Positions 1 through 64,000 of a stretch of DNA of 64,000 nt are shown one piece after another. The stretch lies in assembly GCA_000092065.1 (NCBI GenBank), contig CP000581.1. One strand, 5' to 3'. Source of the DNA: Ostreococcus lucimarinus (taxonomy: Eukaryota). The notes under the pieces were generated by a model. It was given only the letters and a program-made list of their open reading frames with translations, ran no database searches and was not told where the DNA came from. The position numbers and the translations under genes were made by a program. Each line of letters opens with the position of its first letter. Positions within the stretch are counted from its first letter, which is position 1.

Positions 1-599
1 CGACGTGCTCGCGAAGAGGCGGCGACGGATTGGCGTTTGTGATACAAAACGCCGATGGAAGGGCGCTGGGGGGGGGAGGAGGACAGATTGGGTACGGGGG
101 GATCGTGAACTGCGTCGCGGTGGAGTTCGACACGTTTCACGACGCGCATTCGAGAGACCCGTATCATAACCACGTGGCGGTTATGACGCGCGGCGCGAAG
201 GCGCCGGCGTTGGCGACGCACGACGCGGCGATCGGGACGAGCGTGACGGTGCCGAATTTATCCGACGGTGAGCGTCACGTCGTGCGCGTGGTCTACGACC
301 CAGACTTTGTCCCCGAGGACGCGTCGCACAAGAGTTTCCGCGGCGGCGCGTACCTGCTCGATTTGATGCGCGACTACAAGCACGGTTTAGGAACGATGAA
401 AGTCTTCATCGACGATCTCGCCGATCCCGTCTTGACGGTGCCGATCAACTTGGCCGCGTTCATGGACTTGGACAACGGTCGCGCCTGGGTCGGTTTCACC
501 GCCGCGACCGGGCGTTCGATGCAGAACCACGACGTGCAGAGTTTTTCGTTTCGCGAGCGCGTCGGCGGCGGCTTTGTTCCCGGCGTCGCCGTCGCGTGA
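1..599 (+). CDS. Legume-type (L-type) lectin domain protein, 5' partial (continues upstream of window)
   Basis: Open frame from position 3 with no upstream stop. Translation ...GDGLAFVIQNADGRALGGGGGQIGYGGIVNCVAVEFDTFHDAHSRDPYHNHVAVMTRG... matches the legume lectin core (GDGLAFF...VAVEFDT...DP..HIGI). Stop at 597..599. Confidence 0.6.
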   Translation, partial: TCSRRGGDGLAFVIQNADGRALGGGGGQIGYGGIVNCVAVEFDTFHDAHSRDPYHNHVAVMTRGAKAPALATHDAAIGTSVTVPNLSDGERHVVRVVYDPDFVPEDASHKSFRGGAYLLDLMRDYKHGLGTMKVFIDDLADPVLTVPINLAAFMDLDNGRAWVGFTAATGRSMQNHDVQSFSFRERVGGGFVPGVAVA

Positions 600-916
600 T
601 CACCGTCTCCATTCCTGTTGTACAATACCATCGCATCGCACGTGTCGCGTTCGCATCTTTCGCATCCATCGCTCATCTCTCGCGCTCGTCCGTTCGTTCG
701 AGTCCGATCCGATCCTCGTTCGATTCGCCGCGCTCTGACTGTCGAAGTTTCTCGAATCGCGCGCTCGATCGCGATCGCCATTCCGCGCCGCGCCCGCGCG
801 TCTGTCGTCGCCGCGCGCTCGCGCACGACTCGCACTCGCGCGCGCACGGCTCGCGCACGCTCGCGCGCGACTCGCGGAGCGCGAACGCGCGTCGTCGACG
901 CCGCATTCGTCGAAAG

Positions 917-1585
917 ATGGCGACGATGGCGCGCGTCGTCGCGATGGCGTTCGCGACGCTCGCGCTCGTCGCGGGCGCCGACGCGAGCGCGTTCGTCGGC
1001 ACGGACGCGAACTTCGATCGCGAGGTGATGAACTCGGGGAAACACGTCTTCGTGAAGTACCTCGCGCCGTGGTGAGGACACTGCAAGTCGATGAAACCGG
1101 CGTGGGATCGACTTGGGGCGGATTACAAGGACAGCGCGAGCGTGATGATCGTCGACGTGGATTGCACGGCGGAGGGATCTGGAACGTGCGCAAAGGTTGG
1201 AGTGAAGGGATACCCGACGATAAAGTATTACCCGGCGGGGGATAAGAAGGGTAAGGATTACCAGGGCGGACGGGATTACGACGCGTTGAAGTCGTTCGTG
1301 ACGAAGACGCTGGATAAGCCGTTGTGCGACGCGGCGACGAAGAAGGGGTGCGCGAAGAACGAAGTCGAATTCTTGAAGAAGATGGACGGTAAGTCGAAGT
1401 CTGAACTCAAAAGCGAGTTGAAGGAAAAGACTGCCGAGTTGAACGAAATCAAGAAGGAGATGAAGGCGGCGACAAAGGAGTTCAACGCGAAGACGCAAGC
1501 GTGGAAGAAGCGCCAAGCCGTCATAAACCGCGCGAACAAGCTCCTCAACGACCTCATCGCGGCGTCGGACAAGACTGAGCTTTAA
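917..1585 (+). CDS. Selenoprotein: PDI-like ER thioredoxin-fold protein with in-frame UGA (Sec) at 1073..1075 replacing the first Cys of the CGHC active site
   Basis: ORFs 596..1075 and 1091..1585 are in the same frame and separated only by TGA. Read through, it gives MATMARVVAMAFATLALVAG (signal peptide) ...[30 protein letters not shown]..., the canonical thioredoxin/PDI motif (FVxFYAPWCGHCKxLxPxW) with TGA on the first Cys. First in-frame ATG is at 917. C-terminal Lys-rich tail ends in KTEL (KDEL-type ER retrieval). SECIS candidate 1652..1706 lies in the 3' UTR. Confidence 0.75.
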
Positions 1586-1651
1586 AACCGCGGTCATTTA
1601 TCAAGATACGAACCGTTACCACGCGAGTGCGTAGTCCGAAGTTGAGAACAC

Positions 1652-1706
1652 ACGTGACGTTTCGTCTCAAAGATCGCTTTCACGCGATTGAGACGCGACT
1701 GATTTT
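1652..1706 (+). promoter_or_regulatory. Candidate type-II SECIS element in the 3' UTR of the Sec-PDI gene
   Basis: Hand-folded: 5' quartet U1655-G-A-C1658 opposite 3' U1700-G-A-U1703 (tandem G.A/A.G). Helix 2 of about 10 bp (G1659..C1668 with C1699..G1690, one mismatch). Unpaired A1669-A-A-G internal loop. 5-bp ministem AUCGC/GCGAU (1673..1677/1684..1688) with a UUUCAC apical loop. The preceding base is G (GUGA rather than AUGA), a non-canonical variant. Located about 70 nt past the stop codon. Confidence 0.55.
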
Positions 1707-1827
1707 GACAACGGAGGATGAAAAACGCTTCACCGCAACGAATAATCAAGATAAATTTTTCATGTAATGGAAAGAATCAAACAACAATCGCTTATTAGTG
1801 TGTGCCTAGAGTGACTTCGAGTGATCT

Positions 1828-4308
1828 CTATAAGTTGGCGGACTCATCTTCGGAGTCTTGCGCGTGGATGTCGTAAACCTCGCGCACAATCTTCGGACCG
1901 TTGGAAAGGCAAATACCCTGGCGGTCCGCCGTGACAAGGATTGTGTCGTCTTCGTTGAACACACCTCGCAACATCGCATTAGCCAAGGGCTGAATGAGTT
2001 CTCGTTGAATCGCCCGACGCACCGGACGCGCACCGTACGCCGGATCGTATCCTTGTCGCGCCAAGTGCTCGATGGCGCTTCTGTCCAACGAGAGGTTCAT
2101 GCGCTGGGTGTCGATGCGCTGCGACAACTTCTTCGTTTGCAACTGCACAATCTCTTCGATTTGGGCGTGCGTCAACGGCTCAAAAACAATAAACTCGTCG
2201 AGACGGTTGACGAATTCGGGGCGGAAGTGCGAGCGAACGTGCTGCATGACCGCATCCTTGACGTTCACCTTGTTGCGACGCTTGTTGGCGTAGGAAATCT
2301 CATCCGAACCCAAGTTGGAAGTCATGATGATCAAGCAGTTACGGAAAGACACGTTGCGACCTTGCGTGTCGGTGACGTGGCCCTCATCCAGAAGTTGCAA
2401 CAAGACGTTGAAAACGTCCACGTGCGCCTTTTCAATTTCATCAAACAACACGACCGAATACGGTTTTTGACGGACCGCATCCGTCAACATACCGCCCTCG
2501 TCGTAGCCCACGTAGCCCGGAGGGGCGCCGATCAAGCGCGCGACGGAGTGCTTCTCCATGTATTCGCTCATATCAAGACGCACCAGAGCGGTGTCGGAGT
2601 TGAACAAATAGCTCGCCAAGGCTTTGGCGAGCTCCGTCTTACCCACACCAGTCGGGCCGAGGAACATGAAGGACGCCACCGGTCCGTTCGGATCGGCGAG
2701 ATCGGCTCGAGATCGCTGCACCGCCTCCGCGACAGACGTCACCGCGGCTTCTTGTCCGATCACGCGCTGATGAAGCTCGGCCTCGAGTTGCAACAGCTTG
2801 GCCTTCTCGCTCGACACAAGCTTGGCGACAGGCACACCCGTCCAACGGCTCACCACGGCGGCGACGTCGTTGTCGGTGACTTCTTCGCGCATCATGGCGC
2901 CGCCGTCTTTGAGTTCGAGCACGGCTGCCTCAGCCGCGGTGAGTTCATCTTCCGTCGTTTTGACTTGCTGTTCAAGCTTTTTCAATTCAGCTTGAGCGCG
3001 CCCGAGCTCGGCGGCGAGCACGGATCCAGCCTCGGCTTGGGTCGCCTGCGCGATTTTCATCTTGGCGTTTTCAACCTTGCGCTTGATGAAAGAGTTGTTC
3101 GCGTACGCGCGACGGTACTCGTCTTGAATGCGACGCTCCGTGTCATACTTGCTTTGCATCTCCTTGCGAGCCTTCTTCTCCACGCTAAGCGCGGCCGCAA
3201 TCTTCTGCAGCTCGGCGGCGGCGACGTTGGAAGTCCCCGCCTTGGCCAATTCGCCCGCGTTCTTGCGCAAGAGTTGATCGCGCTCCTTTTGAAGCTGCGC
3301 AATCTTGCGGTCCGCCATGTCCAAGCCGTCTGGCTTATGCGTCTTCATCATACGCACCGCAGCCGCGGCTTCATCGAGCAAATCGATCGCCTTATCCGGC
3401 AACTGGCGTCCGGAGACGTAGCGCGCGGATAACTGCGCCGCCGCCAAGAGAGCGCCTTCGCTGATGGCGATGTTGTGATGCTGCTCGTAACGCGGTCGCA
3501 GTCCCCGCAAAATGCTCACCGTATCATCTACGTTTGGTTCCTCCACCGGAACCTGCTGGAATCGGCGCTCTAACGCGGCATCTTGTTCGATAGTCTTCTT
3601 AAACTTGTCCGCCGACGTCGCGCCGACGCACCGAAGCAAGCCTCGCCCGAGGGCGGGTTTGAGAATCGCGGCTCCGTTGTTATTCATCGGCGGCGCCGGG
3701 CAAAGATTGTGAATATCATCGATGAACAACACCACCGGTCCCTTGGCCGTCGCGTCCACGACTTCTTGCACGATAATCGTCAAGCGCTCTTCAAATTCAC
3801 CGGGCATTTGGCACCCCGCGCCGACGGCGCCGAGGTCGACTTCGAGAAGCTTCGCCCCTCGCAGCGCCTGCGGCACGTCGTCGTTGACGATGCGTTGCGC
3901 CAAACCCTCGACGATGGCCGTCTTACCGACCCCAGACTGCCCGAGCAACACGGGGTTGTTCTTCGTTCGTCGACACAAGATGTGAATCAACCGTCGCACC
4001 TCCTCCTCGCGACCGACGAGCGGGTCGAGAAGGCCTCGACGCGCCTCATCCGTCACGTCGGTGCAAAACCGCTCGAGCGCGCTCAACTCCTCGTCCTCGG
4101 GATTTTGTGCACCGTTCTGCTGCTGCTGCATTTGCTGCATTTGTTGCTGCATCTGCCGCATCATCGCGATCTGCGCATCCTCTCTCGCGCTCGCGACGCT
4201 CGGCTTGGCCGCGTCGTCCACCGCGAACGCATTCGCCGCCCCCTGCGCGTCGTAAACCGCGCGTCGCGACATCGTCAGTCTTCGCGTCCACGCGCCGCGT
4301 CGCGCCAC
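1828..4308 (-). CDS. ClpB/Hsp104-family AAA+ disaggregase lacking the Clp-N domain (Hsp78-like), poly-Q near N-terminus
   Basis: 826 aa. NBD1 has LLDPLVGREEEVRRLIHILCRRTKNNPVLLGQSGVGKTAIVEGLAQRIV (Walker A). Middle coiled-coil region present. NBD2 has GPTGVGKTELAKALA and a sensor region. There are about 75 aa before NBD1 (no N-domain), as in mitochondrial Hsp78. MMRQMQQQMQQMQQQQ repeat. The listed start may not be ATG. Confidence 0.85.
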   Translation of the reverse strand: MARRGAWTRRLTMSRRAVYDAQGAANAFAVDDAAKPSVASAREDAQIAMMRQMQQQMQQMQQQQNGAQNPEDEELSALERFCTDVTDEARRGLLDPLVGREEEVRRLIHILCRRTKNNPVLLGQSGVGKTAIVEGLAQRIVNDDVPQALRGAKLLEVDLGAVGAGCQMPGEFEERLTIIVQEVVDATAKGPVVLFIDDIHNLCPAPPMNNNGAAILKPALGRGLLRCVGATSADKFKKTIEQDAALERRFQQVPVEEPNVDDTVSILRGLRPRYEQHHNIAISEGALLAAAQLSARYVSGRQLPDKAIDLLDEAAAAVRMMKTHKPDGLDMADRKIAQLQKERDQLLRKNAGELAKAGTSNVAAAELQKIAAALSVEKKARKEMQSKYDTERRIQDEYRRAYANNSFIKRKVENAKMKIAQATQAEAGSVLAAELGRAQAELKKLEQQVKTTEDELTAAEAAVLELKDGGAMMREEVTDNDVAAVVSRWTGVPVAKLVSSEKAKLLQLEAELHQRVIGQEAAVTSVAEAVQRSRADLADPNGPVASFMFLGPTGVGKTELAKALASYLFNSDTALVRLDMSEYMEKHSVARLIGAPPGYVGYDEGGMLTDAVRQKPYSVVLFDEIEKAHVDVFNVLLQLLDEGHVTDTQGRNVSFRNCLIIMTSNLGSDEISYANKRRNKVNVKDAVMQHVRSHFRPEFVNRLDEFIVFEPLTHAQIEEIVQLQTKKLSQRIDTQRMNLSLDRSAIEHLARQGYDPAYGARPVRRAIQRELIQPLANAMLRGVFNEDDTILVTADRQGICLSNGPKIVREVYDIHAQDSEDESANL

Positions 4309-4336
4309 CGCGCGTCTCGCGCGCGCTCTCCCGCGC

Positions 4337-4350
4337 CTCTCTCTCTCTCT
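4337..4350. repeat. (CT)7 microsatellite in the ClpB / SAMHD1-like divergent intergenic region
   Basis: ctctctctctctct seen directly. Confidence 0.8.
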
Positions 4351-5117
4351 CCCGCGCCTCCTCGCGCTCCCCTACCCCTCGCCGCGCTCGCGCCGCGTCC
4401 CGCTCGACCCGCGGAACCTCGCGGAAGCTCCGATCGCCCCCTACCCCCGCGCCTTCCCACCGCGCGCGCCCCTCCCGCGCCTCGTCCGCGCTCGCACAGC
4501 GTTCAAATCGCGCGCTCGCGTCGTCGACGCACCGCGAGCATGCTCGAGATCGCCGCGCGTATCGCGCGCTGTCGCGCGATTAAAAACGCCACCGTCGTCC
4601 CGAGCGTCGCGAGCGTCACCGCGCGCTGCGTCCTCGCGTCCCGCGCCGCGAAATCGGCGCGCATCGCGGCGAGCATGACGTCGTTCGCGCGTTACCGAGC
4701 GTTCGGCGCGCGCGCGCGTCGCGCGGCGACAAAGTGGCGTCGATCGCGCGCCGCCGCCGGGCGAAAACCCAAACGCTCGAGCGGGCGCGTTCGACCCTGG
4801 ATTTGAAACCACCGCGCGAAACTCGCGAACCTGGCGCCGTCGATCGAACGCGCGTTTTTCGAACCTCGATCGAAACCGGTCGCGTCGACGCCCGCGCGAC
4901 GGCGCGACGGCGCGACACGGCGACGCCGCGCGCGATGGAGACGGACGCGTACGCGACGCCCGAGCGGCGACGCGCGCGGGCGAGCGAACCGTCGACGTCC
5001 GCGGCGCGCGCGCGCGGAAAGACGGGACATCGCGGCGCCGGCGCGTCGCCGAGAGGGCGCGCGGGCGTCAACGGCTCGGAGAGGGACGCGAGGCTCGACG
5101 ACGACAGCGCGGCGCCG

Positions 5118-6632
5118 ATGGACTCGGGGATGGAACTGCGCGCGGAGGACGACGATGATGATCCGTTCATCGCGCAGTTGAGTCAGATCGCGCACGAACC
5201 GCGGGTGCACGTGGGGGAGGAGAACGCGGCGGCGACGGCGTATTGCGCGGGGAGACGGTCGCGAGGAAAGACGTTTAACGATCCCGTGCACGGACACATG
5301 TACTTTAATCCGAAGCTGTGCGATGTGATCGATACGCCGCAAATGCAACGGTTGCGAGAGTTGAAGCAGTTGGGGACGTCGTATTACGTGTTTCCGGGAG
5401 CGGGGCATAACAGGTTCGAGCACTCGTTGGGAACGTGTCACCTGGCGAACACGGTGTTCGAGTCCATCAAGCGCAGCGCGCCCAGGCACGGGTTAGGGCT
5501 GACTGTGGAGGATAAGTTATGCGTGCAACTCGCGGGGCTGTGTCACGACATGGGCCACGGGCCGTTTTCGCACGTGTTCGATAACGAGTTTTTGCCGTTG
5601 AGACACGGTTGGGATCCGAAAGTCGTGGCGCCGTGGAATCACGAGCGCATGGGGGTGGACATGTTTTCTTGGTGCTTAGACGATAACCACATTGATTTAG
5701 AGCCTCAAGTCGTGCGGCGCGTGTGCGATTTCATCACGAGCAACGAGGAAGGAGCGAAGGAGAAGCGATTTTTGTTTGACATCATCGCCAACAAACAAAA
5801 CGGCATCGACGTGGACAAGTTCGAGTACCTGTTGCGAGATTCTTACCAGGCCGGCGTGCGCATGAGCGTGGATACGATGCGATTGACGTCGCACATGAAG
5901 GTGATCGATGACAGGATTTGCTTCAAGTCGAGTGAGGCGAACAACGTGTACGCGTTGTTCCACTCTCGAGCGTCCATGCACCAGAGCGTGTACACGCACA
6001 AAAAGGCCAAGGCGGTGGAATATATGGTGGTCGATGCATTAGTCGAAGCCGACATCGCGTGGAACGGGCGAATTAGCAACTCCATTTGGAGCGTTGAGGA
6101 TTTCATCGCGATGGACGACACGCTGCTCAAACAGATTGAATTTTGTGACGATCCCGCGCTCGCCAAGGCACGAGACATCGTGCGACGCATCCGTCGTCGC
6201 GAGTTGTACCGATTCGTGAATGAATACACCGTGCCCGAGGATCAAGTGGTGGATTTCAAGCCGGTCGAGGCGAAAGACATCACGTCATGCCAAGGAACGA
6301 ACAACATCCCGGGCGGTTTGAAACCAGACGACATCATTGTGCAGTGCCTGAAGATTGATTACGGCCAAAAAGGACACAAAGATCCCGTGGAGAACGTCAG
6401 GTTTTTCCACTACTGGGACGACGAAACCTCGTGCAGCATCGCCAAAGAGCAAATCAGTTCGCTCTTGCCGCGAAATTTCGTCCATCGCGTCGTTCGCGTC
6501 TTCAGTCGCCGCCGCGAACCAGAGTACATCGAAGCCACCGCGCAAGCCTTCTCGAATTTCCAGCGCCGTCAGCTCGGCAAAGAGGCGCAAATCACCCCGG
6601 TGAAGCGCCAGAGATTTTCGAACGATAGCTAA
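5118..6632 (+). CDS. SAMHD1-like HD-domain dNTP triphosphohydrolase
   Basis: FNDPVHGHMYFNPKLCDVIDTPQMQRLRELKQLG...HNRFEHSLGTCHLA...LAGLCHDMGHGPFSH are the HD-domain motifs of the SAMHD1/dGTPase family. ORF track starts at 4734 with GTG. ATG candidates are at 4935 and 5118, so the start is uncertain. Confidence 0.7.
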   Translation: MDSGMELRAEDDDDDPFIAQLSQIAHEPRVHVGEENAAATAYCAGRRSRGKTFNDPVHGHMYFNPKLCDVIDTPQMQRLRELKQLGTSYYVFPGAGHNRFEHSLGTCHLANTVFESIKRSAPRHGLGLTVEDKLCVQLAGLCHDMGHGPFSHVFDNEFLPLRHGWDPKVVAPWNHERMGVDMFSWCLDDNHIDLEPQVVRRVCDFITSNEEGAKEKRFLFDIIANKQNGIDVDKFEYLLRDSYQAGVRMSVDTMRLTSHMKVIDDRICFKSSEANNVYALFHSRASMHQSVYTHKKAKAVEYMVVDALVEADIAWNGRISNSIWSVEDFIAMDDTLLKQIEFCDDPALAKARDIVRRIRRRELYRFVNEYTVPEDQVVDFKPVEAKDITSCQGTNNIPGGLKPDDIIVQCLKIDYGQKGHKDPVENVRFFHYWDDETSCSIAKEQISSLLPRNFVHRVVRVFSRRREPEYIEATAQAFSNFQRRQLGKEAQITPVKRQRFSNDS

Positions 6633-6707
6633 ATATTCTTGTTTTGATTTGATTTGATACGGTGACTGCGCTCGCTCGACCGCACTCGTCGGCGCGCGTC
6701 CGTCCAG

Positions 6708-8429
6708 ATGGACGTCGACGCGAACGACGCCGCGCGCGCGCTCGCGCGCGCGTCGGCGCCTCACGTGAGCGTCGGATACGTTCTCGTGCTCACCACGCTC
6801 ATGGCGTGCGCGAGCGCGCTCGGCGCCGTCCCGTACATCGCGACGAAAAATCAACGAATTCCAAAGTCTTTCGCCGCGCTCGCCAACGCGTGCGCGTGCG
6901 GCGTCATGCTCGCCGCCTCGTTCGACCTCATACACGAAGGGCAATCGTCCGGCGCGATGAGCGTGGCGGTCGGGGTCGTCGTCGGCGCCGTGCTCATCGC
7001 CAAGGCGCAGACGTGGCTGAGCGCGCGAGACGACGGGCTGAGTTTCTTAGAATTGCGCGGCGCGGACGCGCGAAAGACGCTGATGATCGTGGGGATCATG
7101 GCTGCGCATGCGTTTGGGGAAGGCTGTGGGGTGGGGGTGTCGTTCAGCGGCGCGGGAGGGGCGAGACAGGGAAGGTTGGTGACGCTCGCAATTGGCGCAC
7201 ACAACGTGCCGGAAGGTTTAGCGGTGGCGAACGTGCTGGCGACGAGGGGTGTGAAACCGTGGCAGTGTGCGTGGTGGTGCGTGATGACGAGTCTGCCGCA
7301 ACCGTTGTTGGCGGTGCCGGCGTTCATGTTCGTAGAGACGTTTAAGCCGATGTTGCCGTTTTCGCTCGGATTCGCGGCGGGCTGCATGGTGTGGATCGTC
7401 TTCGCGGAGCTCTTGCCGGACGCTTTAGCGGATTCGAGCGACCCGAAGCACGTTGCGACGATGGTGACACTTAGCGCCGGGGCATTAGAGGTGTTCAGGA
7501 TGATCATGGAGGGGGTTGAGCGTTACGGTGAAGCCGGCAGCGCAGCGCGAGATGGCGCGGCCGTCGCCGCGTCGAGCGCCATGGACGTGGGATTGGCGGC
7601 GGCGGTGTACGCGCCAGTCGGTGTGCTGGCGCTCATTCACGTGTTTCCATCAATGATGTCGTTATCAGGTCTCGGGTCGTCGACAGGCATTGGTATCGCG
7701 GCAAGTACGGCAGGCACGAGTGCCGCGTTTCGGCTGTTGTGGGCTGTTTGGCGCGGCGCCGCGGGAGGCGCCGCATTCGTGTTTGTGGTTTTGGGTGGCT
7801 TCACGAGCGTCTTAGGAGGTATTTTGGCGATGCGTTGGACGAGTAGTCTGTCGAGTCTGCGCGACATGCGCCCGTGGAGCGATATCGACGACGACGACGC
7901 GCAAGACGTTGACATCGAGGGGCGCGTGCTCGCTCGGCGATTCGGCAACGTCTTTTTCACCCAGGAAGCCATCTTGGCGCTCTTGGCTGCCATCGGCTTC
8001 GCCATCGCGGACGGCGCGCATGCGACGTCGGCAGTGGTTTCAAACTCGTGGTATGCGTTGTTACCGGCCCTTATGCGTGCGTTTCTTCGAATCTGCCCTC
8101 TCGTGTTGATAGCGTCTTCAACGGATCGTAGACCACACGTCATCGCCGCCGTCGCCCTTGTCGGTCTCACCTTTGTGGGCTCAGCCATGTTCCTGGGCGT
8201 CAACCATTCGTCGAGTGGGACGTGTATCTTTTTCGATACGCTTGCCGCCGGCATAACGTTGATCTTCGTACACACACTCAAGCCGCTCATCGTGTTTGCC
8301 ATGATGACGAAGGGTGGCGAAATGACGGCGGGAGTATCTCTCGGCGTCGCCGTGACAACCATCTTTGCCGTGTCGTCGTGGGCGTTTTGCGCAGGCACGT
8401 TGTATTGTGATATTTCAAGCAGCATGTAG
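6708..8429 (+). CDS. ZIP-family (ZIP11/GufA-like) metal cation transporter, unusually long with a second multi-TM domain
   Basis: ATG at 6708. GAGGARQGRLVTLAIGAHNVPEGLAVANVLA is the ZIP signature HNxPEG. The first ~265 aa form a complete ZIP-like core. Residues ~300..573 form a further hydrophobic domain (...EAILALLAAIGFAIADGAHATSAVV...). Confidence 0.6.
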   Translation: MDVDANDAARALARASAPHVSVGYVLVLTTLMACASALGAVPYIATKNQRIPKSFAALANACACGVMLAASFDLIHEGQSSGAMSVAVGVVVGAVLIAKAQTWLSARDDGLSFLELRGADARKTLMIVGIMAAHAFGEGCGVGVSFSGAGGARQGRLVTLAIGAHNVPEGLAVANVLATRGVKPWQCAWWCVMTSLPQPLLAVPAFMFVETFKPMLPFSLGFAAGCMVWIVFAELLPDALADSSDPKHVATMVTLSAGALEVFRMIMEGVERYGEAGSAARDGAAVAASSAMDVGLAAAVYAPVGVLALIHVFPSMMSLSGLGSSTGIGIAASTAGTSAAFRLLWAVWRGAAGGAAFVFVVLGGFTSVLGGILAMRWTSSLSSLRDMRPWSDIDDDDAQDVDIEGRVLARRFGNVFFTQEAILALLAAIGFAIADGAHATSAVVSNSWYALLPALMRAFLRICPLVLIASSTDRRPHVIAAVALVGLTFVGSAMFLGVNHSSSGTCIFFDTLAAGITLIFVHTLKPLIVFAMMTKGGEMTAGVSLGVAVTTIFAVSSWAFCAGTLYCDISSSM

Positions 8430-8508
8430 TCACGTAGCAATAGCTAGCTAGTATTGTATATCTCTATCGATGGAAAGAGGCTACTAAAGTAAAGTACACT
8501 TTCGTTCG

Positions 8509-10170
8509 TCAAAAGAGCGTCGCCATCGTCGAGCTTACGGCGTCGTACACAAGTGGTTTCGTCATCGGCAGGTACTGTCCCGTGATAATCTTGATCAGCT
8601 CCTGACTCGCGATACCGCCGAGCACAGCTCCGACGGCGTGAATCTGCGAATCGCCGTACCGAGCGATTTCGTACGCGACGTCGTCGGCAAGCTTGTCGTT
8701 CGCCGCGCTGAGTTTGACTTCGCTCGCCTCGAACCAATCCGCCATGAACGCGCGGACGGACTCTCCATCGCGTCGAACGAATTCATCATCATCGCCATCC
8801 ACGGTAGAATCGTCACCCGCGTCACGCACACCTGGGCTTCTCCCGTGTAGCGTCGTGAACTTGTCGGCCGCACGCAATCCGGCGAAGATGCATGCCGACA
8901 TCGCCTTCGACGGGTCTGCGAGCGCTTGGGCTAACATCTCGCTCGTTCCAGCGGCTGGCGACGGAAACAGCTCGTCCTCCATAGACCTCCACGTCACGAA
9001 TCGCACGTGTCGACAGTTTTTGCAGAAGATTTTGGCGTCGCGCTCGGGAATGAACTCTTCGGGATGCGGCGCGCCGACGTCGCGAGCGAACGCCTTGGCG
9101 CTCTCCCACACGCACGCGGCGTCTCTAGCCGCCTTGTCCGAGTACAAACGCTGCAACTCGACGTACGATTCCGTCGTGCTGGTCATATCTGGAATGCTTC
9201 CTTCCAAAGGCAAGCACCCCTCGCGATCGACGAACTCGCGCAACGCCGCGGCGAGAAACCAAAACTTGTCGCTCTCCAAAGTCAACGCGCGCGCGCGTTC
9301 GTCGCGAATGATTTCTTCCACCTCCTTCGTCACCGCCCCCGTATCGGTCCACGCGTACCGCACGTTCGCTATCGCCTCATCGAAATTCTCCTCGTCCATC
9401 CCCCGCCTCATGGACGTCAACGCATCCTTCACCGACCGCCGATCCCGCGTTCCGCACGCCGCCGCCGCGTGCGCGAGCAGCGCCACGAACGGCACGTGCT
9501 TAAACGCCGCCCCATCCAACCGATCCAAATCGCTCGTTTTCATCTCCACATACGCCCCCAACTCCCCCCACGGCTTATCCAACCGCAAATCCCACGCCGT
9601 CGACCCCTCCGGCGCGACGTTCTCCGTCGCCCATCGTTCGCTCGCGCTCGTCCGCGCTTCGCCGAACAATCCTCTCGCCCGCGTCGTCACCAGCACCGTC
9701 CCACTCTCCGCGCACGCCCGCGCCAGCGCTCTGTGATCGTGATCGCTCAATCCTCCGCCTCCCGCGACGACCGCGTCGTACCGTTCGTACCGTTCCTTCC
9801 CCCCGTTCGCCGTCGCTCGCGCGTTCGCCGTCGTCGCCGCGCCGTCGACGCCCGGATTCAGCGCCGCCAGTCTCTCCACCACCGTCTCCACCATCGTCTT
9901 CCCGCCTCGTTCGCGCGCGCCGCGCTCGACGTCTTCGCACGTCAATTCGAACGTCTCGCCCGCGCTTCGAGCGCCGCGACGCCACGCGCCGTCGTCGACC
10001 AACTCGAACGCGCGAATGCCACCGAGGATGAGATTCTTCATCGTCTCGCACGTCGCCGGCGACGCGCCGAGCGCGAGGACGCGGCATCGCGCGAGTCGAC
10101 GCTGGCCCTCGGCGCCCCACAGGCGGAGCTGGCGGTCGTAGCGCGCGTCCGCGGGCGCGGGCGACGCCAT
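8509..10170 (-). CDS. NAE1: NEDD8-activating enzyme E1 regulatory subunit (NAE1/APP-BP1/AXR1-like)
   Basis: Start moved to the ATG at 10170 (MASPAPADARYDRQLRLWG, the E1 ThiF motif; human NAE1 has KYDRQLRLWG). Further matches: WDLRLDKPWGELG vs human LEDLRLDKPFPELR, and the C-terminus ...GGIASQELIKIITGQY...SSTMATLF vs ...GGAAAQEVIKIITKQF...SQTSATFQL. The upstream part of ORF 8509..11019 is an Arg-rich antisense artefact of the CtpA gene. Confidence 0.8.
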   Translation of the reverse strand: MASPAPADARYDRQLRLWGAEGQRRLARCRVLALGASPATCETMKNLILGGIRAFELVDDGAWRRGARSAGETFELTCEDVERGARERGGKTMVETVVERLAALNPGVDGAATTANARATANGGKERYERYDAVVAGGGGLSDHDHRALARACAESGTVLVTTRARGLFGEARTSASERWATENVAPEGSTAWDLRLDKPWGELGAYVEMKTSDLDRLDGAAFKHVPFVALLAHAAAACGTRDRRSVKDALTSMRRGMDEENFDEAIANVRYAWTDTGAVTKEVEEIIRDERARALTLESDKFWFLAAALREFVDREGCLPLEGSIPDMTSTTESYVELQRLYSDKAARDAACVWESAKAFARDVGAPHPEEFIPERDAKIFCKNCRHVRFVTWRSMEDELFPSPAAGTSEMLAQALADPSKAMSACIFAGLRAADKFTTLHGRSPGVRDAGDDSTVDGDDDEFVRRDGESVRAFMADWFEASEVKLSAANDKLADDVAYEIARYGDSQIHAVGAVLGGIASQELIKIITGQYLPMTKPLVYDAVSSTMATLF

Positions 10171-10215
10171 CCGTCGCTCGCGGGCGTGTGCGGGACATCG
10201 CGACGCGCGCGCGCG

Positions 10216-11565
10216 ATGTCGACGGCGCGCGCGCGAACGCCGACGGCGCGCGCGGACGCGACGACGCGACGCCGTTCGCGCGACGTCGGCGCCCGCGCGA
10301 CGTCGCCGCGCGCGCCGACGCGCGACGACGGCGCGACGGCGCGACGCGACGCGCGAGGCCGCGACGCGATCGCGACCGCGCTCGCGGCGCTCGCGATGCA
10401 CGCCGCGGCGGCGACGCGCGCGAGCGCGATCACGGAGAATCAGATGCTGTACCTGGAGGCGTGGCGCGCGGTGGACAAGGCGTACGTCGATAAGACGTTC
10501 AACGGGAACAATTGGTTTAAACTGCGCGAACGAGGATTGAAGACGGCGGATTTGGACGACACGGAGGCGACGTACGGGACGATACGAGAGATGCTCGGGA
10601 AACTCGGGGATCCGTTCACGCAATTTTTGGAGCCGGAAAAGTACGCGAGCGTGACGGATCGAACGATGAAGGCGGACGTGAGCGGGGTGGGCGTGGAGAT
10701 GGGATTCGGCGACGACGCGAAGGTCGTGGTGGTCGCGCCGACGCCGGGAGGGCCGTCGGCGGAGGCTGGGGTGAAGGCGAAGGATTTTATCGTCGCCGTG
10801 GACGGCGCGGCGACGCGCGGGAAGAGTTTGTACGAAGTCGCGGACGAATTGCAAGGGCCGCAGGGGAGCAAGGTGACGCTGACGCTCGAACGGGATGGGA
10901 AGACTCGAGACGTCGCGGTGCAGCGAAAACGATACACCGTGGTGCCGGTGACGTCGGCGACGTGCGAGGTGAAGGGAGACAAGAAAATTGGTTACGTGAA
11001 ATTGTCGGCGTTTAATCAAGTCTCAGGGGCGAAGACGAAGGAGGCGCTCGCGGCGCTGAAAGCCGACGGCGTCGACGTGTTCGTGCTCGATCTGCGCGAC
11101 AACGTCGGTGGGCTGTTTCCCGGTGCTTTGGAAATCGCCAAAGCGTTCATGAATGAAGGCACGATCGTGTACATCGCCGACTCCAACGGCGAGCGCGACG
11201 TCTTCCAGGCGGATCGAACGGCGTTGGACGCCGCGACGCCGCTCAAGCTCCTCGTGAATAAAGGCACGGCGAGCGCGTCCGAGGTCTTGAGCGGCGCTTT
11301 ACAAGACAACAAGCGCGCCATCGTGCTCGGCGAGCAAACGTTCGGTAAAGGCTTGATTCAAACGCTCGTCCCGCTCTCCGACGGTTCGGCGGTGAGCGTC
11401 ACCGTGGCGCAGTATCGCACGCCAAACGGCACCGACATCAACAAGATAGGCATCACTCCGGACGCCCCGCTACCGCTCGACGCATCAGGCGCCGACATCG
11501 TGCCGTCGAACGCCGCTGATTTTTGCGCCTACGCTCGAGAGGCGCCAGAGTTATTCATTTCTTAA
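10216..11565 (+). CDS. CTPA: Carboxyl-terminal processing protease (CtpA, S41 family, D1 protein C-terminal peptidase) with bipartite plastid/lumen transit peptide
   Basis: ATG at 10216 (in frame with ORF 9007..11565). The N-terminal extension is S/T/R-rich, followed by a hydrophobic AIATALAALAMHAAAATRA-SA lumenal signal. The mature part has MLYLEAWRAVDKAY, a PDZ domain (GVEMGF...VVVVAPTPGGPSAEAGVKAKDFIVAVDG), and the S41 catalytic region LVNKGTASASEVL...GEQTFGKGLIQT. Confidence 0.8.
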   Translation: MSTARARTPTARADATTRRRSRDVGARATSPRAPTRDDGATARRDARGRDAIATALAALAMHAAAATRASAITENQMLYLEAWRAVDKAYVDKTFNGNNWFKLRERGLKTADLDDTEATYGTIREMLGKLGDPFTQFLEPEKYASVTDRTMKADVSGVGVEMGFGDDAKVVVVAPTPGGPSAEAGVKAKDFIVAVDGAATRGKSLYEVADELQGPQGSKVTLTLERDGKTRDVAVQRKRYTVVPVTSATCEVKGDKKIGYVKLSAFNQVSGAKTKEALAALKADGVDVFVLDLRDNVGGLFPGALEIAKAFMNEGTIVYIADSNGERDVFQADRTALDAATPLKLLVNKGTASASEVLSGALQDNKRAIVLGEQTFGKGLIQTLVPLSDGSAVSVTVAQYRTPNGTDINKIGITPDAPLPLDASGADIVPSNAADFCAYAREAPELFIS

Positions 11566-11662
11566 GGCGACATCCGCGCGAATTTCATCGCCCGCTCGCT
11601 CGCCGCGTCGTCGCAATAAAACCACCAGAGCCGCACACGGTGACGCGCCGCCGCGCGCCGCG

Positions 11663-12271
11663 ATGGCCGCGCGCGCGCTCGCGCGCGCGATCGCGACGCG
11701 AAAAGGCGCGTCGCGCCTCGCGTCGCGCGCCGCGTCGACGACGGCGTCGGCGCCGGTGAAGCTGTACCGCGGTCCGCAGATGCGGCTCTTTCGCGTCCTC
11801 GTTCGGTTCAAAATCGCGCAGCTGGGCGCGATCGGCGCGCTCGCGACGCCCGCGCTCGCGGCGACGGCGGACGCGACCGCGGCGCCGTCGCTCGTCGCCG
11901 CCGCGGTCGCCGCGGGACTGGGATCGGCGGCGTGCGGCGCGGCGACGCAGTACTACGCGTCGCGGTACGTCGGCGAGCTCGCGTTGACGCGCGACGGACG
12001 CGCGCTGCGCGTCAGCACGATGGATTTCTGGGGAAATCGCGTCGACGAAGACTTCGACGTCGCGACGCGCGTGACACCGCCGCTCGCGGGGCTGACGCGC
12101 GAGGATTTAGACGCGCTCGCGTCGCGCGCCTTCGTCCCGCTCGACGTCGTCGGCGCGAGGCAGTTCGTCGTGTCGCTGCGACACGGCGAGCTCGTCGATC
12201 GCGAGAGATTATTCGACGTCTTGAGCGGCGGCGCGGCGCGCGGGTCCGAGGCGCCGCGCGCGTCGTCGTAG
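11663..12271 (+). CDS. Hypothetical organellar membrane protein, possibly TMEM70/TMEM186 (DUF1301) family
   Basis: ATG at 11663. Presequence-like N-terminus. Pattern KLYRGPQMRLFRVLVRFKIAQL...two hydrophobic helices...YYASRYVGELAL...MDFWGNRV loosely resembles TMEM70-family assembly factors. The family call is weak. Confidence 0.35.
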   Translation: MAARALARAIATRKGASRLASRAASTTASAPVKLYRGPQMRLFRVLVRFKIAQLGAIGALATPALAATADATAAPSLVAAAVAAGLGSAACGAATQYYASRYVGELALTRDGRALRVSTMDFWGNRVDEDFDVATRVTPPLAGLTREDLDALASRAFVPLDVVGARQFVVSLRHGELVDRERLFDVLSGGAARGSEAPRASS

Positions 12272-12328
12272 TCCGTGCGTGTAGATTATGTGTAGCCACT
12301 TTGCGTCGTTCGCTCGAGCCGCACATCG

Positions 12329-13927
12329 ATGCGCGCCGTCGCCCGCGCCGTCGCGCGCGTCGCGCGAACCGCGACGCGCGGGCGGCGCGCGCGCGCGATG
12401 CCCGCGCGCGCGGACGCGTCGGCGCGTCATCGCGCGTGCGAGCGATGCCGCGGCGAGGGCGCGACGTTCGCGCTGTCGAGAGCGCAAAAAAAGCGGCGGC
12501 GACTCGAGCGGGACGACGGCGCGGCGACGCGGGAGGCGCCGGAGAAGCGCGTCGAGTGCGCGGCGTGCGAGGGCGCGGGCGTCGTCGAGGGCGCGGCGAC
12601 GGCGAACGGCGCGGCGGCGCGCGTGGCGATCGTGGGCGGGGGGGTGGGGGGCGCGGCGTTGGCGTTGGCGTTGACGCAGCGCGGCGCGCGCGCGACGGTG
12701 TACGAACGAGACGAGCGCTTCGAGGCGCGAAAACAAGGGTACGGGTTGACGATGCAAAAGTATAGCGGTGGTGCGGCGCTGCGAGCGCTCGGATTGGCGT
12801 TGCGAGGCGTGGGGAGCGACGCGCACGTGAGCATGGACGCGAACGGGCGCGTGTTGGGCGAATACGGACACAGCGCTCGACGACGCGTCGGCGGCGAGGA
12901 GGACGCGGACCAAGGCGCGCGCGATGGTGGTGCCGTCGCGGAGGCGGTGAGCGATGAGAAGAGGAACGTGCACTTGCCGAGGCAAAAGTTGCGACAGTCG
13001 CTGCTGGACGCGCTCGAGCCCGGCGTCGTGCGATGGGGGAAAAGGTTGGAGCGGTACGAGGAGACTGAGGACGGCGTGACGTTGCGCTTCGACGACGGAA
13101 CGAGCGAGGAGGCGGGCATTTTGGTAGGCGCGGATGGAATTTTCTCTCGCGTGCGCGCGCAGAAGCTCGGAGATGATCCGCTATCGTATTTGGGCGTGCT
13201 CGTCGTGTTGGGCATTTGTCGCGGCGTGGACGCTCCGTTGTGTAGAAATAAGGTGTTTCAAGTCGTCGATGGCGAGAATAGAATGTACGCCATGCCGTTC
13301 ACGGCGTCGCCCGATGGTGACGGTTGTATTCGACCGCTGGACGAGCAGTACGAGGGTGAAGATGAACCAGGAGCGATGATGTGGCAGCTATCGTTTCCCG
13401 TCGACGAGGATCGAGCTCGAGCGCTCGCGACTGACTCGGAGGCGTTGTGGAACGAAGCGCTGCGCAGATGTGCGTCTTGGCCAGATCCCGTTCCGAGACT
13501 GCTCAATCAAACTCGGAAAGAAGACATGGCTGGCTACCCCGCGTACGACCGCGATATGACGCCTGCGGAGGTGTTGAGAGGCAAAGTCACGTCTCGCGTG
13601 ACGCTCATCGGCGACGCTGCGCACCCGATGTCTCCATTCAAGGGTCAAGGCGCGAATCAGGCCCTCGTAGACGCCGTGCAACTGGCGAGATGTATCGTTC
13701 GATCACCGCAGTACATGCTTCCGGGACAGCGACGACACGGGTGCGTGTTTCCGTTCGAGAGCACGCACGAGGCGCTCGCGGCGGCGGAGCGAGCGATGTT
13801 GGCTCGAGCGAGGGGCAAAGTGGAAAAATCGCGCGATGCGGCCAAGTACTTGCACTCCAGCGCAGCGTTGGCTGAAGGTAACTGCGTGCGAGCGCATGCC
13901 GCTGAGGCGTTCGCGAGCGAGGAATAA
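12329..13927 (+). CDS. FAD-dependent (class A flavoprotein) monooxygenase with N-terminal CxxC...CxxC extension
   Basis: ATG at 12329. VAIVGGGVGGAALALAL (GxGxxG dinucleotide fold), YERDERFEARKQGYGLTMQ, and LIGDAAHPMSPFKGQGANQALVDAVQLA (the GD...GQG motif of ZEP, salicylate-hydroxylase and UbiH-type enzymes). The N-terminus has CERCRGEG...CAACEGAG. Confidence 0.75.
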   Translation: MRAVARAVARVARTATRGRRARAMPARADASARHRACERCRGEGATFALSRAQKKRRRLERDDGAATREAPEKRVECAACEGAGVVEGAATANGAAARVAIVGGGVGGAALALALTQRGARATVYERDERFEARKQGYGLTMQKYSGGAALRALGLALRGVGSDAHVSMDANGRVLGEYGHSARRRVGGEEDADQGARDGGAVAEAVSDEKRNVHLPRQKLRQSLLDALEPGVVRWGKRLERYEETEDGVTLRFDDGTSEEAGILVGADGIFSRVRAQKLGDDPLSYLGVLVVLGICRGVDAPLCRNKVFQVVDGENRMYAMPFTASPDGDGCIRPLDEQYEGEDEPGAMMWQLSFPVDEDRARALATDSEALWNEALRRCASWPDPVPRLLNQTRKEDMAGYPAYDRDMTPAEVLRGKVTSRVTLIGDAAHPMSPFKGQGANQALVDAVQLARCIVRSPQYMLPGQRRHGCVFPFESTHEALAAAERAMLARARGKVEKSRDAAKYLHSSAALAEGNCVRAHAAEAFASEE

Positions 13928-13996
13928 ATGCGTAGTTGCGTTGTAAAATAAATACTGTATTCATCAAACAAGAGGTACAACGGTTTGTTCGGATTT

Positions 13997-15376
13997 CTAC
14001 ATGGCCTTCGGTCGTTGATGGCCCATCTTGTGTAAATAGGAAAACATGTCGCGCGTGATGGGCAACAATCCAAAGTAGCCACCATAGCCGGTGTACGCGA
14101 GGCCAGCCTTTTTGCACTCATCCTTGATGATGGGAACCATCTTCGGGTACAGATTGTGCGCGCATCCCGGAAACAAGTGGTGCTCGATTTGCAAGTTCAA
14201 ACCACCGGAAAAGAAGCTCCAGAAGCTGTTACCCCACGACGCGGACGTTTCGATTTGCCACGCACCCCAATCGTTCTTAGTGCTCTTGCTCAAGTTCATC
14301 GGGGTCAACGCCTCCAAGTTGTGGCTGACGATGAAGAACCAGCAAAGGACGAACGAGCCAAACGCGCCGTACGCGAGGAACGGCACGATGACGTTGGACA
14401 ACCCGTGGATGTACGCCGGAACGCCGAGAAGTAAGCCGAAGTGCAGAACTTTACCGAGCAGGTACAGCGCGATTTCGTTCTTCATCAAGCCCTTGTACTC
14501 GACGCCGGGAGACGCTCGATCGATTAAAATGTTTTGCGCGTCACCGACTTGCGCGGCGAGCCATAAAAACGGCCACATGAGCGGCGCGTAAAACGCTTGG
14601 TACCGATGGAACCACTTCAACTCCTGCGATGGGTCAAGTCGCAACAACGGTAACGCGGTGTACACGTCTTGATCGAGATCGGCGTCGTTGCAGTACGAGT
14701 GATGGCTCACCATGTGATGATACCGCCACTCCACCGAACTCTTCCCGATCGCCACGTCGTTCCCGAGCCATCCCCAAAACTGATTCCAAAATCCACTCTT
14801 CGCCAATCCTCCGTGATTCGCCGTGTGTTGCAACCCAGTGCCGCTCCAGTACCCCGCCAGTCCCAACGCGCACCCCGTGAGCGCCGAGGGCGCGCGCCAA
14901 TACGCCACCATCGCCGCGACAAACGTCAACACGACCACCCCCGCGTCCACGACGCACCCACCGCGTCCGTGTGCCTCCCTTCCAGACTTTGCTTTCATCG
15001 GTTCCACGACTTCATCTCGCACTCGGCGTTGTATCGCTCGATACACCGCCGAATCGAGCGGTTTCGGAAACGTCTCCTCCTTCCCGAACGCGCCCGCCGC
15101 GCCCTCCACCACGGGCAGCGTCTTCATGTACTTGCGCACCACCTCAGGTCGCAAGTGATGGCTCTCGATCAGGATCGTCGCGTCGCGTCCGACGCAGAGC
15201 GAGAGCAATTGCGCGCCGCCGGGATGGCGATGCTGAAACTCGGTGACGTCGTAGACGACGCCGCGATAGCGCGTGTACGCGCGCGTCGGGTCGAGCGTCG
15301 CCTCGGGAGCGGTCGTCGCGACGTCCGTCGTCGCGTTCGCGCGCTTCGACGCTCGGGAGCGCGCGGCGGAGGGCAT
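13997..15376 (-). CDS. Front-end fatty-acid (or sphingolipid) desaturase with N-terminal cytochrome b5 domain
   Basis: ATG at 15376. Cytochrome b5 HPGG motif (FQHRHPGGAQLL). His boxes HTANH, HHMVSHH and QIEHHLFP (the QxxHH third box typical of front-end desaturases). Confidence 0.8.
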   Translation of the reverse strand: MPSAARSRASKRANATTDVATTAPEATLDPTRAYTRYRGVVYDVTEFQHRHPGGAQLLSLCVGRDATILIESHHLRPEVVRKYMKTLPVVEGAAGAFGKEETFPKPLDSAVYRAIQRRVRDEVVEPMKAKSGREAHGRGGCVVDAGVVVLTFVAAMVAYWRAPSALTGCALGLAGYWSGTGLQHTANHGGLAKSGFWNQFWGWLGNDVAIGKSSVEWRYHHMVSHHSYCNDADLDQDVYTALPLLRLDPSQELKWFHRYQAFYAPLMWPFLWLAAQVGDAQNILIDRASPGVEYKGLMKNEIALYLLGKVLHFGLLLGVPAYIHGLSNVIVPFLAYGAFGSFVLCWFFIVSHNLEALTPMNLSKSTKNDWGAWQIETSASWGNSFWSFFSGGLNLQIEHHLFPGCAHNLYPKMVPIIKDECKKAGLAYTGYGGYFGLLPITRDMFSYLHKMGHQRPKAM

Positions 15377-15531
15377 GACGCGCGCGCGATCGTGTGGCGC
15401 GGGACGTCATCCAGTCATCTTGTTTTTTGCATTCATCCGCGCGACGCGGGACGGGCGATTCGGTTCTACGTTCGTTCTGGGCGCGACGCGGTCGAACGCG
15501 ACGCGCGCGCGGATCGCGGACGGCTGAGTGA

Positions 15532-18147
15532 TCACGCGGCGTTGGAGAGGACGTCGAGGAGCCAAGGGGAGTGCTTGGCGTCGGTCTCGAGCTCGGATTT
15601 GAGTTGTCGAGCGCGCGCGACGGCTTCGGCGGGCGTCATGCGGTCGAGAGGGACGGCGGCGAAGTCGGAGAGGAATTGGCGAGCGCGGACGACGCCGCGG
15701 GCCATGTCGTCGGATACACCGGGTTCATCGGTTCGTTGGCGCTTGGGGTCGGAGATGTCGGCGACGGCGCGCTCGGCGCCGGATTTGGAAAAGTCTTCGA
15801 GCTCGTCCGCCTTTGCGCGAGCGATTTTGAGCACTTCTTCGGGGAACCGCGCGAACTCGGCGCAGTGAATCCCGAACGACTGATCGCACGCCCCCGGCTT
15901 GATTTGGTACAACATGGTGAGCTTTCGGCTCTCCTGGTCGATGAGCGCCTCGACGTGAAAGTTGGAGACGCCACTCGGGCCTTCGAGCGCGGTGAGCTCG
16001 TGAAAGTGAGTGGCAAACAGACACGGCGCTTGAATCTCATTGACGATGTGCTCGCTTATCGCCCACGCGAGACCGAATCCGTCGTATGTACTCGTTCCGC
16101 GGCCGAGTTCATCGATGATAACGAGACTCGATGAAGTCGCGGCCTTCAAGATGGCGGCGGTTTCTAACATCTCCGCCATGAAGGTGGAAATGCCGCGGAG
16201 TTGACAGTCGCCGGCGCCGACGCGCGCGAAGATGGCATCTCGTACAGCAATCACGGCGTCGTCGCACGGCACGAAGCTTCCAACCTGCGCTAAGAGCACG
16301 CACACGCCAACTTGGCGAATAAATGTACTCTTACCGCCCATGTTTGGGCCAGTGATAATTTGAAACCAAGACTCGCCCTTCTTCATCGAGCACGTGTTGG
16401 CGATGAATCGCACGTTGTCCTGCGCTTCGACGTTTGGATGGCGCGAGTTCTCCAGGTGGATCGTATCAGACGTCTTCTCGTGCATAATCGGGCGCACGAA
16501 CGGCACCGGCGCGCTGACGGCGACCTCAGCGAAAGACGCGAGGACGTCGATTTCCGCCGTCATCGCCGAAACGCTCAGAAAGATTTCGGAAAACGTCGCC
16601 GCGACGTCGACGACGCGATCGACCAAGTGTCGCTGCTTCGCGTCGTAGCTTCTGTCGAGAGATACACGCTGCTCCGAAAGACCACGAATCTTCTTGTTCG
16701 TAAACTTCGTGCCATCCTTCTTCGCTTCCAGAATCTGATAACTCACGCTGAGCTTTTTTCGCACGCTCGTTTCGTCTTTCTTCGTCAATCGCATGAACCA
16801 ACCATGCATGTTGTTGTGTTCTAACTTTAATTGCTTATCGCGTTCCATGCCCAAATCATCGCTCGCATCCGCAAACGCATCACGGATTTGCTTCTCCAGT
16901 GTATCCTTCTGTTTTTGCAACTCGCCCAGCTCGGCGTCGTACGAAGCGCAAATGACGTACTCGTCGGGAATCTTGCTCAGATCCACTGCCGCTTCTAAGA
17001 GCGCCTCGAACCGGCCGAGATGACTCGGGGCGCTCAGCTTTTTGAGTTCTTCCGCATACTTCTTGCGAATGTAATCGCCATGACGTCCCTCGCACCGTTC
17101 GAGCGCCTCGGCCATGTGTGGAAGCGCCGCGCTCGCTTGGTACAATCGGCACAAATCCATGAGCGACGCCTTGCGGCGTTCGAGCTTACGAGTGATCCGT
17201 TCGATGTCCGGCAACGCTCGCAAGTGCGCACCGCGCAGGGCGTCACGAACCTCTGCATTGGTGACGAATTCGTTCACGACATCGTGTCGCGTGGCGATTT
17301 CGTTAACGTCCACGAGCGGCTGCTTCAGCCATCGCGAGAGCAAACGGCGCCCCATCGGCGTTCGGCACTTGTTCAATAAACCGTACAAACTGAAGCTGCT
17401 CGGGCCGTCAGAGCGCTCAGGGAGAACATTCAGAGCGCGCAGTGCCGAAGCATCGAGTCGCATGTACCGACCGGTGTCGTACATACTCAGCGTGCATCGA
17501 CCGTGGTTGGCGCTATCCGCCAACATTTCGCTGAATCGCAAAACCGCCGCGAGACACGCTGCGGCGTGCGATTGATCAATCACCGCCCGATGCGCCTCAA
17601 CGTTTCCTCGCACGAGTCGCCCCAAATCATTCTCCAAGTCTTGCGCGTCGAAATCGCGGGCCTGACGCTCCGTGGCGAGCGCACCGCATCGCGAGACGAC
17701 GTCTCGCAATCGACGCCCCTCCGGCGTCTCGGTCCCTTCCTTGGGCACGACGCACTCTTTGACTCCAATCTGACATAACACGCTTTCCAGCGTGCAATAC
17801 TGCTCATCATCCACGAACGCGCACGCCCCGAGCTCCCGAGTCGTCGTGTTGGCGTACGCCACGCCCACGTTCCCGTTCGCCACGCGCACCGCGCACACCA
17901 CAGACGCGTCCGACATCTCGTTCGACCGAAACAGCTCATCCTCGAACGCTTGCAATTTCCCCGGCGACGCCGACTTCACGCACGTCCACGTCCCGCTCGG
18001 TTTACTCTCTTCGTAAAACTCCACGCGCGCGCCGTCACCATCGAGTAAAAGTTCGCGAAGCGCGCTCTCGAACATCGATCGGTTGAGCGCGACGCCCGGC
18101 AACGCGTCGTCGCCCGATCCCATCGTCTTGATCACGCTCGTCGTCTG
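15532..18147 (-). CDS. MSH2: DNA mismatch repair protein MSH2, exon 2 of 2
   Basis: TGPNMGGKSTFIRQVGVCVLLAQVGSFVPCD (Walker A), DELGRGTSTYDGFGLAWAISEHIV, FATHFHELT. N-terminal alignment to plant MSH2 (YYH|TTTALRQLGSGSNA vs FYK|QTTSVIKTMGSGDDA) places the exon boundary at the AG at 18148..18149. The listed ORF start at 18159 is TTG. Confidence 0.8.
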   Translation of the reverse strand, partial: QTTSVIKTMGSGDDALPGVALNRSMFESALRELLLDGDGARVEFYEESKPSGTWTCVKSASPGKLQAFEDELFRSNEMSDASVVCAVRVANGNVGVAYANTTTRELGACAFVDDEQYCTLESVLCQIGVKECVVPKEGTETPEGRRLRDVVSRCGALATERQARDFDAQDLENDLGRLVRGNVEAHRAVIDQSHAAACLAAVLRFSEMLADSANHGRCTLSMYDTGRYMRLDASALRALNVLPERSDGPSSFSLYGLLNKCRTPMGRRLLSRWLKQPLVDVNEIATRHDVVNEFVTNAEVRDALRGAHLRALPDIERITRKLERRKASLMDLCRLYQASAALPHMAEALERCEGRHGDYIRKKYAEELKKLSAPSHLGRFEALLEAAVDLSKIPDEYVICASYDAELGELQKQKDTLEKQIRDAFADASDDLGMERDKQLKLEHNNMHGWFMRLTKKDETSVRKKLSVSYQILEAKKDGTKFTNKKIRGLSEQRVSLDRSYDAKQRHLVDRVVDVAATFSEIFLSVSAMTAEIDVLASFAEVAVSAPVPFVRPIMHEKTSDTIHLENSRHPNVEAQDNVRFIANTCSMKKGESWFQIITGPNMGGKSTFIRQVGVCVLLAQVGSFVPCDDAVIAVRDAIFARVGAGDCQLRGISTFMAEMLETAAILKAATSSSLVIIDELGRGTSTYDGFGLAWAISEHIVNEIQAPCLFATHFHELTALEGPSGVSNFHVEALIDQESRKLTMLYQIKPGACDQSFGIHCAEFARFPEEVLKIARAKADELEDFSKSGAERAVADISDPKRQRTDEPGVSDDMARGVVRARQFLSDFAAVPLDRMTPAEAVARARQLKSELETDAKHSPWLLDVLSNAA

Positions 18148-18404
18148 CTCCGACGTCAAAAGTGGACCAAACGGTCAAACGCTTCGCGTCAGTCATCTCG
18201 CCCGCGCATCGCTCGAGCGCACCCTCGACGATCGCGCCGCCGCGCTCGTCGCCGATTTCGCGTCTCGGCGACAGCCGCGCGCCGATATTCAAAAATCACC
18301 AATCATCATCCGCGTTCTCGTCGCCTCCGCGCGCGCCCCGCGCCCCGCGCGCGCGCCGACGCGTTCGAAGATCGCACCCGCGCGCCCGCGCGCTCGCGAC
18401 GCAC
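18148..18404 (-). other. MSH2: Spliceosomal intron (257 nt) of MSH2
   Basis: Donor AAG|GTGCGT directly after the ...ARAFYK codon (ending at 18405). Acceptor ...cggAG|CAGACG at 18148. In-frame stops lie between the exons. The splice restores the conserved MSH2 N-terminus. Confidence 0.6.
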
Positions 18405-18602
18405 CTTATAGAACGCCCGCGCGATGTACATCGCGTCATCGCCGTGCGCGCTGATGCAATCTTTACGATCGAAAAACCGCACCACGCGCGCCGTCTCGCT
18501 CGGAAGCCCGCGGTAAAACCGCACGAACTTGGCGCTCGCGGCGTCGTCGAGCGCGAGCGCGCCCGTCGCCGTCGCGGCGCGCGCGTCGGGTTCGTTCGAC
18601 AT
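18405..18602 (-). CDS. MSH2: MSH2 exon 1 (hidden inside junk antisense ORF 18306..19667)
   Basis: ATG at 18602 gives MSNEPDARAATATGALALDDAASAKFVRFYRGLPSETARVVRFFDRKDCISAHGDDAMYIARAFYK. It matches Arabidopsis MSH2 FLSFYKTLPNDTRAVRFFDRKDYYTAHGENSVFIAKTYYH. Joined model is 66+871 = 937 aa, the same length as plant MSH2. Confidence 0.65.
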
Positions 18603-18946
18603 CCGAGGGCGGCGAGGAGTGACTGCCGGCACTCGGCGACGCGCGTCGTCGATCGATGCCGCGCGCGCTCGACGCCCCGCTGCTTCGCGAGAACGGCGAC
18701 GACGACGACGACGCGCGCTGCGCGTCGTGAGTCGCGCCGCGCGACGTCGCGCGCGCGAACGACGACGGATCGAGCGACTCGGAATCCGCGCGGTCGGACG
18801 AGGAATACGTTTCGAGACGCGCGCGCGCGGCGACGGGGGCGCGGAGAGTGCGTAAGGTCGCGAACGCGATGTCATCGCAGCGCGTGCTGACGGCGATGGC
18901 GGTGTTGGCGTCGGCGCCGTCGCTCGTGGGGGCGTGATGTTGGCCT

Positions 18947-19399
18947 TTGCTCGTCGGCTCGTTTTTCGGCGCCGCGGCGACGAGCGCAAGCGCCAAACAC
19001 GAATCGCACGCGATTTCCCTGGGGATGAACGCGATGGTGACGACGCTCGCCACGGTGGCGAGCGCGAGGAAAGCGCGCGGGCGTCGGGGGAACGCGTGGC
19101 GCGTGTACGGACCGACGGCGACGACGGCGGCGAGCGTCGCGCTTCTGTGCGCCGACCCGATGCGACACGTGCTTCAGGATCACGAATTGTGGACGACGAA
19201 CAGCGCGATGTATCGTCCAGGGTGCGAGCACGGCGATATTCGATGTTTGAGCGTCGTGGGGTGGGTGTTCTTGACGTGCACGTACCTCGGATTTGCGTGC
19301 TTAATAGTCGGCGCGCTTTGGAACGCCGACGCGCTCGGCAAACTCGGGCGCGAGTTCCGTCGCAGGTTGGAGGGCGATGATGCAGATTTCGAGGCGTAG
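18947..19399 (+). CDS. Hypothetical small membrane protein (weak)
   Basis: 150-aa ORF with GC3-rich codon usage and two hydrophobic segments. No recognisable family. Could be non-coding. Confidence 0.2.
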   Translation: MLVGSFFGAAATSASAKHESHAISLGMNAMVTTLATVASARKARGRRGNAWRVYGPTATTAASVALLCADPMRHVLQDHELWTTNSAMYRPGCEHGDIRCLSVVGWVFLTCTYLGFACLIVGALWNADALGKLGREFRRRLEGDDADFEA

Positions 19400-19596
19400 A
19401 CGCGAGAAATCGATGAGCGACCGGAAGGCGACGATGACGTGACGCGAGCGCGCGAATGTTGGTTCTGGACCAGCGGCGCGATCGTCGATGAAAAGTCGTC
19501 GTCTCACCGTCGTAGATATGTATGTTGTAACTTCTACCGCCTACTTTATGTGTACAAAAATGTATCTCGTGTGTCACCGGTGTAATCGAACTCATC

Positions 19597-20817
19597 CTAC
19601 TGCCGTTGTCGTTTTTCCGGAGGCGTGGCTTCGACGAATTCGTCGTGCGCCCAGTCGTCGTTGTCATTCAAAACCGTCGTAGCCGCGTCGTTGGGTGCCT
19701 CTCGCCCCCACGGTCGACTCGGCGCGTCGACACCGCCGCCGACTTCTCGCTGCGACGCGTTCTCGCTATCAGGCACCGCGCTCCAAGGCTGACTTCCTAA
19801 CGGCGCGTTTTGAAGCGGCGCCGGCGCCTCGACGCGCGGCTGCTCGCATTGGCTCGGTTCCACCGCTGACGCGTCCTCGGGAGGAAGCATGGACGCCAAC
19901 ACGAGTTCAGCTTCGAAATCGACGCTCGCGGGCGCGGTGGTGTGCTGCGGCTGGTTCCCGAACGCGTCGCGTTGATGAAACATTTTGAAATCCGCCGTCG
20001 GCTTCACCACCACCGGCGCGCCCGCCTGCGCGCAATAAATCGCCACATCCACGTCCGAACTCTCGCACAGTTGAACGATGCTGCGCAAATCCTTCAAATT
20101 CACCGTCACCTCCACCGGCGCCGCCGCGGTGTTTCTATAAAACAAAATCGATTCGTCGTCGCGTCTCAACGAAATGCTCGTCTGCAACGCCTGACTCAAC
20201 CCCCCTCCCGGACTCAAATAACTCGACAGCGTCACGATCTTCGCCGCTCCCGCCGCGTCCCCGTCCACGCACACGTCCGATTCGATCCCGCACGTCAGCG
20301 TCACGTCCTCTCTCGCCGCGCTCGAAAAGTGCGCCAACAGCGTCAGCAGCGTCTTCGCCCTGCTCACCACCTTCGCCGGCATCGCCTCCGCGTCGATCTC
20401 CGCGTCGACGTGTTCCGCGTCCATCACCTCGTGCATCTCATACGTCTTCTTCGTGCCGCTCTTCGCGCTCGTCGTCGTCACTCGCAGTCGTCGCGCCTCT
20501 CGTCCCTCGTCGTCTTCGTCGTCCAGCGTCACGACGACGACGTCCGCGCGCGCGTGCGACCGCAGCGACGCCATCACGTGCTTCGCCAGCGCGCACGTCT
20601 GCGCGCGTCCTCCGCGCGCGGTTATCTCTCGCGCGTCGAACGCGCTCGCCCGCACGGCGACGCGCGCGAACGCCGAGCGCGCGGCGTTGACGGATTTCAG
20701 CGTCAGCGTCTCGTCGCGCGCGCTCGCGTCGATCAGCACCTCGGGACCGACGCGCGACAGGAACGCGATCGAGCGATGGAGCGCTCGCAGGGAGCCGCCG
20801 GAGACGGCGAGCTCCAT
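19597..20817 (-). CDS. RAD9: Cell-cycle checkpoint protein RAD9 (9-1-1 clamp subunit)
   Basis: N-terminus MELAVSGGSLRALHRSIAFLSRVGPEVLIDASARDETLTLKSVNAARSAFA aligns with human RAD9A [49 protein letters not shown]. PCNA-like fold length with a disordered acidic C-terminal tail. Confidence 0.75.
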   Translation of the reverse strand: MELAVSGGSLRALHRSIAFLSRVGPEVLIDASARDETLTLKSVNAARSAFARVAVRASAFDAREITARGGRAQTCALAKHVMASLRSHARADVVVVTLDDEDDEGREARRLRVTTTSAKSGTKKTYEMHEVMDAEHVDAEIDAEAMPAKVVSRAKTLLTLLAHFSSAAREDVTLTCGIESDVCVDGDAAGAAKIVTLSSYLSPGGGLSQALQTSISLRRDDESILFYRNTAAAPVEVTVNLKDLRSIVQLCESSDVDVAIYCAQAGAPVVVKPTADFKMFHQRDAFGNQPQHTTAPASVDFEAELVLASMLPPEDASAVEPSQCEQPRVEAPAPLQNAPLGSQPWSAVPDSENASQREVGGGVDAPSRPWGREAPNDAATTVLNDNDDWAHDEFVEATPPEKRQRQ

Positions 20818-21008
20818 CGCGGCGGCGCGGTGTGGCGCGCGGTCGGCGAGCGCGAACGACGCGAGCTGTCAAAGGACGATTTGAATTCGCGCGACAGATC
20901 GCGACGCGCGTCGTTTCCAAGGACGCGCGACGGCGCGAGAGAAGCGATCGCGCGGCGAAAGGACGCGCGATGGCGCGCGGGACGCGCGCGACGGCGACGC
21001 GAGGGACG

Positions 21009-22490
21009 ATGGTCGACGAGACGCGCGCGAAACTGCGCGGTGTCAAAGACGCGTCGATGAAACGCGCGAAACCGGCGATCGAACGCGCGAGGACGACGAC
21101 GAAGCGCGCGGTTGAGATGGTTAAAACCTTGGACGTCGGCGCGCGCGCGCGACGGGCGCTGGGCGCGGACGCGCGGGTCGCGATTGGATATTGCGTCGTC
21201 GGGATGTTGGCGGCGGCGGCGACGGCGCGAGGCGTCGTCGGAGGGTCGGCGAAGATGAACGCGCTCGCCGCCGCGTTGGCGAGGTGCGTCGTCGAGACAA
21301 AAATTGGCGCGCATCGAGGTCTGGCGTTCGTCGATCGGTACTTTGTGGTTTTGGTGAAGCATTTGAGCGAGCGCGCCGGGGCGTTGCGAACGACGTCGCC
21401 GAGCGAAGCCAAGGCGAAGGCGATGCTGGATGTCATCATCGCTTTCGCGTCCTCGGGGGCGGCTGCGATGCACGTGAAGATGATTTTGATCACCATTGCG
21501 TTTTCTGCCATCGCGCGCGTGGTTTTTTACAGGTCAACGCGTCGACGCGAGGTCAAGGTGGTGCTCGTCACGGGCGGGAGCGGCGGACTCGGTTCGCTGC
21601 TACTGGAGGGCATTCGCACCGAGTTCCCGAACGCCATCGTGTACGGAACCTCGCGCGCTGGTGCGAGTAGCAAGAAACTCGGTCGCCAATCGAGCGGATT
21701 CTTTGGTATCGGGACGCCATCAAAGGAAGAGATCGCGAAGAAGAACGACCCGTCAGTGCCGCTCGGCGCCGAACTCGACAACGAGGAAAACGTCGTCTCG
21801 CACCCGCTGTTAACGATGGATCTCACCAAAGAAGATTCTATTGCCCAATGCATTGCGTCCATCGTCGAGAGACACGGAAAAATTGACGTCTTGATCAACA
21901 ACGCGGGCGTGTGCCTTTGCTCGTGGGCGAAACAAACGCCGCGCGACGACGCCGAGATGATTATGCAAACCAATTTCCTCGGCGCCGTGAGCGTTATTCG
22001 TCACGCGATGCCACATCTGAGCCAAGGCGCGAACATCATTAACGTCGGCTCCATCGCCGGTCGAATCGGTATTCCGTTTCAGTCCATGTATAGCGCTTCC
22101 AAAGCGGCGCTGATGGTGTACACGGACGCGCTTCGCATGGAAACAAAGGGCTCGGGCGTGCGCGTCAGCTTGATCGAGCCCGGCGATTTAAGATTACAAA
22201 AAGGCGCAGCGAGCGTGGTCAAATCGAGCGGGTTCGAGTCCGATCCCGTCGCTGATCGTGCGGAAAAAATCATGCGCGCCGAAGAGGCGGCAGGAACGAA
22301 CCCCATCAAGGTTGTCAAAGCCGTCGTTAGCGCGATTAAATCATCCGCGCCCAAGAACCGATATTACATCGGTCCTGACGCGTGGCTTGTCGAGGCGTTG
22401 AGTCGGGCGTGCTCATACTCGGCAAGGGAGTACTTTCTCGCGTCGCACTACAGAGTGCCGCCGCGGGATAGAGCTTGGATTCGCGTCTGA
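21009..22490 (+). CDS. Short-chain dehydrogenase/reductase (SDR) with hydrophobic N-terminal extension
   Basis: SDR core from about 21540: VVLVTGGSGGLGS (TGxxxGxG), LINNAGV, catalytic YSASKAAL (YxxxK). Upstream in-frame ATGs at 20970, 21009, 21057, 21117 and 21423. The region has coding-like GC3 and a hydrophobic stretch, so the exact start is uncertain. Confidence 0.65.
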   Translation: MVDETRAKLRGVKDASMKRAKPAIERARTTTKRAVEMVKTLDVGARARRALGADARVAIGYCVVGMLAAAATARGVVGGSAKMNALAAALARCVVETKIGAHRGLAFVDRYFVVLVKHLSERAGALRTTSPSEAKAKAMLDVIIAFASSGAAAMHVKMILITIAFSAIARVVFYRSTRRREVKVVLVTGGSGGLGSLLLEGIRTEFPNAIVYGTSRAGASSKKLGRQSSGFFGIGTPSKEEIAKKNDPSVPLGAELDNEENVVSHPLLTMDLTKEDSIAQCIASIVERHGKIDVLINNAGVCLCSWAKQTPRDDAEMIMQTNFLGAVSVIRHAMPHLSQGANIINVGSIAGRIGIPFQSMYSASKAALMVYTDALRMETKGSGVRVSLIEPGDLRLQKGAASVVKSSGFESDPVADRAEKIMRAEEAAGTNPIKVVKAVVSAIKSSAPKNRYYIGPDAWLVEALSRACSYSAREYFLASHYRVPPRDRAWIRV

Positions 22491-22538
22491 CGCGGGGATA
22501 GAAGCAATCAATATTAAATCTCAAATACGTCATTCCAG

Positions 22539-24200
22539 TCACTGTGAGAATGATTCGCGCTCCGCTAAAAATTTAGGCACTTTCTTAGCCTTCTGCCGTC
22601 GCACCATGCCCGGTTTGACTGTCTTGCGGATCTTGTTCATAGCGAGCTTGCTGAGCTCGGCTTCAGAAAGCTGAGGCTGCAAGCCCACGTCGCCGGCTTG
22701 GCCGCCGAGTTGCCCGCTCATTTTTTGCATTTGGGTACGCATACCTCCAAACATCATGATGAGTTGTGCTAAGTCCGCTTCGGTGCGGCCGCTACCTTTG
22801 ACTATGCGTTGACGGCGGGAATCCGCAGTCGTGCTGGCGACGAGCATGTCTGGGTACTGTCGTTCCTCCTTGGTCATCGAGTTGATCAAGCTCTTCGCGA
22901 TGGTCATGCTCTTCCCCGCCGCTTCCATGTCGGCCTCGCTCAGCTTGGCGGTGCCCGGCATCATTTGCATGATTTGCTTCATCCCACCCATGTTGTTCAT
23001 CATCTCAAGCTGGCCAACAAAGTCGTTGAAATCAAACGTCGCGCTCATAATCTTCTGCTTGATTTTCTCCGCCTCTTCCTCCTTCACGCCCGCCTGCACT
23101 TTTTCGACGAGACTGACGATGTCACCCATGCCCAAGATGCGGCTAGTCATGCGCTCAGGGTAAAACGGCTCGAGGGCGTCCATCTTTTCGCCCACGCCCG
23201 TGAATTTGATCGGCTTACCCGAGACTTCTCGTACGCTCAACGCAGCGCCGCCTCGTGTGTCGCCATCCATCTTAGTGAGAATGGCTCCGGTGATTTCAAC
23301 CGCTTCGTTGAACGACGCCGTGAGCGTCGCCGCTTCTTGACCAGTCATCGCATCGACGACGAGCAAGGTTTCATCCGCCGAAGTCGCCTCTTTCGTCGCC
23401 TTGAGCTCACCCATGAGCTTTTCGTCGATGTTCAATCGACCCGCCGTGTCCACAATGACGACGTCTATGTCCTCATCCTTCGCCTTGCGCACGCCTCTCG
23501 CGGCGATCTCCGGCGGGTTGCCATCGACACCCATATCGAAAACGGGCACGCCGATTTGCTTCCCGAGCGTTTTCAACTGATCGATCGCCGCCGGTCGATA
23601 CACGTCCGTCGCGACGAGCAACACGCTCTTCCCTTGCTTGCGCAACGCCAACGACAACTTCCCACACGCCGTCGTCTTCCCGACCCCTTGCAAACCAGCC
23701 ATCAAAACCACCGTAGGCTCTCCATCGTCCCTGAACTTGATCCCTTCCGCTCCGACGCCACCCATGAGCTCGCAAAGCTCATCCGCCACGCACTTGACCA
23801 ACATTTGCCCCGGTTCCACGCCCTTCGTCACCTTCATTCCCACCGCCTTCTCCTCGCACCGCGCGATGAACCGCCGCACCACGGGCAGCGACACATCAGC
23901 CTCTAAAAGCGCGCGTCGCACATCCTTAAGCGGCGCCTTGACGTTATCCGCGTTCAAATCCTTCTCGCCCTGCAAGCGCGCCCACGCCTTATCCAGCTTG
24001 TCCGACATTCCCGCGAACGCATCCGCGCGCGTCATCACCGCGCGACGCCCCCCGCGCGCGCGCACCGCGCCTCGGTCGTTCCGCATCGCCCGCGCGCCTC
24101 CTCGCGCCGCGAACGTCGACGCCCGCGCGCGCATCGTCGCCGTCGTCACCTCGCGTCTCGTCCCCATCGCGCGCGCCGCGCTCGCCGCCGCCGTCGCCAT
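22539..24200 (-). CDS. SRP54: Chloroplast signal recognition particle 54 kDa subunit (cpSRP54/Ffh GTPase)
   Basis: Start moved to the ATG at 24200 (MATAAASAARAMGTRR..., transit-peptide-like). N domain and G domain present (VVLMAGLQGVGKTTACGKLSL, DTAGRL). The M domain is methionine-rich (MQMMPG, MMFGGM). The basic C-terminal tail VRRQKAKK resembles the cpSRP43-binding ARRKR motif of green-lineage cpSRP54. Confidence 0.85.
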   Translation of the reverse strand: MATAAASAARAMGTRREVTTATMRARASTFAARGGARAMRNDRGAVRARGGRRAVMTRADAFAGMSDKLDKAWARLQGEKDLNADNVKAPLKDVRRALLEADVSLPVVRRFIARCEEKAVGMKVTKGVEPGQMLVKCVADELCELMGGVGAEGIKFRDDGEPTVVLMAGLQGVGKTTACGKLSLALRKQGKSVLLVATDVYRPAAIDQLKTLGKQIGVPVFDMGVDGNPPEIAARGVRKAKDEDIDVVIVDTAGRLNIDEKLMGELKATKEATSADETLLVVDAMTGQEAATLTASFNEAVEITGAILTKMDGDTRGGAALSVREVSGKPIKFTGVGEKMDALEPFYPERMTSRILGMGDIVSLVEKVQAGVKEEEAEKIKQKIMSATFDFNDFVGQLEMMNNMGGMKQIMQMMPGTAKLSEADMEAAGKSMTIAKSLINSMTKEERQYPDMLVASTTADSRRQRIVKGSGRTEADLAQLIMMFGGMRTQMQKMSGQLGGQAGDVGLQPQLSEAELSKLAMNKIRKTVKPGMVRRQKAKKVPKFLAERESFSQ

Positions 24201-24390
24201 CGTCGCGCGCGCGGCCCCGCGACGCGCGCGCGCGTCGGCGAACCTCGCGCTCGCGCGTCGCGCGCCCTCGCCGCGCGCGCGCCGCCGTCGACGCGACGCG
24301 ACGCGACGCGAACTCGCGCGCGCGACGCCGAGGTTTTCGCGCCACCTCGACCGGGTCGCGAACCCGGGTCGCGCGCGCGCGGCGACCCTC

Positions 24391-24450
24391 GCGCGATCGA
24401 TCGACCGCGCGCGGTCGATCGACGGCGCGATCGATCGATCGCGCGACCGC
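24391..24450. promoter_or_regulatory. Cluster of GATCGATC-type palindromes in the cpSRP54 / large-protein divergent promoter
   Basis: gcgcgatcgatcgaccgcgcgcggtcgatcgacggcgcgatcgatcgatcgcgcg seen directly. See the finding on the recurrent motif. Confidence 0.4.
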
Positions 24451-24854
24451 GCGCGCGGCGGCACACGCGCGCGCGATGCCGACCGACGGCGATGGCGGCG
24501 CGCGCGACGGCGACGACGACGTCGTCGAGCGCGTGGAGTCGCTCGCGCGCGCGGGCGCGGACGCGGACGCGCTGGCGAGCGGTGCGCGGCGCTCGATTCG
24601 ACGCGCGCGCGGCGCGCATTCGCGACGACGAGACGCGACCGACGCGACGACTGACGACGACGACGACGACGCGACGCGCGCAGCGACGACGTGGTTGCGA
24701 AGAGAGATGATGCGCTCGCCCGAGCGCGCGGATTTCGTGGTCAAGGTGCGCGACGCGACGCGACGAGACGCGCGAAGGCGCGCGTGTCGGTTCGTTCGGA
24801 ACCGACCGGCGGCTGCCGCGAACGCGAACGCGGACTGACGCGAAGAACGCGAGC

Positions 24855-27800
24855 GTGAACGATCCGCAGACGTATCTCGCGCGTTCGCCGGATTTTGCGG
24901 ACGTGCTGACGATATGGGACTCGTATCACGCGAATCACGCGCAAAAGGTGTGCGCGCCTCTGCTCGCGATGTGCGGAACGATGATGACGCGAGGAAGGGA
25001 CGACGCGGGCGAGGGGACGTCGACGAGGGAGCGGTTAGCGTTGGATTCCCTCGCGCGGGCGATCATGACGAGGAGGATGCGGCACGTGTACGGGCATTTA
25101 GGAAGTGGGGTTCGAGTGCGAGTGAATGCGGCTTTGATTTTACTCGCGGCGATCGTCGGGAGAGGGAAGCGGAACGCCGCGGAGTTGTTTCGTACGTTTG
25201 ATTTTTCGCTCGCGGCGTTGCCTAAGATTGCGTCGCCGCCGCGAGAGGTGCGAGATGGTGGTGTTTCGTCGAAACGTAAGAAGGAGCCGAGTGATGTTCT
25301 CGCGGGATCGACGCGAAGGGCGTTTTGTGAGTTCGTACTTGCGTTTTTCTCCACAAAGGATCGCGCGTTGCTGCGTCCGGTGCTAGCGCAGCGCGTGTTG
25401 TTTGGAAACGTGGCGCGCTTCGCGGCTGGTGATGAGGCAGAAATGCAGTTCAGAATGTTAGAAGTCATGAAAGAGGACGTGATGGCGAGTGATAGTGGTA
25501 TACCCGCGCGGCTTCGCGCGGCTTTGTTTGGAGACGTCACCCTTGAACAGCTCGCCACCATCGCGGGGCAGAGCGAAGACGAGGAATCGACGTCAGGACG
25601 AGTTGCGGCGATGGCGACGAGAGTGCTTTCGGAGCTTTTCACGGATCCGGCACACGGGTTAGTGCCCGACGGATCGACGACATCGTCGAAAAAGTGCGCC
25701 TCAGTTGTTCGACTCCTACAAAAGCTTCGACCGATTGAATGCGACGCGCACTTGAAGATTCTTCTCCTCGCGTGCGAGACGCATCCATTGCTCGCGACGA
25801 TGTATTTGCCGGGAGCGAAGTACACTTTAGAGCCACGCCTGTCCGCGCATTGGCTCAACAGCGCGAGTCTACTTGGAAGAATAGCCGTCGCCGCAGGTAA
25901 AGATGCAGCATCTTCGGCGGCGGCGGCTCGACTCGAAGCCTCAAGCGTCGTCGGTGAGAGCGAAGGCTCGGCGTTTATCAAAGCCGTTCTACCACCAGGT
26001 GTGAGTAAACAGACCTTGTCAAAAGGTTTAGCGCACAGCTCGCCGATCATTAGGCACGGCTCGCTGTGTTTATTAGTTCAAGTGACGCGAGCAGTCGCCG
26101 CGCGGCTGACGCACTTGGACGCCGCCATCGTAGACGCTCGAAACAGTGGAAGCGATCAGATATGGCGAGTAGAAGAGTTAGCGTCGTACGCACGATTAGC
26201 CGCGACGACATACTTACCGGAAATTCAGTCCATAATGACTGCGTACACGGCGAGCAAGGGGTTGAGTACGTCCGAAAAGGAAGCCACGGCGGCGTTGCTC
26301 GCGCGATGCCACGCCCTCAACGCAATGGCGACGCAGATAAGCGTCATTCCCGAGACGCTCGTGGACGCGAAGGTCGATGTGAACAAATTACTGCCTACAA
26401 ATGATCCCACAAGCTTGGCACCGGCAGAGCTTGCGGCTGTCGTGCGCGTGCTTTGCTCCGCTAGGGGCTTGAAGGAGGCGGCGGGCGATGACGTGTCGAC
26501 GACGACGACGTTGATCCAGGAATCAGGCGTCAATCAGGGACACCTGCTATCTGTTTTGCGCGTCGTGATTTTTGCCACATCGCCTGATGCTCGTGCGTCA
26601 GCAAGACGTCTTGCGAAGCATTACTTGGTGACTTCAGGAGCGTTGGACGGTCGCACTGCGGAAGCCGACGTGTGGATTGATAAACTAACGTCTTTCAAGG
26701 TCGATGGCTTTGAATACTCTCGCGATGTTTTGATGTCATGCACCGAGTTTTTGGCGGAAGCCACGACTGCGGCGGCGCGACGACGATTTAAGCACGACTC
26801 GGTGATACAAACCGCGTTAAAGGAAACGAAAGATAACCGCCCTGAGCGGTACGTCGTGGAAGATTTGTCCGACGATTACCTCAACGCCGCGACGCTTTCA
26901 GTGAGTGCGCTCGCCGTGACAGCGTGCGAGAGCATCGTCAAAGTGCTTAAAAGTGAAAAACGTGATAGCGCGTTTAAGCTTTCCGTCAGTGCGTACGCGG
27001 CATCCGCATTGATGAGCATCGTACAGACGAGCTTTGATCCTTGGGCGCTCGCGTCAATTGCACTTGAAGCCATCAGTGATGAAGTAGCTGGAGCGTACGT
27101 GGCAATGGGGTCGCTTCGCGAGTTTTTGTGCAACTGTACGAGCGAGACAGTCGAGCAACAATTGGTCCCTCGCTCCGGTTCCGTTCCACGAGGAAAACGC
27201 CCGAATGAGTGGTCAATCAGCGAACTGTCTGAAGCGCTCGGACATTTGGCGTCGCTTTCTCCGGAGGATCGAGGACTGGTGCTTTTCTGCGCGCATGCCC
27301 ATATTCCAACGATTGGATTTATCAGCGCAGAATTAGCCTGTCTAACTCTCTACGGCACGGTGAATACGGTCGACGAAAACGTTGAACTGACGACGGCGCT
27401 CGTTAACAGCCTTGCGGCAGCCGACGTAATCGCGGCGTGCGCGTCTGGACCACGTCCCGTGTTGGGTATGAGTATGACTCACGCTTCGCCGGCGTACGAG
27501 CTTTGTTCGCGTGCGATCGCGATGTGCCCGTTGCGTGAGGTTGTCCGCACCTCTCGCGCGCTCGTCTTTTGGTGCAAATGGAACCACGCGCGCGGCGACG
27601 CCAAGACAACGTCGCGACTTATCGAGCTCTGTAAAGTCGTGCTCAGTCGTGCGCGACAAGAATGTCATGACCTACTACGCGAAGTTCAAGTCGTGTTGCT
27701 CGCAACGACAGCAATGTACGCCATTTTAGACGATTCAACAAGTTCCGCCGTGTCGGATCTCGTAATGTTTGGCGCTGCTCTCGCGTGTGATGGCAAAGGC

Positions 27801-30800
27801 GAACTCTACCGGCCTTACGTCCTGCGTTCGGTGGAGAGTTTGACGTCCACAATAAACGCGAAGTTCCAAAAAGTGTCCAAAATCGGTTCCCTGAACGTTT
27901 CACTGGTAGCTTTGGCATCGAACGAACAAAAGTTGAGCCTTTTGGAGATGAGCGAAGCGAATTCAATGCCGGAAGTGGCCGTTCTAATTGCCGAAGCCGT
28001 CGTGGACGCGCCGAGTTCGAGCTCGCCTGTGCGAATGCACGCTGTTCGTTTTGCCGTTCGCATCGCGTTGAGCGAAGCCTCGACTGATTCTCTCGTAAGA
28101 ACGTCGTGTCGAGTAGCAAAAGCTGCGATCGACTCACTGCACGCGCTCGAATCAAGAGAAGTACTCTCTGGAAGGGCACCGGACTTTGCCGCGGTGCCGG
28201 AGGCTTTGGATTTGGTTCAGAGCGTTGTGAATGATCACAGCTCGGAGGCCAGAGTGCAATTGGCGGCCTCGTTTTTAGCGCACTCGGAGTCGCTTGCGTC
28301 ATGGTATCTCACAGACGTATCCACGAAGAGCTTATCACACGATGATCTGTTCAAACTGTTGCCGCTGAGCGAACGAGCGATGTGCTGGAACGCGCTCTAC
28401 CACACTACGCCGAATGCCGAAGACTTGGCGACGGAGTACCGAAATCTCCTCATCGACGCGTGCTTCGAGGATGGTGACGTCATATCATCGTCCATATCCA
28501 ACCACGCCGTCGGAACACTGGTCTCATGCTTGCAAATCGCACCCTTCAGTGCTGATTCGTCTGAGTACGAGCGCTTCGTCGAACGCGCAACACCGCCACA
28601 GGGCTGGACCCGCGAAAGCGACATCGAAATCATTCGCGCGCAGATTGCCGTGAGGGTCTTTGTCGAGAGCGATGCACTCGACGAAAAGCTCAGGCTCGTG
28701 ACATGTCTGCTCCAATCTCTTGCGGCTTTGACACCTACCAACAAAATGATCAAGCGCGACGCTTCGGCGGAAAAATACCTCGCCGAATCCTTAACCAGAG
28801 CGCTGGATGAGATTCAACGACGACCGCTCTCGAGTCCGAGCGCGCCCGTTTTGAATCGGCTCGTAAATGCGTGCGAAGCGTTCATTTTGCAGTCTATCGC
28901 GCATAGGTTCCGCTCGCATCGACGATTTGGCGTCATCGGGCGAATTGGTGCCGTGTTAAACGAGCTCCAGTCGATCAGGACGCAAACGCACCTCGGCATG
29001 CAAACGCTCGCCGAGGGTGTCGTTTCGCAAATCGTCGCGCATCCCCTGTTCACGCGCGTTCTCACAACCGGGTCGAGTGATGACGATGCGACGTTACCCG
29101 CAAATGTTCGCGATATGCCAATCACCGTTAAGTCGATTATCGAAGTCGTCGAGGATACGTCAGCGTTTGAAACCGGCGCGGTGGCGTCAAACTCGAGTGA
29201 GTTGAAACTGGAATTGTTGCGCGTTTTGAACTCTTTCTGGAAATTACAAGATGCGAATGGGGCAAACGAGACGATCGCGTGCAGAAAGTGGCGCGCTGAA
29301 CGAGCGAACACACTCATAACGCTCGCTTCGGGATACGGCGCGACGATGAGCGAAACCGATCGCGTCGCGCAAGACTTGATGCTCGCCATCGACGCGAGCA
29401 CGGGCGGCGGCGCGTTGCGGTCGCTCGGATACCTCTGGGGCGAGTCAGTGACGCACTTCGTGAAAGCGACGATCGCAATTCGCAGAAATGAAAACGAAAG
29501 CTACGACGTCGAAGATTTGCTTTACTCCGAGCCGTCTCCAGCGCTTGTGGCGTCCGCTATTCGAGAGGGTTCGCCGCCCGATGCGCGCCGCGCGGCGGCG
29601 ACGGCTAATCGCTACCCTGTGACGCGATCAACGCCACCTTCAACGGCCATGGTGTCGGATGAAACACTCGATGAGTGCGTTTCTTTTGGATACGACCCTT
29701 CGTGGGTCCTTCCTTTTGCCCTGCGCTCGCTCATGACGGATGCCATGGATCCGCGCGAGGCGATCGCGTGGGGACTCGCCCCGCTAGCGGCGGCCGCGCT
29801 TTCATCTCACGATGAAGCCACGCGCCGAGTGGCGTACGCTATCCTATCGACGTTGGAGCATCGGGTTAGTGATCCAATGATGTCGTTCCGCGAGCGAACT
29901 CAAGTGTTGGCGTGCCTGAGCGCGATACGAAACGCGACGAGCGAGGCGTTGATTCGTTGGCCCTCGCCGAGCGCCGTGCTCACGGCTGAGTGCATGATTT
30001 CGTGTTTGTACCCCGAACTTGATACCTTCTTACCGCTTCAGAGGCAACTCAACAAGCGCGCGGCGCTCGATCTCGACGGTCTTCCCATGTTTCTTCCCAT
30101 GCTGAACAGCGGTGATGTTGACGCCAGACAGCACCGTTTTTGGATCCTTCGCTTGCTCCGAGCGTCGTTGAAGGATGACGTCGACGCCACGATGTTTCGT
30201 AAAACTTTCGCCTTGGAGGTGGTGATGAGTCATTACAGCACGACCTTAGCGGAGCCTTTCGTGCGGTTCCTCATGCTTGATCTCATCTCGCGCGCGTGCG
30301 CCGTGCAATTTGCCGCCCGACCTCTCGTCGAAGGCGGCGGTTTGATCGCTTGGTTGGCCTCTGTGGCGCGCGCGGCGTGCGTCGACGATGAGCACGGGAT
30401 TCGTTCCGGTGAATCCTCCAACTTGCGAGCGGCAACGGCAAGAAAAGCCGTTGAAGCACTTGTGGCGCTGATCCGCCAGAAAGGTTCGATTTATCTCGGT
30501 CCGACGGGTACGGCGGCGGATTATTTGTCGGCGTTGCAAACAATTCGCGGCGCCCTCTTGCGCGGCGACGCCCCGTCACACGCCGAAATCGCCAGTCGTC
30601 GCGCGGCACTCGGACCGTACTTGAAGCTTCACATAGAAATTGCGGAGCGATTACGCCGGCGCATCGCTGAAGTCGGCGATCCCGTGGAAATCGCCCGTTT
30701 GTGTCGCGCGGCGGATGAGGCGCCTAACGCGGCGGCGCTCCGAGACGACATGTTCAGAGTCGTCGTGACTTCCGAAGGCGGTGGTCAGTACGCCAAGCGG

Positions 30801-31397
30801 TGCACGCGCGAGACTTCTCGCGCACTCGCAGATGCAGTAACTTTTTCTGCTTCTTGGGCCGCCGCACACGCCGCCGATGTATCTGAGCGCGTGTCCAAAC
30901 GCGCCGGCGAGGACGCCTTCGAGGCGACGGCGCGTTGGTGCGCCAGCGCGCTCGCGAATGGGGGCGCTTCGTTCGTCAACGCGCTCATGAGCGCGCACGA
31001 GTGCGGTGGTGTCGTGCGATTTGCCAACATCATGACGGCGTGCGAACGCGCGTCGTGCGACGCCGCGCGTCGCGAGTTGCGACTCCCTTGCTTAGCCGCG
31101 CGGCTGTATCTCTTGCGCGCGGCGCAAGCCTTCGCCGACGAGTCGACGTCTGAAGCCGACGCCGCGATGAAGCGCGCGATCGCTGACGATAAAACCGACG
31201 ACTTTGTCGCCGGAGGCGCGCTCGATCGCGCCGTCGCCGCGACCGCCGCGGGAGACGCGACTGCGTTCGTCTTCGCGACGGCGCGTCTTCGCGCCGCCTT
31301 CGCAGGGGTGGGTTTCGCGCGCGCGCGCGACGACGCGAACGACGAAAACCAGCCGTCAAAGAAGAAACCCAAGAAGTCACGGGTGGCGTTGCGATGA
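24855..31397 (+). CDS. Very large (about 2180 aa) alpha-helical protein, possibly nucleolar pre-ribosomal-associated protein 1 (URB1/Npa1)-like
   Basis: Single uninterrupted 6.5-kb ORF with coding-like composition, no enzymatic motifs and a helical-repeat character. Size and architecture are consistent with URB1/Npa1, but the family is not verified. Listed start is GTG. The 5' end may lie upstream or in another exon. Confidence 0.5.
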   Translation: MNDPQTYLARSPDFADVLTIWDSYHANHAQKVCAPLLAMCGTMMTRGRDDAGEGTSTRERLALDSLARAIMTRRMRHVYGHLGSGVRVRVNAALILLAAIVGRGKRNAAELFRTFDFSLAALPKIASPPREVRDGGVSSKRKKEPSDVLAGSTRRAFCEFVLAFFSTKDRALLRPVLAQRVLFGNVARFAAGDEAEMQFRMLEVMKEDVMASDSGIPARLRAALFGDVTLEQLATIAGQSEDEESTSGRVAAMATRVLSELFTDPAHGLVPDGSTTSSKKCASVVRLLQKLRPIECDAHLKILLLACETHPLLATMYLPGAKYTLEPRLSAHWLNSASLLGRIAVAAGKDAASSAAAARLEASSVVGESEGSAFIKAVLPPGVSKQTLSKGLAHSSPIIRHGSLCLLVQVTRAVAARLTHLDAAIVDARNSGSDQIWRVEELASYARLAATTYLPEIQSIMTAYTASKGLSTSEKEATAALLARCHALNAMATQISVIPETLVDAKVDVNKLLPTNDPTSLAPAELAAVVRVLCSARGLKEAAGDDVSTTTTLIQESGVNQGHLLSVLRVVIFATSPDARASARRLAKHYLVTSGALDGRTAEADVWIDKLTSFKVDGFEYSRDVLMSCTEFLAEATTAAARRRFKHDSVIQTALKETKDNRPERYVVEDLSDDYLNAATLSVSALAVTACESIVKVLKSEKRDSAFKLSVSAYAASALMSIVQTSFDPWALASIALEAISDEVAGAYVAMGSLREFLCNCTSETVEQQLVPRSGSVPRGKRPNEWSISELSEALGHLASLSPEDRGLVLFCAHAHIPTIGFISAELACLTLYGTVNTVDENVELTTALVNSLAAADVIAACASGPRPVLGMSMTHASPAYELCSRAIAMCPLREVVRTSRALVFWCKWNHARGDAKTTSRLIELCKVVLSRARQECHDLLREVQVVLLATTAMYAILDDSTSSAVSDLVMFGAALACDGKGELYRPYVLRSVESLTSTINAKFQKVSKIGSLNVSLVALASNEQKLSLLEMSEANSMPEVAVLIAEAVVDAPSSSSPVRMHAVRFAVRIALSEASTDSLVRTSCRVAKAAIDSLHALESREVLSGRAPDFAAVPEALDLVQSVVNDHSSEARVQLAASFLAHSESLASWYLTDVSTKSLSHDDLFKLLPLSERAMCWNALYHTTPNAEDLATEYRNLLIDACFEDGDVISSSISNHAVGTLVSCLQIAPFSADSSEYERFVERATPPQGWTRESDIEIIRAQIAVRVFVESDALDEKLRLVTCLLQSLAALTPTNKMIKRDASAEKYLAESLTRALDEIQRRPLSSPSAPVLNRLVNACEAFILQSIAHRFRSHRRFGVIGRIGAVLNELQSIRTQTHLGMQTLAEGVVSQIVAHPLFTRVLTTGSSDDDATLPANVRDMPITVKSIIEVVEDTSAFETGAVASNSSELKLELLRVLNSFWKLQDANGANETIACRKWRAERANTLITLASGYGATMSETDRVAQDLMLAIDASTGGGALRSLGYLWGESVTHFVKATIAIRRNENESYDVEDLLYSEPSPALVASAIREGSPPDARRAAATANRYPVTRSTPPSTAMVSDETLDECVSFGYDPSWVLPFALRSLMTDAMDPREAIAWGLAPLAAAALSSHDEATRRVAYAILSTLEHRVSDPMMSFRERTQVLACLSAIRNATSEALIRWPSPSAVLTAECMISCLYPELDTFLPLQRQLNKRAALDLDGLPMFLPMLNSGDVDARQHRFWILRLLRASLKDDVDATMFRKTFALEVVMSHYSTTLAEPFVRFLMLDLISRACAVQFAARPLVEGGGLIAWLASVARAACVDDEHGIRSGESSNLRAATARKAVEALVALIRQKGSIYLGPTGTAADYLSALQTIRGALLRGDAPSHAEIASRRAALGPYLKLHIEIAERLRRRIAEVGDPVEIARLCRAADEAPNAAALRDDMFRVVVTSEGGGQYAKRCTRETSRALADAVTFSASWAAAHAADVSERVSKRAGEDAFEATARWCASALANGGASFVNALMSAHECGGVVRFANIMTACERASCDAARRELRLPCLAARLYLLRAAQAFADESTSEADAAMKRAIADDKTDDFVAGGALDRAVAATAAGDATAFVFATARLRAAFAGVGFARARDDANDENQPSKKKPKKSRVALR

Positions 31398-31734
31398 AGA
31401 ACCATCGCGCGCGCGGATCGCGGGTGTATCCGAGGAATTATCGCAGTATGTAGCATTAGTAGCCGCGGGACGCGCGAGTCCGGTCCTCGGTCGATTGTAC
31501 AGTATTGTATTGTATTTCTACGTAAACCACCTTCGCCGCCGTCGTCTGTGTGATTGGTGAAGACCTCGCGATCTTTTACAATGTTGTTCAAAGGAATTGA
31601 ATGCTAATAGTTTGCTCTGGCTGATATTGGCTAAGAAGACGAGCGCGCATCGCCGCGAGCGTCGCGCGCGCTTTCGCGCGCGCGCCCCGCTACGCGCGCT
31701 CGTCGTCGTAATTTAAGTACCCCGCGCGGCGCAC

Positions 31735-31977
31735 TTAAACGTTCACAACCTTTTGGATGATTTGGTTCGCGATCGCGGACGCTTGCGCATCCACTTGGCT
31801 CGCCGAATCCTTCTTCGCGGCATCCAACGCCGTCATCGCTTGCGCGATTTGCGCGTCAACCTCCGCCTTGGCCTTATCCGCGGCGGCGGCGACGTCGGCG
31901 TCCATCTTCGCCTTCATCGCCGTGACTTCGTTCGCGACTTCGGCGCGCGCGTTCGCGATGACCTTTTCCTTCTCCGC
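31735..31977 (-). CDS. ATPG: Chloroplast ATP synthase CF0 subunit b' (ATPG), exon 2 of 2
   Basis: AEKEKVIANARAEVANEVTAMKAKMDADVAAAADKAKAEVDAQIAQAMTALDAAKKDSASQVDAQASAIANQIIQKVVNV* matches the coiled-coil C-terminal region of b/b' subunits (...IVKKVLPV). It is in frame upstream of ORF 31735..31917 up to the acceptor at 31978. Confidence 0.65.
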   Translation of the reverse strand, partial: AEKEKVIANARAEVANEVTAMKAKMDADVAAAADKAKAEVDAQIAQAMTALDAAKKDSASQVDAQASAIANQIIQKVVNV

Positions 31978-32220
31978 CTATCATCGATACCAAAATTTAA
32001 CGCACACCGTCAGTCACTCGCGCTCTCGCGTCGTCGTTCCGTTCGCGCCCCGCGCGCGCCCGTTTGGATAAACCCCAAACGACCCATCTCGCCGTCGGCG
32101 ATTCGCGCCGCGCGCGCCCGCGATTCGCGCCGCCCCCCCCCCCCGGCGCGTCCCGCACAAAAAAAAACTCCTCGCGCGCGTTTCTCGCTCGCGCGCGCGC
32201 GTCGCGTCGCTCAAACGTAC
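31978..32220 (-). other. ATPG: Spliceosomal intron (243 nt) of ATPG; contains (C)12 at about 32133..32144 and (A)9 at about 32159..32167
   Basis: Donor ...GCG TTG ATC|GTACGT. Acceptor ...ggtatcgatgatAG|GCG GAG AAG. In-frame TAG at 31978..31980 means read-through is not possible. Intron length is a multiple of 3. Confidence 0.6.
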
Positions 32221-32592
32221 GATCAACGCCTCAACCTCCGCCGAGTTCCCGCCGACCGCGGCGAGCTGCGATCGAATGAGCTCGTCGCGATCGTCGAGCG
32301 CCTTCCCCACCGGCCCGAACACCGTCTTATCGAGGATCGTCATCAGCAGCAAAAATTCCGTCGCGATGATCGGCAGCGTGAGATCGAAGTCGAACAGCTT
32401 CCCCGCCTCGGCGTGCGCCGCCGGGACCGCGCACGCGATCTGCGCCGCGAGCGTCATCGCGGGGAGCTTGACGCGATCGACGACGTCGGCGACGCGCGCC
32501 TTGACGGCGGTCGCGCGCGTCGCCGCGCGCTTGCTCGGCGCGGGCGCCTTCGCGGCGGTGATTCGGATCGCGCGGGCGGCGACGAGGGACAT
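32221..32592 (-). CDS. ATPG: ATPG exon 1 (transit peptide plus membrane anchor)
   Basis: ATG at 32592 gives MSLVAARAIRITAAKAPAPSKRAATRATAVKARVADVVDRVKLPAMTLAAQIACAVPAAHAEAGKLFDFDLTLPIIATEFLLLMTILDKTVFGPVGKALDDRDELIRSQLAAVGGNSAEVEALI. GKLFDFDLTLP...FLLLM...LDDRD is the hallmark b' (atpG) motif. Joined protein is 204 aa. Confidence 0.65.
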
Positions 32593-32710
32593 CTCGTTCG
32601 TGGGCGTGCGCGTGTGTGTCGCGATCCGCCGTCGCGGCGCGACGCGTGCCTCGCGCGGGGATTCGATCGCGAGATTCGCTTCGTCCGTGTGTCGCGCGGC
32701 GTCACCGGTC

Positions 32711-32945
32711 TCGCGATCGATCGACCGTCCGCCGTCGATCGATGGCGCGACGGTCGCGCGCGCGCGTCGAACCTCGCGTCGTCGATCGACGCGCGACGTC
32801 GCGACCGCGCGCGCGACGCCGCGCGCGGGCGTTCGCGCGCGACGCCGAATCGCGACGCGACGCGACGCGGCGACGCGATGCCGCGACGCGCGGCGACGCG
32901 CGCGCGGTAGATCGATCGCCATGGCGCCGAGCCATCGATCGTCGT
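32711..32945. promoter_or_regulatory. GATCGATC palindrome clusters in the ATPG / LTD-gene divergent intergenic region
   Basis: tcgcgatcgatcgaccgtccgccgtcgatcgatggcgcg (about 32711..32750) and gtagatcgatcgccatggcgccgagccatcgatcgtcg (about 32908..32945), seen directly. Confidence 0.4.
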
Positions 32946-33385
32946 ACGGCGCGCGCGATCGCACGTACGCGTGTCGCGCGACGCTGCGGATGTGGACCGC
33001 GTGCGCGTGCTTTCCGTGCGTGGGCGAGACGCTGTGCGAGCCCGGAGACTTGGGGTATCGCGCGCGATATCTCGTGTTTCGATGCGAGCGCGCGCGCGCG
33101 ATCGGCGGACGCGCGGCGGAGATGGCGGGGGAGGACGTGCGCGGGATGGTGGAGGCGCTCGAGGACGACGTCTTCGCGTGCCGGGTGAGCGCGGGCGAGG
33201 GCGCGGTGGAAGTCGAGATTCGAGCGGGAAGTCGAGCGAGGGTGCTGATGTACGCGCTGACGCTGCGGACGGCGGACGGGCGGGGGCTGGGGTTGGAGCT
33301 GGTGGAGGAGCGACGCGCGAGTCGACGCGAGACGGTTGGGTGGTGACGTTTCCGAGGGCGCGCTCCGAGGGCTTCATAATCGAGC

Positions 33386-34042
33386 ATGCGGTGGTCGAGC
33401 GCGTGGATCGTCGCGATGTGCGTCGTCGTCGCGGAGGCGACGTCGATACCGGCTGAACCGCGCGAGGTGACGCGATACGGCGCGGCGCAGATTACTGAGA
33501 TTTCTTACGAACAACTCGACGCGGCGGACGCGACGGAGGGCGAGACCGCGGGCTCGGGGGACTGGATCGAAATTTACAACCCGAGTGAAACCGACAAAGT
33601 AGATCTCACCGGTTGGGCGTTCACCGATCGCAGCGCGCGCGCGATCGAAAAGAATCCCGAAGTCGCGGTTGGTCATTGGTTCGAGCTGCCCGAACTCGAG
33701 CTCGCCCCGAAATCGTTCGCCGTGCTCGCGCGCGACGAAATGGCGTTTCGCACAGCGTATCGCGACCGCGACAACGCGCTCGACGCGCTCGTCCGAGGGA
33801 GCTTCAAGTTTGGACTCACCGCCAAGGGCGAGACGGTTCGTCTTTTGGACGCGTCCAACGAAACCGTGTACGAGCTGACGTACGACGACAAGTCCCCGTG
33901 GCCCGACACCTCGGAAGGTGGACACAGCCTCGAGCTCATCGACGTTCGTCTAGATCCGAACGATCCGTTCAGCTGGATCAGTTCATACGAAGAGGGAGGC
34001 ACGCCGGGCGAAATCAACTCGATCGCGGTCTCGTGGGGGTAG
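33386..34042 (+). CDS. Secreted lamin-tail-domain (LTD) protein
   Basis: ATG at 33386. Signal peptide MRWSSAWIVAMCVVVAEA. Then ITEISYEQ...GDWIEIYNPSETDKVDLTGWAFTD...GETVRLLDASNETVYELTYDDKSPWP...GGHSLELID...DPFSWISSYEEGGTPGEIN matches the LTD consensus (InEi.y...eWiElyN....dLsGw.l.d...L.d..g..vD.v.Y...W....g.S.er......w.......TPG..N). Confidence 0.7.
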   Translation: MRWSSAWIVAMCVVVAEATSIPAEPREVTRYGAAQITEISYEQLDAADATEGETAGSGDWIEIYNPSETDKVDLTGWAFTDRSARAIEKNPEVAVGHWFELPELELAPKSFAVLARDEMAFRTAYRDRDNALDALVRGSFKFGLTAKGETVRLLDASNETVYELTYDDKSPWPDTSEGGHSLELIDVRLDPNDPFSWISSYEEGGTPGEINSIAVSWG

Positions 34043-34043
34043 C

Positions 34044-34111
34044 GCCGCGTAATCGAAGCCGCGTAATCGAAGCCGCGTAATCAAGCCGCGTAATCGAAGC
34101 CGCGTAATCGA
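34044..34111. repeat. Minisatellite: about 5 tandem copies of the 14-bp unit GCCGCGTAATCGAA, starting 2 nt after the LTD-gene stop
   Basis: gccgcgtaatcgaa gccgcgtaatcgaa gccgcgtaatcaa gccgcgtaatcgaa gccgcgtaatcga, seen directly. The repeated TAA gives stops in one frame. Confidence 0.85.
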
Positions 34112-34222
34112 CGCGCGTCGGTGCTCGATCGGATTCGATCTGTCTTTGAAATTCATTCTTTCATTTCGATCATCAACTAATACGTCGCGAGCGACACCGA
34201 CGCGGCGTAAATAAATGCTCCT

Positions 34223-35074
34223 CTACTTGATGGACGACCCCGAAGGCGTCTCTGGCGCCGTGCACTCACCCGCGGCGCACGCGAGCACCTTGTCGTCGTA
34301 CACCGCCTTGCCATCCTTCACGACGAGCTTTTCCTTAACGGCATCCCAAAACTTACTCTTGCACTCCTTCGGGTACGTCTCCGACGCGGTCATCCCCGTC
34401 GGCGTCACCGGCGCGCCGACTTCGGCGCCCTCGGGCGCGCGCACGAGCTTCACCTTCGTCTCGCCGTCAACCTCGAACTCCGTGGCCAGAATCATCGCCT
34501 CGGACGTTTGCCCCGCCAACTTCGCCACCTTCAAGTTCAAAATCGTCAGCACCAAAGCGTCCTTCAGTTCGCTCTCCGGGACAAACTTGCGCAACCCCGT
34601 GACGACTTGCCTCGGGTTCTCTTCGCCGCAGTCCACCTTGCACAGATACAATTTATCGCTATTCTCCACGCGTCCCACCTCGATCACGCGTCCGACGACG
34701 AGTTTCGCCTTTTCCATCGGATCCGCGTCCACCGCCGCCGCCGCCGCCGGTCTCTTCTCCTTCTTCTCCTTCTTCTTCCCGCCCTCGCTCGCGTCGCTCG
34801 CGGGCCTCCGCACCCCCTCCCCCCTCGGCTTGATCACCGGGTTCAGCATCGCCACGATGTACTCGCACGTCTGATCGAACGCCTCGGGCATGGGATTGTT
34901 CGCCTCGAACGGTTTCGTCATCACGTATCCCGTGCGCTCGCACGTCACGCGCGTCACGCCCCGCGGCGGCGCGCGCGCGATCGGATCGGCGCGCGCCGTC
35001 GCGTCGACCGCGCGCGTCGTCGCGGGCGCGCCGGCGCCGAGCAAAGCGTCGGCGAACGCGGACATCGTTTCCAT
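34223..35074 (-). CDS. tRNA-binding (Myf/EMAP-II-like) domain protein, Arc1p/AIMP1(p43) family
   Basis: ATG at 35074. Lys-rich linker KKKEKKEKR. Then an OB-fold tRNA-binding domain: KLVVGRVIEVGRVENSDKLYLCKVDCGEENPRQVVTGLRKFVPESELKDALVLTILNLKVAKLAGQTSEAMILA. Confidence 0.7.
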   Translation of the reverse strand: METMSAFADALLGAGAPATTRAVDATARADPIARAPPRGVTRVTCERTGYVMTKPFEANNPMPEAFDQTCEYIVAMLNPVIKPRGEGVRRPASDASEGGKKKEKKEKRPAAAAAVDADPMEKAKLVVGRVIEVGRVENSDKLYLCKVDCGEENPRQVVTGLRKFVPESELKDALVLTILNLKVAKLAGQTSEAMILATEFEVDGETKVKLVRAPEGAEVGAPVTPTGMTASETYPKECKSKFWDAVKEKLVVKDGKAVYDDKVLACAAGECTAPETPSGSSIK

Positions 35075-35438
35075 CGAGCGCTCGAGCGGGTTCGCGGTCG
35101 GGCGGCGCGCGCGCGAGTGCGACGCGCGCGCGCCGCGCCGCGCGCGAGGTCGGCGAGTTTTGAGTCGTCGCGACGCGCGCGTCGCGCGGGCGTCGCGGTC
35201 GTCGCGCGGGCGCGTCGCGCGCGTCCGCGCGACGCGACGCGAAAAAAATCGATAAAGAACACATCACCGGATCGAGTGACGCGCGCGCGAACGCCGCGTC
35301 GAGCGCGTCGTCACGGGCGCGGTGGACGGCGCGGAGCGTTTCTGGCGAAAACGCCCGCGCGGAGACGCGACGCGACGGGCGCGCGCGGCGCGAGGCGGCG
35401 CACGACGACGCGCGACGACGCGCGCGCGAGGGGTGAAG

Positions 35439-36029
35439 ATGGCGAACGATCCGTACGAACCGGACGACGCGTCGGACAGCGACGAGGACGCGCGCGAGCG
35501 ACGCGAGAGGGATGCGAGAGCGCGATTCGAGCGCGACGTCGAGGACGAGCTGGGCGACGCGACGGACGTCGACGAGCGATCGTGGGAGGGGTTTTGGCGA
35601 CGCGCGACGGCGGAGAACGCGGCGAAAATGCGGCGGGCGGGATTGGATCCGAATAAAGCGGAGAGCAAGGTGAAGTTCGGGAGACACGGGGAAAAGTTGG
35701 AGAAGGGGAAGTGCGCGACGACGCTTTGCTTTGGGTGCGACGCGCGGTGCGACGAGACGTTTGAGTGCGCGCAGTGCTTGGAAATTTATCGAGCGCGGGC
35801 GAAGAAAGTGGCGTTCGACGCTTGGGAGCGCGCGTTCTTTTGTTCGTGCAAGTGCTACATCGCGAATTGGGATGAGCATCGGCGGCGGCACGGGCCGAGC
35901 ACCGCGGGGCCGACGAAGATGGACGGCGCAGTGCACGAGTTTGAGGCGCCGCCCGGGCTCGGTGCGCTTTGGCACGGATCGGATTTGCGACGATTGGAGT
36001 TTGAAGAGTGCGCACCTATGATGTATTGA
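35439..36029 (+). CDS. MYND-type zinc-finger protein with acidic N-terminus
   Basis: ATG at 35439 (in frame within ORF 35322..36029). CFGCDARCDETFECAQC...FFCSCKCYIANWDEHRRRHG fits the MYND C-x2-C-x(7-8)-C-x2-C...C-x-C-x(5)-W-x2-H-x3-H/C pattern. Confidence 0.5.
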   Translation: MANDPYEPDDASDSDEDARERRERDARARFERDVEDELGDATDVDERSWEGFWRRATAENAAKMRRAGLDPNKAESKVKFGRHGEKLEKGKCATTLCFGCDARCDETFECAQCLEIYRARAKKVAFDAWERAFFCSCKCYIANWDEHRRRHGPSTAGPTKMDGAVHEFEAPPGLGALWHGSDLRRLEFEECAPMMY

Positions 36030-36077
36030 GATCACGGCGGCGCCTAGGGCTATCGTTCGCTACGTTGTGTGAGTCTA

Positions 36078-37205
36078 CTAGTCCGGCGTGAGGAGTTCAG
36101 ATTCGCCGCCCCGCGCGCCGCCTCCAGGTTCGACTTCCAACGGAGGTGCGGTCGGTGACGCCATCGACGGTGCGACGTAATCATCGCGACCGAAATCGGC
36201 TTTCGCATCGTTCCCACTCTTGTAATGCGATTCTTCGTCCGACGTCTCCACTCCTAGAGGCACGCCGTGCGTGCGTAAATATTCCGCCAGCGTGAAATGA
36301 TTATATTTCCCCGCGATATCGACCGCGGTTCGCCCTCGAACGTCTCTCGCGGCTGGATTTGCGCCGAGCACTAGTAACTTTTTGCACGTCGCCTTGTTCC
36401 CGTTCGCGGCGGCGATCATGAGCAACGTCTGCTCATCGCTCGTCTCGTCGCGCGCGTCAACGTCTAAGCCCTCGGCATCGACCAAACGTTCCATTTCGTA
36501 CGTACGATTCAGTTTGCACGCCCGAATCGCCGCCGTCATGACCTCGGCCTCTCGCGCGAACGGCGACGACGACGCGCGCGAGCCGCTCTCTGTGCGCGAA
36601 CTGGACAGCCGCGCGCCGGCGTCGAACGCGCTCGCGCCGATCCACTCCGTGTCGTCGCTGAACGTGTCTATCGCGGGATTGTTCAAAATCTCCAAAAGCT
36701 GCCCTGCGACCGTACCGATGGACATGATTTCATCGCACAACGCGTACGCCTCTTTCAAATCGGCGCCGCGCTCGACGTCTCGCGCAAACGTCTCGTAATC
36801 CATATCGCCAATAATCTCCGACCGCTCCTCATCGAACGACGTCATCAAAAACGCAAACACCGACCGTATTTCCTCATCCGACAACCTCTTCCATCGCACC
36901 GTCCGCGTCAGCCGATCGATCACCGCGTCCAGTCGCGTCGGCGTCCACAGCGCGCCGCATCGAACGCTCGCGCACGCCCGCCAAAAATCACACAATCGCA
37001 CCGTCCCGCGCCCGAACTGATCGCACATCGCGTGAAACCGTCGAAACACCACCGAACGCTCCCAGTCATCGCGTCCGAGCCCCAACGCGCGCGCCATCAC
37101 GCGCTTCTCCAATTTCGCCTCCGCGCTCCCGAACCCGTCCCGAACGACCGCGCGCAGGATTATTCCCGGTTTCGTCGCCCCCCGCGGTCGCAGCGCGGCG
37201 TACAT
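36078..37205 (-). CDS. Ankyrin-repeat protein
   Basis: C-terminal ANK repeats (TLLMIAAANGNKATCKKLLVLGANPAARDVRGRTAVDIAGKYNHFTLAEYLRTHG). Listed ORF start 37331 is GTG. First ATG at 37205 (MYAALRPRG...). The N-terminal domain is unassigned. Confidence 0.5.
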   Translation of the reverse strand: MYAALRPRGATKPGIILRAVVRDGFGSAEAKLEKRVMARALGLGRDDWERSVVFRRFHAMCDQFGRGTVRLCDFWRACASVRCGALWTPTRLDAVIDRLTRTVRWKRLSDEEIRSVFAFLMTSFDEERSEIIGDMDYETFARDVERGADLKEAYALCDEIMSIGTVAGQLLEILNNPAIDTFSDDTEWIGASAFDAGARLSSSRTESGSRASSSPFAREAEVMTAAIRACKLNRTYEMERLVDAEGLDVDARDETSDEQTLLMIAAANGNKATCKKLLVLGANPAARDVRGRTAVDIAGKYNHFTLAEYLRTHGVPLGVETSDEESHYKSGNDAKADFGRDDYVAPSMASPTAPPLEVEPGGGARGGESELLTPD

Positions 37206-37920
37206 CGCGTCTCCCAGCCGCACCTCGCGCGCGCTCGCGTGCGTCCCGCGCCGGCACCGCCTGCATCGCCGAACAGCGTCGTCGTCGTCAGTCGTCCCTC
37301 GTCGTCGTCGTCGGCCGCGGCGCGTAACCACCGCGTCGGCATCCGCGCGCGTTTCGGCGCTCGCGCCCGCGCGCGCGCGCAGTCACCGCGACGCCGGCGC
37401 GCGTCGCGACTCGGTTCGCGATCGCTCGCGCACCTCGCGCTCGCGCACGCCCCCATGCGCGCGATCGCCGCGCGTCGCGCGCTGGCGTCGTCGCCGCGCG
37501 CGCGCGCGACCGACCGCGCCGACCCCATCCACCACTTGAGTCAAGACTCATCAGCGATTACATGGTAAAACCTTCCCTTGAATACGAGTCGCGCAAAACG
37601 ACGCGTCGATCGAAGCGACGCCGCGCGTCGGTCGACTTTTCGCGCGCGTCGTTTTGCGCGCTGCATACGCTCCGCGCGCGCTTATGTACGACGACGTCGC
37701 GCGTCGCGGGCTTTTATGTCCGCGCGCGCGCCTCGCGCGCGCGGCGACCGCCGACGGCGCGCGCGCGGCAGTCTGCGTCGCGCGACGCGCGGCGATCTCG
37801 ACGCCGTCGACGCGAGAGAGGTGCGTGGAAATTATCGCGACGCGCGCGCGTCGAGCGGCGCGCGCGGCGCGCGCGCGGCGCGCGGGAGGGTGGACATCGC
37901 GCGACGTCGCGCGCGAGGGC

Positions 37921-37974
37921 AAACGCGCGCGCGGTCGATCGGGGGAAACGCGCGGCGCGCGCGGTCGATCGGGG
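37921..37974. repeat. Two tandem copies of about 28 bp (AAACGCGCG..GCGCGGTCGATCGGGG) in the ankyrin / P-ATPase divergent promoter
   Basis: aaacgcgcgcgcggtcgatcggggg aaacgcgcggcgcgcgcggtcgatcgggg, seen directly. Each copy carries the GGTCGATCG palindrome core. Confidence 0.6.
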
Positions 37975-38282
37975 AGGTGGGCGCGCGCGCGGCGCGCGCG
38001 CGGTGGTTGAATATCGCGCGGGGTGGGGACGCGCGCGAACGGGGCGAACGGGACGCGCGCGCGCGCGCGAGGGGAGGGTTCGCGGCGGATTGATCGATTG
38101 GGGTATATGCGGTCGCGGGGCGGTGCGGACGGCGGTCGTGGACGCGCGCGCGAGGCGCTGGGGGGCGGGCGGGCGAGCGGGATGCGTTCGGGGAAAGCGT
38201 ACTGACGATCGACGCGCGTGATTCGCGAAAAACAGGTTGACGCGTGCGCTGGAGACGCGAGCGCTTTAAGTAGAGGTTTGCG

Positions 38283-41200
38283 ATGTCGGCGGCCAAGGCG
38301 GCGGCCAAAGCGGAACGCGCCGCGGCGCTCCGTAAGGATGTCGACTTCGTCGAACACACGTGGGCGGCGGAAAAGCTCTATGCGCACTTTGGATGCACGC
38401 TCGAAGATGGTTTGTCCAACGAGCGCGTGCTCGAGAACCGCGCCAAGTACGGCGAAAACCGGCTGACGCCTCCCGAGGTGACGCCGTGGTACATCAAGTT
38501 TTTGATGCAGTTTGCGAACTTTTTCGCGCTCTTGCTTCTCGGGGGTGGGGTGCTTTGCTTCGTTGGTTACGCCATCGATAGTGAAAAGGATCAAACGAAC
38601 TTGTATCTCGGCGTGGTGCTCTTCACCGTCGTCATGATTACGGCGACGTTTTCCTTCTTGCAAGAAGCCAAGTCCGAAGCCATCATGGAGGGTTTCAAGA
38701 GCATGATCCCGAAGAAGTGTAAGGCGATCCGTGGCGGCAAGGCTGTCGTCATCGATGCCTGGGAGCTCGTTCCGGGTGATGTCGTCGATCTCAACGACGG
38801 CGACCAAGTCCCGGCGGATATTCGCGTCATGCGCTCCAACGAACTCAAGGTTGACAACTCTTCTTTGACCGGTGAGTCTGAGCCGCAAGATCGTACTCCG
38901 GAACTCGCGGTCGACTCCAATGGTAACATCGTCACGCAGCCGCTCGAATCTACGAACTTGTGCTTCTACACGACGATCATCAACTCTGGTTCCGGTCGCG
39001 GCGTCGTCATCGGCAGCGGCGATCGCACCGTCATGGGTCAAATCGCTGGTCTCGCCACGGAAACGAGCGGTGAAGACTCGCCGATTTCTAAGGAAATCAA
39101 GAAGTTCATCCAACTCATTTCTATCGTCGCCATCACGCTCGGTATCGTTTTCTTTGTCGTCGGTTTGACCAACGGGACGGCGATTATTCAAAACGTCGTC
39201 TTCATGATTGGTATCATCGTCGCCAACGTGCCGGAAGGTCTCCTCGCCACCGTGACTGTGTCTTTGGCTTTGACTGCCAAGCGCATGCACGCGAAGAACG
39301 TGCTCGTGAAGAACCTCGAAGCCGTCGAAACTCTCGGTTCGACGACTGTCATCGCCTCCGACAAGACGGGTACGCTCACGCAAAACCGCATGACGGTGCA
39401 ACACGCGTGGTACGACAACAAGGTTTACTTCTGCCCGGCGGGTAAAAATATCCCGGATCTCAAGGTTATCTCTGAACCCGGCCAAACGCCGGATGGTGAA
39501 CCGTTCTACGATCAGTCTTCGGAAGCGTTCCAACGCTTGCTCCAAGTCGCCACTTTGTGCAACAACGCCGAGTACTTGACGAAGAGCGAAGACGGCTCCT
39601 TCATCGACCTCAAGGCTGAAATGATGAACCCGAACTTCAATATTCTCAAGCAACCGGCCACCGGTGACGCTTCCGAACAAGGTTTGCTCAAGTTGGTTCA
39701 GCCGCTCAACGACGCTCTCGACACCCGCGCCAAGTACCCGAAGTTGTTCGAAATCAAGTTCAACTCGACGAACAAGTGGCAGCTGTCCATTCACGGGCAA
39801 CCGGGCGGCCGTCCGCCTCTGCTCGTGCTCAAGGGTGCGCCGGAGCGCGTGTTGGCCAAGTGCACGTCGTACTTTTCCAACGGTAAGACGTCGAGCAAGG
39901 ATGCCGAATTCGAGCGCACCTACACGCAGTCTTACGAAGATCTCGGCGGTCGCGGTGAGCGCGTCCTCGGTTTCGCGTTCAAGGAACTCTCTGGATTCAA
40001 GAATGACTTCAAGTTTTCCCAAAAGCCGAAGCCGAACTTCCCGATCGATGACCTCACCTTCGTCGGTCTCTTCTCTCTCATTGACCCGCCGCGCGAAGGC
40101 GTTCCGGAAGCCGTGACGAAGTGCAACCGCGCTCGCATCAAGGTTTACATGGTCACGGGTGATCACCCGATCACCGCAGCGGCCATCGCGAAGCAAGTGA
40201 ACATCGTCTCTCAAGAAAACCTCGACAACGGCACAGCCTGCGTCGTGAAGGGCGACGACATTCGCGCGTGGACTGAAATTGAAGACCCGGTCGCTCAACG
40301 CGCCAAGTGGGACGCGGCTCTCGATCACAAGCAAATCGTTTGGGCGCGCGTGTCTCCGGCACACAAGCTCTTGATCGTCGAAAACTGCCAACGACGCGGC
40401 GAAATCGTCGCCGTCACCGGTGATGGCGTCAACGACGCCCCGGCGCTCAAGAAGGGTGACATCGGTATCGCCATGGGTATCGCCGGTAAGGATGTTTCCA
40501 AGGAAGCGGCTGACATGATTCTCATGGATGACAACTTCGCCTCCATCGTGAATGGTGTCGAAGAAGGTCGTCTCATCTTTGACAACCTCAAGAAGTCCAT
40601 CGCGTACACGCTTTCTTCCAACATTCCGGAAATCGCGCCGTTCTTGTGCTACATCACCGCCAAGATTCCGTCTCCGTTGACCACCGTGCTTATTTTGTGC
40701 GTCGATCTCGGTACGGATATGGTTCCCGCTATTTCCATGGCGTACGAAGAAAAGGAAGCCGACATCATGGATCGTCCGCCGCGCAACGCGCAAACGGATC
40801 GCCTCGTCAACTTCCGATTGATTTCTTTCGCGTACCTTCAAATCGGTATCATCCAAGCCCTCGCTGGCTTCTTCACTTACATGCTCGTCCTTAACGACTA
40901 CGGCTACACGCCGAGCATCTTGATGGGCAACGGCTTGAAGTGGACCAAAAACTCCTTGCTCTGCACCCTCAACGGTGACAGCATCGTGGACACGAATCAA
41001 GGCCGCGCCATCTACCGACCGAAGGCGTGCGGTTTCGGCTGCGCTGACTCGACCGGTACCATGGCGAACATGTGCAAAGGTGGATGCGCCATTCCGGTCG
41101 ATTACGTTCCGAGCACCACAGCCAATCTCGCGTCCCCGTTCCTTGCTCGCTTGGTGTCGACGAATGGAGCGACTGGAGTCACCGTGGATCCGTTCCTCGA

Positions 41201-41810
41201 ATTCGACGAGAATGGATTCCGCGGTAAAGGTCTCACGTGCGGCCGATCTTGCGCGTCGTTGGCATCTGCAACGCTTTCTACTGCCGAGCAAACCGCGTAC
41301 ACGTATTTCTGCTCGGACACGGGTACCACTGGCACTGCTTCCAACCTGGGCGGTGACACGGCCGGCTGGGGATTCTCCAGAGGGTACGTCGACGATAAAG
41401 CCATCGCTCCGGCGGGCGCGTACTACTGGTGGAACGGCGCTCCGCAGACGCAACCGAACGTCGACTACCAAACCGCCGCTCTCGAGTACGCGCAAACCGC
41501 GTACTTCATCACGATTATCATCGTCCAATGGGCCGATTTGATGATCGCCAAGACTCGCAAGTTGTCCATCTTTGAACAAGGCATGGGTAACGACTTCATG
41601 AACTTTGGTTTGATCTTCGAAACCGTCCTCGGCGCCACGTTGTGCTACACGCCCATCTTCAACAAAGTGTTTGGTACGCGCCCGCTGCACGTCCTTCACT
41701 GGTTCTCTGGCGTGCCTTGGTCGATTTTGATCTTCACGTACGACGAGTTGCGCAAGTCTTTGATTCGCTCCAACCCGAAGGGCTGGCTCGATCGCTGGAC
41801 GTACTGGTAA
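38283..41810 (+). CDS. P-type ATPase, type IIC (Na+/K+- or H+/K+-ATPase alpha-subunit-like) with large Cys-rich insertion in the M7-M8 extracellular loop
   Basis: ATG at 38283. DKTGTLTQNRMTV (phosphorylation site), TGDGVNDAPALKKGDIGIAMGIAGKDVSKEAADMILMDDNFASIV, C-terminal ...WLDRWTYW (cf. Na,K-ATPase ...WVEKETYY). Close full-length similarity to the Na,K-ATPase alpha subunit. The M7-M8 loop is about 190 aa instead of about 45 and carries about 10 Cys. Confidence 0.85.
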   Translation: MSAAKAAAKAERAAALRKDVDFVEHTWAAEKLYAHFGCTLEDGLSNERVLENRAKYGENRLTPPEVTPWYIKFLMQFANFFALLLLGGGVLCFVGYAIDSEKDQTNLYLGVVLFTVVMITATFSFLQEAKSEAIMEGFKSMIPKKCKAIRGGKAVVIDAWELVPGDVVDLNDGDQVPADIRVMRSNELKVDNSSLTGESEPQDRTPELAVDSNGNIVTQPLESTNLCFYTTIINSGSGRGVVIGSGDRTVMGQIAGLATETSGEDSPISKEIKKFIQLISIVAITLGIVFFVVGLTNGTAIIQNVVFMIGIIVANVPEGLLATVTVSLALTAKRMHAKNVLVKNLEAVETLGSTTVIASDKTGTLTQNRMTVQHAWYDNKVYFCPAGKNIPDLKVISEPGQTPDGEPFYDQSSEAFQRLLQVATLCNNAEYLTKSEDGSFIDLKAEMMNPNFNILKQPATGDASEQGLLKLVQPLNDALDTRAKYPKLFEIKFNSTNKWQLSIHGQPGGRPPLLVLKGAPERVLAKCTSYFSNGKTSSKDAEFERTYTQSYEDLGGRGERVLGFAFKELSGFKNDFKFSQKPKPNFPIDDLTFVGLFSLIDPPREGVPEAVTKCNRARIKVYMVTGDHPITAAAIAKQVNIVSQENLDNGTACVVKGDDIRAWTEIEDPVAQRAKWDAALDHKQIVWARVSPAHKLLIVENCQRRGEIVAVTGDGVNDAPALKKGDIGIAMGIAGKDVSKEAADMILMDDNFASIVNGVEEGRLIFDNLKKSIAYTLSSNIPEIAPFLCYITAKIPSPLTTVLILCVDLGTDMVPAISMAYEEKEADIMDRPPRNAQTDRLVNFRLISFAYLQIGIIQALAGFFTYMLVLNDYGYTPSILMGNGLKWTKNSLLCTLNGDSIVDTNQGRAIYRPKACGFGCADSTGTMANMCKGGCAIPVDYVPSTTANLASPFLARLVSTNGATGVTVDPFLEFDENGFRGKGLTCGRSCASLASATLSTAEQTAYTYFCSDTGTTGTASNLGGDTAGWGFSRGYVDDKAIAPAGAYYWWNGAPQTQPNVDYQTAALEYAQTAYFITIIIVQWADLMIAKTRKLSIFEQGMGNDFMNFGLIFETVLGATLCYTPIFNKVFGTRPLHVLHWFSGVPWSILIFTYDELRKSLIRSNPKGWLDRWTYW

Positions 41811-41977
41811 ACACGTTTACCGGGGTAGAAGATTCTTCCTAGCTTTTCCTTCCATATCTGTTTTAACGGAAAATTATCAAGTTGATTCATAACTTCATTA
41901 TTCCTATTACACACAGCTAAGACGTACGCGCGAACGAACGATTCGATTTGCTTGACGCGAGACGACAAAGTCGCTCG

Positions 41978-42646
41978 TCACACGATGTCGTGCTTCAGCT
42001 CCAACGCGTTGCATATCCTCCCGATGCAGCACGCCGCGCTGAGCGGATACCGCGACACGGATATAAAATCATCCGTGTACGCCACATCAACCTTCCCGTG
42101 CGCCATCGCCCCGATCGTAAACACCACCGCCGCGTCCTCCGGCAGCGCCTCGACGTATTCGGGCAATTTCTTCACCTCGGGCGCGCTAAACGAAAACCCC
42201 ACCCTTCTCGCTCCCGCCGGGAAGTACTTCGTCACCGGCTGTTTCACCACCTGCATCAATTTTTCCGGTCCGTTCGACGACCGTACGCTCAATTTCTGCA
42301 ACAACTGCACCATCAATCCGCAAAACCGCTTAAACGTCCGCGGCACGCGCGTCTTCGGCGACACCCTGAACAGCACGTTCTTCTGCGTGTTCACGTATAT
42401 CGCCTTCACCATCCCAGCCTTGTTCAGCGGCGAGTCCAATATCGCCAGCAGCGCCTGATGGCAGATGTCCGGTCGGTGATCGCCCGGCTGTTTCCCGTGT
42501 CGACGGATGAAGTTTGCGTGGTCGTCGCAATTCAGAATCGCGTACCCTTTCCCAACCTTGGCCGTCTCGAGCGTCGCGAGCTCGAGGACGAAGACGTACC
42601 CGCCGTCCTTGCGGTTCGCGTCGTCGTCCGGCGGCGGCGGCTCCAT
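41978..42646 (-). CDS. EMG1: Ribosomal RNA small-subunit methyltransferase NEP1/EMG1
   Basis: Start moved to the ATG at 42646 ([35 protein letters not shown]...). [64 protein letters not shown] is near-identical in pattern to human EMG1 ([63 protein letters not shown]). Confidence 0.8.
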   Translation of the reverse strand: [222 protein letters not shown]

Positions 42647-42974
42647 CGCGCGCGCGCGCGTCCGAGCGTCGCGAACTGCCGACGATGGGCGGCGGCGGCG
42701 CGACGCCACTCGCGACACCGCGACGCCGCGCGCGCGACCGCGCGCGCGCGACATGCCGACCGCGCGGTGCTCGACCGCGCGGGGCTCGACGGCGCGCGCG
42801 ACGCGCGATCGTCGACGCGCGCGACGCGAGCGCGGTTCGGGACGAAGGCGCGATGGGACGGGTCGCTCTCGGTCGACGTCGCCCGCGCGGCGCGGCGCGA
42901 CGACGCGGCGACGCGCGGGGGCGTTCACGAAGCTCATCGAGATACCCGCCGCGCGCGGCGTCGCGCGCGGGCTG

Positions 42975-44402
42975 ATGGTGCCGGCGAGGAATTTTTTGGA
43001 CGGGGCGAACGCGCGCGAGGTCGAGCTCGACCGCGTCGTCGCGCGGGCGCCGGACGCGGACAGGACGCCGGCGAGCGCGGCGGCGTTGCAGCCGTTGAGC
43101 GGATACGACGTCGGGGAGGTGCCGTTCGTGATGCAGGCGGTGTGCTATTACGAGAAGACGCTGGACGTGGGGACGCTCGAGCGAGGGCTGCGCGCGGCGC
43201 TGGGCAAATATCCGATGCTCGCGGGGAGGTTGGATTTAGAGACGAAGGGATGGTGGAATAAAGGCGTGCGTTTGACGAACGACGGCGTGCCGTTGCGCGT
43301 GGTGAGAGACGATGATCAGAAGTTCGAGGATTTGCCGCGGGATTACGCGGACGCGACGCGGCGGTTTTTGGATTTCGCGCCTTGGATAGATTTGATGCTG
43401 GGAGACGCGCCCGTGTTCACGGCCAAGGTGACGCAGTGCGCGGGCGGGGGGAGCGTGTTGGGGGTGTGCATGTCGCACGCGGTGAGCGATGGACAAGGAT
43501 TTATTGAATTTTTAGTGACGTGGGCGAAGGCGGCGAACAACGAGGCGCATCCGTGGGGGGATCCCGTGTTCGATCGTTCGCTCGTGGCGCAGCCGGAGGC
43601 GGATATGTCCGTCGAGGACATGCGAGCGATGCTTTCGGAGGAGGGGTTCGATAACATCAACTCTGGGGCGATGCTGGCGAATGCGCTGTTCGCCGGACGC
43701 ACGCTCGTCCCGGACTTTTTGCGTTTTCCCGCGGGGAATCGGATGATGGTGAGCATTAAGGAAGAAAACATGCGCGCCCTGCGCGAGGCATCGGGAGCGA
43801 CAAACGACAACGAAGCGTTGAGCGCGCATTCGTGGCTGGCTTTGGCCGATCTGTGCGATCTTCCGAAAGGCGCGCCGTTAGAGCACGTCACCGTCGTGAG
43901 TGGTCGAGGCGGACGCACGGGTCTGCCGGACATGTACTTTGGCAACGCCGCCATCGGCGTCGTCACGGGTCGCGTCAGCGTGGGCGACTACTCGACGCTA
44001 GCCCAAGTTCGCGACGGTCTGCGACCTGGATTCACAAAGGCTATGATGCGACGGAATAAATACTTAATGCTCACGGAAGCCGCGTTTCGCGCGGGTGTGA
44101 ACGGATTCGACTTCGACATCATGGCGTTCATGCAGGGTCAAATGGTGTGGTGCAACAATTTGGTTGAAATTTACAAAAAGTTGTACGACTTGGATTTCGG
44201 CACGGGCGGTCCGACCCTGGCGCTACCTCCGGAGCTGAATGATATCGTGCAAATCCAGTGTTCACGACCGGATCGCGCGACTGGGGCCCCCGCAGGGGCG
44301 AACGGGGTGGAGATGTTCATCAATCTTCCTCCTGCGGTGATGCGCAAATTGCGAGAGCCCGACTCCGTCGCGCGTTTAGCGGGTCAGACGGGCGTTAGAT
44401 AG
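42975..44402 (+). CDS. BAHD/HXXXD-type acyltransferase (transferase family)
   Basis: ATG at 42975. HXXXD motif (CMSHAVSDGQGF) and DFGTGGP (a DFGWG-motif variant) near the C-terminus. About 475 aa, typical for BAHD. The upstream portion of the ORF from 42507 is an Arg-rich artefact. Confidence 0.7.
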   Translation: MVPARNFLDGANAREVELDRVVARAPDADRTPASAAALQPLSGYDVGEVPFVMQAVCYYEKTLDVGTLERGLRAALGKYPMLAGRLDLETKGWWNKGVRLTNDGVPLRVVRDDDQKFEDLPRDYADATRRFLDFAPWIDLMLGDAPVFTAKVTQCAGGGSVLGVCMSHAVSDGQGFIEFLVTWAKAANNEAHPWGDPVFDRSLVAQPEADMSVEDMRAMLSEEGFDNINSGAMLANALFAGRTLVPDFLRFPAGNRMMVSIKEENMRALREASGATNDNEALSAHSWLALADLCDLPKGAPLEHVTVVSGRGGRTGLPDMYFGNAAIGVVTGRVSVGDYSTLAQVRDGLRPGFTKAMMRRNKYLMLTEAAFRAGVNGFDFDIMAFMQGQMVWCNNLVEIYKKLYDLDFGTGGPTLALPPELNDIVQIQCSRPDRATGAPAGANGVEMFINLPPAVMRKLREPDSVARLAGQTGVR

Positions 44403-44444
44403 ACTGATGTGTAAAGAAATTGCTGTGCTATATAATTTCATCTG

Positions 44445-47063
44445 CTAGAAGCCATCGATTGTGGACGCACTCACGCTCGATGACTCGTCGAAGCCGTCGT
44501 CGGGAATCGAGAACCCTTCCCCGGAGGTGAGCGACAAATCGGAGAGCGTCTCCGCGGCTCGTTGTTGCGCGCGCAGCACGCTCTTCGGCGGCGGCATCGG
44601 TGGCGGCGGCGGTGGCATCGGCGGTGGCGCCGGCGGTGGCGGAGGAACATCTTTCGCCGGATCGAGCAAAGAGTCGATCGAACCATCGTCGACTGGCTCG
44701 GGCGATGGCGACGGCTGCGCCGCGGCGAGCGCGACGTCCGCCGGCGCGGTGACGTTCGGAGACGGCGGCGGAGACGGCAAGTCCAGCCGGATCGGATCAC
44801 CAACCGGCGTCTTTTCTACGTCAGATACATGCGAGTGGCGAACAACGATGATTTCCTTGTCATCGTCGTTGTCGTCGTCGTCGTACGCGTCAGTGTCGAT
44901 TATTGACTTGAGCTTGGAACTCGCGCGCAAATAATCCTCCGTGGCGTCGGCGGCGGACGGCCCGCCGCGACTGCGTCGATGGCGGGCGTGATCGCTCTCC
45001 CCCACAGCCGCCGTCGACTGCCCCGCCACTGCACTCAAAAGTTTCAACATTTCCTTGGTTTGAATCTTCATCGTGTCTGGGCTATCTTTATCCTCGGCGG
45101 GCTTGTCCGGGAACTGGCTGTACGCGCGAATGAGACGCGCCGCATCCTCCTTGGAAGCGCCTTGCGGTAACTCGAGCGTGTCTTCGATCGAGTACCCGTG
45201 CGGGACCAGCGCGTGCTGCTTACGTTCGCTCGCGCTTCGCCCGGCCAAGTAATCGCTCAACGACCACGCTTTGATGTGCGAACCACCGTGGGGCATCTTC
45301 CATCCCCAAAAGAAACTCTGGATGCCGGCGCCCCGATACGCTTGCTCTTGATGCTCAAACATAATGTCCAAGACTTCCCTGTTCGAGCACGAGCGAGATG
45401 AGTCCGAAAACGTCGCCAGCGACCACTCCGATACGGCGAGATTTTGTACGCCGTACGTCTGCGCCGCCGCTCGGAAAGTACCGGCCCACTCGCCCGCGCG
45501 CTCGCCGACTTTTTGCGCGACGACGGATGGTTTGTCGTCGCAACTAAACGCGCACCCCGCGTTGGTGCCGCCCATGCATCCTGTGTACGACCACGCAAAG
45601 TAATGATGCACGTCTAACACCGCCCATGACTCGAGCTCTTTCACCGTGAATTGCGAACGCATCCAAGCCGCCATGTCCGCGACGTTCAGATCGAGCGTCT
45701 CGATCAAGTTGACGTACAGGTACGGGACGCGCTCGCCGTCGGGCACGCCGTCGTTGACGATTTCATCCTTGTACGTTTGCACAGCCTTGGCGAGCCAACG
45801 CAGAACCTTCGACCTTTGCGCCGGAAGGTTGTGCCCGGGCTCGTTCAGTAGCGTGATTCCGTGTACGGCGAGACGAGAGTCTTCCGGCAACGATTTGAAC
45901 CAGTTGAGCATGTTTCGAACGATGAGCAACCCCGTGCGACTGAGATCGTCGCGAGCGAACATCATCGGCGGATGCGGGAAAACGCCGTTGTACGTCCCAG
46001 CCGCCGCACCGCCGGGCATGCTGTGCAAATCAATCAACACCTTCAGCCCGGCGTTGCGAATTCGTTCGATCACCGCGTCTAAATCGGCGCCCGCCATGTT
46101 GACGAACAAGCGATCCGGGTACACGGGATCGACGAGGATGCGCTCGCCGCCGCGAGGCACCGTGGCCGGATCTCTCGCGAAAATGCTCCAAGACAGTGGC
46201 AATCGAACCATTTCGATCCCTTGCGACGCTATTTCTAATAAGTCTTCGTCCGTGATGTACTGCGCCCGATGCGCGGAGAAACTCGTCACCGCCGACTTCG
46301 CGCCAAAGTGCTTGACGAGCTTGTTGACTAAATCTCCCTCCGACGACCACGTGAACCCCAACGACGCGGCGTCGGGAAACATCGGCGGAAAACACACCCC
46401 GTTCTCGTCCCTGCGATCGGCGCTCACGTCGTGCGACGCGCCTTGCGCGAAGAACCACTCCTCTAAATGTAACCACCCGTGCAACGCCGCCCCCGTCGAT
46501 CTCCCCGCGTCGAACGTCGAGCTCGGGTGCGTCTTCGTCTCCTCGCCCTCCCACGCGCTATAACTCGACGTCATCGACGACGCGGTCTCTCCCGCGAGCG
46601 TCGCCGCGATCGACGCTCTCCCCGTCGCCTCGCCTTCGCCTTCGCCTCGCGTCGCCGCGTTCGCGTCCCGCTCGCTCGCGCGTTCGCGTTCGCGTCCATC
46701 TCCACCCTCCGTCGTCGTCGCGTTCCATCCGCCTCTCGTCCCGCGATGCCGCGCCATCACCAGCGCTCGCAATCCTCCCCCATCGCTCGACGTCGCGCTC
46801 GCGTACGCGCGCGCGCCGACCAGGACCGCCGCCGCCGCGAGCGGCGCCGCGCACGCGCACGCGCTCGCCCATCTTCCCCGCCCTACGCGCCCGCGCGCGC
46901 CCGTTCCCTCCCCCTCGCGCCCCGGCCCTCGACCGACGGCGTCACCCGCGCGAAACGGCCCGAAAAACCGCGCCCCGGGCCGTCGCTCGCCCCTCGACGC
47001 GTCGCGCCGCGCGTCAACACCATCGCCCCGCGTCGGCATCAATCTCGAGCGTTCGTTCGCCAT
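44445..47063 (-). CDS. Glycoside hydrolase family 5 (GH5) enzyme with proline-rich C-terminal tail
   Basis: GH5 core: IEMVRLPLSWSIF, LKVLIDLHSMPGG, GITLLNEPGH (NEP catalytic acid/base), VLDVHHYFAW. C-terminal PPPPPAPPPMPPPPPPMPPP tract. Start uncertain (ATG at 47063 chosen; the listed 47651 is GTG within an Arg-rich artefact). Confidence 0.65.
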   Translation of the reverse strand: MANERSRLMPTRGDGVDARRDASRGERRPGARFFGPFRAGDAVGRGPGREGEGTGARGRVGRGRWASACACAAPLAAAAVLVGARAYASATSSDGGGLRALVMARHRGTRGGWNATTTEGGDGRERERASERDANAATRGEGEGEATGRASIAATLAGETASSMTSSYSAWEGEETKTHPSSTFDAGRSTGAALHGWLHLEEWFFAQGASHDVSADRRDENGVCFPPMFPDAASLGFTWSSEGDLVNKLVKHFGAKSAVTSFSAHRAQYITDEDLLEIASQGIEMVRLPLSWSIFARDPATVPRGGERILVDPVYPDRLFVNMAGADLDAVIERIRNAGLKVLIDLHSMPGGAAAGTYNGVFPHPPMMFARDDLSRTGLLIVRNMLNWFKSLPEDSRLAVHGITLLNEPGHNLPAQRSKVLRWLAKAVQTYKDEIVNDGVPDGERVPYLYVNLIETLDLNVADMAAWMRSQFTVKELESWAVLDVHHYFAWSYTGCMGGTNAGCAFSCDDKPSVVAQKVGERAGEWAGTFRAAAQTYGVQNLAVSEWSLATFSDSSRSCSNREVLDIMFEHQEQAYRGAGIQSFFWGWKMPHGGSHIKAWSLSDYLAGRSASERKQHALVPHGYSIEDTLELPQGASKEDAARLIRAYSQFPDKPAEDKDSPDTMKIQTKEMLKLLSAVAGQSTAAVGESDHARHRRSRGGPSAADATEDYLRASSKLKSIIDTDAYDDDDNDDDKEIIVVRHSHVSDVEKTPVGDPIRLDLPSPPPSPNVTAPADVALAAAQPSPSPEPVDDGSIDSLLDPAKDVPPPPPAPPPMPPPPPPMPPPKSVLRAQQRAAETLSDLSLTSGEGFSIPDDGFDESSSVSASTIDGF

Positions 47064-47357
47064 CGCGACGCTCGCGCGCGTCCGTCGTCGCTCGCGTTCG
47101 ATGGTTCGACGCGCGCGCTCGCGCTCGCGCTCGCGTCGCGTCGCCGCGGCGCGCGCTCGCGCGCTCGCGTCTCGCGTCGCTCGTCGCGCGGGTGTTGCGA
47201 CGGTCGCGGTCGCAGTCCGTGTGTAAACCCTAGTAATGAATGAATGTTCCGTGTGTGAACCACAACTCATGAGACTCGTCGGCGCCGCCGTCGCGCGCGC
47301 GCGCACACGCCGACGCGCGATCGCCCGCGCGGACGGCGCGCCGACCGGCTCGACGCG

Positions 47358-48839
47358 ATGGACTCCGAGTTCTGGGGGTGCGTCATCCCCGCGGGACGCG
47401 CGGTGCGCGTCGAAGTCGCGACGGACGAGGAGTACGTGCACGTCTCGCAGGCGGCGCTCGGCGCGGACGCGCGCGCGGGACGCACGACGGTGACGCTCGC
47501 GGTGGCGGACGACGCCGAGGCGAGCGGCGCGAGGGACGGGGCGCGACACGCGCTGTGCGCGCTGACGCGCGACGCGTGCGATCAGGTCGGGATGGACGTG
47601 GCGATGGACGCGAGCTTCGTGCTGCGAGCGACGGGACCGAACGACGTGCACGTGACGGGATGGCGGACGGCGAACGATGGGATCGACGAGGAGGAGGAGG
47701 CGAGGACGCTGGAGGCGATGGCGAGGGAGACGTCGAGCGAGGAGAGCGAACGGGAGAGCGAGGATTCGTCGGACGACGAGGACGCGGCGGAGGACGGGGA
47801 CGAGGAGGCGACGGACGACGAGAAGATGGACGCGGACTCGAGCGACGAGGAGGAGGAGGAGGAGGAGGAGGAGGAGGACGACGACGACGACTTTGAGACG
47901 CCGTACGACGTCGATAATTTGCCGAGCGACGGCGATTTATTCAGCGACAGCGAATGTGACGACGATAAGGCTTTCGCGAAAGCTATGGGTGTCGATAGCG
48001 AGGACGATCTCGAGAGCGATGAAGAGGAGGAATCCGATTCCGATTCCGAACCTGCCGTTCCGGAGCGAGACGCCGTGGTCAAGGTCGTGGGCGGGGATTC
48101 AGACAGCGAGGACTCGGACGAAGAGGAGTCCGACAGCGAAGAATCCGACAAACCGGTCAAGACGCTCGATCGATCGCCCGCGCTCAGGGACAAGCGCCAG
48201 AAACCCGACGAGTCCGAGTCGGAGTCCGAGTCGGAGTCCGAGTCGGAGTCCGACAAACCGAAAAAGAATGCGGAAGCGAGCGATTCCGACGAGTCCGAGT
48301 CAGAATCCGACAGCGACGAGTCGGATGGCGACGACGAGGACGAAAAATCCGCGTCCGAGCGCTCGGATGACAGCGAAAGTTCTTCCGACGTCGACGATTC
48401 TTCAGAAAGCGACGGTGACGACGCGGCAGAGGCAAATGACGATAGCGATTCCGATGACGCTGACAGCGACAGCGACGACGAATCGTCCGATTCGGACGTT
48501 TCTGAAGACATCAACGTCATCAAATCTGCAACCAAGCGGTTGGCCGAGACCTCGACGCCGAGCGGGTCGGCGAAAAAGCAAAAGAAGGAAAGCACGCCTG
48601 CGTCCGCAAAGGCACCGACGACGCCCAAGACGCCGACGACCGATACGAAGATGAACAGCGACGAGTACGCTAATCTTATTGTCGACTATCTCAAGGCGAA
48701 CCCCGAGACGATGATGTCCGCTCTCGGTGGACGCGTCAAGAAGCCGAAGAACTTTCCGCTCAAGCTCGGAGAGTTCATCAAAAGCAGAAAGGATTTATTC
48801 ACGATCGACGGCGCGTACGTTCGTCTCGTTAAAAAGTAA
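47358..48839 (+). CDS. HD2-type histone deacetylase / nucleoplasmin-like nucleolar protein, acidic-serine-rich, with C-terminal DEK_C-like basic domain
   Basis: ATG at 47358. MDSEFWGCVIPAGRAVRVEVATDEEYVHVSQAALG... matches plant HD2/HDT N-termini (MEFWGIEVKSGKPVTV...IHVSQASLG). Long D/E/S tracts (e.g. ESESESESESESD). C-terminal DEYANLIVDYLKANPETMMSALGG...LKLGEFIKSRKDLFTIDGAYVRLVKK. Confidence 0.65.
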   Translation: MDSEFWGCVIPAGRAVRVEVATDEEYVHVSQAALGADARAGRTTVTLAVADDAEASGARDGARHALCALTRDACDQVGMDVAMDASFVLRATGPNDVHVTGWRTANDGIDEEEEARTLEAMARETSSEESERESEDSSDDEDAAEDGDEEATDDEKMDADSSDEEEEEEEEEEDDDDDFETPYDVDNLPSDGDLFSDSECDDDKAFAKAMGVDSEDDLESDEEEESDSDSEPAVPERDAVVKVVGGDSDSEDSDEEESDSEESDKPVKTLDRSPALRDKRQKPDESESESESESESESDKPKKNAEASDSDESESESDSDESDGDDEDEKSASERSDDSESSSDVDDSSESDGDDAAEANDDSDSDDADSDSDDESSDSDVSEDINVIKSATKRLAETSTPSGSAKKQKKESTPASAKAPTTPKTPTTDTKMNSDEYANLIVDYLKANPETMMSALGGRVKKPKNFPLKLGEFIKSRKDLFTIDGAYVRLVKK

Positions 48840-48900
48840 CTCACAACTCGAACGTAGCATGATAGCTATAGTCGTGTGCGCATCATCTTTGTGGCGTCAT

Positions 48901-49398
48901 TTATCGATCAATCACCTCCGAATCGCTCGCGTCGTCTTGGAATTCGTCAGAAATAAAACTCCAATCGGAGGGCGCCATCGAAACTTCGTCTTCGTCTTCA
49001 TCATCGTCGGCTAAACGGTCGTTCTCGAGAGGAATAGACATCGCTAACGCGTGTTCGACGCCCATGTCACTCGGTATCGCGGGTTCCACTTCGACTACTC
49101 GCCACGCCTCGCGCGCTTCTCGTTCTTCTCGTAATCTTTGCGAGCGCTCGACGAGCGACTTCGCCGCGAGCAACAGCCCCGCGACAGCCAGTGGCGTGTG
49201 TACTAGTACGTGCAAGAACCGCGCGAGCTGCGTCGCGCTGACGCTGCACGACACGGACAGACCGAGCGGATTGAAGACCTCGGCGCGCGCGCGACAAGGT
49301 CGCGTTGCGCCGTTCAAACCGCCGCCGCACAAGTTCAAGAGCGCGCGATCGTTCGTGAACACGAACGTCGGTCGCAGTTTACGCAAGAATGGAAGCAT
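48901..49398 (-). CDS. Hypothetical protein with central hydrophobic helix and acidic C-terminal tail
   Basis: MLPFLRKLRPTFVF...FLHVLVHTPLAVAGLLLAAKSLV...DDDEDEDEV. No family assigned. The ATG at 49398 was chosen over the Arg-rich upstream part. Confidence 0.25.
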   Translation of the reverse strand: MLPFLRKLRPTFVFTNDRALLNLCGGGLNGATRPCRARAEVFNPLGLSVSCSVSATQLARFLHVLVHTPLAVAGLLLAAKSLVERSQRLREEREAREAWRVVEVEPAIPSDMGVEHALAMSIPLENDRLADDDEDEDEVSMAPSDWSFISDEFQDDASDSEVIDR

Positions 49399-49741
49399 CT
49401 GATCCCGTTTTAGCGAAAGCACGCTCGCGCGCGCGGGCGACCGACTTCGGCTTCGACTTTGGCCCGCCGCCTCGCGCGGCGAGTCTTCTCTGGAGGCTCT
49501 GTTGGAGTTGTCGTTATCCGTGCGCGGCGAACGCGCGCGCGCGATGCGCGGAGGGGGCTGGAAGCGGTTAGACATTGACTGCCTTTTGACGGAGGTGACG
49601 GCGCGCGCGCCGTGTAGTGGCGCGGTGCGGTGATTTGCACGTGGTGGCGCGCGCGTTTGGATTCTCGTCGTCGCGCCGACGATCGCTCGCACGCTTCGCG
49701 GTGATGTTACAAATGCCTCGTTATCGTGCCGATATTACATA

Positions 49742-51436
49742 TTAGTTTTGCGCGTCGATAAACTTTGCGGGCACGCCCATGTTCTTACGGAGTAAGTCCG
49801 CGAGCTGGATGACGACGTGGCCCTGTATGGAGAGTTCCTTTCCGTGATCGTGCTTGCCCGGTAAATCGTCGATCGAGACGGATGCGGAGAACTCCTTCTT
49901 CAAGATCGCGGCGAGTTCTTCAGGCAAAATGCAAAAGGTCTCCATGCCACTGATTCGCGTGATGTATTTACGACGTCCACGGTCTTCTGCTTTTATGACG
50001 ATTGGCTTGAGACTGCCCTTCTTCACGAACTCTGTCGTCTCGCCGTTGCGCGTCGATTGCACCACAACGTGGGGCTGAAGCTTACCGATGAGACGTTCGA
50101 ACAGGTCATCGAGCGGGTACAGGGAGTCCGTACCGTACTCAACCTCTTTCTTGTTGAATAATTCCTTCCCAAGTAAAGTATCGAGCTTTACTTCGCTCCC
50201 GGGCTTGCCATCGCCGAGCGCGTTGGCGACGACGTATTTCGACAACGCGGCGTGCGCCTCGGTCTTGGTGTAAAGCCGTTCCTTATTCTCGATCGCCCAC
50301 TGTCCAAAGATAGGACGATACATTGTGGAAGCCCTGTACCGCTTCTGCACTTCGATCGTCGCCGAGCCGATCGGCGGCGCGATTGCGTCCGACTCGATCG
50401 AAACCTCCGGCGTAGACGCGACGGCGTACTTGGCTAACAACGCGTGCTCGCGCTCGATGGCAACGATATTCTCAATCTTATGCACCAACTTTGTTTTGAT
50501 CAACTTGTGTTTCTTCTCCATGACGCTGAATAACTTTGCCTGCTTCTTATAAGTCGAGTGCTTCAAGTCGAGCTGCACGCCCTCCGGTCGCGCGGGAAGC
50601 ACAAAGTTCGCGTAAAAGTTCTCACATCGCATGGGCAATTCCGCATCGCTCACCTTGTTCGCCCCGATCGCGAAGCATCGCTCGAGCATCGCGTCCATCT
50701 TTTCAGGAGTGCTCACGTCGTGAATTTCTTCCTCTTCCGCGCCTGGCGCCGTCTCACTCAACGTCATCGCGCCAATCGCCGCCGCCACCGTCTCGGGCGC
50801 CTTATCCTCCTCCAAAATCAAAGCCGGCGTCTCCGGCGCCACTTCTCCCGTCTTGTAAATCCTTCCTCGCGAGAACGCCGCGGAGGGCGCCGATTTGTCC
50901 CCCAACGCCCACACCGCGTCTCCGTACGCGTGCGCGAGCCGCACGCCGACGCCCTTCATCCCGCTCGCAACCGCGCGCGCGGCGTCGCACCCAATCACTC
51001 CGACCGCGAACGGAATGTCGTTCCCGGTCACGTAGACAGCCGCTAACTCGTTCTCCGTCCAAGCAGAGACGTCGCTCGTGACGCCCGGCAGCATCAAGTC
51101 AGCGCCGCCCAACACCTTCGGCGACACCTCGCTGTGCGTCTCGACGCGCGCGAGCGCGTGCGCGTCGCCGAGCGCCCACAGGGCGTACACCGTGGGAAAC
51201 ATCTCGTATCGCCCGCCCGAGGGGTCGAAGAAGAGCGGAACACCGTCCACGACGTACACTAAGGCGCGGTTCGACATGCGAATGCTGTCGACGCTCGCGC
51301 CCTTTTTCAGCAGCGCGTCGACGCAGCGCTCACCCATGGCGCGGGCGAGTTCTATTTTGAGCTTTTTGACGTCGGCGCCACCGACGCGGGTGGCGACGCC
51401 CTTGACGGTGGCTTTGCGGAAGGCATCGAGTTGCAT
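49742..51436 (-). CDS. EIF2D: Eukaryotic translation initiation factor 2D (ligatin)
   Basis: ATG at 51436. MQLDAFRKATVKGV... resembles the eIF2D N-terminus (MFAKAFRVKSNTAIKG). PUA-like region present. C-terminal SUI1 domain (KPIVIKAEDRGRRKYITRISGMETFCILPEELAAILKKEFSASVSIDDLPGKHDHGKELSIQGHVVIQLADLL). Confidence 0.75.
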   Translation of the reverse strand: MQLDAFRKATVKGVATRVGGADVKKLKIELARAMGERCVDALLKKGASVDSIRMSNRALVYVVDGVPLFFDPSGGRYEMFPTVYALWALGDAHALARVETHSEVSPKVLGGADLMLPGVTSDVSAWTENELAAVYVTGNDIPFAVGVIGCDAARAVASGMKGVGVRLAHAYGDAVWALGDKSAPSAAFSRGRIYKTGEVAPETPALILEEDKAPETVAAAIGAMTLSETAPGAEEEEIHDVSTPEKMDAMLERCFAIGANKVSDAELPMRCENFYANFVLPARPEGVQLDLKHSTYKKQAKLFSVMEKKHKLIKTKLVHKIENIVAIEREHALLAKYAVASTPEVSIESDAIAPPIGSATIEVQKRYRASTMYRPIFGQWAIENKERLYTKTEAHAALSKYVVANALGDGKPGSEVKLDTLLGKELFNKKEVEYGTDSLYPLDDLFERLIGKLQPHVVVQSTRNGETTEFVKKGSLKPIVIKAEDRGRRKYITRISGMETFCILPEELAAILKKEFSASVSIDDLPGKHDHGKELSIQGHVVIQLADLLRKNMGVPAKFIDAQN

Positions 51437-51606
51437 CTATGGCGAGGCGGCGAATGCGGCGCGCGAGTCGCGTCTCGCGCGATTCGAGCGATGCGATGCG
51501 CTGTGTGTTTGTGACAATTCGTGTATTCGTGTATTGAGAATGATGAATCGGGGCGCGGTGTATCGAGAGAGGCACGCGCGCGTTGACTCCGGGTGATGGT
51601 GTTGTT

Positions 51607-54054
51607 TTAGTTGCCCGCGAGGAACAAGCCTTTGCCCGAGTTTATCGACATGAAGAAATCGCAGAAAACCAAGGAAATGATGGCCATGAGCTTCATGAGA
51701 ATATTCACCGCGGGACCGGATGTGTCTTTCAAGGGATCACCCACGGTGTCACCGATGACGGCAGCCTTGTGGCACTCGCTACCCTTGCGTTGACGAACGC
51801 TAATGAGTTGTGGCGAACCGTCGACATTTCGCACGATGGCGCCGGTGTACGGACCTTCGACCGGATCCGAGTGCGCTCGCTCGCGCTTGGGGACGTCGAT
51901 GTACAATCCGCCCTTCTCGACAAACTTTTTCGCGTTATCCCAAGCTCCGCCCGTATTACTGGCGGAGATGGCGAGCTGCACACCTGACGCGAGGCCTCCG
52001 GCGAGAAGACCCGTGACGGCGCGAACGCCGAAAAAGGTTCCCGTGATGATCGGGGCCAGGATGACCAAAGCCGCGGGCGGTACCATCTCGCGAAGGCTCG
52101 CATCGGTGCTAATCTTGATGCAGCGCGCGTGGTCGGGCGGGGCGTGACCGGGCGTGCCTTCGAGAAGACCCGGAATGGTGTCGAATTGACGCTTGACTTC
52201 CTTGACCATTTCCATCGCGGCGATGCCGACGGACTTCATCGTCATAGCGCTGAACCAGTACGGCAACATGCTACCAATCAACAAGAAAGCGAAAACCGAT
52301 GGATTGAGGAGATTGACACCATCCTCCAGCGCGCCCGATCGCGTGACGAACGCGGCAGTAAGCGCGAGAGAGACCAAGGCAGCTGAACCGATGGCGAAGC
52401 CTTTACCGATGGCTGCCGTCGTGTTACCTGCGGCATCCAGCGCATCCGTCTTTTCGCGCACGTCATCAGGCATGCCAGCCATTTCAGCGATACCTCCAGC
52501 GTTGTCACAAATCGGCCCGTACACGTCGATGGTGAGACAAGTCGAAAGCGTTCCAAGCATGCCGAGCGCGCACAACGCGACGCCATACATGTCCATGAGA
52601 GAAAACGACAGCCACACGCCGAATGCGAGCACGCATACAGGAACGATGGTGGATTTGTACCCAAGGGCCAGACCGTAAATGATGTTTGTCGCGGCGCCGG
52701 TTTCCGTCGAGCGAGCGAGCTCGCGAACGGGAAAGTATGAGTGCGAAGTGTAGTATTCAGTGATGAAACCGATGATCAATCCACCCCACAAACCAGAGGC
52801 AATGCACGCAAACGCGGCATTGGCGCCGTTCGAGATGCACTTACTGCTCGTGTCACCAACGCAAGCGGTGTTAAAAGTGTTGCCGCCGAGGTAGAACTGA
52901 TCAGGCATGTACATGTAGCAGATGGGGTACATGCACACCGTCATCGCGATCGTACTGAGCGTGAGCTGCATCTTGAGTACTCGCTCGATGCTGATCTCGT
53001 TACGCACGGGTTGCACATCCGTCGCGACGAATGACACGGCGATACACACGAGGATACCCACGGCGGATATGTACAGCGGGAAGATGACAGCATCCCAACC
53101 AGCTCTCACGAGATCCGTGGACTGCGCACCGATGACGAGAGCCGCGCACGTAGCTTCAGCGAAAGAGCCAAACAAATCGCTACCCATACCCGCAACATCG
53201 CCAACGTTGTCACCCACGTTATCGGCAATCGTCGCCGGGTTACGCGGGTCGTCCTCAGGAATGCCGGCGACGACTTTGCCCGCCAAATCCGCGCCGACAT
53301 CCGCCGCCTTGGTGTAAATACCACCACCGACGCGGCCGAACATGGCGATCGCGCTCCCGCCGAGCCCAAAACCAGCGATGCACTCGAACAGTTTTATCGC
53401 ATCGGATTCGAACGAGTACGCCACGCTGAACGTCAACATCAAAAAGTACATCACCAAGAGCCCGAGACCGCTGAGCGCGAACCCCATGACGCCGCCGCCT
53501 CGGAACGCGGCGTTGAAACTTTCCTTCCACGCCATGCTGTCCGGAGTGATGCTCGCCATGACACAGCATCGTGCGTTCGTGTAGGTCGCCACCATCATCC
53601 CGATATACCCGGAAATCATGCTCGTCGCCCCTCCCGCGACGAACGCGAACGCCGTCAAGAACCCAACCTTCCCTTCGAACCCTGACGCGCCGTTCGACAC
53701 GAGCACCGCGATCACCGCCCCAAATACGGCGATGAACATCACGCACATCCTGTACTCCGCCGCCAAGAACGCCTTGGCGCCTTCCTGAATGTCCCGGTAA
53801 ATCACCCGCACCTTCGTCAGCGCGTCCCCGCCGTACGACTCCCCGGTCTCCATCCTTCGCATCAGCGCCTCATCCCCGCTCTCTTCCGCTTCGGAATAGT
53901 GTTCGCTACGACTCAACGAGCTCGAGCTCTGCGGGCGAGGCACGGTTTGCGCGAGGTGCAGGGAAATCTTGCTCAGCTTGCGCGTGAACAGCCAAAACGC
54001 GAAAAAGATTCCCGCGAGCGCGGGCGCGATGACGAGCACGGATCCGCTCGCCAT
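51607..54054 (-). CDS. H+-translocating inorganic pyrophosphatase (V-PPase)
   Basis: Start moved to the ATG at 54054 (MASGSVLVIAPALAG...). GGIYTKAADVGADLAGKV, DNVGDNVGDVAGMGSDLFGS, about 16 TM helices. Classic V-PPase signatures. Confidence 0.85.
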   Translation of the reverse strand: MASGSVLVIAPALAGIFFAFWLFTRKLSKISLHLAQTVPRPQSSSSLSRSEHYSEAEESGDEALMRRMETGESYGGDALTKVRVIYRDIQEGAKAFLAAEYRMCVMFIAVFGAVIAVLVSNGASGFEGKVGFLTAFAFVAGGATSMISGYIGMMVATYTNARCCVMASITPDSMAWKESFNAAFRGGGVMGFALSGLGLLVMYFLMLTFSVAYSFESDAIKLFECIAGFGLGGSAIAMFGRVGGGIYTKAADVGADLAGKVVAGIPEDDPRNPATIADNVGDNVGDVAGMGSDLFGSFAEATCAALVIGAQSTDLVRAGWDAVIFPLYISAVGILVCIAVSFVATDVQPVRNEISIERVLKMQLTLSTIAMTVCMYPICYMYMPDQFYLGGNTFNTACVGDTSSKCISNGANAAFACIASGLWGGLIIGFITEYYTSHSYFPVRELARSTETGAATNIIYGLALGYKSTIVPVCVLAFGVWLSFSLMDMYGVALCALGMLGTLSTCLTIDVYGPICDNAGGIAEMAGMPDDVREKTDALDAAGNTTAAIGKGFAIGSAALVSLALTAAFVTRSGALEDGVNLLNPSVFAFLLIGSMLPYWFSAMTMKSVGIAAMEMVKEVKRQFDTIPGLLEGTPGHAPPDHARCIKISTDASLREMVPPAALVILAPIITGTFFGVRAVTGLLAGGLASGVQLAISASNTGGAWDNAKKFVEKGGLYIDVPKRERAHSDPVEGPYTGAIVRNVDGSPQLISVRQRKGSECHKAAVIGDTVGDPLKDTSGPAVNILMKLMAIISLVFCDFFMSINSGKGLFLAGN

Positions 54055-54359
54055 GGCGCGCGCGGTCGTCGCGTTCACGATCTTCGCGCGACCCGGGGTG
54101 CGAGCGCGAGAGAGCGCCGCGTCGTGGTCTGCGGCGCGCGAGATCTGGATTAGTGTGAAGGCGCGTGTGGATAGGACAGCCGGCGGAGACGGCGCGGCGA
54201 AGCCGAAACGCGCCGCCGCGCGCGCCGCGCGCGCGTCGACTCGGAACGCGCGGCTCCGGCGATGTCGAAAAGAACTAAAGGTATGTTACAAGATGGATGT
54301 CGCGCGGACGCGACGCGGACGCGACGCGACGTCGATTCCGCGACGCGCGAAGCGGCGGC

Positions 54360-54935
54360 TCACGCGCGCGAGGCGTCGTCTATGACCTTCAACAGCAGCG
54401 CGTAACACCGTTTTTTGCGCTCGATGGCGACGTCCAACTCGCCGAGATGCGCGGTTTCTTCGGCGATCGCCTTTTTGAGGCCCTCCGCGATGGACGCGCT
54501 CTCCGCTCGACTCGGGTACTCGCCGCACGCCCGCACGGCTTCGTCGCGCGCCGTTCGAAACGCCCGTTCCCGCACCGTTTCGTGTAACTTGCCCTTCAAC
54601 TCCGCGTCCTGAGACTTTAACTCTCGCGTCTTTGCCGCCAAGGCCTCCTCTTCGTCGTCGTACGATTCCATCTGTGTTCGATTCGCCGCGACGACGGTCG
54701 AGTACCGTCCCATGCTGAATTCATACGTGTCTAATTCCGTCAAAAACGCCTCCTGAGCGGCGTCCAGGCCCTCGCCACCGGCATCGATCGCATCGTTCAA
54801 CGCAAAAAAGGTCTTGACGAGCTTGCGGAGCGGGTAATCCTTCCCGGGTTGCAGCGTCGCCGTTTGTTCGATAATTTTTTGTTTGATGATGGCTTCCTCC
54901 TCGGCGGTGATGACGAGCTGTTCTTTCGGCGGCAT
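54360..54935 (-). CDS. THOC7: THO complex subunit 7 (THOC7/Mft1)-like coiled-coil protein
   Basis: ATG at 54935. KLVKTFFALN...YEFSMGRY...IERKKRCYALLLKVIDD aligns with human THOC7 (LLVKSFIKWC...CEFSMGKT...LELRRKQFHVLLSTIHE). Confidence 0.55.
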   Translation of the reverse strand: MPPKEQLVITAEEEAIIKQKIIEQTATLQPGKDYPLRKLVKTFFALNDAIDAGGEGLDAAQEAFLTELDTYEFSMGRYSTVVAANRTQMESYDDEEEALAAKTRELKSQDAELKGKLHETVRERAFRTARDEAVRACGEYPSRAESASIAEGLKKAIAEETAHLGELDVAIERKKRCYALLLKVIDDASRA

Positions 54936-55168
54936 CGCGCTTGATGGCGAACGTGAGGGGTCTATGGTGTCTACGATCTATGTGAGTCTACGTGACGCTC
55001 GCCGTTTTAGTCGGTCACGACGAACCGCGCGCGAGAGTGGCGCGCGATTTCAGAGAGGAGCGCGCGAGCGCGGTTCGAGTCGTCATTCGTCGGGTTGATT
55101 TTCTATTAAAACACGCCGCCGAGCTAGATTGATGTTGCTACGCTATTTTGATGCAAACGTTCGCGCGC

Positions 55169-57007
55169 TCACTCCCCCTCGTCCATGTCCACGGACTGGT
55201 CCATGTCGACGGACTCGTCCACGGCGGCGCTCGCAAACGGCGTTTGACCGAATGTGGGCGTGCTGCGAAAGCTCCGCGGGGAGGGCGGCGGGAATAAACC
55301 TCCCTGCGGCGATGGCGCCTCGGGAGTCGCCGCGATAGGATCGCCGATGGGGAATGCGGTTTCAAAATCCACCTTTTCGTGCTTGGGAACCGTGATCGCG
55401 GATTGATCGATGAGCGCCAGTTCGAGGTGGTGCTGAGAAAACGCGTCGTCGGAGCGCAAACTGAGCGCCTTGTGGTAGTGTTCGATGGCCAAGCCCAACG
55501 ATACTGGTTCAGTACATCGGCTTTTGACTTGGTATGTGAACGCCAGCGCGGCGTGTGTGGACGCGTTGCGCGGTGCGACGGAAAGAGCGTATTGAAACTG
55601 CTCGATGGCTTCGTCGTGACGGCCCATCTTGCGCAACGCTTGGGCCAAGTTTACGACGAGAGACTCCCAACGATGCGTCACCGGTTTCGGTGCAAGATCC
55701 AACGCGCGCTCGAAGTTCTCGACCGCACTCACGTATTCGCCCTGGCGATAAAGCAAGACGCCGTACTCGTTGAAGAGGAGCGGGTCGGTGCTGCAAATCT
55801 CAAACGACTTGCGGAAAAATTGACTCGCCAAGCTCAGATTATTCGTGCGCTGGTACTCCATGCCGATGGACATCACGGGAATATGCGTGCCCGCGAATAA
55901 TCGCGTGGCGGTCCTGTACGCCGCCATCGCTTGGTCGCTTTCATCCTGGGCGGCGAACGCGTGCCCGTAACCGATCCACGCCTGCACGAACGAGGCGTCG
56001 ATGCTCGTCGCCTTGCTGAAATACTTTCGCGCGGCGTCGTACTGGCGAGTTGCCATGTAGTAACATCCGATCGCAAACCACGTCACGGCTTTCTTCGGGT
56101 ACTCGTCCACCAAGGAGTGCGCCAATAGATACAAATCGTTCTTCTTCCCGAGCTCGACGAGCGTGGCAAAATACAGAGGCAACCCGTTCAATCGAGACGG
56201 CTCGAGCGCAAACTGACGCTGCAACTCGGCGCAACACGCTGCAAATTCACCGCGCTGATACATGCGCCGCGCACACGCGATGCGAACATCGCCGTTGTGC
56301 TTGAGCAGTTCGAGCGCGGCGGACGTCGACGCCGTGGCGTTCGTCTCCTCGCCCGCACCCCGCGCGAGCTCGGAATCCACCTCCCGCGAGTTTCCCATCA
56401 CCACATACACATCCCTGATCCACACATCGTCCTCGTGTCCGTCCAACGAAGCGACGAAAACACGCTCCTCTTCTTCGCTCAACATGTGCGTCGCGAGCAC
56501 CGCCTCGTACGCCTCGTAACACATCGGATCGAACGACAGCGCCAACGAGTGCGCCTCGAACGCCTTCACCGTGTTCTCCAAGGCCTCATACGCCCGTCCA
56601 CGCAGCGCGCACATCGCCGCCGCGTCGCGCGCGTTCCCATCCGCCAACCGCTCGCACCGCCGCTTCTCCGTCTCGCCGGGCGCCGCCGCGCCGCCCTCGT
56701 CCTCCCCCTCCAGCGTCATCACGCACTCCTCGTACGCCTTCAGCGCGAACAAACACCGCGCTCGCAACAACCGCGCCCTCCCACCGCCGCACTCGCCGAC
56801 GCGCCGCAGCACGCCGAGCGCGCGTCGATGCTGTCCGTCGACGCGCAACAGCTCGGCGAGCGCGAGCGCATCTTTCGCGTCGTCACCGCTCAGCGACAGC
56901 GCTTTATCGGCCAGAAACACCGCGGTGGCGATCGAACCATTCGCGGCGTACGCGTCTCGCGCGTCGCGCGCGCGCCGCAGCGCGTTCTCGCCGAGCGCCG
57001 CGCTCAT
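55169..57007 (-). CDS. CDC16: Anaphase-promoting complex subunit CDC16/APC6 (TPR protein)
   Basis: Start at ATG 57007 (MSAALGENALRRARDARDAYAANGSIATAVFLADKALSLSGDD; cf. human MNLERLRKRVRQYLDQQQYQSALFWADKVASLS). The TPR region matches extensively: KAVTWFAIGCYYMATRQYDAARKYFSKATSID..AWIGYGHAFAAQDESDQAMAAY vs human PVSWFAVGCYYLMVGHKNEHARRYLSKATTLEKTYGPAWIAYGHSFAVESEHDQAMAAY. Confidence 0.8.
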   Translation of the reverse strand: MSAALGENALRRARDARDAYAANGSIATAVFLADKALSLSGDDAKDALALAELLRVDGQHRRALGVLRRVGECGGGRARLLRARCLFALKAYEECVMTLEGEDEGGAAAPGETEKRRCERLADGNARDAAAMCALRGRAYEALENTVKAFEAHSLALSFDPMCYEAYEAVLATHMLSEEEERVFVASLDGHEDDVWIRDVYVVMGNSREVDSELARGAGEETNATASTSAALELLKHNGDVRIACARRMYQRGEFAACCAELQRQFALEPSRLNGLPLYFATLVELGKKNDLYLLAHSLVDEYPKKAVTWFAIGCYYMATRQYDAARKYFSKATSIDASFVQAWIGYGHAFAAQDESDQAMAAYRTATRLFAGTHIPVMSIGMEYQRTNNLSLASQFFRKSFEICSTDPLLFNEYGVLLYRQGEYVSAVENFERALDLAPKPVTHRWESLVVNLAQALRKMGRHDEAIEQFQYALSVAPRNASTHAALAFTYQVKSRCTEPVSLGLAIEHYHKALSLRSDDAFSQHHLELALIDQSAITVPKHEKVDFETAFPIGDPIAATPEAPSPQGGLFPPPSPRSFRSTPTFGQTPFASAAVDESVDMDQSVDMDEGE

Positions 57008-57413
57008 GTCGCGTCGCCGTCTGTCGCGCATTCGAATTTTCACACTGTTTACTCGTACGAGCGCGCGAACGGTCGGTCGGACGCGAGCGCCGCGCGCGGT
57101 GTGATTTTCCTAGGGCTTTTGAGGCGCGACGCGACGGCGCGTGCCGTCTCTCACAGACGCACGGTCGCCAAGGTACGCGCGTCGCGATGGCGCGAACGCG
57201 CGCGCGCATCGCGTTTACGTCGCATCGCGCGATGTCGCGAGCGATGCGCGACGCGTGGACGACGCTGGTGACCGCGACACGCGCGCGAAAAGACGACTGA
57301 CATCGATCGCGCGCGCATCGTTACTCTCGCGCAGGGTCGACTACACAACCCTCTAGTCGTTCGAACCCGTTCGTCGACGTTGATAAACAAATCTCTATCG
57401 CAGATTTACAGCC

Positions 57414-57842
57414 ATGCTTATTCCGAAGGTGAACCGCAACGAGGTCTACAAGGCGCTCTTCTCCGAGGGTGTCATTTGGGCCAAGAAGGATTACAACTTG
57501 CCGAAGCACCCGGAGGTGGGGCAGTCGGGTGAGAACCCGATCGATGTGCCGAACTTGCAAGTGATCAAGCTCATGCAATCGTTCAAGTCTAAGGGTTTCG
57601 TCAATGAGATCTTCTCCTGGAGACATTACTACTGGTACTTGACGGATGAGGGCATCGAATACCTTCGCGAATACTTGAACTTGTCGGCGGACGTCGTGCC
57701 GAACACGTTGAAGAAGGCCGCGCGCGCGCCGACTCGCGAAGCCGAGGCCCCGCGCGGTGGTCGCGGTGGCCGCGGTGGCTTCGGCGGCGATCGCGGTGGC
57801 CGCGGTGGCTTCGGCGGCGACCGTCAAGGCTACCGCCAGTAA
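57414..57842 (+). CDS. RPS10: 40S ribosomal protein S10 (eS10) with duplicated RGG/FGG C-terminal repeat
   Basis: [34 protein letters not shown]...[22 protein letters not shown] matches eS10 (human [34 protein letters not shown]...[22 protein letters not shown]). The 3' end has an exact 33-bp tandem duplication encoding [13 protein letters not shown] x2. Confidence 0.85.
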
Positions 57843-58006
57843 GTCGTCGGTCGTTTCCGAAACAAACAAAAATACATTTACAATCGTGTGTCAAACGTGA
57901 TTAAACGATAGTGACGTAGATATTAGCGCGTGTTTTTATAACCAAGCGAAATCTGTGTCGTATGACGATAGAGGCGCAAATTATTCGCGGCGAAGAGCGC
58001 GTGATA

Positions 58007-59734
58007 TTACATTGGACAGTCCTTCGTGTCGTAGAGTGCGTACACGGCGGACCCGTCGAGCTTATCGTAGTTCTCGTCTAGAATCCAAGTCCCAAACTCC
58101 TCCGCCATGGTTTGTACGCCGCATTGCGTTTGTGACTCGAAGTTGAGCACCATGACTGGGTCGTGAAGCGAGCAGCGAAGGAGAAACCACCCTTGCCTGC
58201 CATCGCCCTCGTCTACGCAAACTCGCAAGCCTTCGTAGTTGTCCGGCGCCGGCTTACACTTGCCGAATAAAGAGTGAGCAGGATCATTTACGGCTGCGAG
58301 AAGGTTTTCGATGACGTTCAAACCGTACGCTTTAAAATCGGGATCGGCAATCTTAAGTCTCACTTCGGCTTCTTCAAGCGGCTCCTCGAGCGTCTCGAGG
58401 ACTTGGCCTATCGACGGCTCGTTCGCCAGACGTCTGCGTACGGCTTCGATGATAATTTTCACAGCCAAGTATGCACCATCGTCCAAGTCGTAGTTTTCCT
58501 TCATCGCACCGTGCCCACTCGTTTCAATCATCAACGGCGTCACGACGCCCGATGCGTTGAGCTCCTTCCCTTTGTTGATGACATTTTTGTATCCACGCAT
58601 GAATCGAACGTGTTTCCCACCCTTGGCGGTGATAAATTTGTGAAGGCCATCGCTCGTGACGCTGTCTGTGACGATCGTCGCGCCTGGGCTCTCTTTGAGC
58701 ACGATTTCAGACAGGAGCGCGATGAGTTTGTTGCGGTTGATTTCTTTGCCGCTCGAATCGATGACGGCGCTTCGATCGACGTCCGTGTCGAACACGATCC
58801 CGAGATCCGCTTTTGCGTTCAACACGCACTGTACACCCGCCGCCATGGCCTCCTTGTCTTCCGGATTGGGACTGTGATTCGGAAAGTTGCCATTCGGATC
58901 GAGAAACTGCGAGCCCGAGGTGTCGGCACCGAGCGCTTCGAGAACCATATCCGCAAAGAAACCGCCGCTCCCGTTCCCGGCATCGACGACAATCTTCATC
59001 CCAGTCAAAGGTTTGTCGTAATTATCCGTGAAGTTCACACCTTTTCGAATGATATCGCACAATTGCGCGGCGTAGGTCGGTAAAAACGGTGCCGAGACGA
59101 CGCCGCTCGGCGCCGTCACGCTCCCGACGCCCGCCTCGACGTACGCCGCCGCGCGCGCGCAGATATCCGTAATATCCGGTTTATCCAGACCACCCTCACT
59201 CGTGAAGAATTTCATCCCGTTTCGATTAAACGGCAAGTGCGACGCCGTAAGCATCACGCTCCCGTCGTACTTGGCGCCCTCAGTCACGCACGCCATGAAG
59301 CACGCCGGCGTCGTCGCCAGTCCCATATCAATCACCCTCGCGCCCCCCTCGACCATGCCGGCGAACATCCCATCCCTGAGCGTTTCCCCGCTCAATCGCG
59401 GATCGCGCCCGACGCCCACGGAGATGTCCTTCGCGTTTGGATTTCTCGCTCTCAACCAATCCGCGAACGCGCGTCCAATCGCGCTCGCCGTCGCCGCGTC
59501 CAGCGTGATCGCCTCCCCCTCGACGCCGTCGAGCGCGACGCCGCGAATGTCCGACCCATTTTGAAGCTTCTTGACCCGCATCGCGTCGTTCGCGCTCGCG
59601 CGCACGCGCATGGCGTTCGCACGTCCAACGCCGTCGCGTCGGGCGATCGTTCGCGCGCGCGACGTCAATCGGCGACCGCTCGCGTCGCGCGCGCGCCCGA
59701 CGATCGCTCGTTGCGCGCCAGCCGCGTGCGCCAT
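58007..59734 (-). CDS. Alpha-D-phosphohexomutase (phosphoglucomutase/phosphomannomutase family), probably organelle-targeted
   Basis: Start moved to the ATG at 59734 (MAHAAGAQRAIVGRARDASGRR..., presequence-like). KLQNGSDIRGVAL (N-terminal GxDGIRG-like), TASHLPFNRNGMKF (phosphoserine loop TASHNP-type), and the four-domain length. Confidence 0.7.
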   Translation of the reverse strand: MAHAAGAQRAIVGRARDASGRRLTSRARTIARRDGVGRANAMRVRASANDAMRVKKLQNGSDIRGVALDGVEGEAITLDAATASAIGRAFADWLRARNPNAKDISVGVGRDPRLSGETLRDGMFAGMVEGGARVIDMGLATTPACFMACVTEGAKYDGSVMLTASHLPFNRNGMKFFTSEGGLDKPDITDICARAAAYVEAGVGSVTAPSGVVSAPFLPTYAAQLCDIIRKGVNFTDNYDKPLTGMKIVVDAGNGSGGFFADMVLEALGADTSGSQFLDPNGNFPNHSPNPEDKEAMAAGVQCVLNAKADLGIVFDTDVDRSAVIDSSGKEINRNKLIALLSEIVLKESPGATIVTDSVTSDGLHKFITAKGGKHVRFMRGYKNVINKGKELNASGVVTPLMIETSGHGAMKENYDLDDGAYLAVKIIIEAVRRRLANEPSIGQVLETLEEPLEEAEVRLKIADPDFKAYGLNVIENLLAAVNDPAHSLFGKCKPAPDNYEGLRVCVDEGDGRQGWFLLRCSLHDPVMVLNFESQTQCGVQTMAEEFGTWILDENYDKLDGSAVYALYDTKDCPM

Positions 59735-59872
59735 GCGTGAACGCGCGCGAGAGGCGCGCCGCCGACGCCGCGTTGTGATGCTGACGCGGACTCGCGCGCG
59801 CGTCAAACTCTCGCGCGACAGCGCGCGACGCGCGACGCGTCGCGCGGCGAACGCGCGCGCGCAGACGACGCG

Positions 59873-60502
59873 ATGTCGTCGGCGCGCGCGCGAGGCGCGT
59901 CGAGCGTCGCGCGCGGCGCGCGCGCGACGTGCGCGGCGAAGAAGAGAGTCAAACCACCGGTCAAGCGCGGCGACGGTCGAGCGACAGAACTCGAACCGGC
60001 GTCGCTCATGGACGTCGAAGAGAATCACGCGCTCGAACAGTTTTATTACGACGACTCGACGCTTTCGAGATTGATGACGATCGCGCGGACGTTCGAGCGG
60101 CCGTTGTTCATGTGCAACCCGAGCCTCGCGAGCGCGTGGGAACGCGACGTCGGAACGGCGTGCGTTTTGCTCGACTGCGATTTGCGATTCAAGACGAAAA
60201 TCAAAGGGTTTCGCGCGTTTGATCTCAGGCGACCGTTTCAGGTGCGGTTTCCTTACGACGTGGTGTTCGTGGATCCGCCGTTTGCGAACGTGTCGCCGGC
60301 GGAGGTAAAGCGCGCGGTGGATTTAATAGCGGCGACGGAGGCGCAGAGAGCGGCGCCGTGTTACATCGCGTACAACTCCGACCGAGAAGAGGCATTACTC
60401 GAGTCGTTCGAGGACTCGATGCGCATCGGCCGCGCGTTGGGGTACAAGAGCGTGAAGGAAAACACGCAGGCGAAGATACACTTGTACGGGCCGAAAGTGT
60501 GA
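59873..60502 (+). CDS. EEF1A lysine methyltransferase 1-like (N6AMT2/Efm5 family, PF10237)
   Basis: ATG at 59873. EENHALEQFYYDDSTLSRL...YDVVFVDPPFANVSPAEV aligns with human EEF1AKMT1 (EENWQLSQFWYSQETALQL...FDIVIADPPYLSEEC). (D/N)PPF/Y catalytic motif. An alternative ATG lies at 60008. Confidence 0.6.
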   Translation: MSSARARGASSVARGARATCAAKKRVKPPVKRGDGRATELEPASLMDVEENHALEQFYYDDSTLSRLMTIARTFERPLFMCNPSLASAWERDVGTACVLLDCDLRFKTKIKGFRAFDLRRPFQVRFPYDVVFVDPPFANVSPAEVKRAVDLIAATEAQRAAPCYIAYNSDREEALLESFEDSMRIGRALGYKSVKENTQAKIHLYGPKV

Positions 60503-60633
60503 ACCAGCGACCCATTCTGTGTTGTATCGTTGTCTTAGGTTCTAGTCGTCTTGTTTAAGTCATAGTCATAGTACTTTCTACTACTGGTGGTCGTAAATGC
60601 GTCATGGTACACAACTCGATCGCGCGGCGTCAA

Positions 60634-61644
60634 CTACGTTGAGACGGAAAACGACTCTCGCACGTTTCTGTAATTGGTGGTATCGTGCAAGCCCAGCGCG
60701 GTGTCGCCGTTGTCGTCGGCGCGAACGCGCTTGCGTTCGCGTTTGGGGGTGACTTCGTGACGTTCGTCTTTCGCGCGCGCGCCGTAGAGAACGTCTTCGT
60801 CCACATCCTCTCTCGTCGGCATCATGCAACCGTCCGTGCCGCCCAACATCGCGTTCAGCGCGCGCCAGTTCCCCATATCCATGTGCAACACGAAACTCGA
60901 ACGATCGTTTCCGCTCGCCGGTGGCGTCGTGTGCGAAAGCGTCGGCGCACCGCCCGTAGCCGAAGGCACGATGCCAGCGTTACCATCCTTGACCAAAAAC
61001 GCCGCCGTGAAGACGTTTTCGACAAACTGAGGAAAGCTCTCCGGGTTGTTCGTCCCGCGCACGACATCCGTCGCTCCTCCCGGCTGCTTCTTCAACTTTT
61101 TATTCATCGCTATCATCATCTTATCCGTCTGCCGCTCCGCCGCGGTATCTCGCACCTCGTCCGGCGCCACGCTCGGACCGAGCGCCTCTCTCGCGCGTCG
61201 CTGCGTCGCCCGCCGCTCCTTAATCTCCGTGTCCATCACCCCATTCATGAACCCCGGCGCCGGCGCCTCCCTAAAAAACTTCCCCGCCCCCGTCCCGAGT
61301 CGTTCCCATCGCACCTCCTCCCCCCACCGTCGCCGCAAGCTCTGCAAAAACGCCTTCGCGCTCACCGCCGCCCCTCCCCTCGGCCCCAACCGTTTCGTCC
61401 GCTCCAACGAAAACGCCGCCAGCTGTCCGTAGTGTTCCATGTCCAGGCACATCTCCCTCGGTTTATCCACGCCCTCGTTCATCGCGTCCGCCGCGTCGAC
61501 CGCGCGCTCCAGGTCATCGCACTCTGGTTTTTGCAGTTCCTCTTGATTCACGCGCGCCGCGTCGATCGCCGTGCGCAGCTCGCGTCGCTTCTCCCGTCGC
61601 TTCCGCGCGTCATCGCGCTGACTCGCGACGTCATCGCGCGCCAT
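60634..61644 (-). CDS. Non-SMC element 4 (Nse4/EID3 kleisin of the SMC5/6 complex)-like
   Basis: Start at ATG 61644 (MARDDVASQRDDARKRREKRRELRTAID...). C-terminal SFPQFVENVFTAAFLVKDGNAGI resembles the conserved Nse4_C block (...F.LSFLVKDG...). The upstream part of the listed ORF (to 61941) is translated promoter repeat. Confidence 0.45.
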   Translation of the reverse strand: MARDDVASQRDDARKRREKRRELRTAIDAARVNQEELQKPECDDLERAVDAADAMNEGVDKPREMCLDMEHYGQLAAFSLERTKRLGPRGGAAVSAKAFLQSLRRRWGEEVRWERLGTGAGKFFREAPAPGFMNGVMDTEIKERRATQRRAREALGPSVAPDEVRDTAAERQTDKMMIAMNKKLKKQPGGATDVVRGTNNPESFPQFVENVFTAAFLVKDGNAGIVPSATGGAPTLSHTTPPASGNDRSSFVLHMDMGNWRALNAMLGGTDGCMMPTREDVDEDVLYGARAKDERHEVTPKRERKRVRADDNGDTALGLHDTTNYRNVRESFSVST

Positions 61645-61713
61645 CGTCGCCGAGCGGTCGCGCGCGCGTCTCCGCCGTCGTTCGCGTCGCGCGCGTCGTT
61701 TTGAATCTTTCGT

Positions 61714-61793
61714 CGCCCCCGTTCGGCGAAATCGCAAAATCGCCCCCGTTCGGCGAAATCGCAAATTCGCCCCCGTGTGGCGAAACGCAAATT
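61714..61793. repeat. Three tandem copies of a 27-bp unit CGCCCCCGTTCGGCGAAATCGCAAA(A/T)T in the Nse4 / RING-IBR divergent promoter
   Basis: cgcccccgttcggcgaaatcgcaaaat cgcccccgttcggcgaaatcgcaaatt cgcccccgtgtggcgaaacgcaaatt, seen directly. Reverse complement contains TTTCGCCG (E2F-like TTTSSCGC core). Confidence 0.8.
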
Positions 61794-61837
61794 CGCGACG
61801 CGACGCCGCGCGCGCGACGGCAGAGGCGCGCGCGCGC

Positions 61838-63328
61838 ATGGCGTGCGTCGTGTGCGGCGACGATCCGGACGCCGACGGCGAACCCGTGCTCTGCGAGCGC
61901 GGACACGCGCTCTGCGAAGCGTGCTTCGACGCGCACGTCAAGACGGAGAGCGAAAAGGATGTCGCGGCATTGACGACGCGCGACGGCGAGGTGCGATGCC
62001 CGATGCGCGCGGCGGCGTTCGGCGACGACGCGTGCGACGCGGGATGCTACGAGGCGCGGATGATCGCGAGACGGTGCTCGAAAGAGACGTTCAAGGCGTA
62101 CGATGAGGCGAGGAGACGGGTGAACGAGGCGAAAATCGTGGACGAGACGGAGCGGCGCGTGGCGGCGGAGCGAGCGAGGATGCGAGAGAGCGCGGGGGCG
62201 GATGAGAAGTTGAGAGTGACTCGGGAGCACGTGATTGAGAAGATATTCACGACGTGCTGTCCGAGGTGCTCGCAGGCGTTCGTGGATTTCACGGGGTGTT
62301 TCGCGTTGTCGTGTTCGAGGTGTCGAGCGGGGATTTGCGCGTATTGCTTGGCGGATTGCGGGAAGGACGCGCACGCGCACATCGGATCGTGCGCGCAGGC
62401 GAAGGCGATGTCGGCGTGGAATTCGAGGCAAAAGAAGAATAAGGCGAATTTGGCGGCGACGAATCGCGGGCATCCCGCGGGGACGTACGGGTCGACGGGG
62501 ATGTTTGAAGAGGCGCAACGCAGGCGAAGGTTGGAGATGTTCGCGCTGTACTCCGAACACTGGGATGACGCGTTTTTACAGAGCGTGCTCGAGTCTTTGA
62601 TTCGCGAGATGAAAGACTTGAATATTTCGAAAGAAGATATCACGCGCGCGCGCAGCGCGAGGCTCAAGGTGAACAAGGCGCCACCAGCTCCCAAGCCCGC
62701 GCCAGGGCGCGCCCGCCAGGGCAGGCGTGCTGGCGTTGGCGCCTTTGCCGAGCGTTTGCTCGAGGGTGCGGGAGAGCCTTTTCCTCTTCCGGAACAGTGG
62801 GGTATCGTGTTTCCCGAAGTGCGACGGCGCGGCGCTCGTCGGGCCGTCAGAGGGCCTCCGAACGCCTTAGAGTGGGCACTCCAGCTGAGAGATCCGGTGG
62901 AAGACCAGGGGCGCTTGCAGGCGGAGCTGCGCGTTCGTAGAGCGGAAGAGGAGGCGCAACGTGAGCGCGAGAGACAGCGTCAAGCTCGAGAGAAGCTCGC
63001 GAAGAAAGCTGAGGCAGAGATACGCAAAAAAGCCGAAGCGTGGCGCATAAAAGGCGATGCAAAGACGAAGGCGGACAAAATGCTCGAGCAAAGGAATTTA
63101 GAACTCGCAATTAGCGCTTCGATGCGTACCGCGGCGGATGAGCGACGACGCGGCGCGCGAAGACCGGTACCTCTACCTGACGTCGCGGGACCTTCGCGCC
63201 CAGCGCCAGAGGTCGTCAGGATAGACGAATCTCCGCCAGAACGTCTCGCCGCAAGGCGAAACAAGCGTGCGAAAGCAAGCAAATCACAAGACACCGCAAG
63301 CAAAGACTCTGTGATTGACCTCACGTAA
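61838..63328 (+). CDS. RING/IBR-type zinc-finger protein (possible RBR-like E3 ligase) with basic coiled-coil C-terminus
   Basis: ATG at 61838 (MACVVCGDDPDADGEPVLCERGHALCEACFDAH, RING-like C3HC3). Later CCPRCSQAFVDFTGCFALSCSRCRAGICAYCLADCGKDAHAHIGSC (IBR/RING2-like Cys cluster). C-terminal Lys/Arg/Glu-rich coiled coil. Confidence 0.4.
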   Translation: MACVVCGDDPDADGEPVLCERGHALCEACFDAHVKTESEKDVAALTTRDGEVRCPMRAAAFGDDACDAGCYEARMIARRCSKETFKAYDEARRRVNEAKIVDETERRVAAERARMRESAGADEKLRVTREHVIEKIFTTCCPRCSQAFVDFTGCFALSCSRCRAGICAYCLADCGKDAHAHIGSCAQAKAMSAWNSRQKKNKANLAATNRGHPAGTYGSTGMFEEAQRRRRLEMFALYSEHWDDAFLQSVLESLIREMKDLNISKEDITRARSARLKVNKAPPAPKPAPGRARQGRRAGVGAFAERLLEGAGEPFPLPEQWGIVFPEVRRRGARRAVRGPPNALEWALQLRDPVEDQGRLQAELRVRRAEEEAQRERERQRQAREKLAKKAEAEIRKKAEAWRIKGDAKTKADKMLEQRNLELAISASMRTAADERRRGARRPVPLPDVAGPSRPAPEVVRIDESPPERLAARRNKRAKASKSQDTASKDSVIDLT

Positions 63329-63802
63329 ACTGTAGTATATATAGGAAATGCACGCGATGTAGTATCACTTTCGAGAAACGACGACTAGCGCCCAAAATAA
63401 GTCTCTTCGTCTCCCACGCCAGCGGGTAGCACCTTCACAACGTGCGGTGTCCCGCACGACCGCACGCGCACTAAGAGTGCCACGGGTAGAACGCACGAGG
63501 GTATTGTCGTGGACGTTTCGAGCTCGACACATGCAAAACTTCGCGCGCCTAAGAACCGACGCAGCACCAGAGACGACGGCGGCTCAGCAATTGGCGCATT
63601 CTACCGATCACTCGCTTTGTCGCGCTCTGAACGCGCTGAGCGAAGTGCTCCCACCGCTAGGTATTGCCATGAAAGGTTTGGTGCACTACGTTACGCGGAT
63701 CGATTACGACGCAGCGCTGGAAACGACGCTTGAATTGTATTACGGCGACATAATCTAAGACATAATCTAAAACGCGGCTCGCGCTTGTGAAATTACTCCC
63801 TT

Positions 63803-64000
63803 TACTCTTTCTTATTGTTCTGCCCGAAATTCTCAGGCGTCACGGTGGTTCTAGACTTTGTAAACAAGGTCTTAATGATCGCCGTTAACCAAATGACGTT
63901 CATCAACTGCAACGCCGCGCTCGCAAACGTGTACCATATGTATAACCAAAGCGGACTCGCTTTGCCCGCCTTGAACATCGAGTACGCGTCGCTGAAGTAC
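63803..64000 (-). CDS. Hypothetical multi-pass membrane protein, 3' end only (gene continues beyond the window)
   Basis: Minus-strand frame open to the window edge. It ends ...SDAYSMFKAGKASPLWLYIWYTFASAALQLMNVIWLTAIIKTLFTKSRTTVTPENFGQNNKKE*, stop at 63803..63805. The hydrophobic C-terminus is weakly TLC/Lag1-like. Confidence 0.3.

Follow-up and report, generated by a model that had tools for sequence, protein, structure and literature searches.

Selenocysteine (Sec)-containing members of the protein disulfide isomerase (PDI) family have been described from marine algae. In Emiliania huxleyi, EhSEP2 (BAD98262.1), a protein with a single thioredoxin (Trx) domain and a -UGHC- redox motif, is the most abundant 75Se-labelled protein of the alga, and in Ostreococcus tauri 75Se is incorporated into many proteins. 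Lobanov et al. 2007 (PMC2375036, Genome Biol 8:R198) counted 26 selenoproteins for O. tauri and 29 for O. lucimarinus, three of them PDI homologues in each of the two species, and Jiang et al. 2020 listed PDI_a as one of the Sec proteins that occur most widely in algae.

We analysed a 64-kb stretch of O. lucimarinus CCE9901 DNA (the whole of which is called the window), near the start of which a Sec-containing PDI-like gene had been predicted. Very probably, this gene encodes a secretory-pathway single-Trx oxidoreductase of the EhSEP2/PDI_a type, with a UGA codon that is decoded as Sec through a form-2 SECIS. The predicted protein shares with EhSEP2 the one Trx domain and the -UGHC- motif with Sec at the first Cys position; EhSEP2, however, belongs to a haptophyte, and hence to another phylum, and direct labelling with Se is EhSEP2's alone. 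The Sec-PDI of O. lucimarinus and O. tauri in Lobanov et al. 2007 is the same gene, with a matching start (by residue numbering) and a matching SECIS type. Supplement 2 of that paper prints this O. lucimarinus protein with U, aligned to Sec-containing versions from E. huxleyi, O. tauri and T. pseudonana, so that the original prediction, which had assigned the protein to a class known in marine algae, is borne out down to the exact sequence. The gene was thus already published in 2007 as a Sec-PDI, and its recognition here is a correct call, not a discovery. Biologically, nothing is added to the published O. lucimarinus selenoproteome; our analysis extends the published Sec-PDI with a broad metagenomic comparison, counts of covarying pairs, dN/dS values, and the finding that an intron of sister clades is absent here. 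The locus also serves as a positive control, in that a genuine selenoprotein gene and its SECIS were recovered from raw sequence alone.

The coding frame, its TGA codon and the encoded protein

The features of the coding region are as follows.

917..1585, + strand: Sec PDI-like coding sequence, intronless and complete, 222 codons including the predicted Sec 53, then TAA at 1583-1585
917..985, + strand: predicted signal peptide, residues 1-23
998..1303, + strand: thioredoxin-fold catalytic domain of the ERp46/TXNDC5 type, residues 28-129 (Pfam PF00085)
1073..1075, + strand: predicted UGA codon for Sec 53, with which the U-G-H-C redox motif at 1073-1084 begins
1319..1570, + strand: C-terminal extension, in which a CX7C Cys pair (C137/C145) precedes a long helical region rich in Lys and Glu (alignment and AF2)
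1571..1582, + strand: C-terminal KTEL, candidate ER-retrieval tetrapeptide (translation)

The ORF listing contains two ORFs in the same frame, 596..1075 and 1091..1585, and the TGA at 1073-1075 is the only internal stop in the translation of 917-1588; the listing and the translation together bear out the prediction of one frame split by a single TGA. Translation likewise confirmed that the ATG at 917 is the first of the frame and that the protein ends in KTEL, as had been proposed: the product begins with MATMARVV and ends with SDKTEL. The start at 917 agrees with the residue numbering (D22) in supplement 2 of Lobanov et al. 2007, and the orthologues, after splicing, have 222-235 amino acids in a frame that is shared with the window gene.

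To place the TGA in a wider context, we compared 91 related loci, taken as DNA from genomes and metagenomes; the motif is present in 87 of these, with identities to the window of 41-98%. At the Sec position, 86 of the 87 motif-bearing loci have TGA and one has TGT. TGC or TGT in close orthologues had been named in advance as the mark of a pseudogene, and it is TGA that the relatives keep. The upstream residues FVK[FY]LAPW are retained in frame in every intronless locus. Full-length homologues with Cys at the aligned position read APWCGHC, and CGHC is seen there in P0031, P0034, P0107, P0110, P0112, P0096, P0118 and P0098; APWWGHC in P0077, P0102 and P0114 is a TGA translated as Trp by a pipeline. 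In the alignment of Lobanov et al. 2007 (supplement 2), U occupies this position in EhSEP2 of E. huxleyi, in O. tauri and in T. pseudonana. Hence the alignment to Sec and Cys homologues, a check that had been named beforehand, pairs the U with the Cys of CGHC or with Sec, and the claim that the TGA falls on the first Cys of the CGHC motif is upheld by the Cys-form homologues as well as by the Pfam Thioredoxin match. Judged from its sequence, the locus is a genuine selenoprotein gene in which Sec would replace the active-site Cys.

Selection on the two flanks of the TGA was measured against three other Ostreococcus lineages. We obtained a dN/dS of 0.23-0.44 upstream of the TGA, a value that covers 52 codons and includes the fast-evolving signal peptide, versus 0.07-0.13 downstream, with dS of approximately 1. 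Purifying selection therefore acts on both sides of the TGA while synonymous sites are near saturation, and a nonsense lesion would not have survived such divergence.

A further observation comes from the gene structure in sister clades. A phase-2 intron, 135-243 nt long, splits the Trp codon one base ahead of the TGA in O. tauri and in two or more further Ostreococcus clades. Its borders are GTGCGT or GTACG...AG, and splicing yields exactly W-U-G-H-C in frame. Examples are:

L001, 2847-2981: Trp-codon intron, 135 nt, Ostreococcus clade
L004, 2787-2981: Trp-codon intron, 195 nt, O. tauri GCA_002158475.1
L005, 2739-2981: Trp-codon intron, 243 nt, Ostreococcus clade

The intron is absent from the O. 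lucimarinus window (1070-1075), from the near-identical metagenomic loci L007 and L022, and from Micromonas- and Bathycoccus-like loci. The precise splice onto the TGA in the sister clades independently confirms how the exon joins the downstream frame.

With U read as C, the protein matches Pfam Thioredoxin (PF00085) over residues 28-129 with E = 2.1e-26 and 92 bits (cut-off 23.5), and this is the only Trx domain that Pfam finds in the 222 residues. The closest relatives of this domain in the PDB are the catalytic domains of TXNDC5/ERp46 and PDIA6/P5, with TXNDC5 as the top sequence match. The AF2 model of the Cys homologue P0031 (pLDDT 89) superimposes on the second Trx domain of ERp46 with TM 0.90-0.91 and rmsd 1.3-1.6 (Foldseek), and the UGHC motif sits at the start of helix 2 of the fold. 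Invariant in the homologue alignment are a second Cys pair (C83/C91), the cis-Pro segment Y99-P100-T101 and R119 (in G-R-D); the cis-Pro loop and the conserved Arg align to TXNDC5. The Trx domains of the human proteins are the best matches, with up to 41% identity in fold alignments and TM 0.9, and they share a CGHC-type motif, the extra Cys pair (VDCT...C), the cis-Pro YPT and the conserved Arg. They differ from the algal protein in having Cys and not Sec and in domain composition, with three tandem Trx domains in ERp46 and an a0-a-b arrangement in P5, and they are without the CX7C-plus-long-helix extension at the C-terminus.

This C-terminal extension, a CX7C pair and a helix of about 60 residues, found no counterpart in Pfam or the PDB. 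The counterparts of C137 and C145 in P0031 (C131 and C139) are invariant in the homologue alignment, and the AF2 model of P0031 has helices at 141-150 and 155-214 with pLDDT above 90. The extension has been retained in green algae, haptophytes and others.

At the N-terminus, the predicted signal peptide consists of a basic n-region, the hydrophobic stretch AMAFATLALVAG and A-D-A before the predicted cut. The N-termini of the orthologues keep a signal-like character despite low identity, with AxA sites ADA/SAF, AEA/SAF and AHA/GAF (cut at the slash), and the N-terminus is disordered in the AF2 model of the homologue. At the C-terminus, orthologues end in KSEL, NAEL, KDEL, KEEL, REEL or KAEL; some Micromonas- or Bathycoccus-like relatives are without the -EL end and terminate in TAAA or KAAK. 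KTEL presumably lies outside the strict PROSITE KDEL pattern; it is also used by the PDI-family protein AGR2. Given the hydrophobic N-terminus with its A-D-A site and the KTEL end, we infer that the protein would reside in the ER.

The original prediction also held that ORF-based annotation truncates the gene, which proved to be the case. Our homologue search returned mainly proteins of 164 residues, all of which start at the Met six codons after the TGA (Met 59), and on 767 contigs the O. lucimarinus ORF at 1091-1582 appears as a protein of 164 residues named "hypothetical protein" or "PDIA6". The O. tauri model P0044 (L004 3001-3599, GCA_002158475.1) starts at the Met after the Sec as well. 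The last ~85 residues of P0044 diverge from the uninterrupted frame, which runs on to NAEL. The public 164-residue fragment, to which P0044 and hundreds of metagenomic gene calls belong, is without the active site, and it could mislead domain-based or redox-motif surveys.

The SECIS element in the 3' UTR

The element downstream of the gene consists of the following parts.

1635..1716, + strand: form-2 (type II) SECIS in the 3' UTR (MFE folds and leave-one-out covariance model)
1635-1638, + strand: outer stem, 5' arm
1641-1644 / 1709-1712, + strand: helix I, GUUG/CAAC by homology (MFE alternative 1641-1647 / 1703-1709)
1654..1658, + strand: 5' side of the core, unpaired G1654 and then quartet UGA-C (U1655-C1658); GTGAC invariant in 11 Ostreococcus orthologues
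1659-1668 / 1690-1699, + strand: helix II, 10 pairs with one U.C mismatch
1669-1671, + strand: unpaired AAA bulge, 11 nt after UGA
1672-1677 / 1684-1689, + strand: mini-stem (helix III), 6 bp
1678-1683, + strand: apical loop, 6 nt
1700..1703, + strand: 3' side of the core, quartet U-GA-U; TGAT invariant in 11 Ostreococcus orthologues

The prediction of a form-2 SECIS in the 3' UTR is supported at the claimed site by folds, by covariation and by a covariance model. Its position was correctly given, and only the distance needs adjustment, as the core begins 68 nt after the stop and not 70 nt. The internal loop on the 5' side ends in G1654. In MFE folds, the orthologous 3' UTRs share the SECIS architecture and differ in the sequence of helix I (GCGUUCG/CGAACGC, AGUCGA/UCGACU or CGUCG/CGACG). 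The unpaired AAA of the window corresponds to UCA, GCA, ACA or UAA in the orthologues, where the last A alone is invariant.

Covariation was assessed within Ostreococcus, where the 11 distinct versions of the element show 96% of cells paired in helices II and III and two-sided compensatory changes in 7 of 16 pairs; the model trained on Ostreococcus caught only 2-3 SECIS elements of the Micromonas/Bathycoccus type. In helix III, four of the six pairs carry compensatory changes among these 11 versions. Controls with slid 3' partners gave only 26-38% pairing, and the observed covariation score was reached by none of 500 shuffles. A covariance model built from 10 orthologues, with the window left out, recovered 1633-1726 at 64 bits (E ~4e-18), and over the rest of the 64-kb window the same model found nothing better than E = 1.2.

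The failure to find a stable SECIS fold would have spoken against the prediction; instead, the local MFE fold gives the SECIS shape, and the 95-nt SECIS fold is modestly more stable than shuffles (z = -1.7). For the full 245-nt UTR, stability does not exceed that of shuffles (z = -0.08). Scanning both strands with a SECIS pattern returned 7 matches, compared with a mean of 1.75 in 20 shuffles, and two of the matches, the present site and one more, proved to be real elements. The other five (at 32367 and 42973, and at 36910, 32225 and 6853 on the minus strand) were rejected, as they are without the combination of G before UGA and a UTR context; their number is roughly that seen in shuffles, and the one that was folded had no SECIS shape. 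A search that took, locus by locus, the stablest hairpin following an RTGA picked mostly GC-rich coding sequence and was dropped.

Lobanov et al. 2007 (PMC2375036) found G directly before the quartet in every SECIS of O. tauri and O. lucimarinus with a single exception per species, and a long mini-stem in nearly every O. tauri element, which a figure legend calls characteristic of both species. With its unpaired G1654 and long apical mini-stem, the window SECIS is of this Ostreococcus type, and the description of its GUGA core as a less common variant was mistaken, since G before the quartet is the norm in Ostreococcus. Compared with the canonical form-2 SECIS (AUGA_AA_GA; Rfam SECIS_1), the window element shares helix I, the internal loop, the UGA/GA quartet, the 10-bp helix II, unpaired A's 11 nt after UGA and the extra apical mini-stem, but it has G and not A before the quartet and one invariant unpaired A, and the Rfam models miss it.

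Indeed, when 1-6000 and, separately, 1586-1830 were scanned with Rfam 15, no SECIS family was hit, even with matches up to E<=10 allowed. The Rfam SECIS seed is dominated by animal AUGA-type elements, and to this composition we attribute the missing of the Ostreococcus SECIS. Given the covariation and the literature, we take the miss as a limit of the library and not as counter-evidence.

Readings of the TGA codon and the proposed mechanism

The TGA might be a true stop, in which case the locus would be a pseudogene or would encode a 52-residue peptide, with the downstream frame as a decaying remnant. Gene callers behave as if this were so, ending at 1075 and restarting at Met 59, and the silence of Rfam at the 3' UTR points the same way. 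Against this stand the retention of TGA in 86 of 87 loci across lineages with saturated synonymous sites, the strong purifying selection on either side of it, the covarying SECIS 3' of the gene and the publication of the gene as a selenoprotein (Lobanov et al. 2007), and we hold a true stop to be extremely improbable. It has hardly more chance that the locus yields two products, one ending at 1075 and a separate protein from ATG 1091 with a Trx fold that has no redox motif. Such a protein would correspond to the 164-residue ATG-start ORF that gene callers report on hundreds of contigs under the name "protein disulfide-isomerase A6" or as a "hypothetical protein", but it would be without strands 1-2, the active site and the signal peptide. 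Moreover, the GHCKS codons between the TGA and the ATG, together with the 52 upstream codons, are conserved in frame, and splicing in the sister species joins the upstream exon exactly to the TGA.

Translation may also continue through the UGA with insertion of Cys or Trp by a near-cognate tRNA instead of Sec. The inserted amino acid is not evident from the window, and the codon comes out as W in some pipeline translations (P0077, P0102); nevertheless, a conserved SECIS of the Ostreococcus-specific form stands in the right place, O. tauri puts 75Se into many proteins and the Emiliania orthologue EhSEP2 is 75Se-labelled. A single TGA-to-TGY change would give Cys, yet it is seen in only 1 of the 87 loci. 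Read-through of this kind is, in our estimation, very improbable, and the pseudogene, the two products and non-Sec read-through together account for only a small remainder of the probability.

We infer that Se is actually incorporated into this protein. With the UGA read as Sec, the form-2 SECIS at ~1635-1716 would direct the decoding of UGA 1073-1075, presumably by the usual eukaryotic route of SBP2, eEFSec and tRNA-Sec; a tRNA scan of the 64-kb window found no tRNA, and neither tRNA-Sec nor other Sec machinery lies in the window. In PDI chemistry, an exposed Cys nucleophile attacks the substrate disulfide and the second Cys resolves the intermediate. By analogy, the U-G-H-C redox centre would lie at the N-terminus of helix 2 in an ERp46-like Trx fold, where Sec 53 may act, in place of Cys, as the surface-exposed nucleophile on substrate disulfides, and Cys 56 would resolve the mixed selenenylsulfide. 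The selenol would be expected to speed thiol-disulfide exchange. The signal peptide and the C-terminal KTEL would put the protein in the ER, and the catalytic domain would be followed by the conserved CX7C and the long helix. That this C-terminal module has a role beyond generic disulfide exchange, for example in oligomerisation or in docking to a specific ER client or peroxidase, is a speculative and rather unlikely proposal, and the same holds for the related idea that Sec decoding is made more or less efficient by the clade-variable intron 1 nt before the UGA.

A second selenoprotein gene and the neighbouring loci

The window contains a second selenoprotein gene on the + strand, with an ATG at 18869, an in-frame TGA at 18935-18937 and a TAG at 19397-19399. 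Its product is hydrophobic, with the Sec context SLVGA-U-CWPLLVGSFF, and the SECIS-pattern scan located its SECIS at ~19439-19489 (+), which is GUGA-type and has a 10-bp helix I. Three relatives, down to 44% identity, retain both the TGA and a GUGA-type SECIS, and a MerC-like Pfam match (E = 2e-4) falls below the cut-off. Lobanov et al. 2007 (PMC2375036) show this gene in their supplement 2 as MSP, a "membrane selenoprotein"; thus the MSP gene at 18869-19399 is also already known. The species assignment of the window is supported by the ORF at 19600-20817 (-), whose product shows no difference from XP_001415745.1 of O. lucimarinus CCE9901 over 406 residues.

The Sec-PDI gene is flanked by a gene for an L-type lectin (ERGIC-53/VIP36-like) at 30-599 (+), which is cut by the start of the window, and by a gene for a ClpB-type AAA+ chaperone at 1828-4308 (-). 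The order lectin-PDI-ClpB is kept in all Ostreococcus loci compared. In Micromonas-like loci, a second strong GUGA-type SECIS-like hairpin lies just upstream of the PDI gene, at the following positions:

L008, ~82-160: upstream SECIS-like hairpin
L028-L033, ~272-350: upstream SECIS-like hairpin
L046, L048, L068 and L070: upstream SECIS-like hairpin also present

This hairpin presumably belongs to the 3' UTR of a neighbouring selenoprotein gene. Jiang et al. 2020 reported a SELENOF-PDI_a cluster for Mamiellales, which the upstream hairpin of the Micromonas-like loci would fit.

Follow-up and report, generated by a model that had tools for sequence, protein, structure and literature searches.

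The palindromic 8-mer TCGATCGA was strongly and specifically over-represented in the 5' non-coding regions of the analyzed window, a stretch of 64,000 nucleotides of nuclear DNA from Ostreococcus lucimarinus CCE9901. This over-representation was replicated in independent loci, and the copies displayed a palindromic flank preference (extended consensus RTCGATCGAY) and a clustered anatomy. We judge the chances to be about even that the word is a genus-specific palindromic cis-element of Ostreococcus, perhaps a GATA-type zinc-finger site; judged from the DNA itself, its copies upstream of genes are plausible candidate regulatory sites.

Abundance and Location of the Palindrome

Over the whole window, TCGATCGA was found 17 times vs. 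6.66 ± 2.31 expected from dinucleotide-preserving shuffles, and the 7-mer CGATCGA 79 times vs. 54.8 expected. The original prediction had put the 8-mer at less than one and the 7-mer at only a few chance occurrences per 64 kb; neither estimate holds, chance having been underestimated 7- to 50-fold, since CpG (observed/expected = 1.67), GA, and TC are over-represented dinucleotides in this DNA. Nor is TCGATCGA confined to promoters, as had been proposed: seven of the 17 copies lie in coding sequence (3.6-5.5 expected there), and these stand outside the element. The palindromes were correctly placed by the earlier reading, and their neighbors are the genes it named (ClpB/HD-domain, MSH2, cpSRP54/Npa1, ATP-synt_B/LTD, ankyrin/P-type ATPase, and CDC16/RPS10). 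Among the copies it described as looser, those at 4840, 4866, and 18649 are exact TCGATCGA, whereas the one near 57300 is indeed loose. The individual sites were as follows:

4840-4847 and 4866-4873: two exact TCGATCGA, 26 bp apart, in the 662-bp head-to-head region between ClpB (-) and an HD-domain gene (+), 95 and 69 bp before the ATG of the latter (4935)
18649-18656: single TCGATCGA within GTCGATCGAT, 47 bp before the exon-1 ATG of MSH2 (18602, - strand)
24390-24446: tandem array, 3.4 copies, 16-bp period, consensus CGCGCGATCGATCGAC, with TCGATCGA at 24397, 24415, and 24431, the last within (GATC)3.25 at 24429-24441; upstream of both genes, 45-79 bp from the Npa1 exon-1 ATG (24476, + strand) and 311-345 bp from that of cpSRP54 (24086, - strand)
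32714-32789: three TCGATCGA (32717, 32735, 32782), 125-190 bp upstream of the ATG (32592, - strand) of ATP-synthase b' (ATPG)
32910-32918: GATCGATCG, ending 3 bp before the ATG (32921, + strand) of a conserved 141-aa ORF that precedes the LTD gene
32934-32941: ATCGATCG inside the 141-aa ORF, in codons His-Arg-Ser
37606-37613: single TCGATCGA in the 1077-bp region between the ankyrin (-) and P-type ATPase (+) genes, 401 bp from the ankyrin ATG (37205)
37821 to near 38243: candidate 5'UTR intron of the P-type ATPase gene, donor AGAG/GTGCGT (37821), branch point ACTGAC (38199), acceptor CAG (near 38243)
37924-37992: tandem duplication, 2.4 copies, 30-bp period, carrying GGTCGATCGGGG twice and GGTCGATCG at the same two positions (37933 and 37963); the P-type ATPase ATG (38283) lies 350 and 320 bp downstream of them
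38206-38212: CGATCGA immediately following the candidate branch point (ACTGAC), with the P-type ATPase ATG 77 bp downstream
57302-57309: loose copy ATCGATCG immediately following ACTGAC between CDC16 (-) and RPS10 (+), with the RPS10 ATG (57414) 112 bp downstream
14516, 44674, 45184, 48166, 49869, 50394, and 58772: coding copies of TCGATCGA, near chance frequency

The entire 24390-24446 block forms an imperfect palindrome, and a long imperfect palindrome was also delimited at 24370-24473. A 37-nt module of the pattern CGATCGATCGACCG-N6-GTCGATCGA-Y-GGCGCGA is common to 24394-24430 and 32714-32750, in two unlinked promoters, with 31 of 31 specified positions identical. Distance to the ATG was not fixed, varying from 12 to about 400 bp, and no clear common functional theme was apparent among the flanking genes. 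As to the inferred position relative to transcription starts, the 37924-37992 duplication may sit within the candidate intron of the P-type ATPase gene, and some copies are probably located in a 5'UTR or 5' intron instead of a promoter.

Enrichment in 5' Regions

The 6.16 kb of 5' non-coding DNA in the window contained 10 copies of TCGATCGA in contrast with about 1.0 expected under a third-order Markov model of the same regions, and none of 2000 simulations under this model reached that number. Five regions carried the 8-mer (1.0 expected; P about 0.004), and three carried at least two copies (0.05 expected). The original prediction had named equal density in coding sequence as one of two genome-wide outcomes that would speak against it; within the window, density in 5' regions was about 8-13 times that of coding sequence. 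Regions bearing the 7-mer showed no excess (6 vs. 6.25 expected), whereas those bearing the 8-mer did; what makes up the signal is therefore the full palindrome, clustered in some of the 5' regions.

An unbiased scan of these regions placed the GATCGA/CGATCGA/TCGATCGA family first at k = 6 (1447 words), k = 7 (2773 words), and k = 8 (4061 words), with CGATCGA present 35 times vs. 12.1 expected (P = 6e-8; k = 7 scan). No excess was found in the window for GCGATCGC, which has the CGATCG core with G/C flanks (16 vs. 15 expected), nor in its 5' regions for the 4-mers GATC (39 vs. about 39-43) and TCGA (69 vs. about 54-69). Around half of the copies had G...C flanks (GTCGATCGAC), which extend the palindrome but not the repeat phase. 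Over-representation of the word is specific to 5' regions and is not an effect of composition.

By our gene map, four of the 12 head-to-head 5' regions in the window carried the exact 8-mer, the fifth bearing region being that upstream of MSH2. Carrying the element is not a general property of head-to-head promoters, and it is nearly absent at the O. tauri locus.

Occurrence in Other Lineages

A replication set comprised 6.55 kb of 5' regions from loci of other Ostreococcus lineages (L013, L015/16, L017, and L018), whose intergenic DNA is unalignable with that of the window. The same family again ranked first at every k, with 41 copies of CGATCGA vs. 8.9 expected; leaving out the L018 cluster, it was still first at k = 7 (18 vs. 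4.4; 7 of 14 regions). Densities of the 7-mer per kb were higher in 5' regions than in coding sequence at L013 (2.2 vs. 0.29), L017 (6.8 vs. 0.8), L018 (20 vs. 0.9), and L102 (3.8 vs. 0.69). Enrichment was weak at L015 and at the O. tauri locus (two 7-mers and no 8-mer in 2.06 kb of 5' regions), and absent from Micromonas-like loci. The orthologous Npa1/cpSRP54 promoter of L018 held nine copies, which precede the Npa1-like ATG by 30-140 bp, and the L017 copy upstream of MSH2 adjoined (AATC)n and (ATC)n runs. Across lineages, orthologous promoters shared eight positives vs. 5.5 expected from region length (P = 0.19). The earlier suggestion of a cis-element is borne out as regards 5' enrichment, which survives proper nulls, but gains nothing from orthologous promoters, where presence of the word is not significantly conserved. 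In the sister lineage L096/L097, about 97% identical overall, every copy was kept, and the nine substitutions in the ATPG promoter (32714-32789) all fell outside the cores; as only about 0.9 would be expected to hit them, this retention carries no information on constraint.

Tandem Duplication and Repeat Background

Multiplicity within clusters, including the doubling or tripling within 60 bp pointed out earlier, was largely due to units of 16-31 bp having been duplicated locally in tandem; the clustered copies are therefore not independent sites. Tandem Repeats Finder called arrays of 16-bp period at 24390-24446 and 30-bp period at 37924-37992, together with a 31-bp array and (CGAT)4.5 in L018; no array was called in the ATPG promoter. 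Short tandem repeats abounded in the 5' regions in general, with tetranucleotide duplications of all kinds reaching 67 vs. 25, 160 vs. 35, and 112 vs. 25 in the three data sets (2.6-4.6 times). In the window, the TCGATCGA family reached about 7.5 times expectation vs. about 1.8 times for all other duplications, and CGAC, GACG, and GCGA units were far commoner raw material than its own unit. Among 33 tetranucleotide repeat families, it led in two data sets; in the third, O. tauri plus L102, (AATG)n was on top, but the TCGATCGA family still reached 5 times expectation. Other top words in the scans were also short repeats (AGAGAG, ACGACGAC, AATGAATG, and AATCAAT). Arrays in the window were short (up to 3.25 units), many copies being exactly two units with G...C flanks, and no length polymorphism of the 24390-24446 array was seen among five environmental genomes.

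Alternative Explanations

The main rival, which we regard as possible but doubtful, is a non-functional by-product: duplication or slippage in CpG-rich, low-complexity 5' DNA would create and amplify short repeats, and a (TCGA)2/(GATC)n family, lacking any sequence-specific reader, would have become frequent in some lineages by drift. Tetranucleotide duplications are indeed in excess in all three data sets and the other top words are likewise short repeats, but the TCGATCGA family stands far above the remaining duplications despite their commoner units, and leads in two independent data sets. Clusters are called as arrays, and the L017 copy before MSH2 adjoins simple repeats; yet arrays in the window are short, many copies have exactly two flanked units, and the five population samples display no length polymorphism. 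Moreover, copies with 8-47 bp of unrelated sequence between them, such as those in the ATPG promoter, are not slippage products, and the 37-nt module recurs in two unlinked promoters. The uneven prevalence among lineages, weak in O. tauri and L015, and the non-significant conservation of orthologous promoters remain on the side of the by-product.

An epigenetic or chromatin signal instead of a classical transcription-factor site appears unlikely. The 8 bp of TCGATCGA hold one symmetric ApT and two symmetric CpGs. In A/T-poor 5' regions (70-82% G+C), the word could therefore offer AMT1-type N6-adenine methylation its substrates, mark where 6mA gives way to DNMT5-type CpG methylation, or position nucleosomes. 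In O. tauri and Micromonas, AMT1-type methylation is a mark of active genes at their 5' ends, and 6mA is reported at symmetric ApT just downstream of transcription starts, replacing 5mC, in Ostreococcus and Micromonas (PMC12695648). The copies are almost the sole A/T-containing words within long CG runs, and several may be located shortly after the start, within the 5'UTR or the first intron. However, AMT1 reportedly needs ApT only, and over-representation of the long palindrome alone, GATC and TCGA showing no excess, suggests that 8-10 bp are recognized instead of ApT; Micromonas-like loci, also with 6mA, lack the enrichment. Still less probable is an RNA-level element in the 5'UTR or first intron, such as hairpins affecting translation or splicing. 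It would accommodate the copies 12-95 bp before several ATGs, the two loose copies right after branch-point words (38199/38206 and 57296/57302), and the imperfect palindrome at 24370-24473, but a stable hairpin 45-80 nt before the ATG would impede scanning, a perfect DNA palindrome between opposite-strand genes suits double-stranded DNA recognition, and Rfam gave no family match over the whole window. The underestimated expectation and the near-chance level of coding copies could suggest an artefact of chance or composition, the least credible of these explanations: it is effectively ruled out for the window by the third-order simulations, the unbiased scans (first rank in two independent data sets), and the GCGATCGC control.

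Relation to Known Elements

As a cis-element, the copies of TCGATCGA would act at the DNA level as palindromic sites bound by a transcription factor that is sequence-specific and probably a dimer, and only some genes would carry them in their CpG-rich 5' regions. We infer both this binding and an effect on transcription. Tandem duplication would multiply the element locally, giving clusters of like sites.

Several known systems resemble it in part. The Drosophila DRE (TATCGATA), read by the BED-finger protein DREF, is a palindromic 8-mer core-promoter element enriched near gene starts, often multi-copy, in compact head-to-head pairs. TCGATCGA shares with it the 8-bp perfect palindrome, the central CGAT/ATCG, and this arrangement; in contrast, its sequence differs, about half of the Ostreococcus copies (GTCGATCGAC) lack ATCGAT, and the kingdoms are different. 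HIP1 of cyanobacteria (GCGATCGC), reportedly linked to DNA methyltransferases, is likewise a palindromic octamer with a CGATCG core, but is near chance in the window and occurs genome-wide including genes, whereas TCGATCGA is enriched in 5' regions only. Promoter microsatellites (GATC)n are similar in that TCGATCGA equals two TCGA units, arrays reach 3.25 (window) and 4.5 (L018) units, and clusters are tandem duplications within repeat-rich DNA; they differ in that most copies here are two units with palindrome-extending flanks, the family is far above other units, and length is not polymorphic in five samples.

The best candidate for the identity of the reader would be a GATA-type zinc-finger factor, from a family recognizing GATC/GATCGA-type cores in plants and fungi. 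Both subunits of the White Collar Complex are GATA-type zinc-finger proteins. The GATCGA/CGATCG core is identical to a reported motif of this complex, whose binding motifs in Neurospora are GATCGA and GATNC-CGATN (PMC7493669); it also matches CGATCG, a word that models of rice promoters place in a GATA-like class (PMC10390317), and a C2C2-GATA family is reported for O. lucimarinus (PMC4827209). GATA-type sites are likewise found upstream of genes in close pairs or repeats; unlike them, the Ostreococcus form is a longer perfect palindrome, RTCGATCGAY, within CG runs, and the resemblance is one of sequence only. If this reading is true, a nuclear protein of O. lucimarinus or O. tauri, GATA factors included, would bind GGTCGATCGACG more than its core-mutated form. 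Of the three largest clusters, two are next to nuclear genes related to photosynthesis (cpSRP54 and ATP synthase b'), which would fit a light-regulated use of GATA sites.

Enrichment of the palindrome in 5' non-coding DNA

The 8-base palindrome TCGATCGA and its variants were found at every position named in the original prediction, and the copies described there as loose (4840, 4866, and 18649) were in fact exact. The accompanying estimate of less than one 8-mer per 64 kb by chance did not hold: dinucleotide-preserving shuffles of the window gave an expectation of 6.66, against 17 copies observed, because the window is rich in CpG (1.67 times expectation) as well as in GA and TC (1.29 times); for the 7-mer CGATCGA, 79 occurrences were observed vs. 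54.8 expected. Seven of the 17 copies lay in coding sequence, close to the local expectation of 3.6–5.5, and TCGATCGA is therefore not confined to promoters as had been proposed.

When compared with a third-order Markov model trained on the same 5' non-coding regions (21 regions, 6.16 kb; 2000 simulations), these regions contained 10 copies vs. 1.07 expected, a number reached in none of the 2000 simulations; with coding sequence near chance, the predicted clustering in 5' regions of the window was borne out. At least one copy was present in 5 of the 21 regions (1.0 expected; P = 0.004) and at least two in 3 of them (0.05 expected), while the 7-mer was no more widespread than expected (6 regions vs. 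6.25). Thus, it is full palindromes that cluster, and they do so in some of the regions only.

An exhaustive word scan of the 5' regions of the window, independent of the initial choice of word, placed GATCGA first at k = 6 (39 vs. 18.1 expected), CGATCGA first at k = 7 (35 vs. 12.1; P = 6e-8 among 2773 words), and TCGATCGA first at k = 8 (10 vs. 1.4). The 4-mers GATC and TCGA were at expectation in these regions, as was, over the window, GCGATCGC, which has the same core with G/C flanks (16 vs. 15.0), so that the excess is specific to the long palindrome; the count of GCGATCGC, together with that of TCGATCGA in coding sequence, also led us to reject identity with HIP1. The consensus of the aligned instances was RTCGATCGAY. 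Leaving aside its quantitative framing, which was wrong, and the supposed exclusivity of the copies to promoters, the observation stands up to statistical testing and is real, and chance or a compositional artefact is a highly improbable source of the excess. O. lucimarinus DNA flanking the window (5.1 kb to the left and 7.6 kb to the right) had one intergenic copy and was uninformative, since its 5' regions are short and add up to just about 1.3 kb.

Anatomy and position of the copies

For the gene map, we combined genes called on public contigs that were identical or nearly so, Pfam scans, and a verification of start and stop codons, and the 5' ends of four genes were revised after comparison with other lineages. 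The features concerned are:
MSH2, - strand, exon 1 from 18602, followed by an intron; 5' end revised by lineage comparison
Npa1, + strand, short exon 1 with ATG at 24476; 5' end revised by lineage comparison
ATPG (ATP-synthase b'), - strand, start at 32592; 5' end revised by lineage comparison
32921-33346, + strand, conserved 141-aa ORF between ATPG and the LTD gene; 5' end revised by lineage comparison
49742-51436, - strand, eIF2D, protein identical to XP_001415753.1 (O. lucimarinus CCE9901)

The clusters of the palindrome are:
24390-24446, three copies in a tandem array with a 16-bp period, within a larger imperfect palindrome
32714-32789, three copies, no tandem array
37924-37992, two GGTCGATCGGGG copies in a 30-bp tandem duplication

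The doubling or tripling of copies within 60 bp was confirmed as a grouping; the clusters at 24390-24446 and 37924-37992 are, however, tandem duplications. Copies were paired at 16–30 bp in four regions, and this pairing stems from tandem duplication, with no fixed spacing. Segments 32714-32750 and 24394-24430 agreed at 31 of 31 specified positions in a 37-nt pattern.

Distances from the copies to the nearest downstream ATG were as follows:
Npa1, 45–79 bp
MSH2, 47 bp
HD gene, 69 and 95 bp
ATPG, 125–190 bp
141-aa ORF, 3–11 bp
P-type ATPase, 77, 320, and 350 bp

No preferred distance to the ATG emerged among the copies of the window, the spread being 12 to about 400 bp. According to our gene map, the 8-mer occurs in 4 of the window's 12 head-to-head 5' regions; given also the chance-level number of regions with the 7-mer and the near absence of the word from an O. 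tauri locus, the palindrome does not occupy the large share of promoters of one class (such as head-to-head or housekeeping genes) that a DRE-like core-promoter element should. We also rejected the ends of Logan contigs as transcript ends: these contigs are unspliced and cross head-to-head promoters, and are therefore genomic DNA.

The palindrome in other Ostreococcus lineages and relatives

A metagenome scan with cpSRP54, supplemented by searches that used relatives of ClpB and of the P-type ATPase, provided syntenic loci from other Ostreococcus lineages (L013, L015/16, L017, L018, and L102) and from O. tauri (L101; GCA_000214015.2). The intergenic DNA of these loci fails to align with that of the window. 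In 6.55 kb of 5' regions from L013 and L015-L018, the family GATCGA/CGATCGA/TCGATCGA again came first at k = 6, 7, and 8, with 41 CGATCGA vs. 8.9 expected (P = 4.5e-15), and the 7-mer kept its first place once the large cluster of L018 was removed. This cluster consists of nine TCGATCGA copies located 30–140 bp upstream of the ATG of the Npa1-like gene, in the orthologue of the 24390-24446 promoter. Enrichment was weak in L015. O. tauri and L102 together (5.2 kb of 5' DNA) displayed 14 CGATCGA vs. 5.3 expected (rank 16), the 2.06 kb from O. tauri alone lacking the 8-mer and having the 7-mer twice, and no enrichment of the palindrome was detected in Micromonas-like loci.

Intergenic DNA of L013 gave no credible alignment to the window, and that of L015, L017, and L018 had no recognisable likeness to it beyond short words; long-range comparison was consequently reduced to presence or absence, for which 26 orthologous region pairs yielded 8 shared positives vs. 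5.5 expected with region length modelled (P = 0.19, not significant). At close range, five population samples (99.3–99.9% identity to the window) carried identical arrays, and the sister lineage L096/L097 retained every copy in the 5' region upstream of ATPG (about 97% identity, nine substitutions elsewhere); these genomes are too near to be informative. Apparent conservation of a TCGATCGA upstream of MSH2 in L015 and L018 was discarded, as the word belongs to coding sequence (Phe-Asp-Arg-Lys in exon 1) instead of a promoter.

Several features of the related loci were recorded in passing. The sister lineage (L096/L097, about 4285-4330) has 46 bp more than the window at position 32650 upstream of ATPG (...ctcgcgcgcgatcattcatttcctatgcgcaaacagtcgcgggcg...), through insertion there or deletion in the window; this stretch contains the ATTCATT word, within a promoter that is otherwise 97% identical. 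About 200 bp of AT-richer DNA with nested inverted repeats (...gtacttactaagttagtaagtac...; L018, 201-400) occur between cpSRP54 and Npa1 in one lineage only and look like a miniature inverted-repeat transposable element. A Mamiellales-like metagenome contig of 59% G+C (L105) encodes, about 2.5 kb from ClpB, a 766-aa ORF (327-2627) with a weak Pfam match to Cas12f1-like_TNB (TnpB-like). The genome of Micromonas commoda has about 64% G+C. Its ClpB orthologue (L104; CP001574.1, 1149239-1171698) lies within a stretch of only 46.8% G+C, presumably the low-GC region of chromosome 1, so that promoter words at this locus make for a poor comparison.

Possible origin and role of the palindrome

The explanation that we consider most likely, and to which we would give about an even chance, is a genus-specific palindromic candidate cis-element that tandem duplication has multiplied locally; the foremost candidate for the protein that would read it is a GATA-type factor. 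The subunits of the Neurospora White Collar Complex are GATA-type zinc-finger proteins. Motifs bound by this complex include GATCGA and GATNC-CGATN (PMC7493669), and every TCGATCGA presents GATCGA, with the GATC core of plant GATA-type sites, on both strands. In the suggested comparison with known plant motifs, the core of TCGATCGA matches CGATCG, a word of the GATA-like class in rice promoter models (PMC10390317); CGATCGAT was listed as a "novel" over-represented word in one rice promoter set (PMC3224702). According to one published report (PMC4827209), O. lucimarinus and O. tauri both have a C2C2-GATA family; no GATA-type factor is encoded in the window. For the algae themselves, our literature search found no paper on TCGATCGA in Ostreococcus or Micromonas promoters.

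A serious rival, if a somewhat unlikely one, is that the palindrome is a non-functional by-product of short-repeat formation. TCGATCGA is itself (TCGA)2, copies inside clusters are tandem duplications, further top-ranking words are likewise short repeats, and tetranucleotide duplications as a class reached 2.6–4.6 times expectation in the 5' regions of all three data sets. The (TCGA)2/(GATC)n family nevertheless stood out in the window with 27 occurrences vs. 3.6 expected, in contrast to 40 vs. 21.8 for the remaining tetranucleotide duplications pooled, despite the commoner 4-mers available to the latter as raw material; in two data sets none of the 33 families ranked above it, and in the third it attained five times expectation. 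Such figures led us to reject a microsatellite-like excess comparable to that of similar units. Arrays are also short, and many copies have G...C flanks that extend the palindrome. Together with the lack of length variation in five environmental genomes, these points speak against an origin by neutral processes alone. A (GATC)n microsatellite of at least three head-to-tail units was rejected for the window, where a single array attains 3.25 units (24429-24441) and other runs have about 2 (2–2.25); arrays of 3.5–4.5 units were present in L018. No length polymorphism was seen either among the five environmental O. lucimarinus genomes, a small sample, which were identical over 24300-24520.

An epigenetic or chromatin role is unlikely. 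In Ostreococcus and Micromonas, active genes bear symmetric 6mA at ApT at their 5' ends, in place of linker 5mC (PMC12695648), and the palindrome does contain the symmetric ApT that an AMT1-type 6mA target would need. A more elaborate version, which we regard as very improbable, would make RTCGATCGAY a genus-specific epigenetic switch. Within 8–10 bp, one palindrome would combine a 6mA substrate, the symmetric ApT, with two 5mC substrates, the symmetric CpGs, and it would label the site near the start of Ostreococcus genes at which linker CpG methylation gives way to 6mA. Its recognition by a dimeric factor, possibly GATA-type, would depend on how it is methylated, and small tandem duplications that gain or lose copies would rewire expression between sister species. 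A role at the RNA level is barely credible. Non-coding RNA genes in the long intergenic regions were rejected: an Rfam scan returned no match at the gathering score, and no tRNAs were found.

Ostreococcus, the smallest free-living photosynthetic eukaryote, is a model for minimal gene regulation. To our knowledge, very few of its cis-elements have been described, and our literature search returned just an evening element in TOC1, a clock gene, and general footprinting statistics. If functional, the palindrome would represent a promoter word that is simple and easily counted and whose strength differs from one Ostreococcus species to another, and would offer a handle on the reading factor (GATA factors being the obvious first candidates), on the turnover of promoter content between cryptic marine species, and on a possible tie of promoter words to the unusual 6mA/5mC landscape of these algae. 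If only a by-product, it would document Ostreococcus 5' regions as hotspots of small tandem duplication, which is relevant to motif discovery there.

Other words, composition, and introns

A second tetranucleotide family, (AATG)n / ATTCATTC, was strongly over-represented in Ostreococcus 5' regions (5 vs. 0.09 expected in the window; 21 vs. 1.1 in O. tauri and L102), and CCGACCG, which resembles the DRE/CRT core, AGAGAG/CTCTCTC, and GCATGC were further enriched words. An E2F-type reading of AAACGCGCG, which adjoins the palindrome, was rejected since its orientation is incompatible with TTTSSCGC. A canonical E2F-type site, TTTCGCGC, is located at 24336-24343 in the cpSRP54/Npa1 region, 55 bp from the first palindrome, and is unrelated to it.

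Intergenic composition was sharply split, with 70–82% G+C and long CG runs in 5' regions (head-to-head and tandem-upstream) vs. 31–58% in 3' regions, across all intergenic regions of the window. The tail-to-tail regions were very short (42–242 bp, with a single exception of 616 bp). A near-perfect tandem array of GCCGCGTAATCGAA (4.9 units, 96% matches) occupies 34044-34118, in the 3' intergenic DNA between the LTD gene and the gene with a tRNA-binding domain. The 141-aa ORF had no Pfam match; it aligns to an ORF of L013 (4668-5063; local score 187), is also predicted as a 141-aa gene in L096, and is either a separate small gene or exon 1 of the LTD gene. Npa1 seems to begin with a short exon (about 24476-24582), whose N-terminal motif AGADADA[LI]A is common to L015; ACTGAC occurs at 24650, and no exact splice sites compatible with the reading frame emerged.

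Exon 1 of MSH2 ends in ...AFYK and is followed by an intron (in the region of about 18125-18385) with donor AAG|GTGCGT, branch point ACTGAC, and acceptor CAG. ACTGAC was found at the same place upstream of MSH2 in three further lineages (L015, L017, and L018) and looks like the branch-point consensus of Ostreococcus; this accounts for the apparent enrichment of GACTGAC-type words in DNA classed as 5' regions. With ACTGAC as branch-point word, a 5'UTR intron is probable for the P-type ATPase (about 37821 to about 38243); it would contain three copies of the palindrome and would explain the unusual length (1077 bp) of the ankyrin/P-type ATPase intergenic region. This candidate intron appears to be conserved in L013 (about 9495-9990), with donor GTGCGT/GTACGA and ACTGAC 35–55 nt before the AG, and ends just 5' of the ATG.

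What the first reader, a model, noticed from the sequence alone, without database searches (positions are those of the whole stretch)
33386..34111. Secreted lamin-tail-domain (LTD) protein in an alga, followed by a 14-bp minisatellite
A 218-aa protein with a signal peptide and a full match to the LTD consensus (see the feature entry for the matching segments). LTDs are typical of metazoan lamins and bacterial extracellular proteins. A standalone secreted LTD protein in a photosynthetic protist is unusual. It could reflect bacterial-to-eukaryote transfer or a surface-adhesion module.

Two nt after the stop there are about five tandem copies of GCCGCGTAATCGAA (34044..34111), each carrying TAA. 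The minisatellite shows no interruptions.
Basis: partly seen in the sequence, partly recalled or inferred. Interest (0 to 1): 0.5.

Follow-up and report, generated by a model that had tools for sequence, protein, structure and literature searches.

The report
Secreted lamin-tail-fold protein of Ostreococcus
This is a real but ordinary gene of the marine green picoalga Ostreococcus lucimarinus, encoding a small, probably secreted protein with a bacterial-type lamin-tail fold that related picoalgae inherit at the same chromosomal position, followed by a short, slightly variable DNA repeat copied from the old stop-codon region.

Summary
ORF 33386..34042 (+) encodes 218 aa and matches Pfam LTD above the curated cut-off (44.5 vs 34.3 bits). 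A confident AlphaFold model finds lamin Ig-like tails as its top ten Foldseek PDB matches. The window is Ostreococcus lucimarinus. UniProt already calls the protein (A4RQK6) "LTD domain-containing". An almost identical MMETSP transcript shows it is expressed.

The gene is not unusual for this group. Syntenic orthologues, each with an N-terminal hydrophobic signal-like segment, occur in every Ostreococcus clade sampled, in Bathycoccus and in GC-rich Micromonas-like contigs. Codon composition is native and dN/dS is 0.1-0.3. LTD-like proteins of green algae were already tabulated in 2016. The domain is the bacterial type: 34-39% identical to domains in bacterial genomes, and 10-17% to lamins in structural alignments. 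Any transfer from bacteria would therefore predate this divergence, and a neighbour-joining tree could not resolve the origin.

The 14-bp array is real (4.9 copies) but has a 1-nt deletion in copy 3. It is specific to the O. lucimarinus lineage and varies in copy number: five copies in nine other assemblies, six in one. Its unit matches the last two codons plus stop of the sister-clade gene, which explains the TAA in each copy. Low interest; function remains untested.

The parts
33386..34042 (+). Single-exon CDS (218 aa plus TAG) of a standalone LTD protein. It equals O. lucimarinus XP_001415406.1 / UniProt A4RQK6, but with the correct upstream start codon.
   Evidence: ORF; Pfam LTD; cluster names. 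MMETSP transcript P0015 encodes 218 aa with V at position 11, so M1 rather than M11 is the start. dN/dS is 0.12-0.28.
33386..33439 (+). Predicted ER signal peptide, residues 1-18, with cleavage inferred after A-E-A.
   Evidence: Hydrophobic core with mean KD 2.75 at residues 6-16 and A at -3/-1. An equivalent N-terminal hydrophobic segment is present in 13 of the 14 other family members examined; the exception, P0007, looks N-terminally truncated. pLDDT is about 50 for residues 1-30. Inferred; SignalP was not run.
33476..34024 (+). Bacterial-type LTD beta-sandwich, residues about 31-213. The Pfam match covers 35-166 (nt 33488-33883). The conserved C-terminal SLELID...DPNDPFSW...GGTPGEIN strands lie beyond the Pfam model.
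33857..33865 (+). The only N-glycosylation sequon, N158-E-T160. N158 and T160 are invariant in all Ostreococcus orthologues.
   Evidence: Glycosylation itself was not tested.
34044..34111 (+). 14-bp minisatellite (GCCGCGTAATCGAA) with 4.9 copies and a 1-nt deletion in copy 3. It lies in the 180-nt spacer between two convergent genes, presumably in the 3' UTR.
   Evidence: TRF. Five copies in nine other assemblies and six in L015. Absent from the three other Ostreococcus lineages examined. The unit is homologous to GCC GCG TAG TCGA, the last codons plus stop of the sister-clade gene.
34112..34222 (.). Rest of the convergent intergenic spacer. Its distal half is conserved with the sister clade.
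   Evidence: Alignment A6. No Rfam match and fold z-score -0.19.
34223..35074 (-). Convergent neighbour: a tRNA-binding-domain (AIMP1/Arc1p-like) gene. It serves as a synteny anchor.
   Evidence: Pfam tRNA_bind in all orthologous loci; source names.
32921..33346 (+). Upstream conserved small gene (141 aa) that ends 39 nt before the LTD start codon. It is a second synteny anchor within Ostreococcus.
   Evidence: 39-77% identity to the corresponding ORFs in three other Ostreococcus clades. Called in the orthologous loci.

Best explanation
The region is an ordinary, intron-less nuclear gene of Ostreococcus lucimarinus. It encodes a small, acidic, cysteine-free protein of about 22 kDa when mature, with pI about 4.3. 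The protein consists of an N-terminal ER signal peptide followed by one bacterial-type lamin-tail (LTD) beta-sandwich.

Shown here:
- The fold assignment.
- Expression of a near-identical orthologue.
- Purifying selection.
- Vertical inheritance at a conserved chromosomal position in Ostreococcus, Bathycoccus and Micromonas-like genomes.

Inferred:
- The protein enters the secretory pathway and is released as a soluble protein, or held at the cell surface or in an endomembrane lumen.
- It acts as a non-catalytic binding module, as LTDs are thought to do in bacterial extracellular multidomain proteins.
- Its strongly acidic charge makes a glycan or surface ligand more likely than direct DNA binding.

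The 14-bp array is a lineage-specific replication-slippage product in the convergent intergenic spacer. It was copied from the segment that is the last two codons plus stop codon in the sister clade. It is mildly polymorphic (5-6 copies), and I found no evidence that it has a function.
For: - Identity and expression: same cluster as XP_001415406.1 / A4RQK6. MMETSP transcripts exist for the O. lucimarinus-type protein (P0015) and the O. mediterraneus protein (P0046).
- Signal-like N-terminus conserved across genera, with no other hydrophobic segment.
- Synteny: Npa1 ... LTD, then tRNA_bind on the opposite strand, in all loci read; an ATP-synt_B gene between Npa1 and LTD is recorded in the P0005-clade, O. 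tauri and Bathycoccus loci. The loci are O. lucimarinus-type, the P0005 clade, O. tauri, GC-rich Micromonas-like L097 and Bathycoccus L099/L100.
- Divergence of the LTD protein tracks that of its neighbour: 62/73, 60/72, 44/58 and 36/45% identity.
- GC1/2/3 is 0.62/0.48/0.77, like neighbouring genes. dN/dS is 0.12-0.28.
- Mature protein has pI 4.26 and no Cys.
- Array: TRF; genotypes; homology of the unit to the sister-clade stop region. No special RNA fold (z=-0.19) and no Rfam match. No other locus in the JGI metagenome contigs carries two perfect adjacent copies.
Against: - No dedicated signal-peptide or localisation predictor could be run, and no secretome or localisation data were found.
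- The ligand and function are unknown. Even for bacterial LTDs the role is unsettled: membrane association or help in DNA degradation have both been proposed (PMC6085458; PMC5118699).
- The transcript evidence comes from a sister strain that differs by one residue, not from this exact strain.
- The 3' end of the mRNA was not mapped, so placing the array in the 3' UTR is an assumption.
- Only 11 sequences were genotyped for copy number.
Confidence: 0.8

Rival explanations
1. The gene was acquired from bacteria. In the version that remains tenable, one ancient transfer of an FCB/PVC-type extracellular LTD domain reached an ancestor of the Mamiellales (or earlier), where it gained a eukaryotic signal peptide and then descended vertically.
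For: - The closest relatives outside the algal family that could be identified are bacterial: Latescibacterota, Gemmatimonadota, Bacteroidales and Paludibacter, at 34-39% identity over about 180 residues.
- Named near hits are bacterial lamin tail domain-containing proteins, and several hits carry a T9SS sorting domain, PF18962.
- The window protein is as similar to bacterial domains (37-42%) as to the Bathycoccus and Micromonas-like orthologues (39-42%).
- Similarity to lamins is only 10-17% in structural alignments.
Against: - A recent transfer is excluded by synteny across three genera, native codon-position GC and divergence that parallels the neighbouring gene.
- For an ancient transfer the neighbour-joining tree is uninformative: the algal sequences grouped as one clade in only 7 of 200 bootstraps, and no stable bacterial sister emerged.
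- The 15,061 profile hits carry no taxon labels, so closer eukaryotic relatives could not be excluded.
- LTD-like proteins occur in other green algae and in oomycetes. Vertical descent from an early eukaryote, followed by losses, is therefore an alternative.
Confidence: 0.4
2. The protein is not secreted. The N-terminal hydrophobic stretch would then be an organellar (plastid or thylakoid-lumen) or membrane-anchor signal, and the protein would act inside the cell.
For: No localisation predictor or experiment was available. Several database gene models carry long N-terminal extensions ahead of the hydrophobic segment (P0004, P0006, P0009, P0249).
Against: - In the window protein and in P0005, P0010, P0011 and P0242 the hydrophobic core starts within the first 10 residues, leaving no room for a transit peptide. 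It is followed by small residues typical of signal peptidase sites.
- The long extensions belong to uncurated metagenome gene calls in GC-rich DNA, where spurious upstream start codons are common (one search shows many spurious ORFs).
- The hydrophobic segment is short, about 11-13 residues, which suits a signal peptide better than a membrane anchor.
Confidence: 0.12
3. The protein is a divergent nuclear-lamina component, that is, a lamin relative of a green alga.
For: The fold is that of the lamin tail, and Pfam names the domain after lamins.
Against: - Pfam finds no filament or other family at E up to 1, and 218 aa leaves no room for a rod domain.
- There is no CaaX box; the C-terminus is ...AVSWG.
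- The protein has a signal-like N-terminus.
- Koreny & Field exclude such LTD-only proteins from the lamin family and found no lamins in Archaeplastida.
Confidence: 0.02
4. The 14-bp array is a functional element, for example repeated binding sites for an RNA-binding protein, a polyadenylation or termination signal, or back-up stop codons.
For: - It sits directly after the stop codon.
- The same five-copy structure, including the 1-nt deletion, is kept in a contig whose coding sequence differs at 3% of synonymous sites (L013).
- With a period of 14, TAA falls in all three reading frames.
Against: - It is absent from the sister clade and from the P0005-clade and O. tauri loci, where the gene is equally conserved.
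- Copy number varies, 5 against 6.
- The motif is not enriched elsewhere in the window.
- There is no stable RNA structure and no Rfam family.
- The unit is simply a copy of the old stop-codon region.
- Similar short arrays occur about once per 8 kb in this window.
Confidence: 0.08

Closest known systems
Bacterial extracellular LTD domains (Pfam PF00932), as found in T9SS cargo proteins of Bacteroidota and Latescibacterota and in nucleases such as Shewanella ExeM
   Same: Same extended domain of about 180 residues with shared motifs: (V/I)xE(I/V), DW(I/V)E(L/I)(Y/H)NP, F.FGLS..GE, PWP, G.SLEL, W..S...GTPG..N. Identity is 34-39% over residues 36-216. Both are exported proteins.
   Different: The bacterial proteins are mostly large. 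They carry tandem LTD repeats, catalytic domains or a C-terminal T9SS sorting domain (PMC6085458). The algal protein is a single LTD with a eukaryotic-type signal peptide and nothing else.
Ig-like tail domain of metazoan lamins A/C, B1 and B2 (PDB 1IFR, 3UMN, 7DTG, 2LLL)
   Different: Only 10-17% identity in the structural alignments. The algal protein has no coiled-coil rod and no CaaX box, and it has a signal-like N-terminus. Its domain is about 60 residues longer, with extra helices and C-terminal strands.
LTD-like domain proteins of green algae listed by Koreny & Field 2016 (Micromonas C1E2Y2, Bathycoccus K8EQX8, XP_007514062 and XP_007512269; CotH-LTD proteins of Volvox and Auxenochlorella)
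   Same: Non-lamin LTD-containing proteins of Chlorophyta. Many have N-terminal hydrophobic leaders.
   Different: Those are long, multi-LTD or CotH-fused proteins, and several have a C-terminal membrane anchor. The family here is a standalone single-domain protein that is syntenic across genera. It is not in the part of that table I read.
DUF4876 lipoprotein BT_1938 of Bacteroides thetaiotaomicron (PDB 4Q1Z)
   Different: 13% identity and rmsd 7.5 A. It is a 389-residue two-domain lipoprotein of unknown function, and there is no sequence-level relationship.

Membership tests
Pfam LTD (PF00932, lamin tail domain) | Whole-protein score above the curated gathering threshold, with near-full profile coverage | tested here: met
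   44.5 bits against 34.3; E=2.3e-11; profile positions 9-107 of 109. PF00932 is also precomputed for nearly all family members.
Pfam LTD (PF00932, lamin tail domain) | Ig-like beta-sandwich fold of the lamin tail | tested here: met
Nuclear lamins (type V intermediate filaments) | Central coiled-coil rod (Filament domain) N-terminal to the LTD | tested here: not met
   The protein has 218 aa. Pfam finds only LTD at E up to 1. Residues 1-30 are a hydrophobic leader.
Nuclear lamins (type V intermediate filaments) | C-terminal CaaX box and nuclear localisation | tested here: not met
   The C-terminus is ...IAVSWG with no Cys anywhere in the mature protein. The signal-like N-terminus argues against a nuclear location. 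Localisation itself was not tested.
Bacterial-type extracellular LTD proteins | Sequence similarity over the full extended domain, including the C-terminal PWP...SLEL...W...GTPG.N motifs | tested here: met
   tblastn gives 34-39% identity over query residues 36-216 in bacterial genomes. Best single-domain profile scores are 88-100 bits. Shared conserved columns appear in alignment A4.
Bacterial-type extracellular LTD proteins | Typical architecture: tandem LTD repeats, a fused hydrolase, nuclease or CotH domain, or a T9SS C-terminal sorting domain | tested here: not met
   A single Pfam domain with no other domain. Only one LTD ORF exists in the window. All algal orthologues are single-domain proteins of 200-440 aa.
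Classically secreted eukaryotic proteins | Cleavable N-terminal signal peptide with n-, h- and c-regions and small residues at -3/-1 | tested here: inconclusive
   The heuristic criteria are met and the feature is conserved in orthologues. No trained predictor and no experimental data were available.
Minisatellite / VNTR | Head-to-tail array of a 10-60 bp unit | tested here: met
   Period 14, 4.9 copies, 96% matches.
Minisatellite / VNTR | Copy-number polymorphism among individuals | tested here: met
   Five copies in the window and nine other assemblies; six copies in L015. The sample is small.

The most novel reading that the evidence does not exclude
A bacterial-type LTD module was captured before the Mamiellales diversified. 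It has since been kept as a single-copy, syntenic, secreted protein in Ostreococcus, Bathycoccus and Micromonas-like genomes. In this reading it serves a lineage-specific extracellular function of these naked or scale-covered picoalgae, such as binding a surface glycan, a scale component, or a bacterial or viral partner. That would give the first functional handle on what a free-standing LTD does outside the nucleus.
Probability: 0.2. Interest if true: 0.45.

Novelty: new member of a known kind. Interest (0 to 1): 0.2.

Why it matters
The practical value is modest.

- It corrects two public gene models. RefSeq XP_001415406.1 starts ten codons too late and loses its signal peptide. The O. tauri model OUS42877.1 has spurious introns that destroy the domain.
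- It defines a small orthologous family of standalone, probably secreted LTD proteins shared by the ecologically dominant marine picoalgae Ostreococcus, Bathycoccus and Micromonas-like lineages.
- It shows that this family belongs to the bacterial-type branch of the LTD fold rather than to lamins.

Gene targeting has been reported for O. tauri (from my own knowledge, not checked here). If so, the family offers a simple way to ask what a lone LTD binds, a question still open even for bacterial LTDs.

The minisatellite is a tidy example of an array born from a stop-codon region, and it could serve as a strain marker. Nothing suggests it does more than that.

Tried and rejected
- First AlphaFold run with a 10-sequence Ostreococcus-only alignment failed (pLDDT 34). 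It worked after adding Bathycoccus, Micromonas-like and bacterial sequences.
- The afdb50 fold library was not available, so no taxon-labelled structural neighbours were obtained.
- PDB sequence search with the family profile gave only a marginal hit (3I10, E=0.02), which I disregarded.
- NCBIfam gave no match.
- The exhaustive profile search returned 15,061 hits, but the 150 listed are ranked by summed score. Huge multi-LTD proteins therefore dominate, and there are no taxon labels. I re-scored the best single domains myself.
- A neighbour-joining tree with 200 bootstraps recovered each genus (84-98%), but not a single algal clade or a stable bacterial sister group. The origin question stays open. 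An earlier Biopython version of that script timed out.
- A scan of IMG/VR viral contigs for relatives, testing a possible prasinovirus link, found none.
- Rfam, RNA folding and promoter/terminator pattern scans of the spacer gave nothing beyond chance.
- A search for the repeat core GTAATCGA elsewhere in the window found 3 sites outside the array against about 2 expected, so there is no enrichment.
- Literature searches for the accessions and for 'lamin tail domain' with Ostreococcus found no papers.
- A flatworm adhesion paper that mentions LTD concerns an intracellular intermediate-filament protein and is not relevant.
- The DNA-binding idea borrowed from LTD-nuclease fusions was considered and down-weighted, because the mature protein is strongly acidic (pI 4.26).

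Full report
**Observation**

Pfam-A gives a single hit, LTD (PF00932). The E-value is 2.3e-11 and the score is 44.5 bits against a gathering score of 34.3. The match covers residues 35-166 and profile positions 9-107 of 109. NCBIfam has no match.

Tandem Repeats Finder reports an array at 34044..34111 with period 14, 4.9 copies, 96% matches, 3% indels and score 129. The array begins at the second base after the stop codon. Every copy contains TAA. One detail in the finding is wrong: copy 3 lacks one base (GCCGCGTAATC-AA) and the last copy ends in C, so the array is not uninterrupted. The exact 14-mer occurs nowhere else in the window. Only about eight arrays in the 64 kb score 85 or more.

**Organism and gene model**

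The protein's 90%-identity cluster contains XP_001415406.1 / ABO93698.1, 'predicted protein [Ostreococcus lucimarinus CCE9901]'. It also contains UniRef A4RQK6, 'LTD domain-containing protein'. That entry is 208 aa, is 100% identical to the window protein, and starts at Met11. The exact 218-aa protein lies on contigs of about 1.13 Mb in the JGI metagenome collection and is listed in 585 blocks of the collection.

An MMETSP transcript ORF in the same cluster (P0015, 'type:complete') encodes 218 aa. It differs only by Val at position 11. Two things follow. The gene is transcribed in a near-identical strain. Met1, not Met11, is the start codon, so the RefSeq model removes most of the N-terminal hydrophobic segment.

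**Is it secreted?**

Residues 1-18 (MRWSSAWIVAMCVVVAEA) have a basic residue, an 11-residue core with mean Kyte-Doolittle hydropathy 2.75, and Ala at -3 and -1. After residue 30 the highest 19-residue mean is 0.42, so there is no membrane anchor. A comparable N-terminal hydrophobic segment followed by small residues is present in 13 of the 14 other Ostreococcus, Bathycoccus and GC-rich family members examined, even though the sequence itself is not conserved; the exception, P0007, looks N-terminally truncated.

The mature protein is acidic (pI 4.26; 39 Asp+Glu against 17 Lys+Arg) and has no cysteine. It has one N-x-T sequon (N158-E-T160) whose Asn and Thr are invariant in Ostreococcus. No trained signal-peptide predictor was available, so secretion is an inference.

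**Fold**

An AlphaFold run with ten Ostreococcus sequences failed (pLDDT 34). With 35 sequences, including Bathycoccus, GC-rich algal and bacterial homologues, the model reached pLDDT 86.6 and pTM 0.80. Residues 31-213 were confident and the leader was disordered.

The structured domain is about 180 residues. It extends beyond the Pfam match into the conserved SLELID...DPNDPFSW...GGTPGEIN segment.

**Family and origin**

A word-indexed search found only close relatives: all Ostreococcus clades, at 51-99% identity. These include O. tauri and O. mediterraneus entries that UniProt also names LTD domain-containing.

An exhaustive profile search found 15,061 proteins at E<=0.001. The listed top hits are mostly 1000-3000-aa proteins with many LTD repeats. 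I re-scored the best single domains. One 283-aa standalone protein (P0210) stood out at 139 bits, against 88 or less for all the others.

A second profile search retrieved three groups:
- A Bathycoccus group, including an entry named Bathycoccus prasinos, at about 37% identity.
- A GC-rich group with long low-complexity inserts, at about 44% identity over the conserved core.
- Bacterial proteins, several with the T9SS sorting domain PF18962.

Gene neighbourhoods settle orthology. The order Npa1 ... LTD, then a convergent tRNA_bind gene, is found in all of the following (an ATP-synt_B gene between Npa1 and LTD is recorded in the second, third and fifth):
- the O. lucimarinus-type contigs
- the 62%-identity clade
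- O. tauri
- a 70%-GC Micromonas-like contig
- 46%-GC Bathycoccus contigs

The genus of the GC-rich group is inferred from composition and synteny only. No source names it.

LTD identity to the window protein falls in step with that of the neighbouring tRNA-binding protein: 62/73, 60/72, 44/58 and 36/45%. GC at codon positions 1/2/3 is 0.62/0.48/0.77, typical of genuine genes in the window. dN/dS is 0.28 against the sister clade and 0.12 within the lineage. This is therefore an old, vertically inherited, constrained gene, not a recent import.

**Bacterial or eukaryotic ancestry?**

In bacterial and archaeal genomes the best tblastn matches are 34-39% identical over residues 36-216. They come from Latescibacterota, Gemmatimonadota, Bacteroidales and Paludibacter. 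Over trimmed alignment columns the window protein is as similar to the best bacterial domains (37-42%) as to its Bathycoccus and Micromonas-like orthologues (39-42%).

A neighbour-joining tree with 200 bootstraps recovers each genus (84-98%). It does not recover a single algal clade (7 of 200) or a stable bacterial sister. The domain clearly belongs to the bacterial-type branch of the LTD fold. Whether it arrived by an ancient transfer or descends from an early eukaryote remains open.

**What was already known**

Koreny & Field (2016, PMC5630835) state that LTD-like domains occur in bacterial enzymes and in 'several eukaryotes' that lack coiled coils and are not lamins. Their Supplementary Table S1 lists such proteins from Micromonas, Bathycoccus, Volvox and Auxenochlorella. 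Those are long multi-LTD or CotH-fused proteins, not this family. I found no paper on this protein or on LTDs in Ostreococcus.

For prokaryotic LTDs the function is still unsettled. Membrane association has been proposed. In the Shewanella nuclease ExeM, deleting the LTD reduces DNA degradation in vitro but does not abolish it (PMC6085458; PMC5118699; PMC4486849).

**The minisatellite**

The same five-copy array, including the 1-nt deletion, is present in nine other assemblies. One of these (L013) has a coding sequence that differs at 3% of synonymous sites. One metagenome contig (L015) has six copies.

A scan of the JGI metagenome contigs for two perfect adjacent units found only this locus. 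The array is absent from the 79%-identity sister clade, the 62% clade and O. tauri.

Aligning the gene ends explains the unit. The sister clade reads TGG GGC GAC GCC GCG TAG TCGAGAG, which encodes ...W G D A A stop. The window reads TGG GGG TAG C GCC GCG TAA TCGAA, followed by repeats of GCCGCGTAATCGAA. The unit is thus a copy of what is the last two codons, the stop and four following bases in the sister lineage. That is why each copy carries TAA. The sister clade has its own TCGAGAG duplication at the same spot, so the site is prone to slippage.

The spacer RNA folds no better than shuffled controls (z=-0.19). It matches no Rfam family and shows nothing beyond chance in pattern scans. I read the array as a neutral, mildly polymorphic slippage product.

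**Verdict**

The interpretation that this is unusual, or a sign of gene transfer, is only partly supported.

The gene is a routine, already auto-annotated member of the LTD superfamily. It belongs to a small, previously undescribed orthologous group of standalone, probably secreted LTD proteins found in Ostreococcus, Bathycoccus and Micromonas-like genomes. Its function is unknown. My best guess is an extracellular or luminal non-catalytic binding module. Interest is low.

Noticed in passing
window 33386-33418: RefSeq XP_001415406.1 (208 aa) starts at Met11 and so loses most of the signal-like segment. A near-identical MMETSP transcript has Val at position 11, so the start must be Met1 (218 aa).
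   Followed up: yes
L010 4001-4693 (O. tauri RCC1115, KZ155838.1): The O. tauri model OUS42877.1 (199 aa) does not equal the translation of its gene range. The unspliced 693-nt ORF encodes 230 aa (P0008). The annotated introns delete part of the LTD, and no Pfam hit is recorded for that model.
   Followed up: partly
window 32921-33346 (+): A conserved small gene (141 aa, with motif CFPCVGETLCEPGD and no Pfam family on record) ends only 39 nt before the LTD start codon. It is 39-77% identical in three other Ostreococcus clades. Where the LTD promoter lies, or whether the two genes share a transcript, is unknown.
   Followed up: partly
L011 1470-1490 and L012 1327-1347 (sister clade): At the position of the window's 14-bp array the sister clade has a different small tandem duplication (TCGAGAG x2) and a protein three residues longer (...WGDAA). 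The gene end is a slippage hot spot.
   Followed up: yes
L015 about 1100-1330 (Ga0209666_1003753): One environmental contig carries six copies of the 14-bp unit instead of five, plus one non-synonymous difference in the LTD gene.
   Followed up: yes
P0249, P0251, P0253, P0255; L097 6001-6756: The GC-rich (Micromonas-like) orthologues carry long low-complexity inserts inside the LTD: poly-Asp runs, Arg/Ala-rich and Pro/Ser/Lys-rich stretches. These inflate the protein to 250-440 aa while the core strands stay conserved.
   Followed up: no
window 61713-61796, 57754-57820, 48210-48253, 10199-10429: Other clean tandem arrays occur in the window: 27 bp x 3.1, 30 bp x 2.2, 12 bp x 3.7 at 100% identity, and a 75-bp CG-rich array. 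Short minisatellites are common in this genome.
   Followed up: no
window 32000-33400 and other intergenic stretches: Intergenic DNA is richer in G+C (0.70-0.75) than coding DNA (about 0.55-0.62). It is full of CG-rich low-complexity repeats and yields many long spurious ORFs on both strands, for example 32014-33387 (-) at 457 aa.
   Followed up: no
L001/L002 14756-17672 versus L003-L006 14897-18431: In two environmental contigs the gene call at the cation-ATPase position is 954 aa with no Pfam hit recorded. In the others it is a 1039-1174-aa P-type ATPase; in the window it is 38283-41810, 1175 aa. This could be a gene-calling or look-up difference or a real variant.
   Followed up: no
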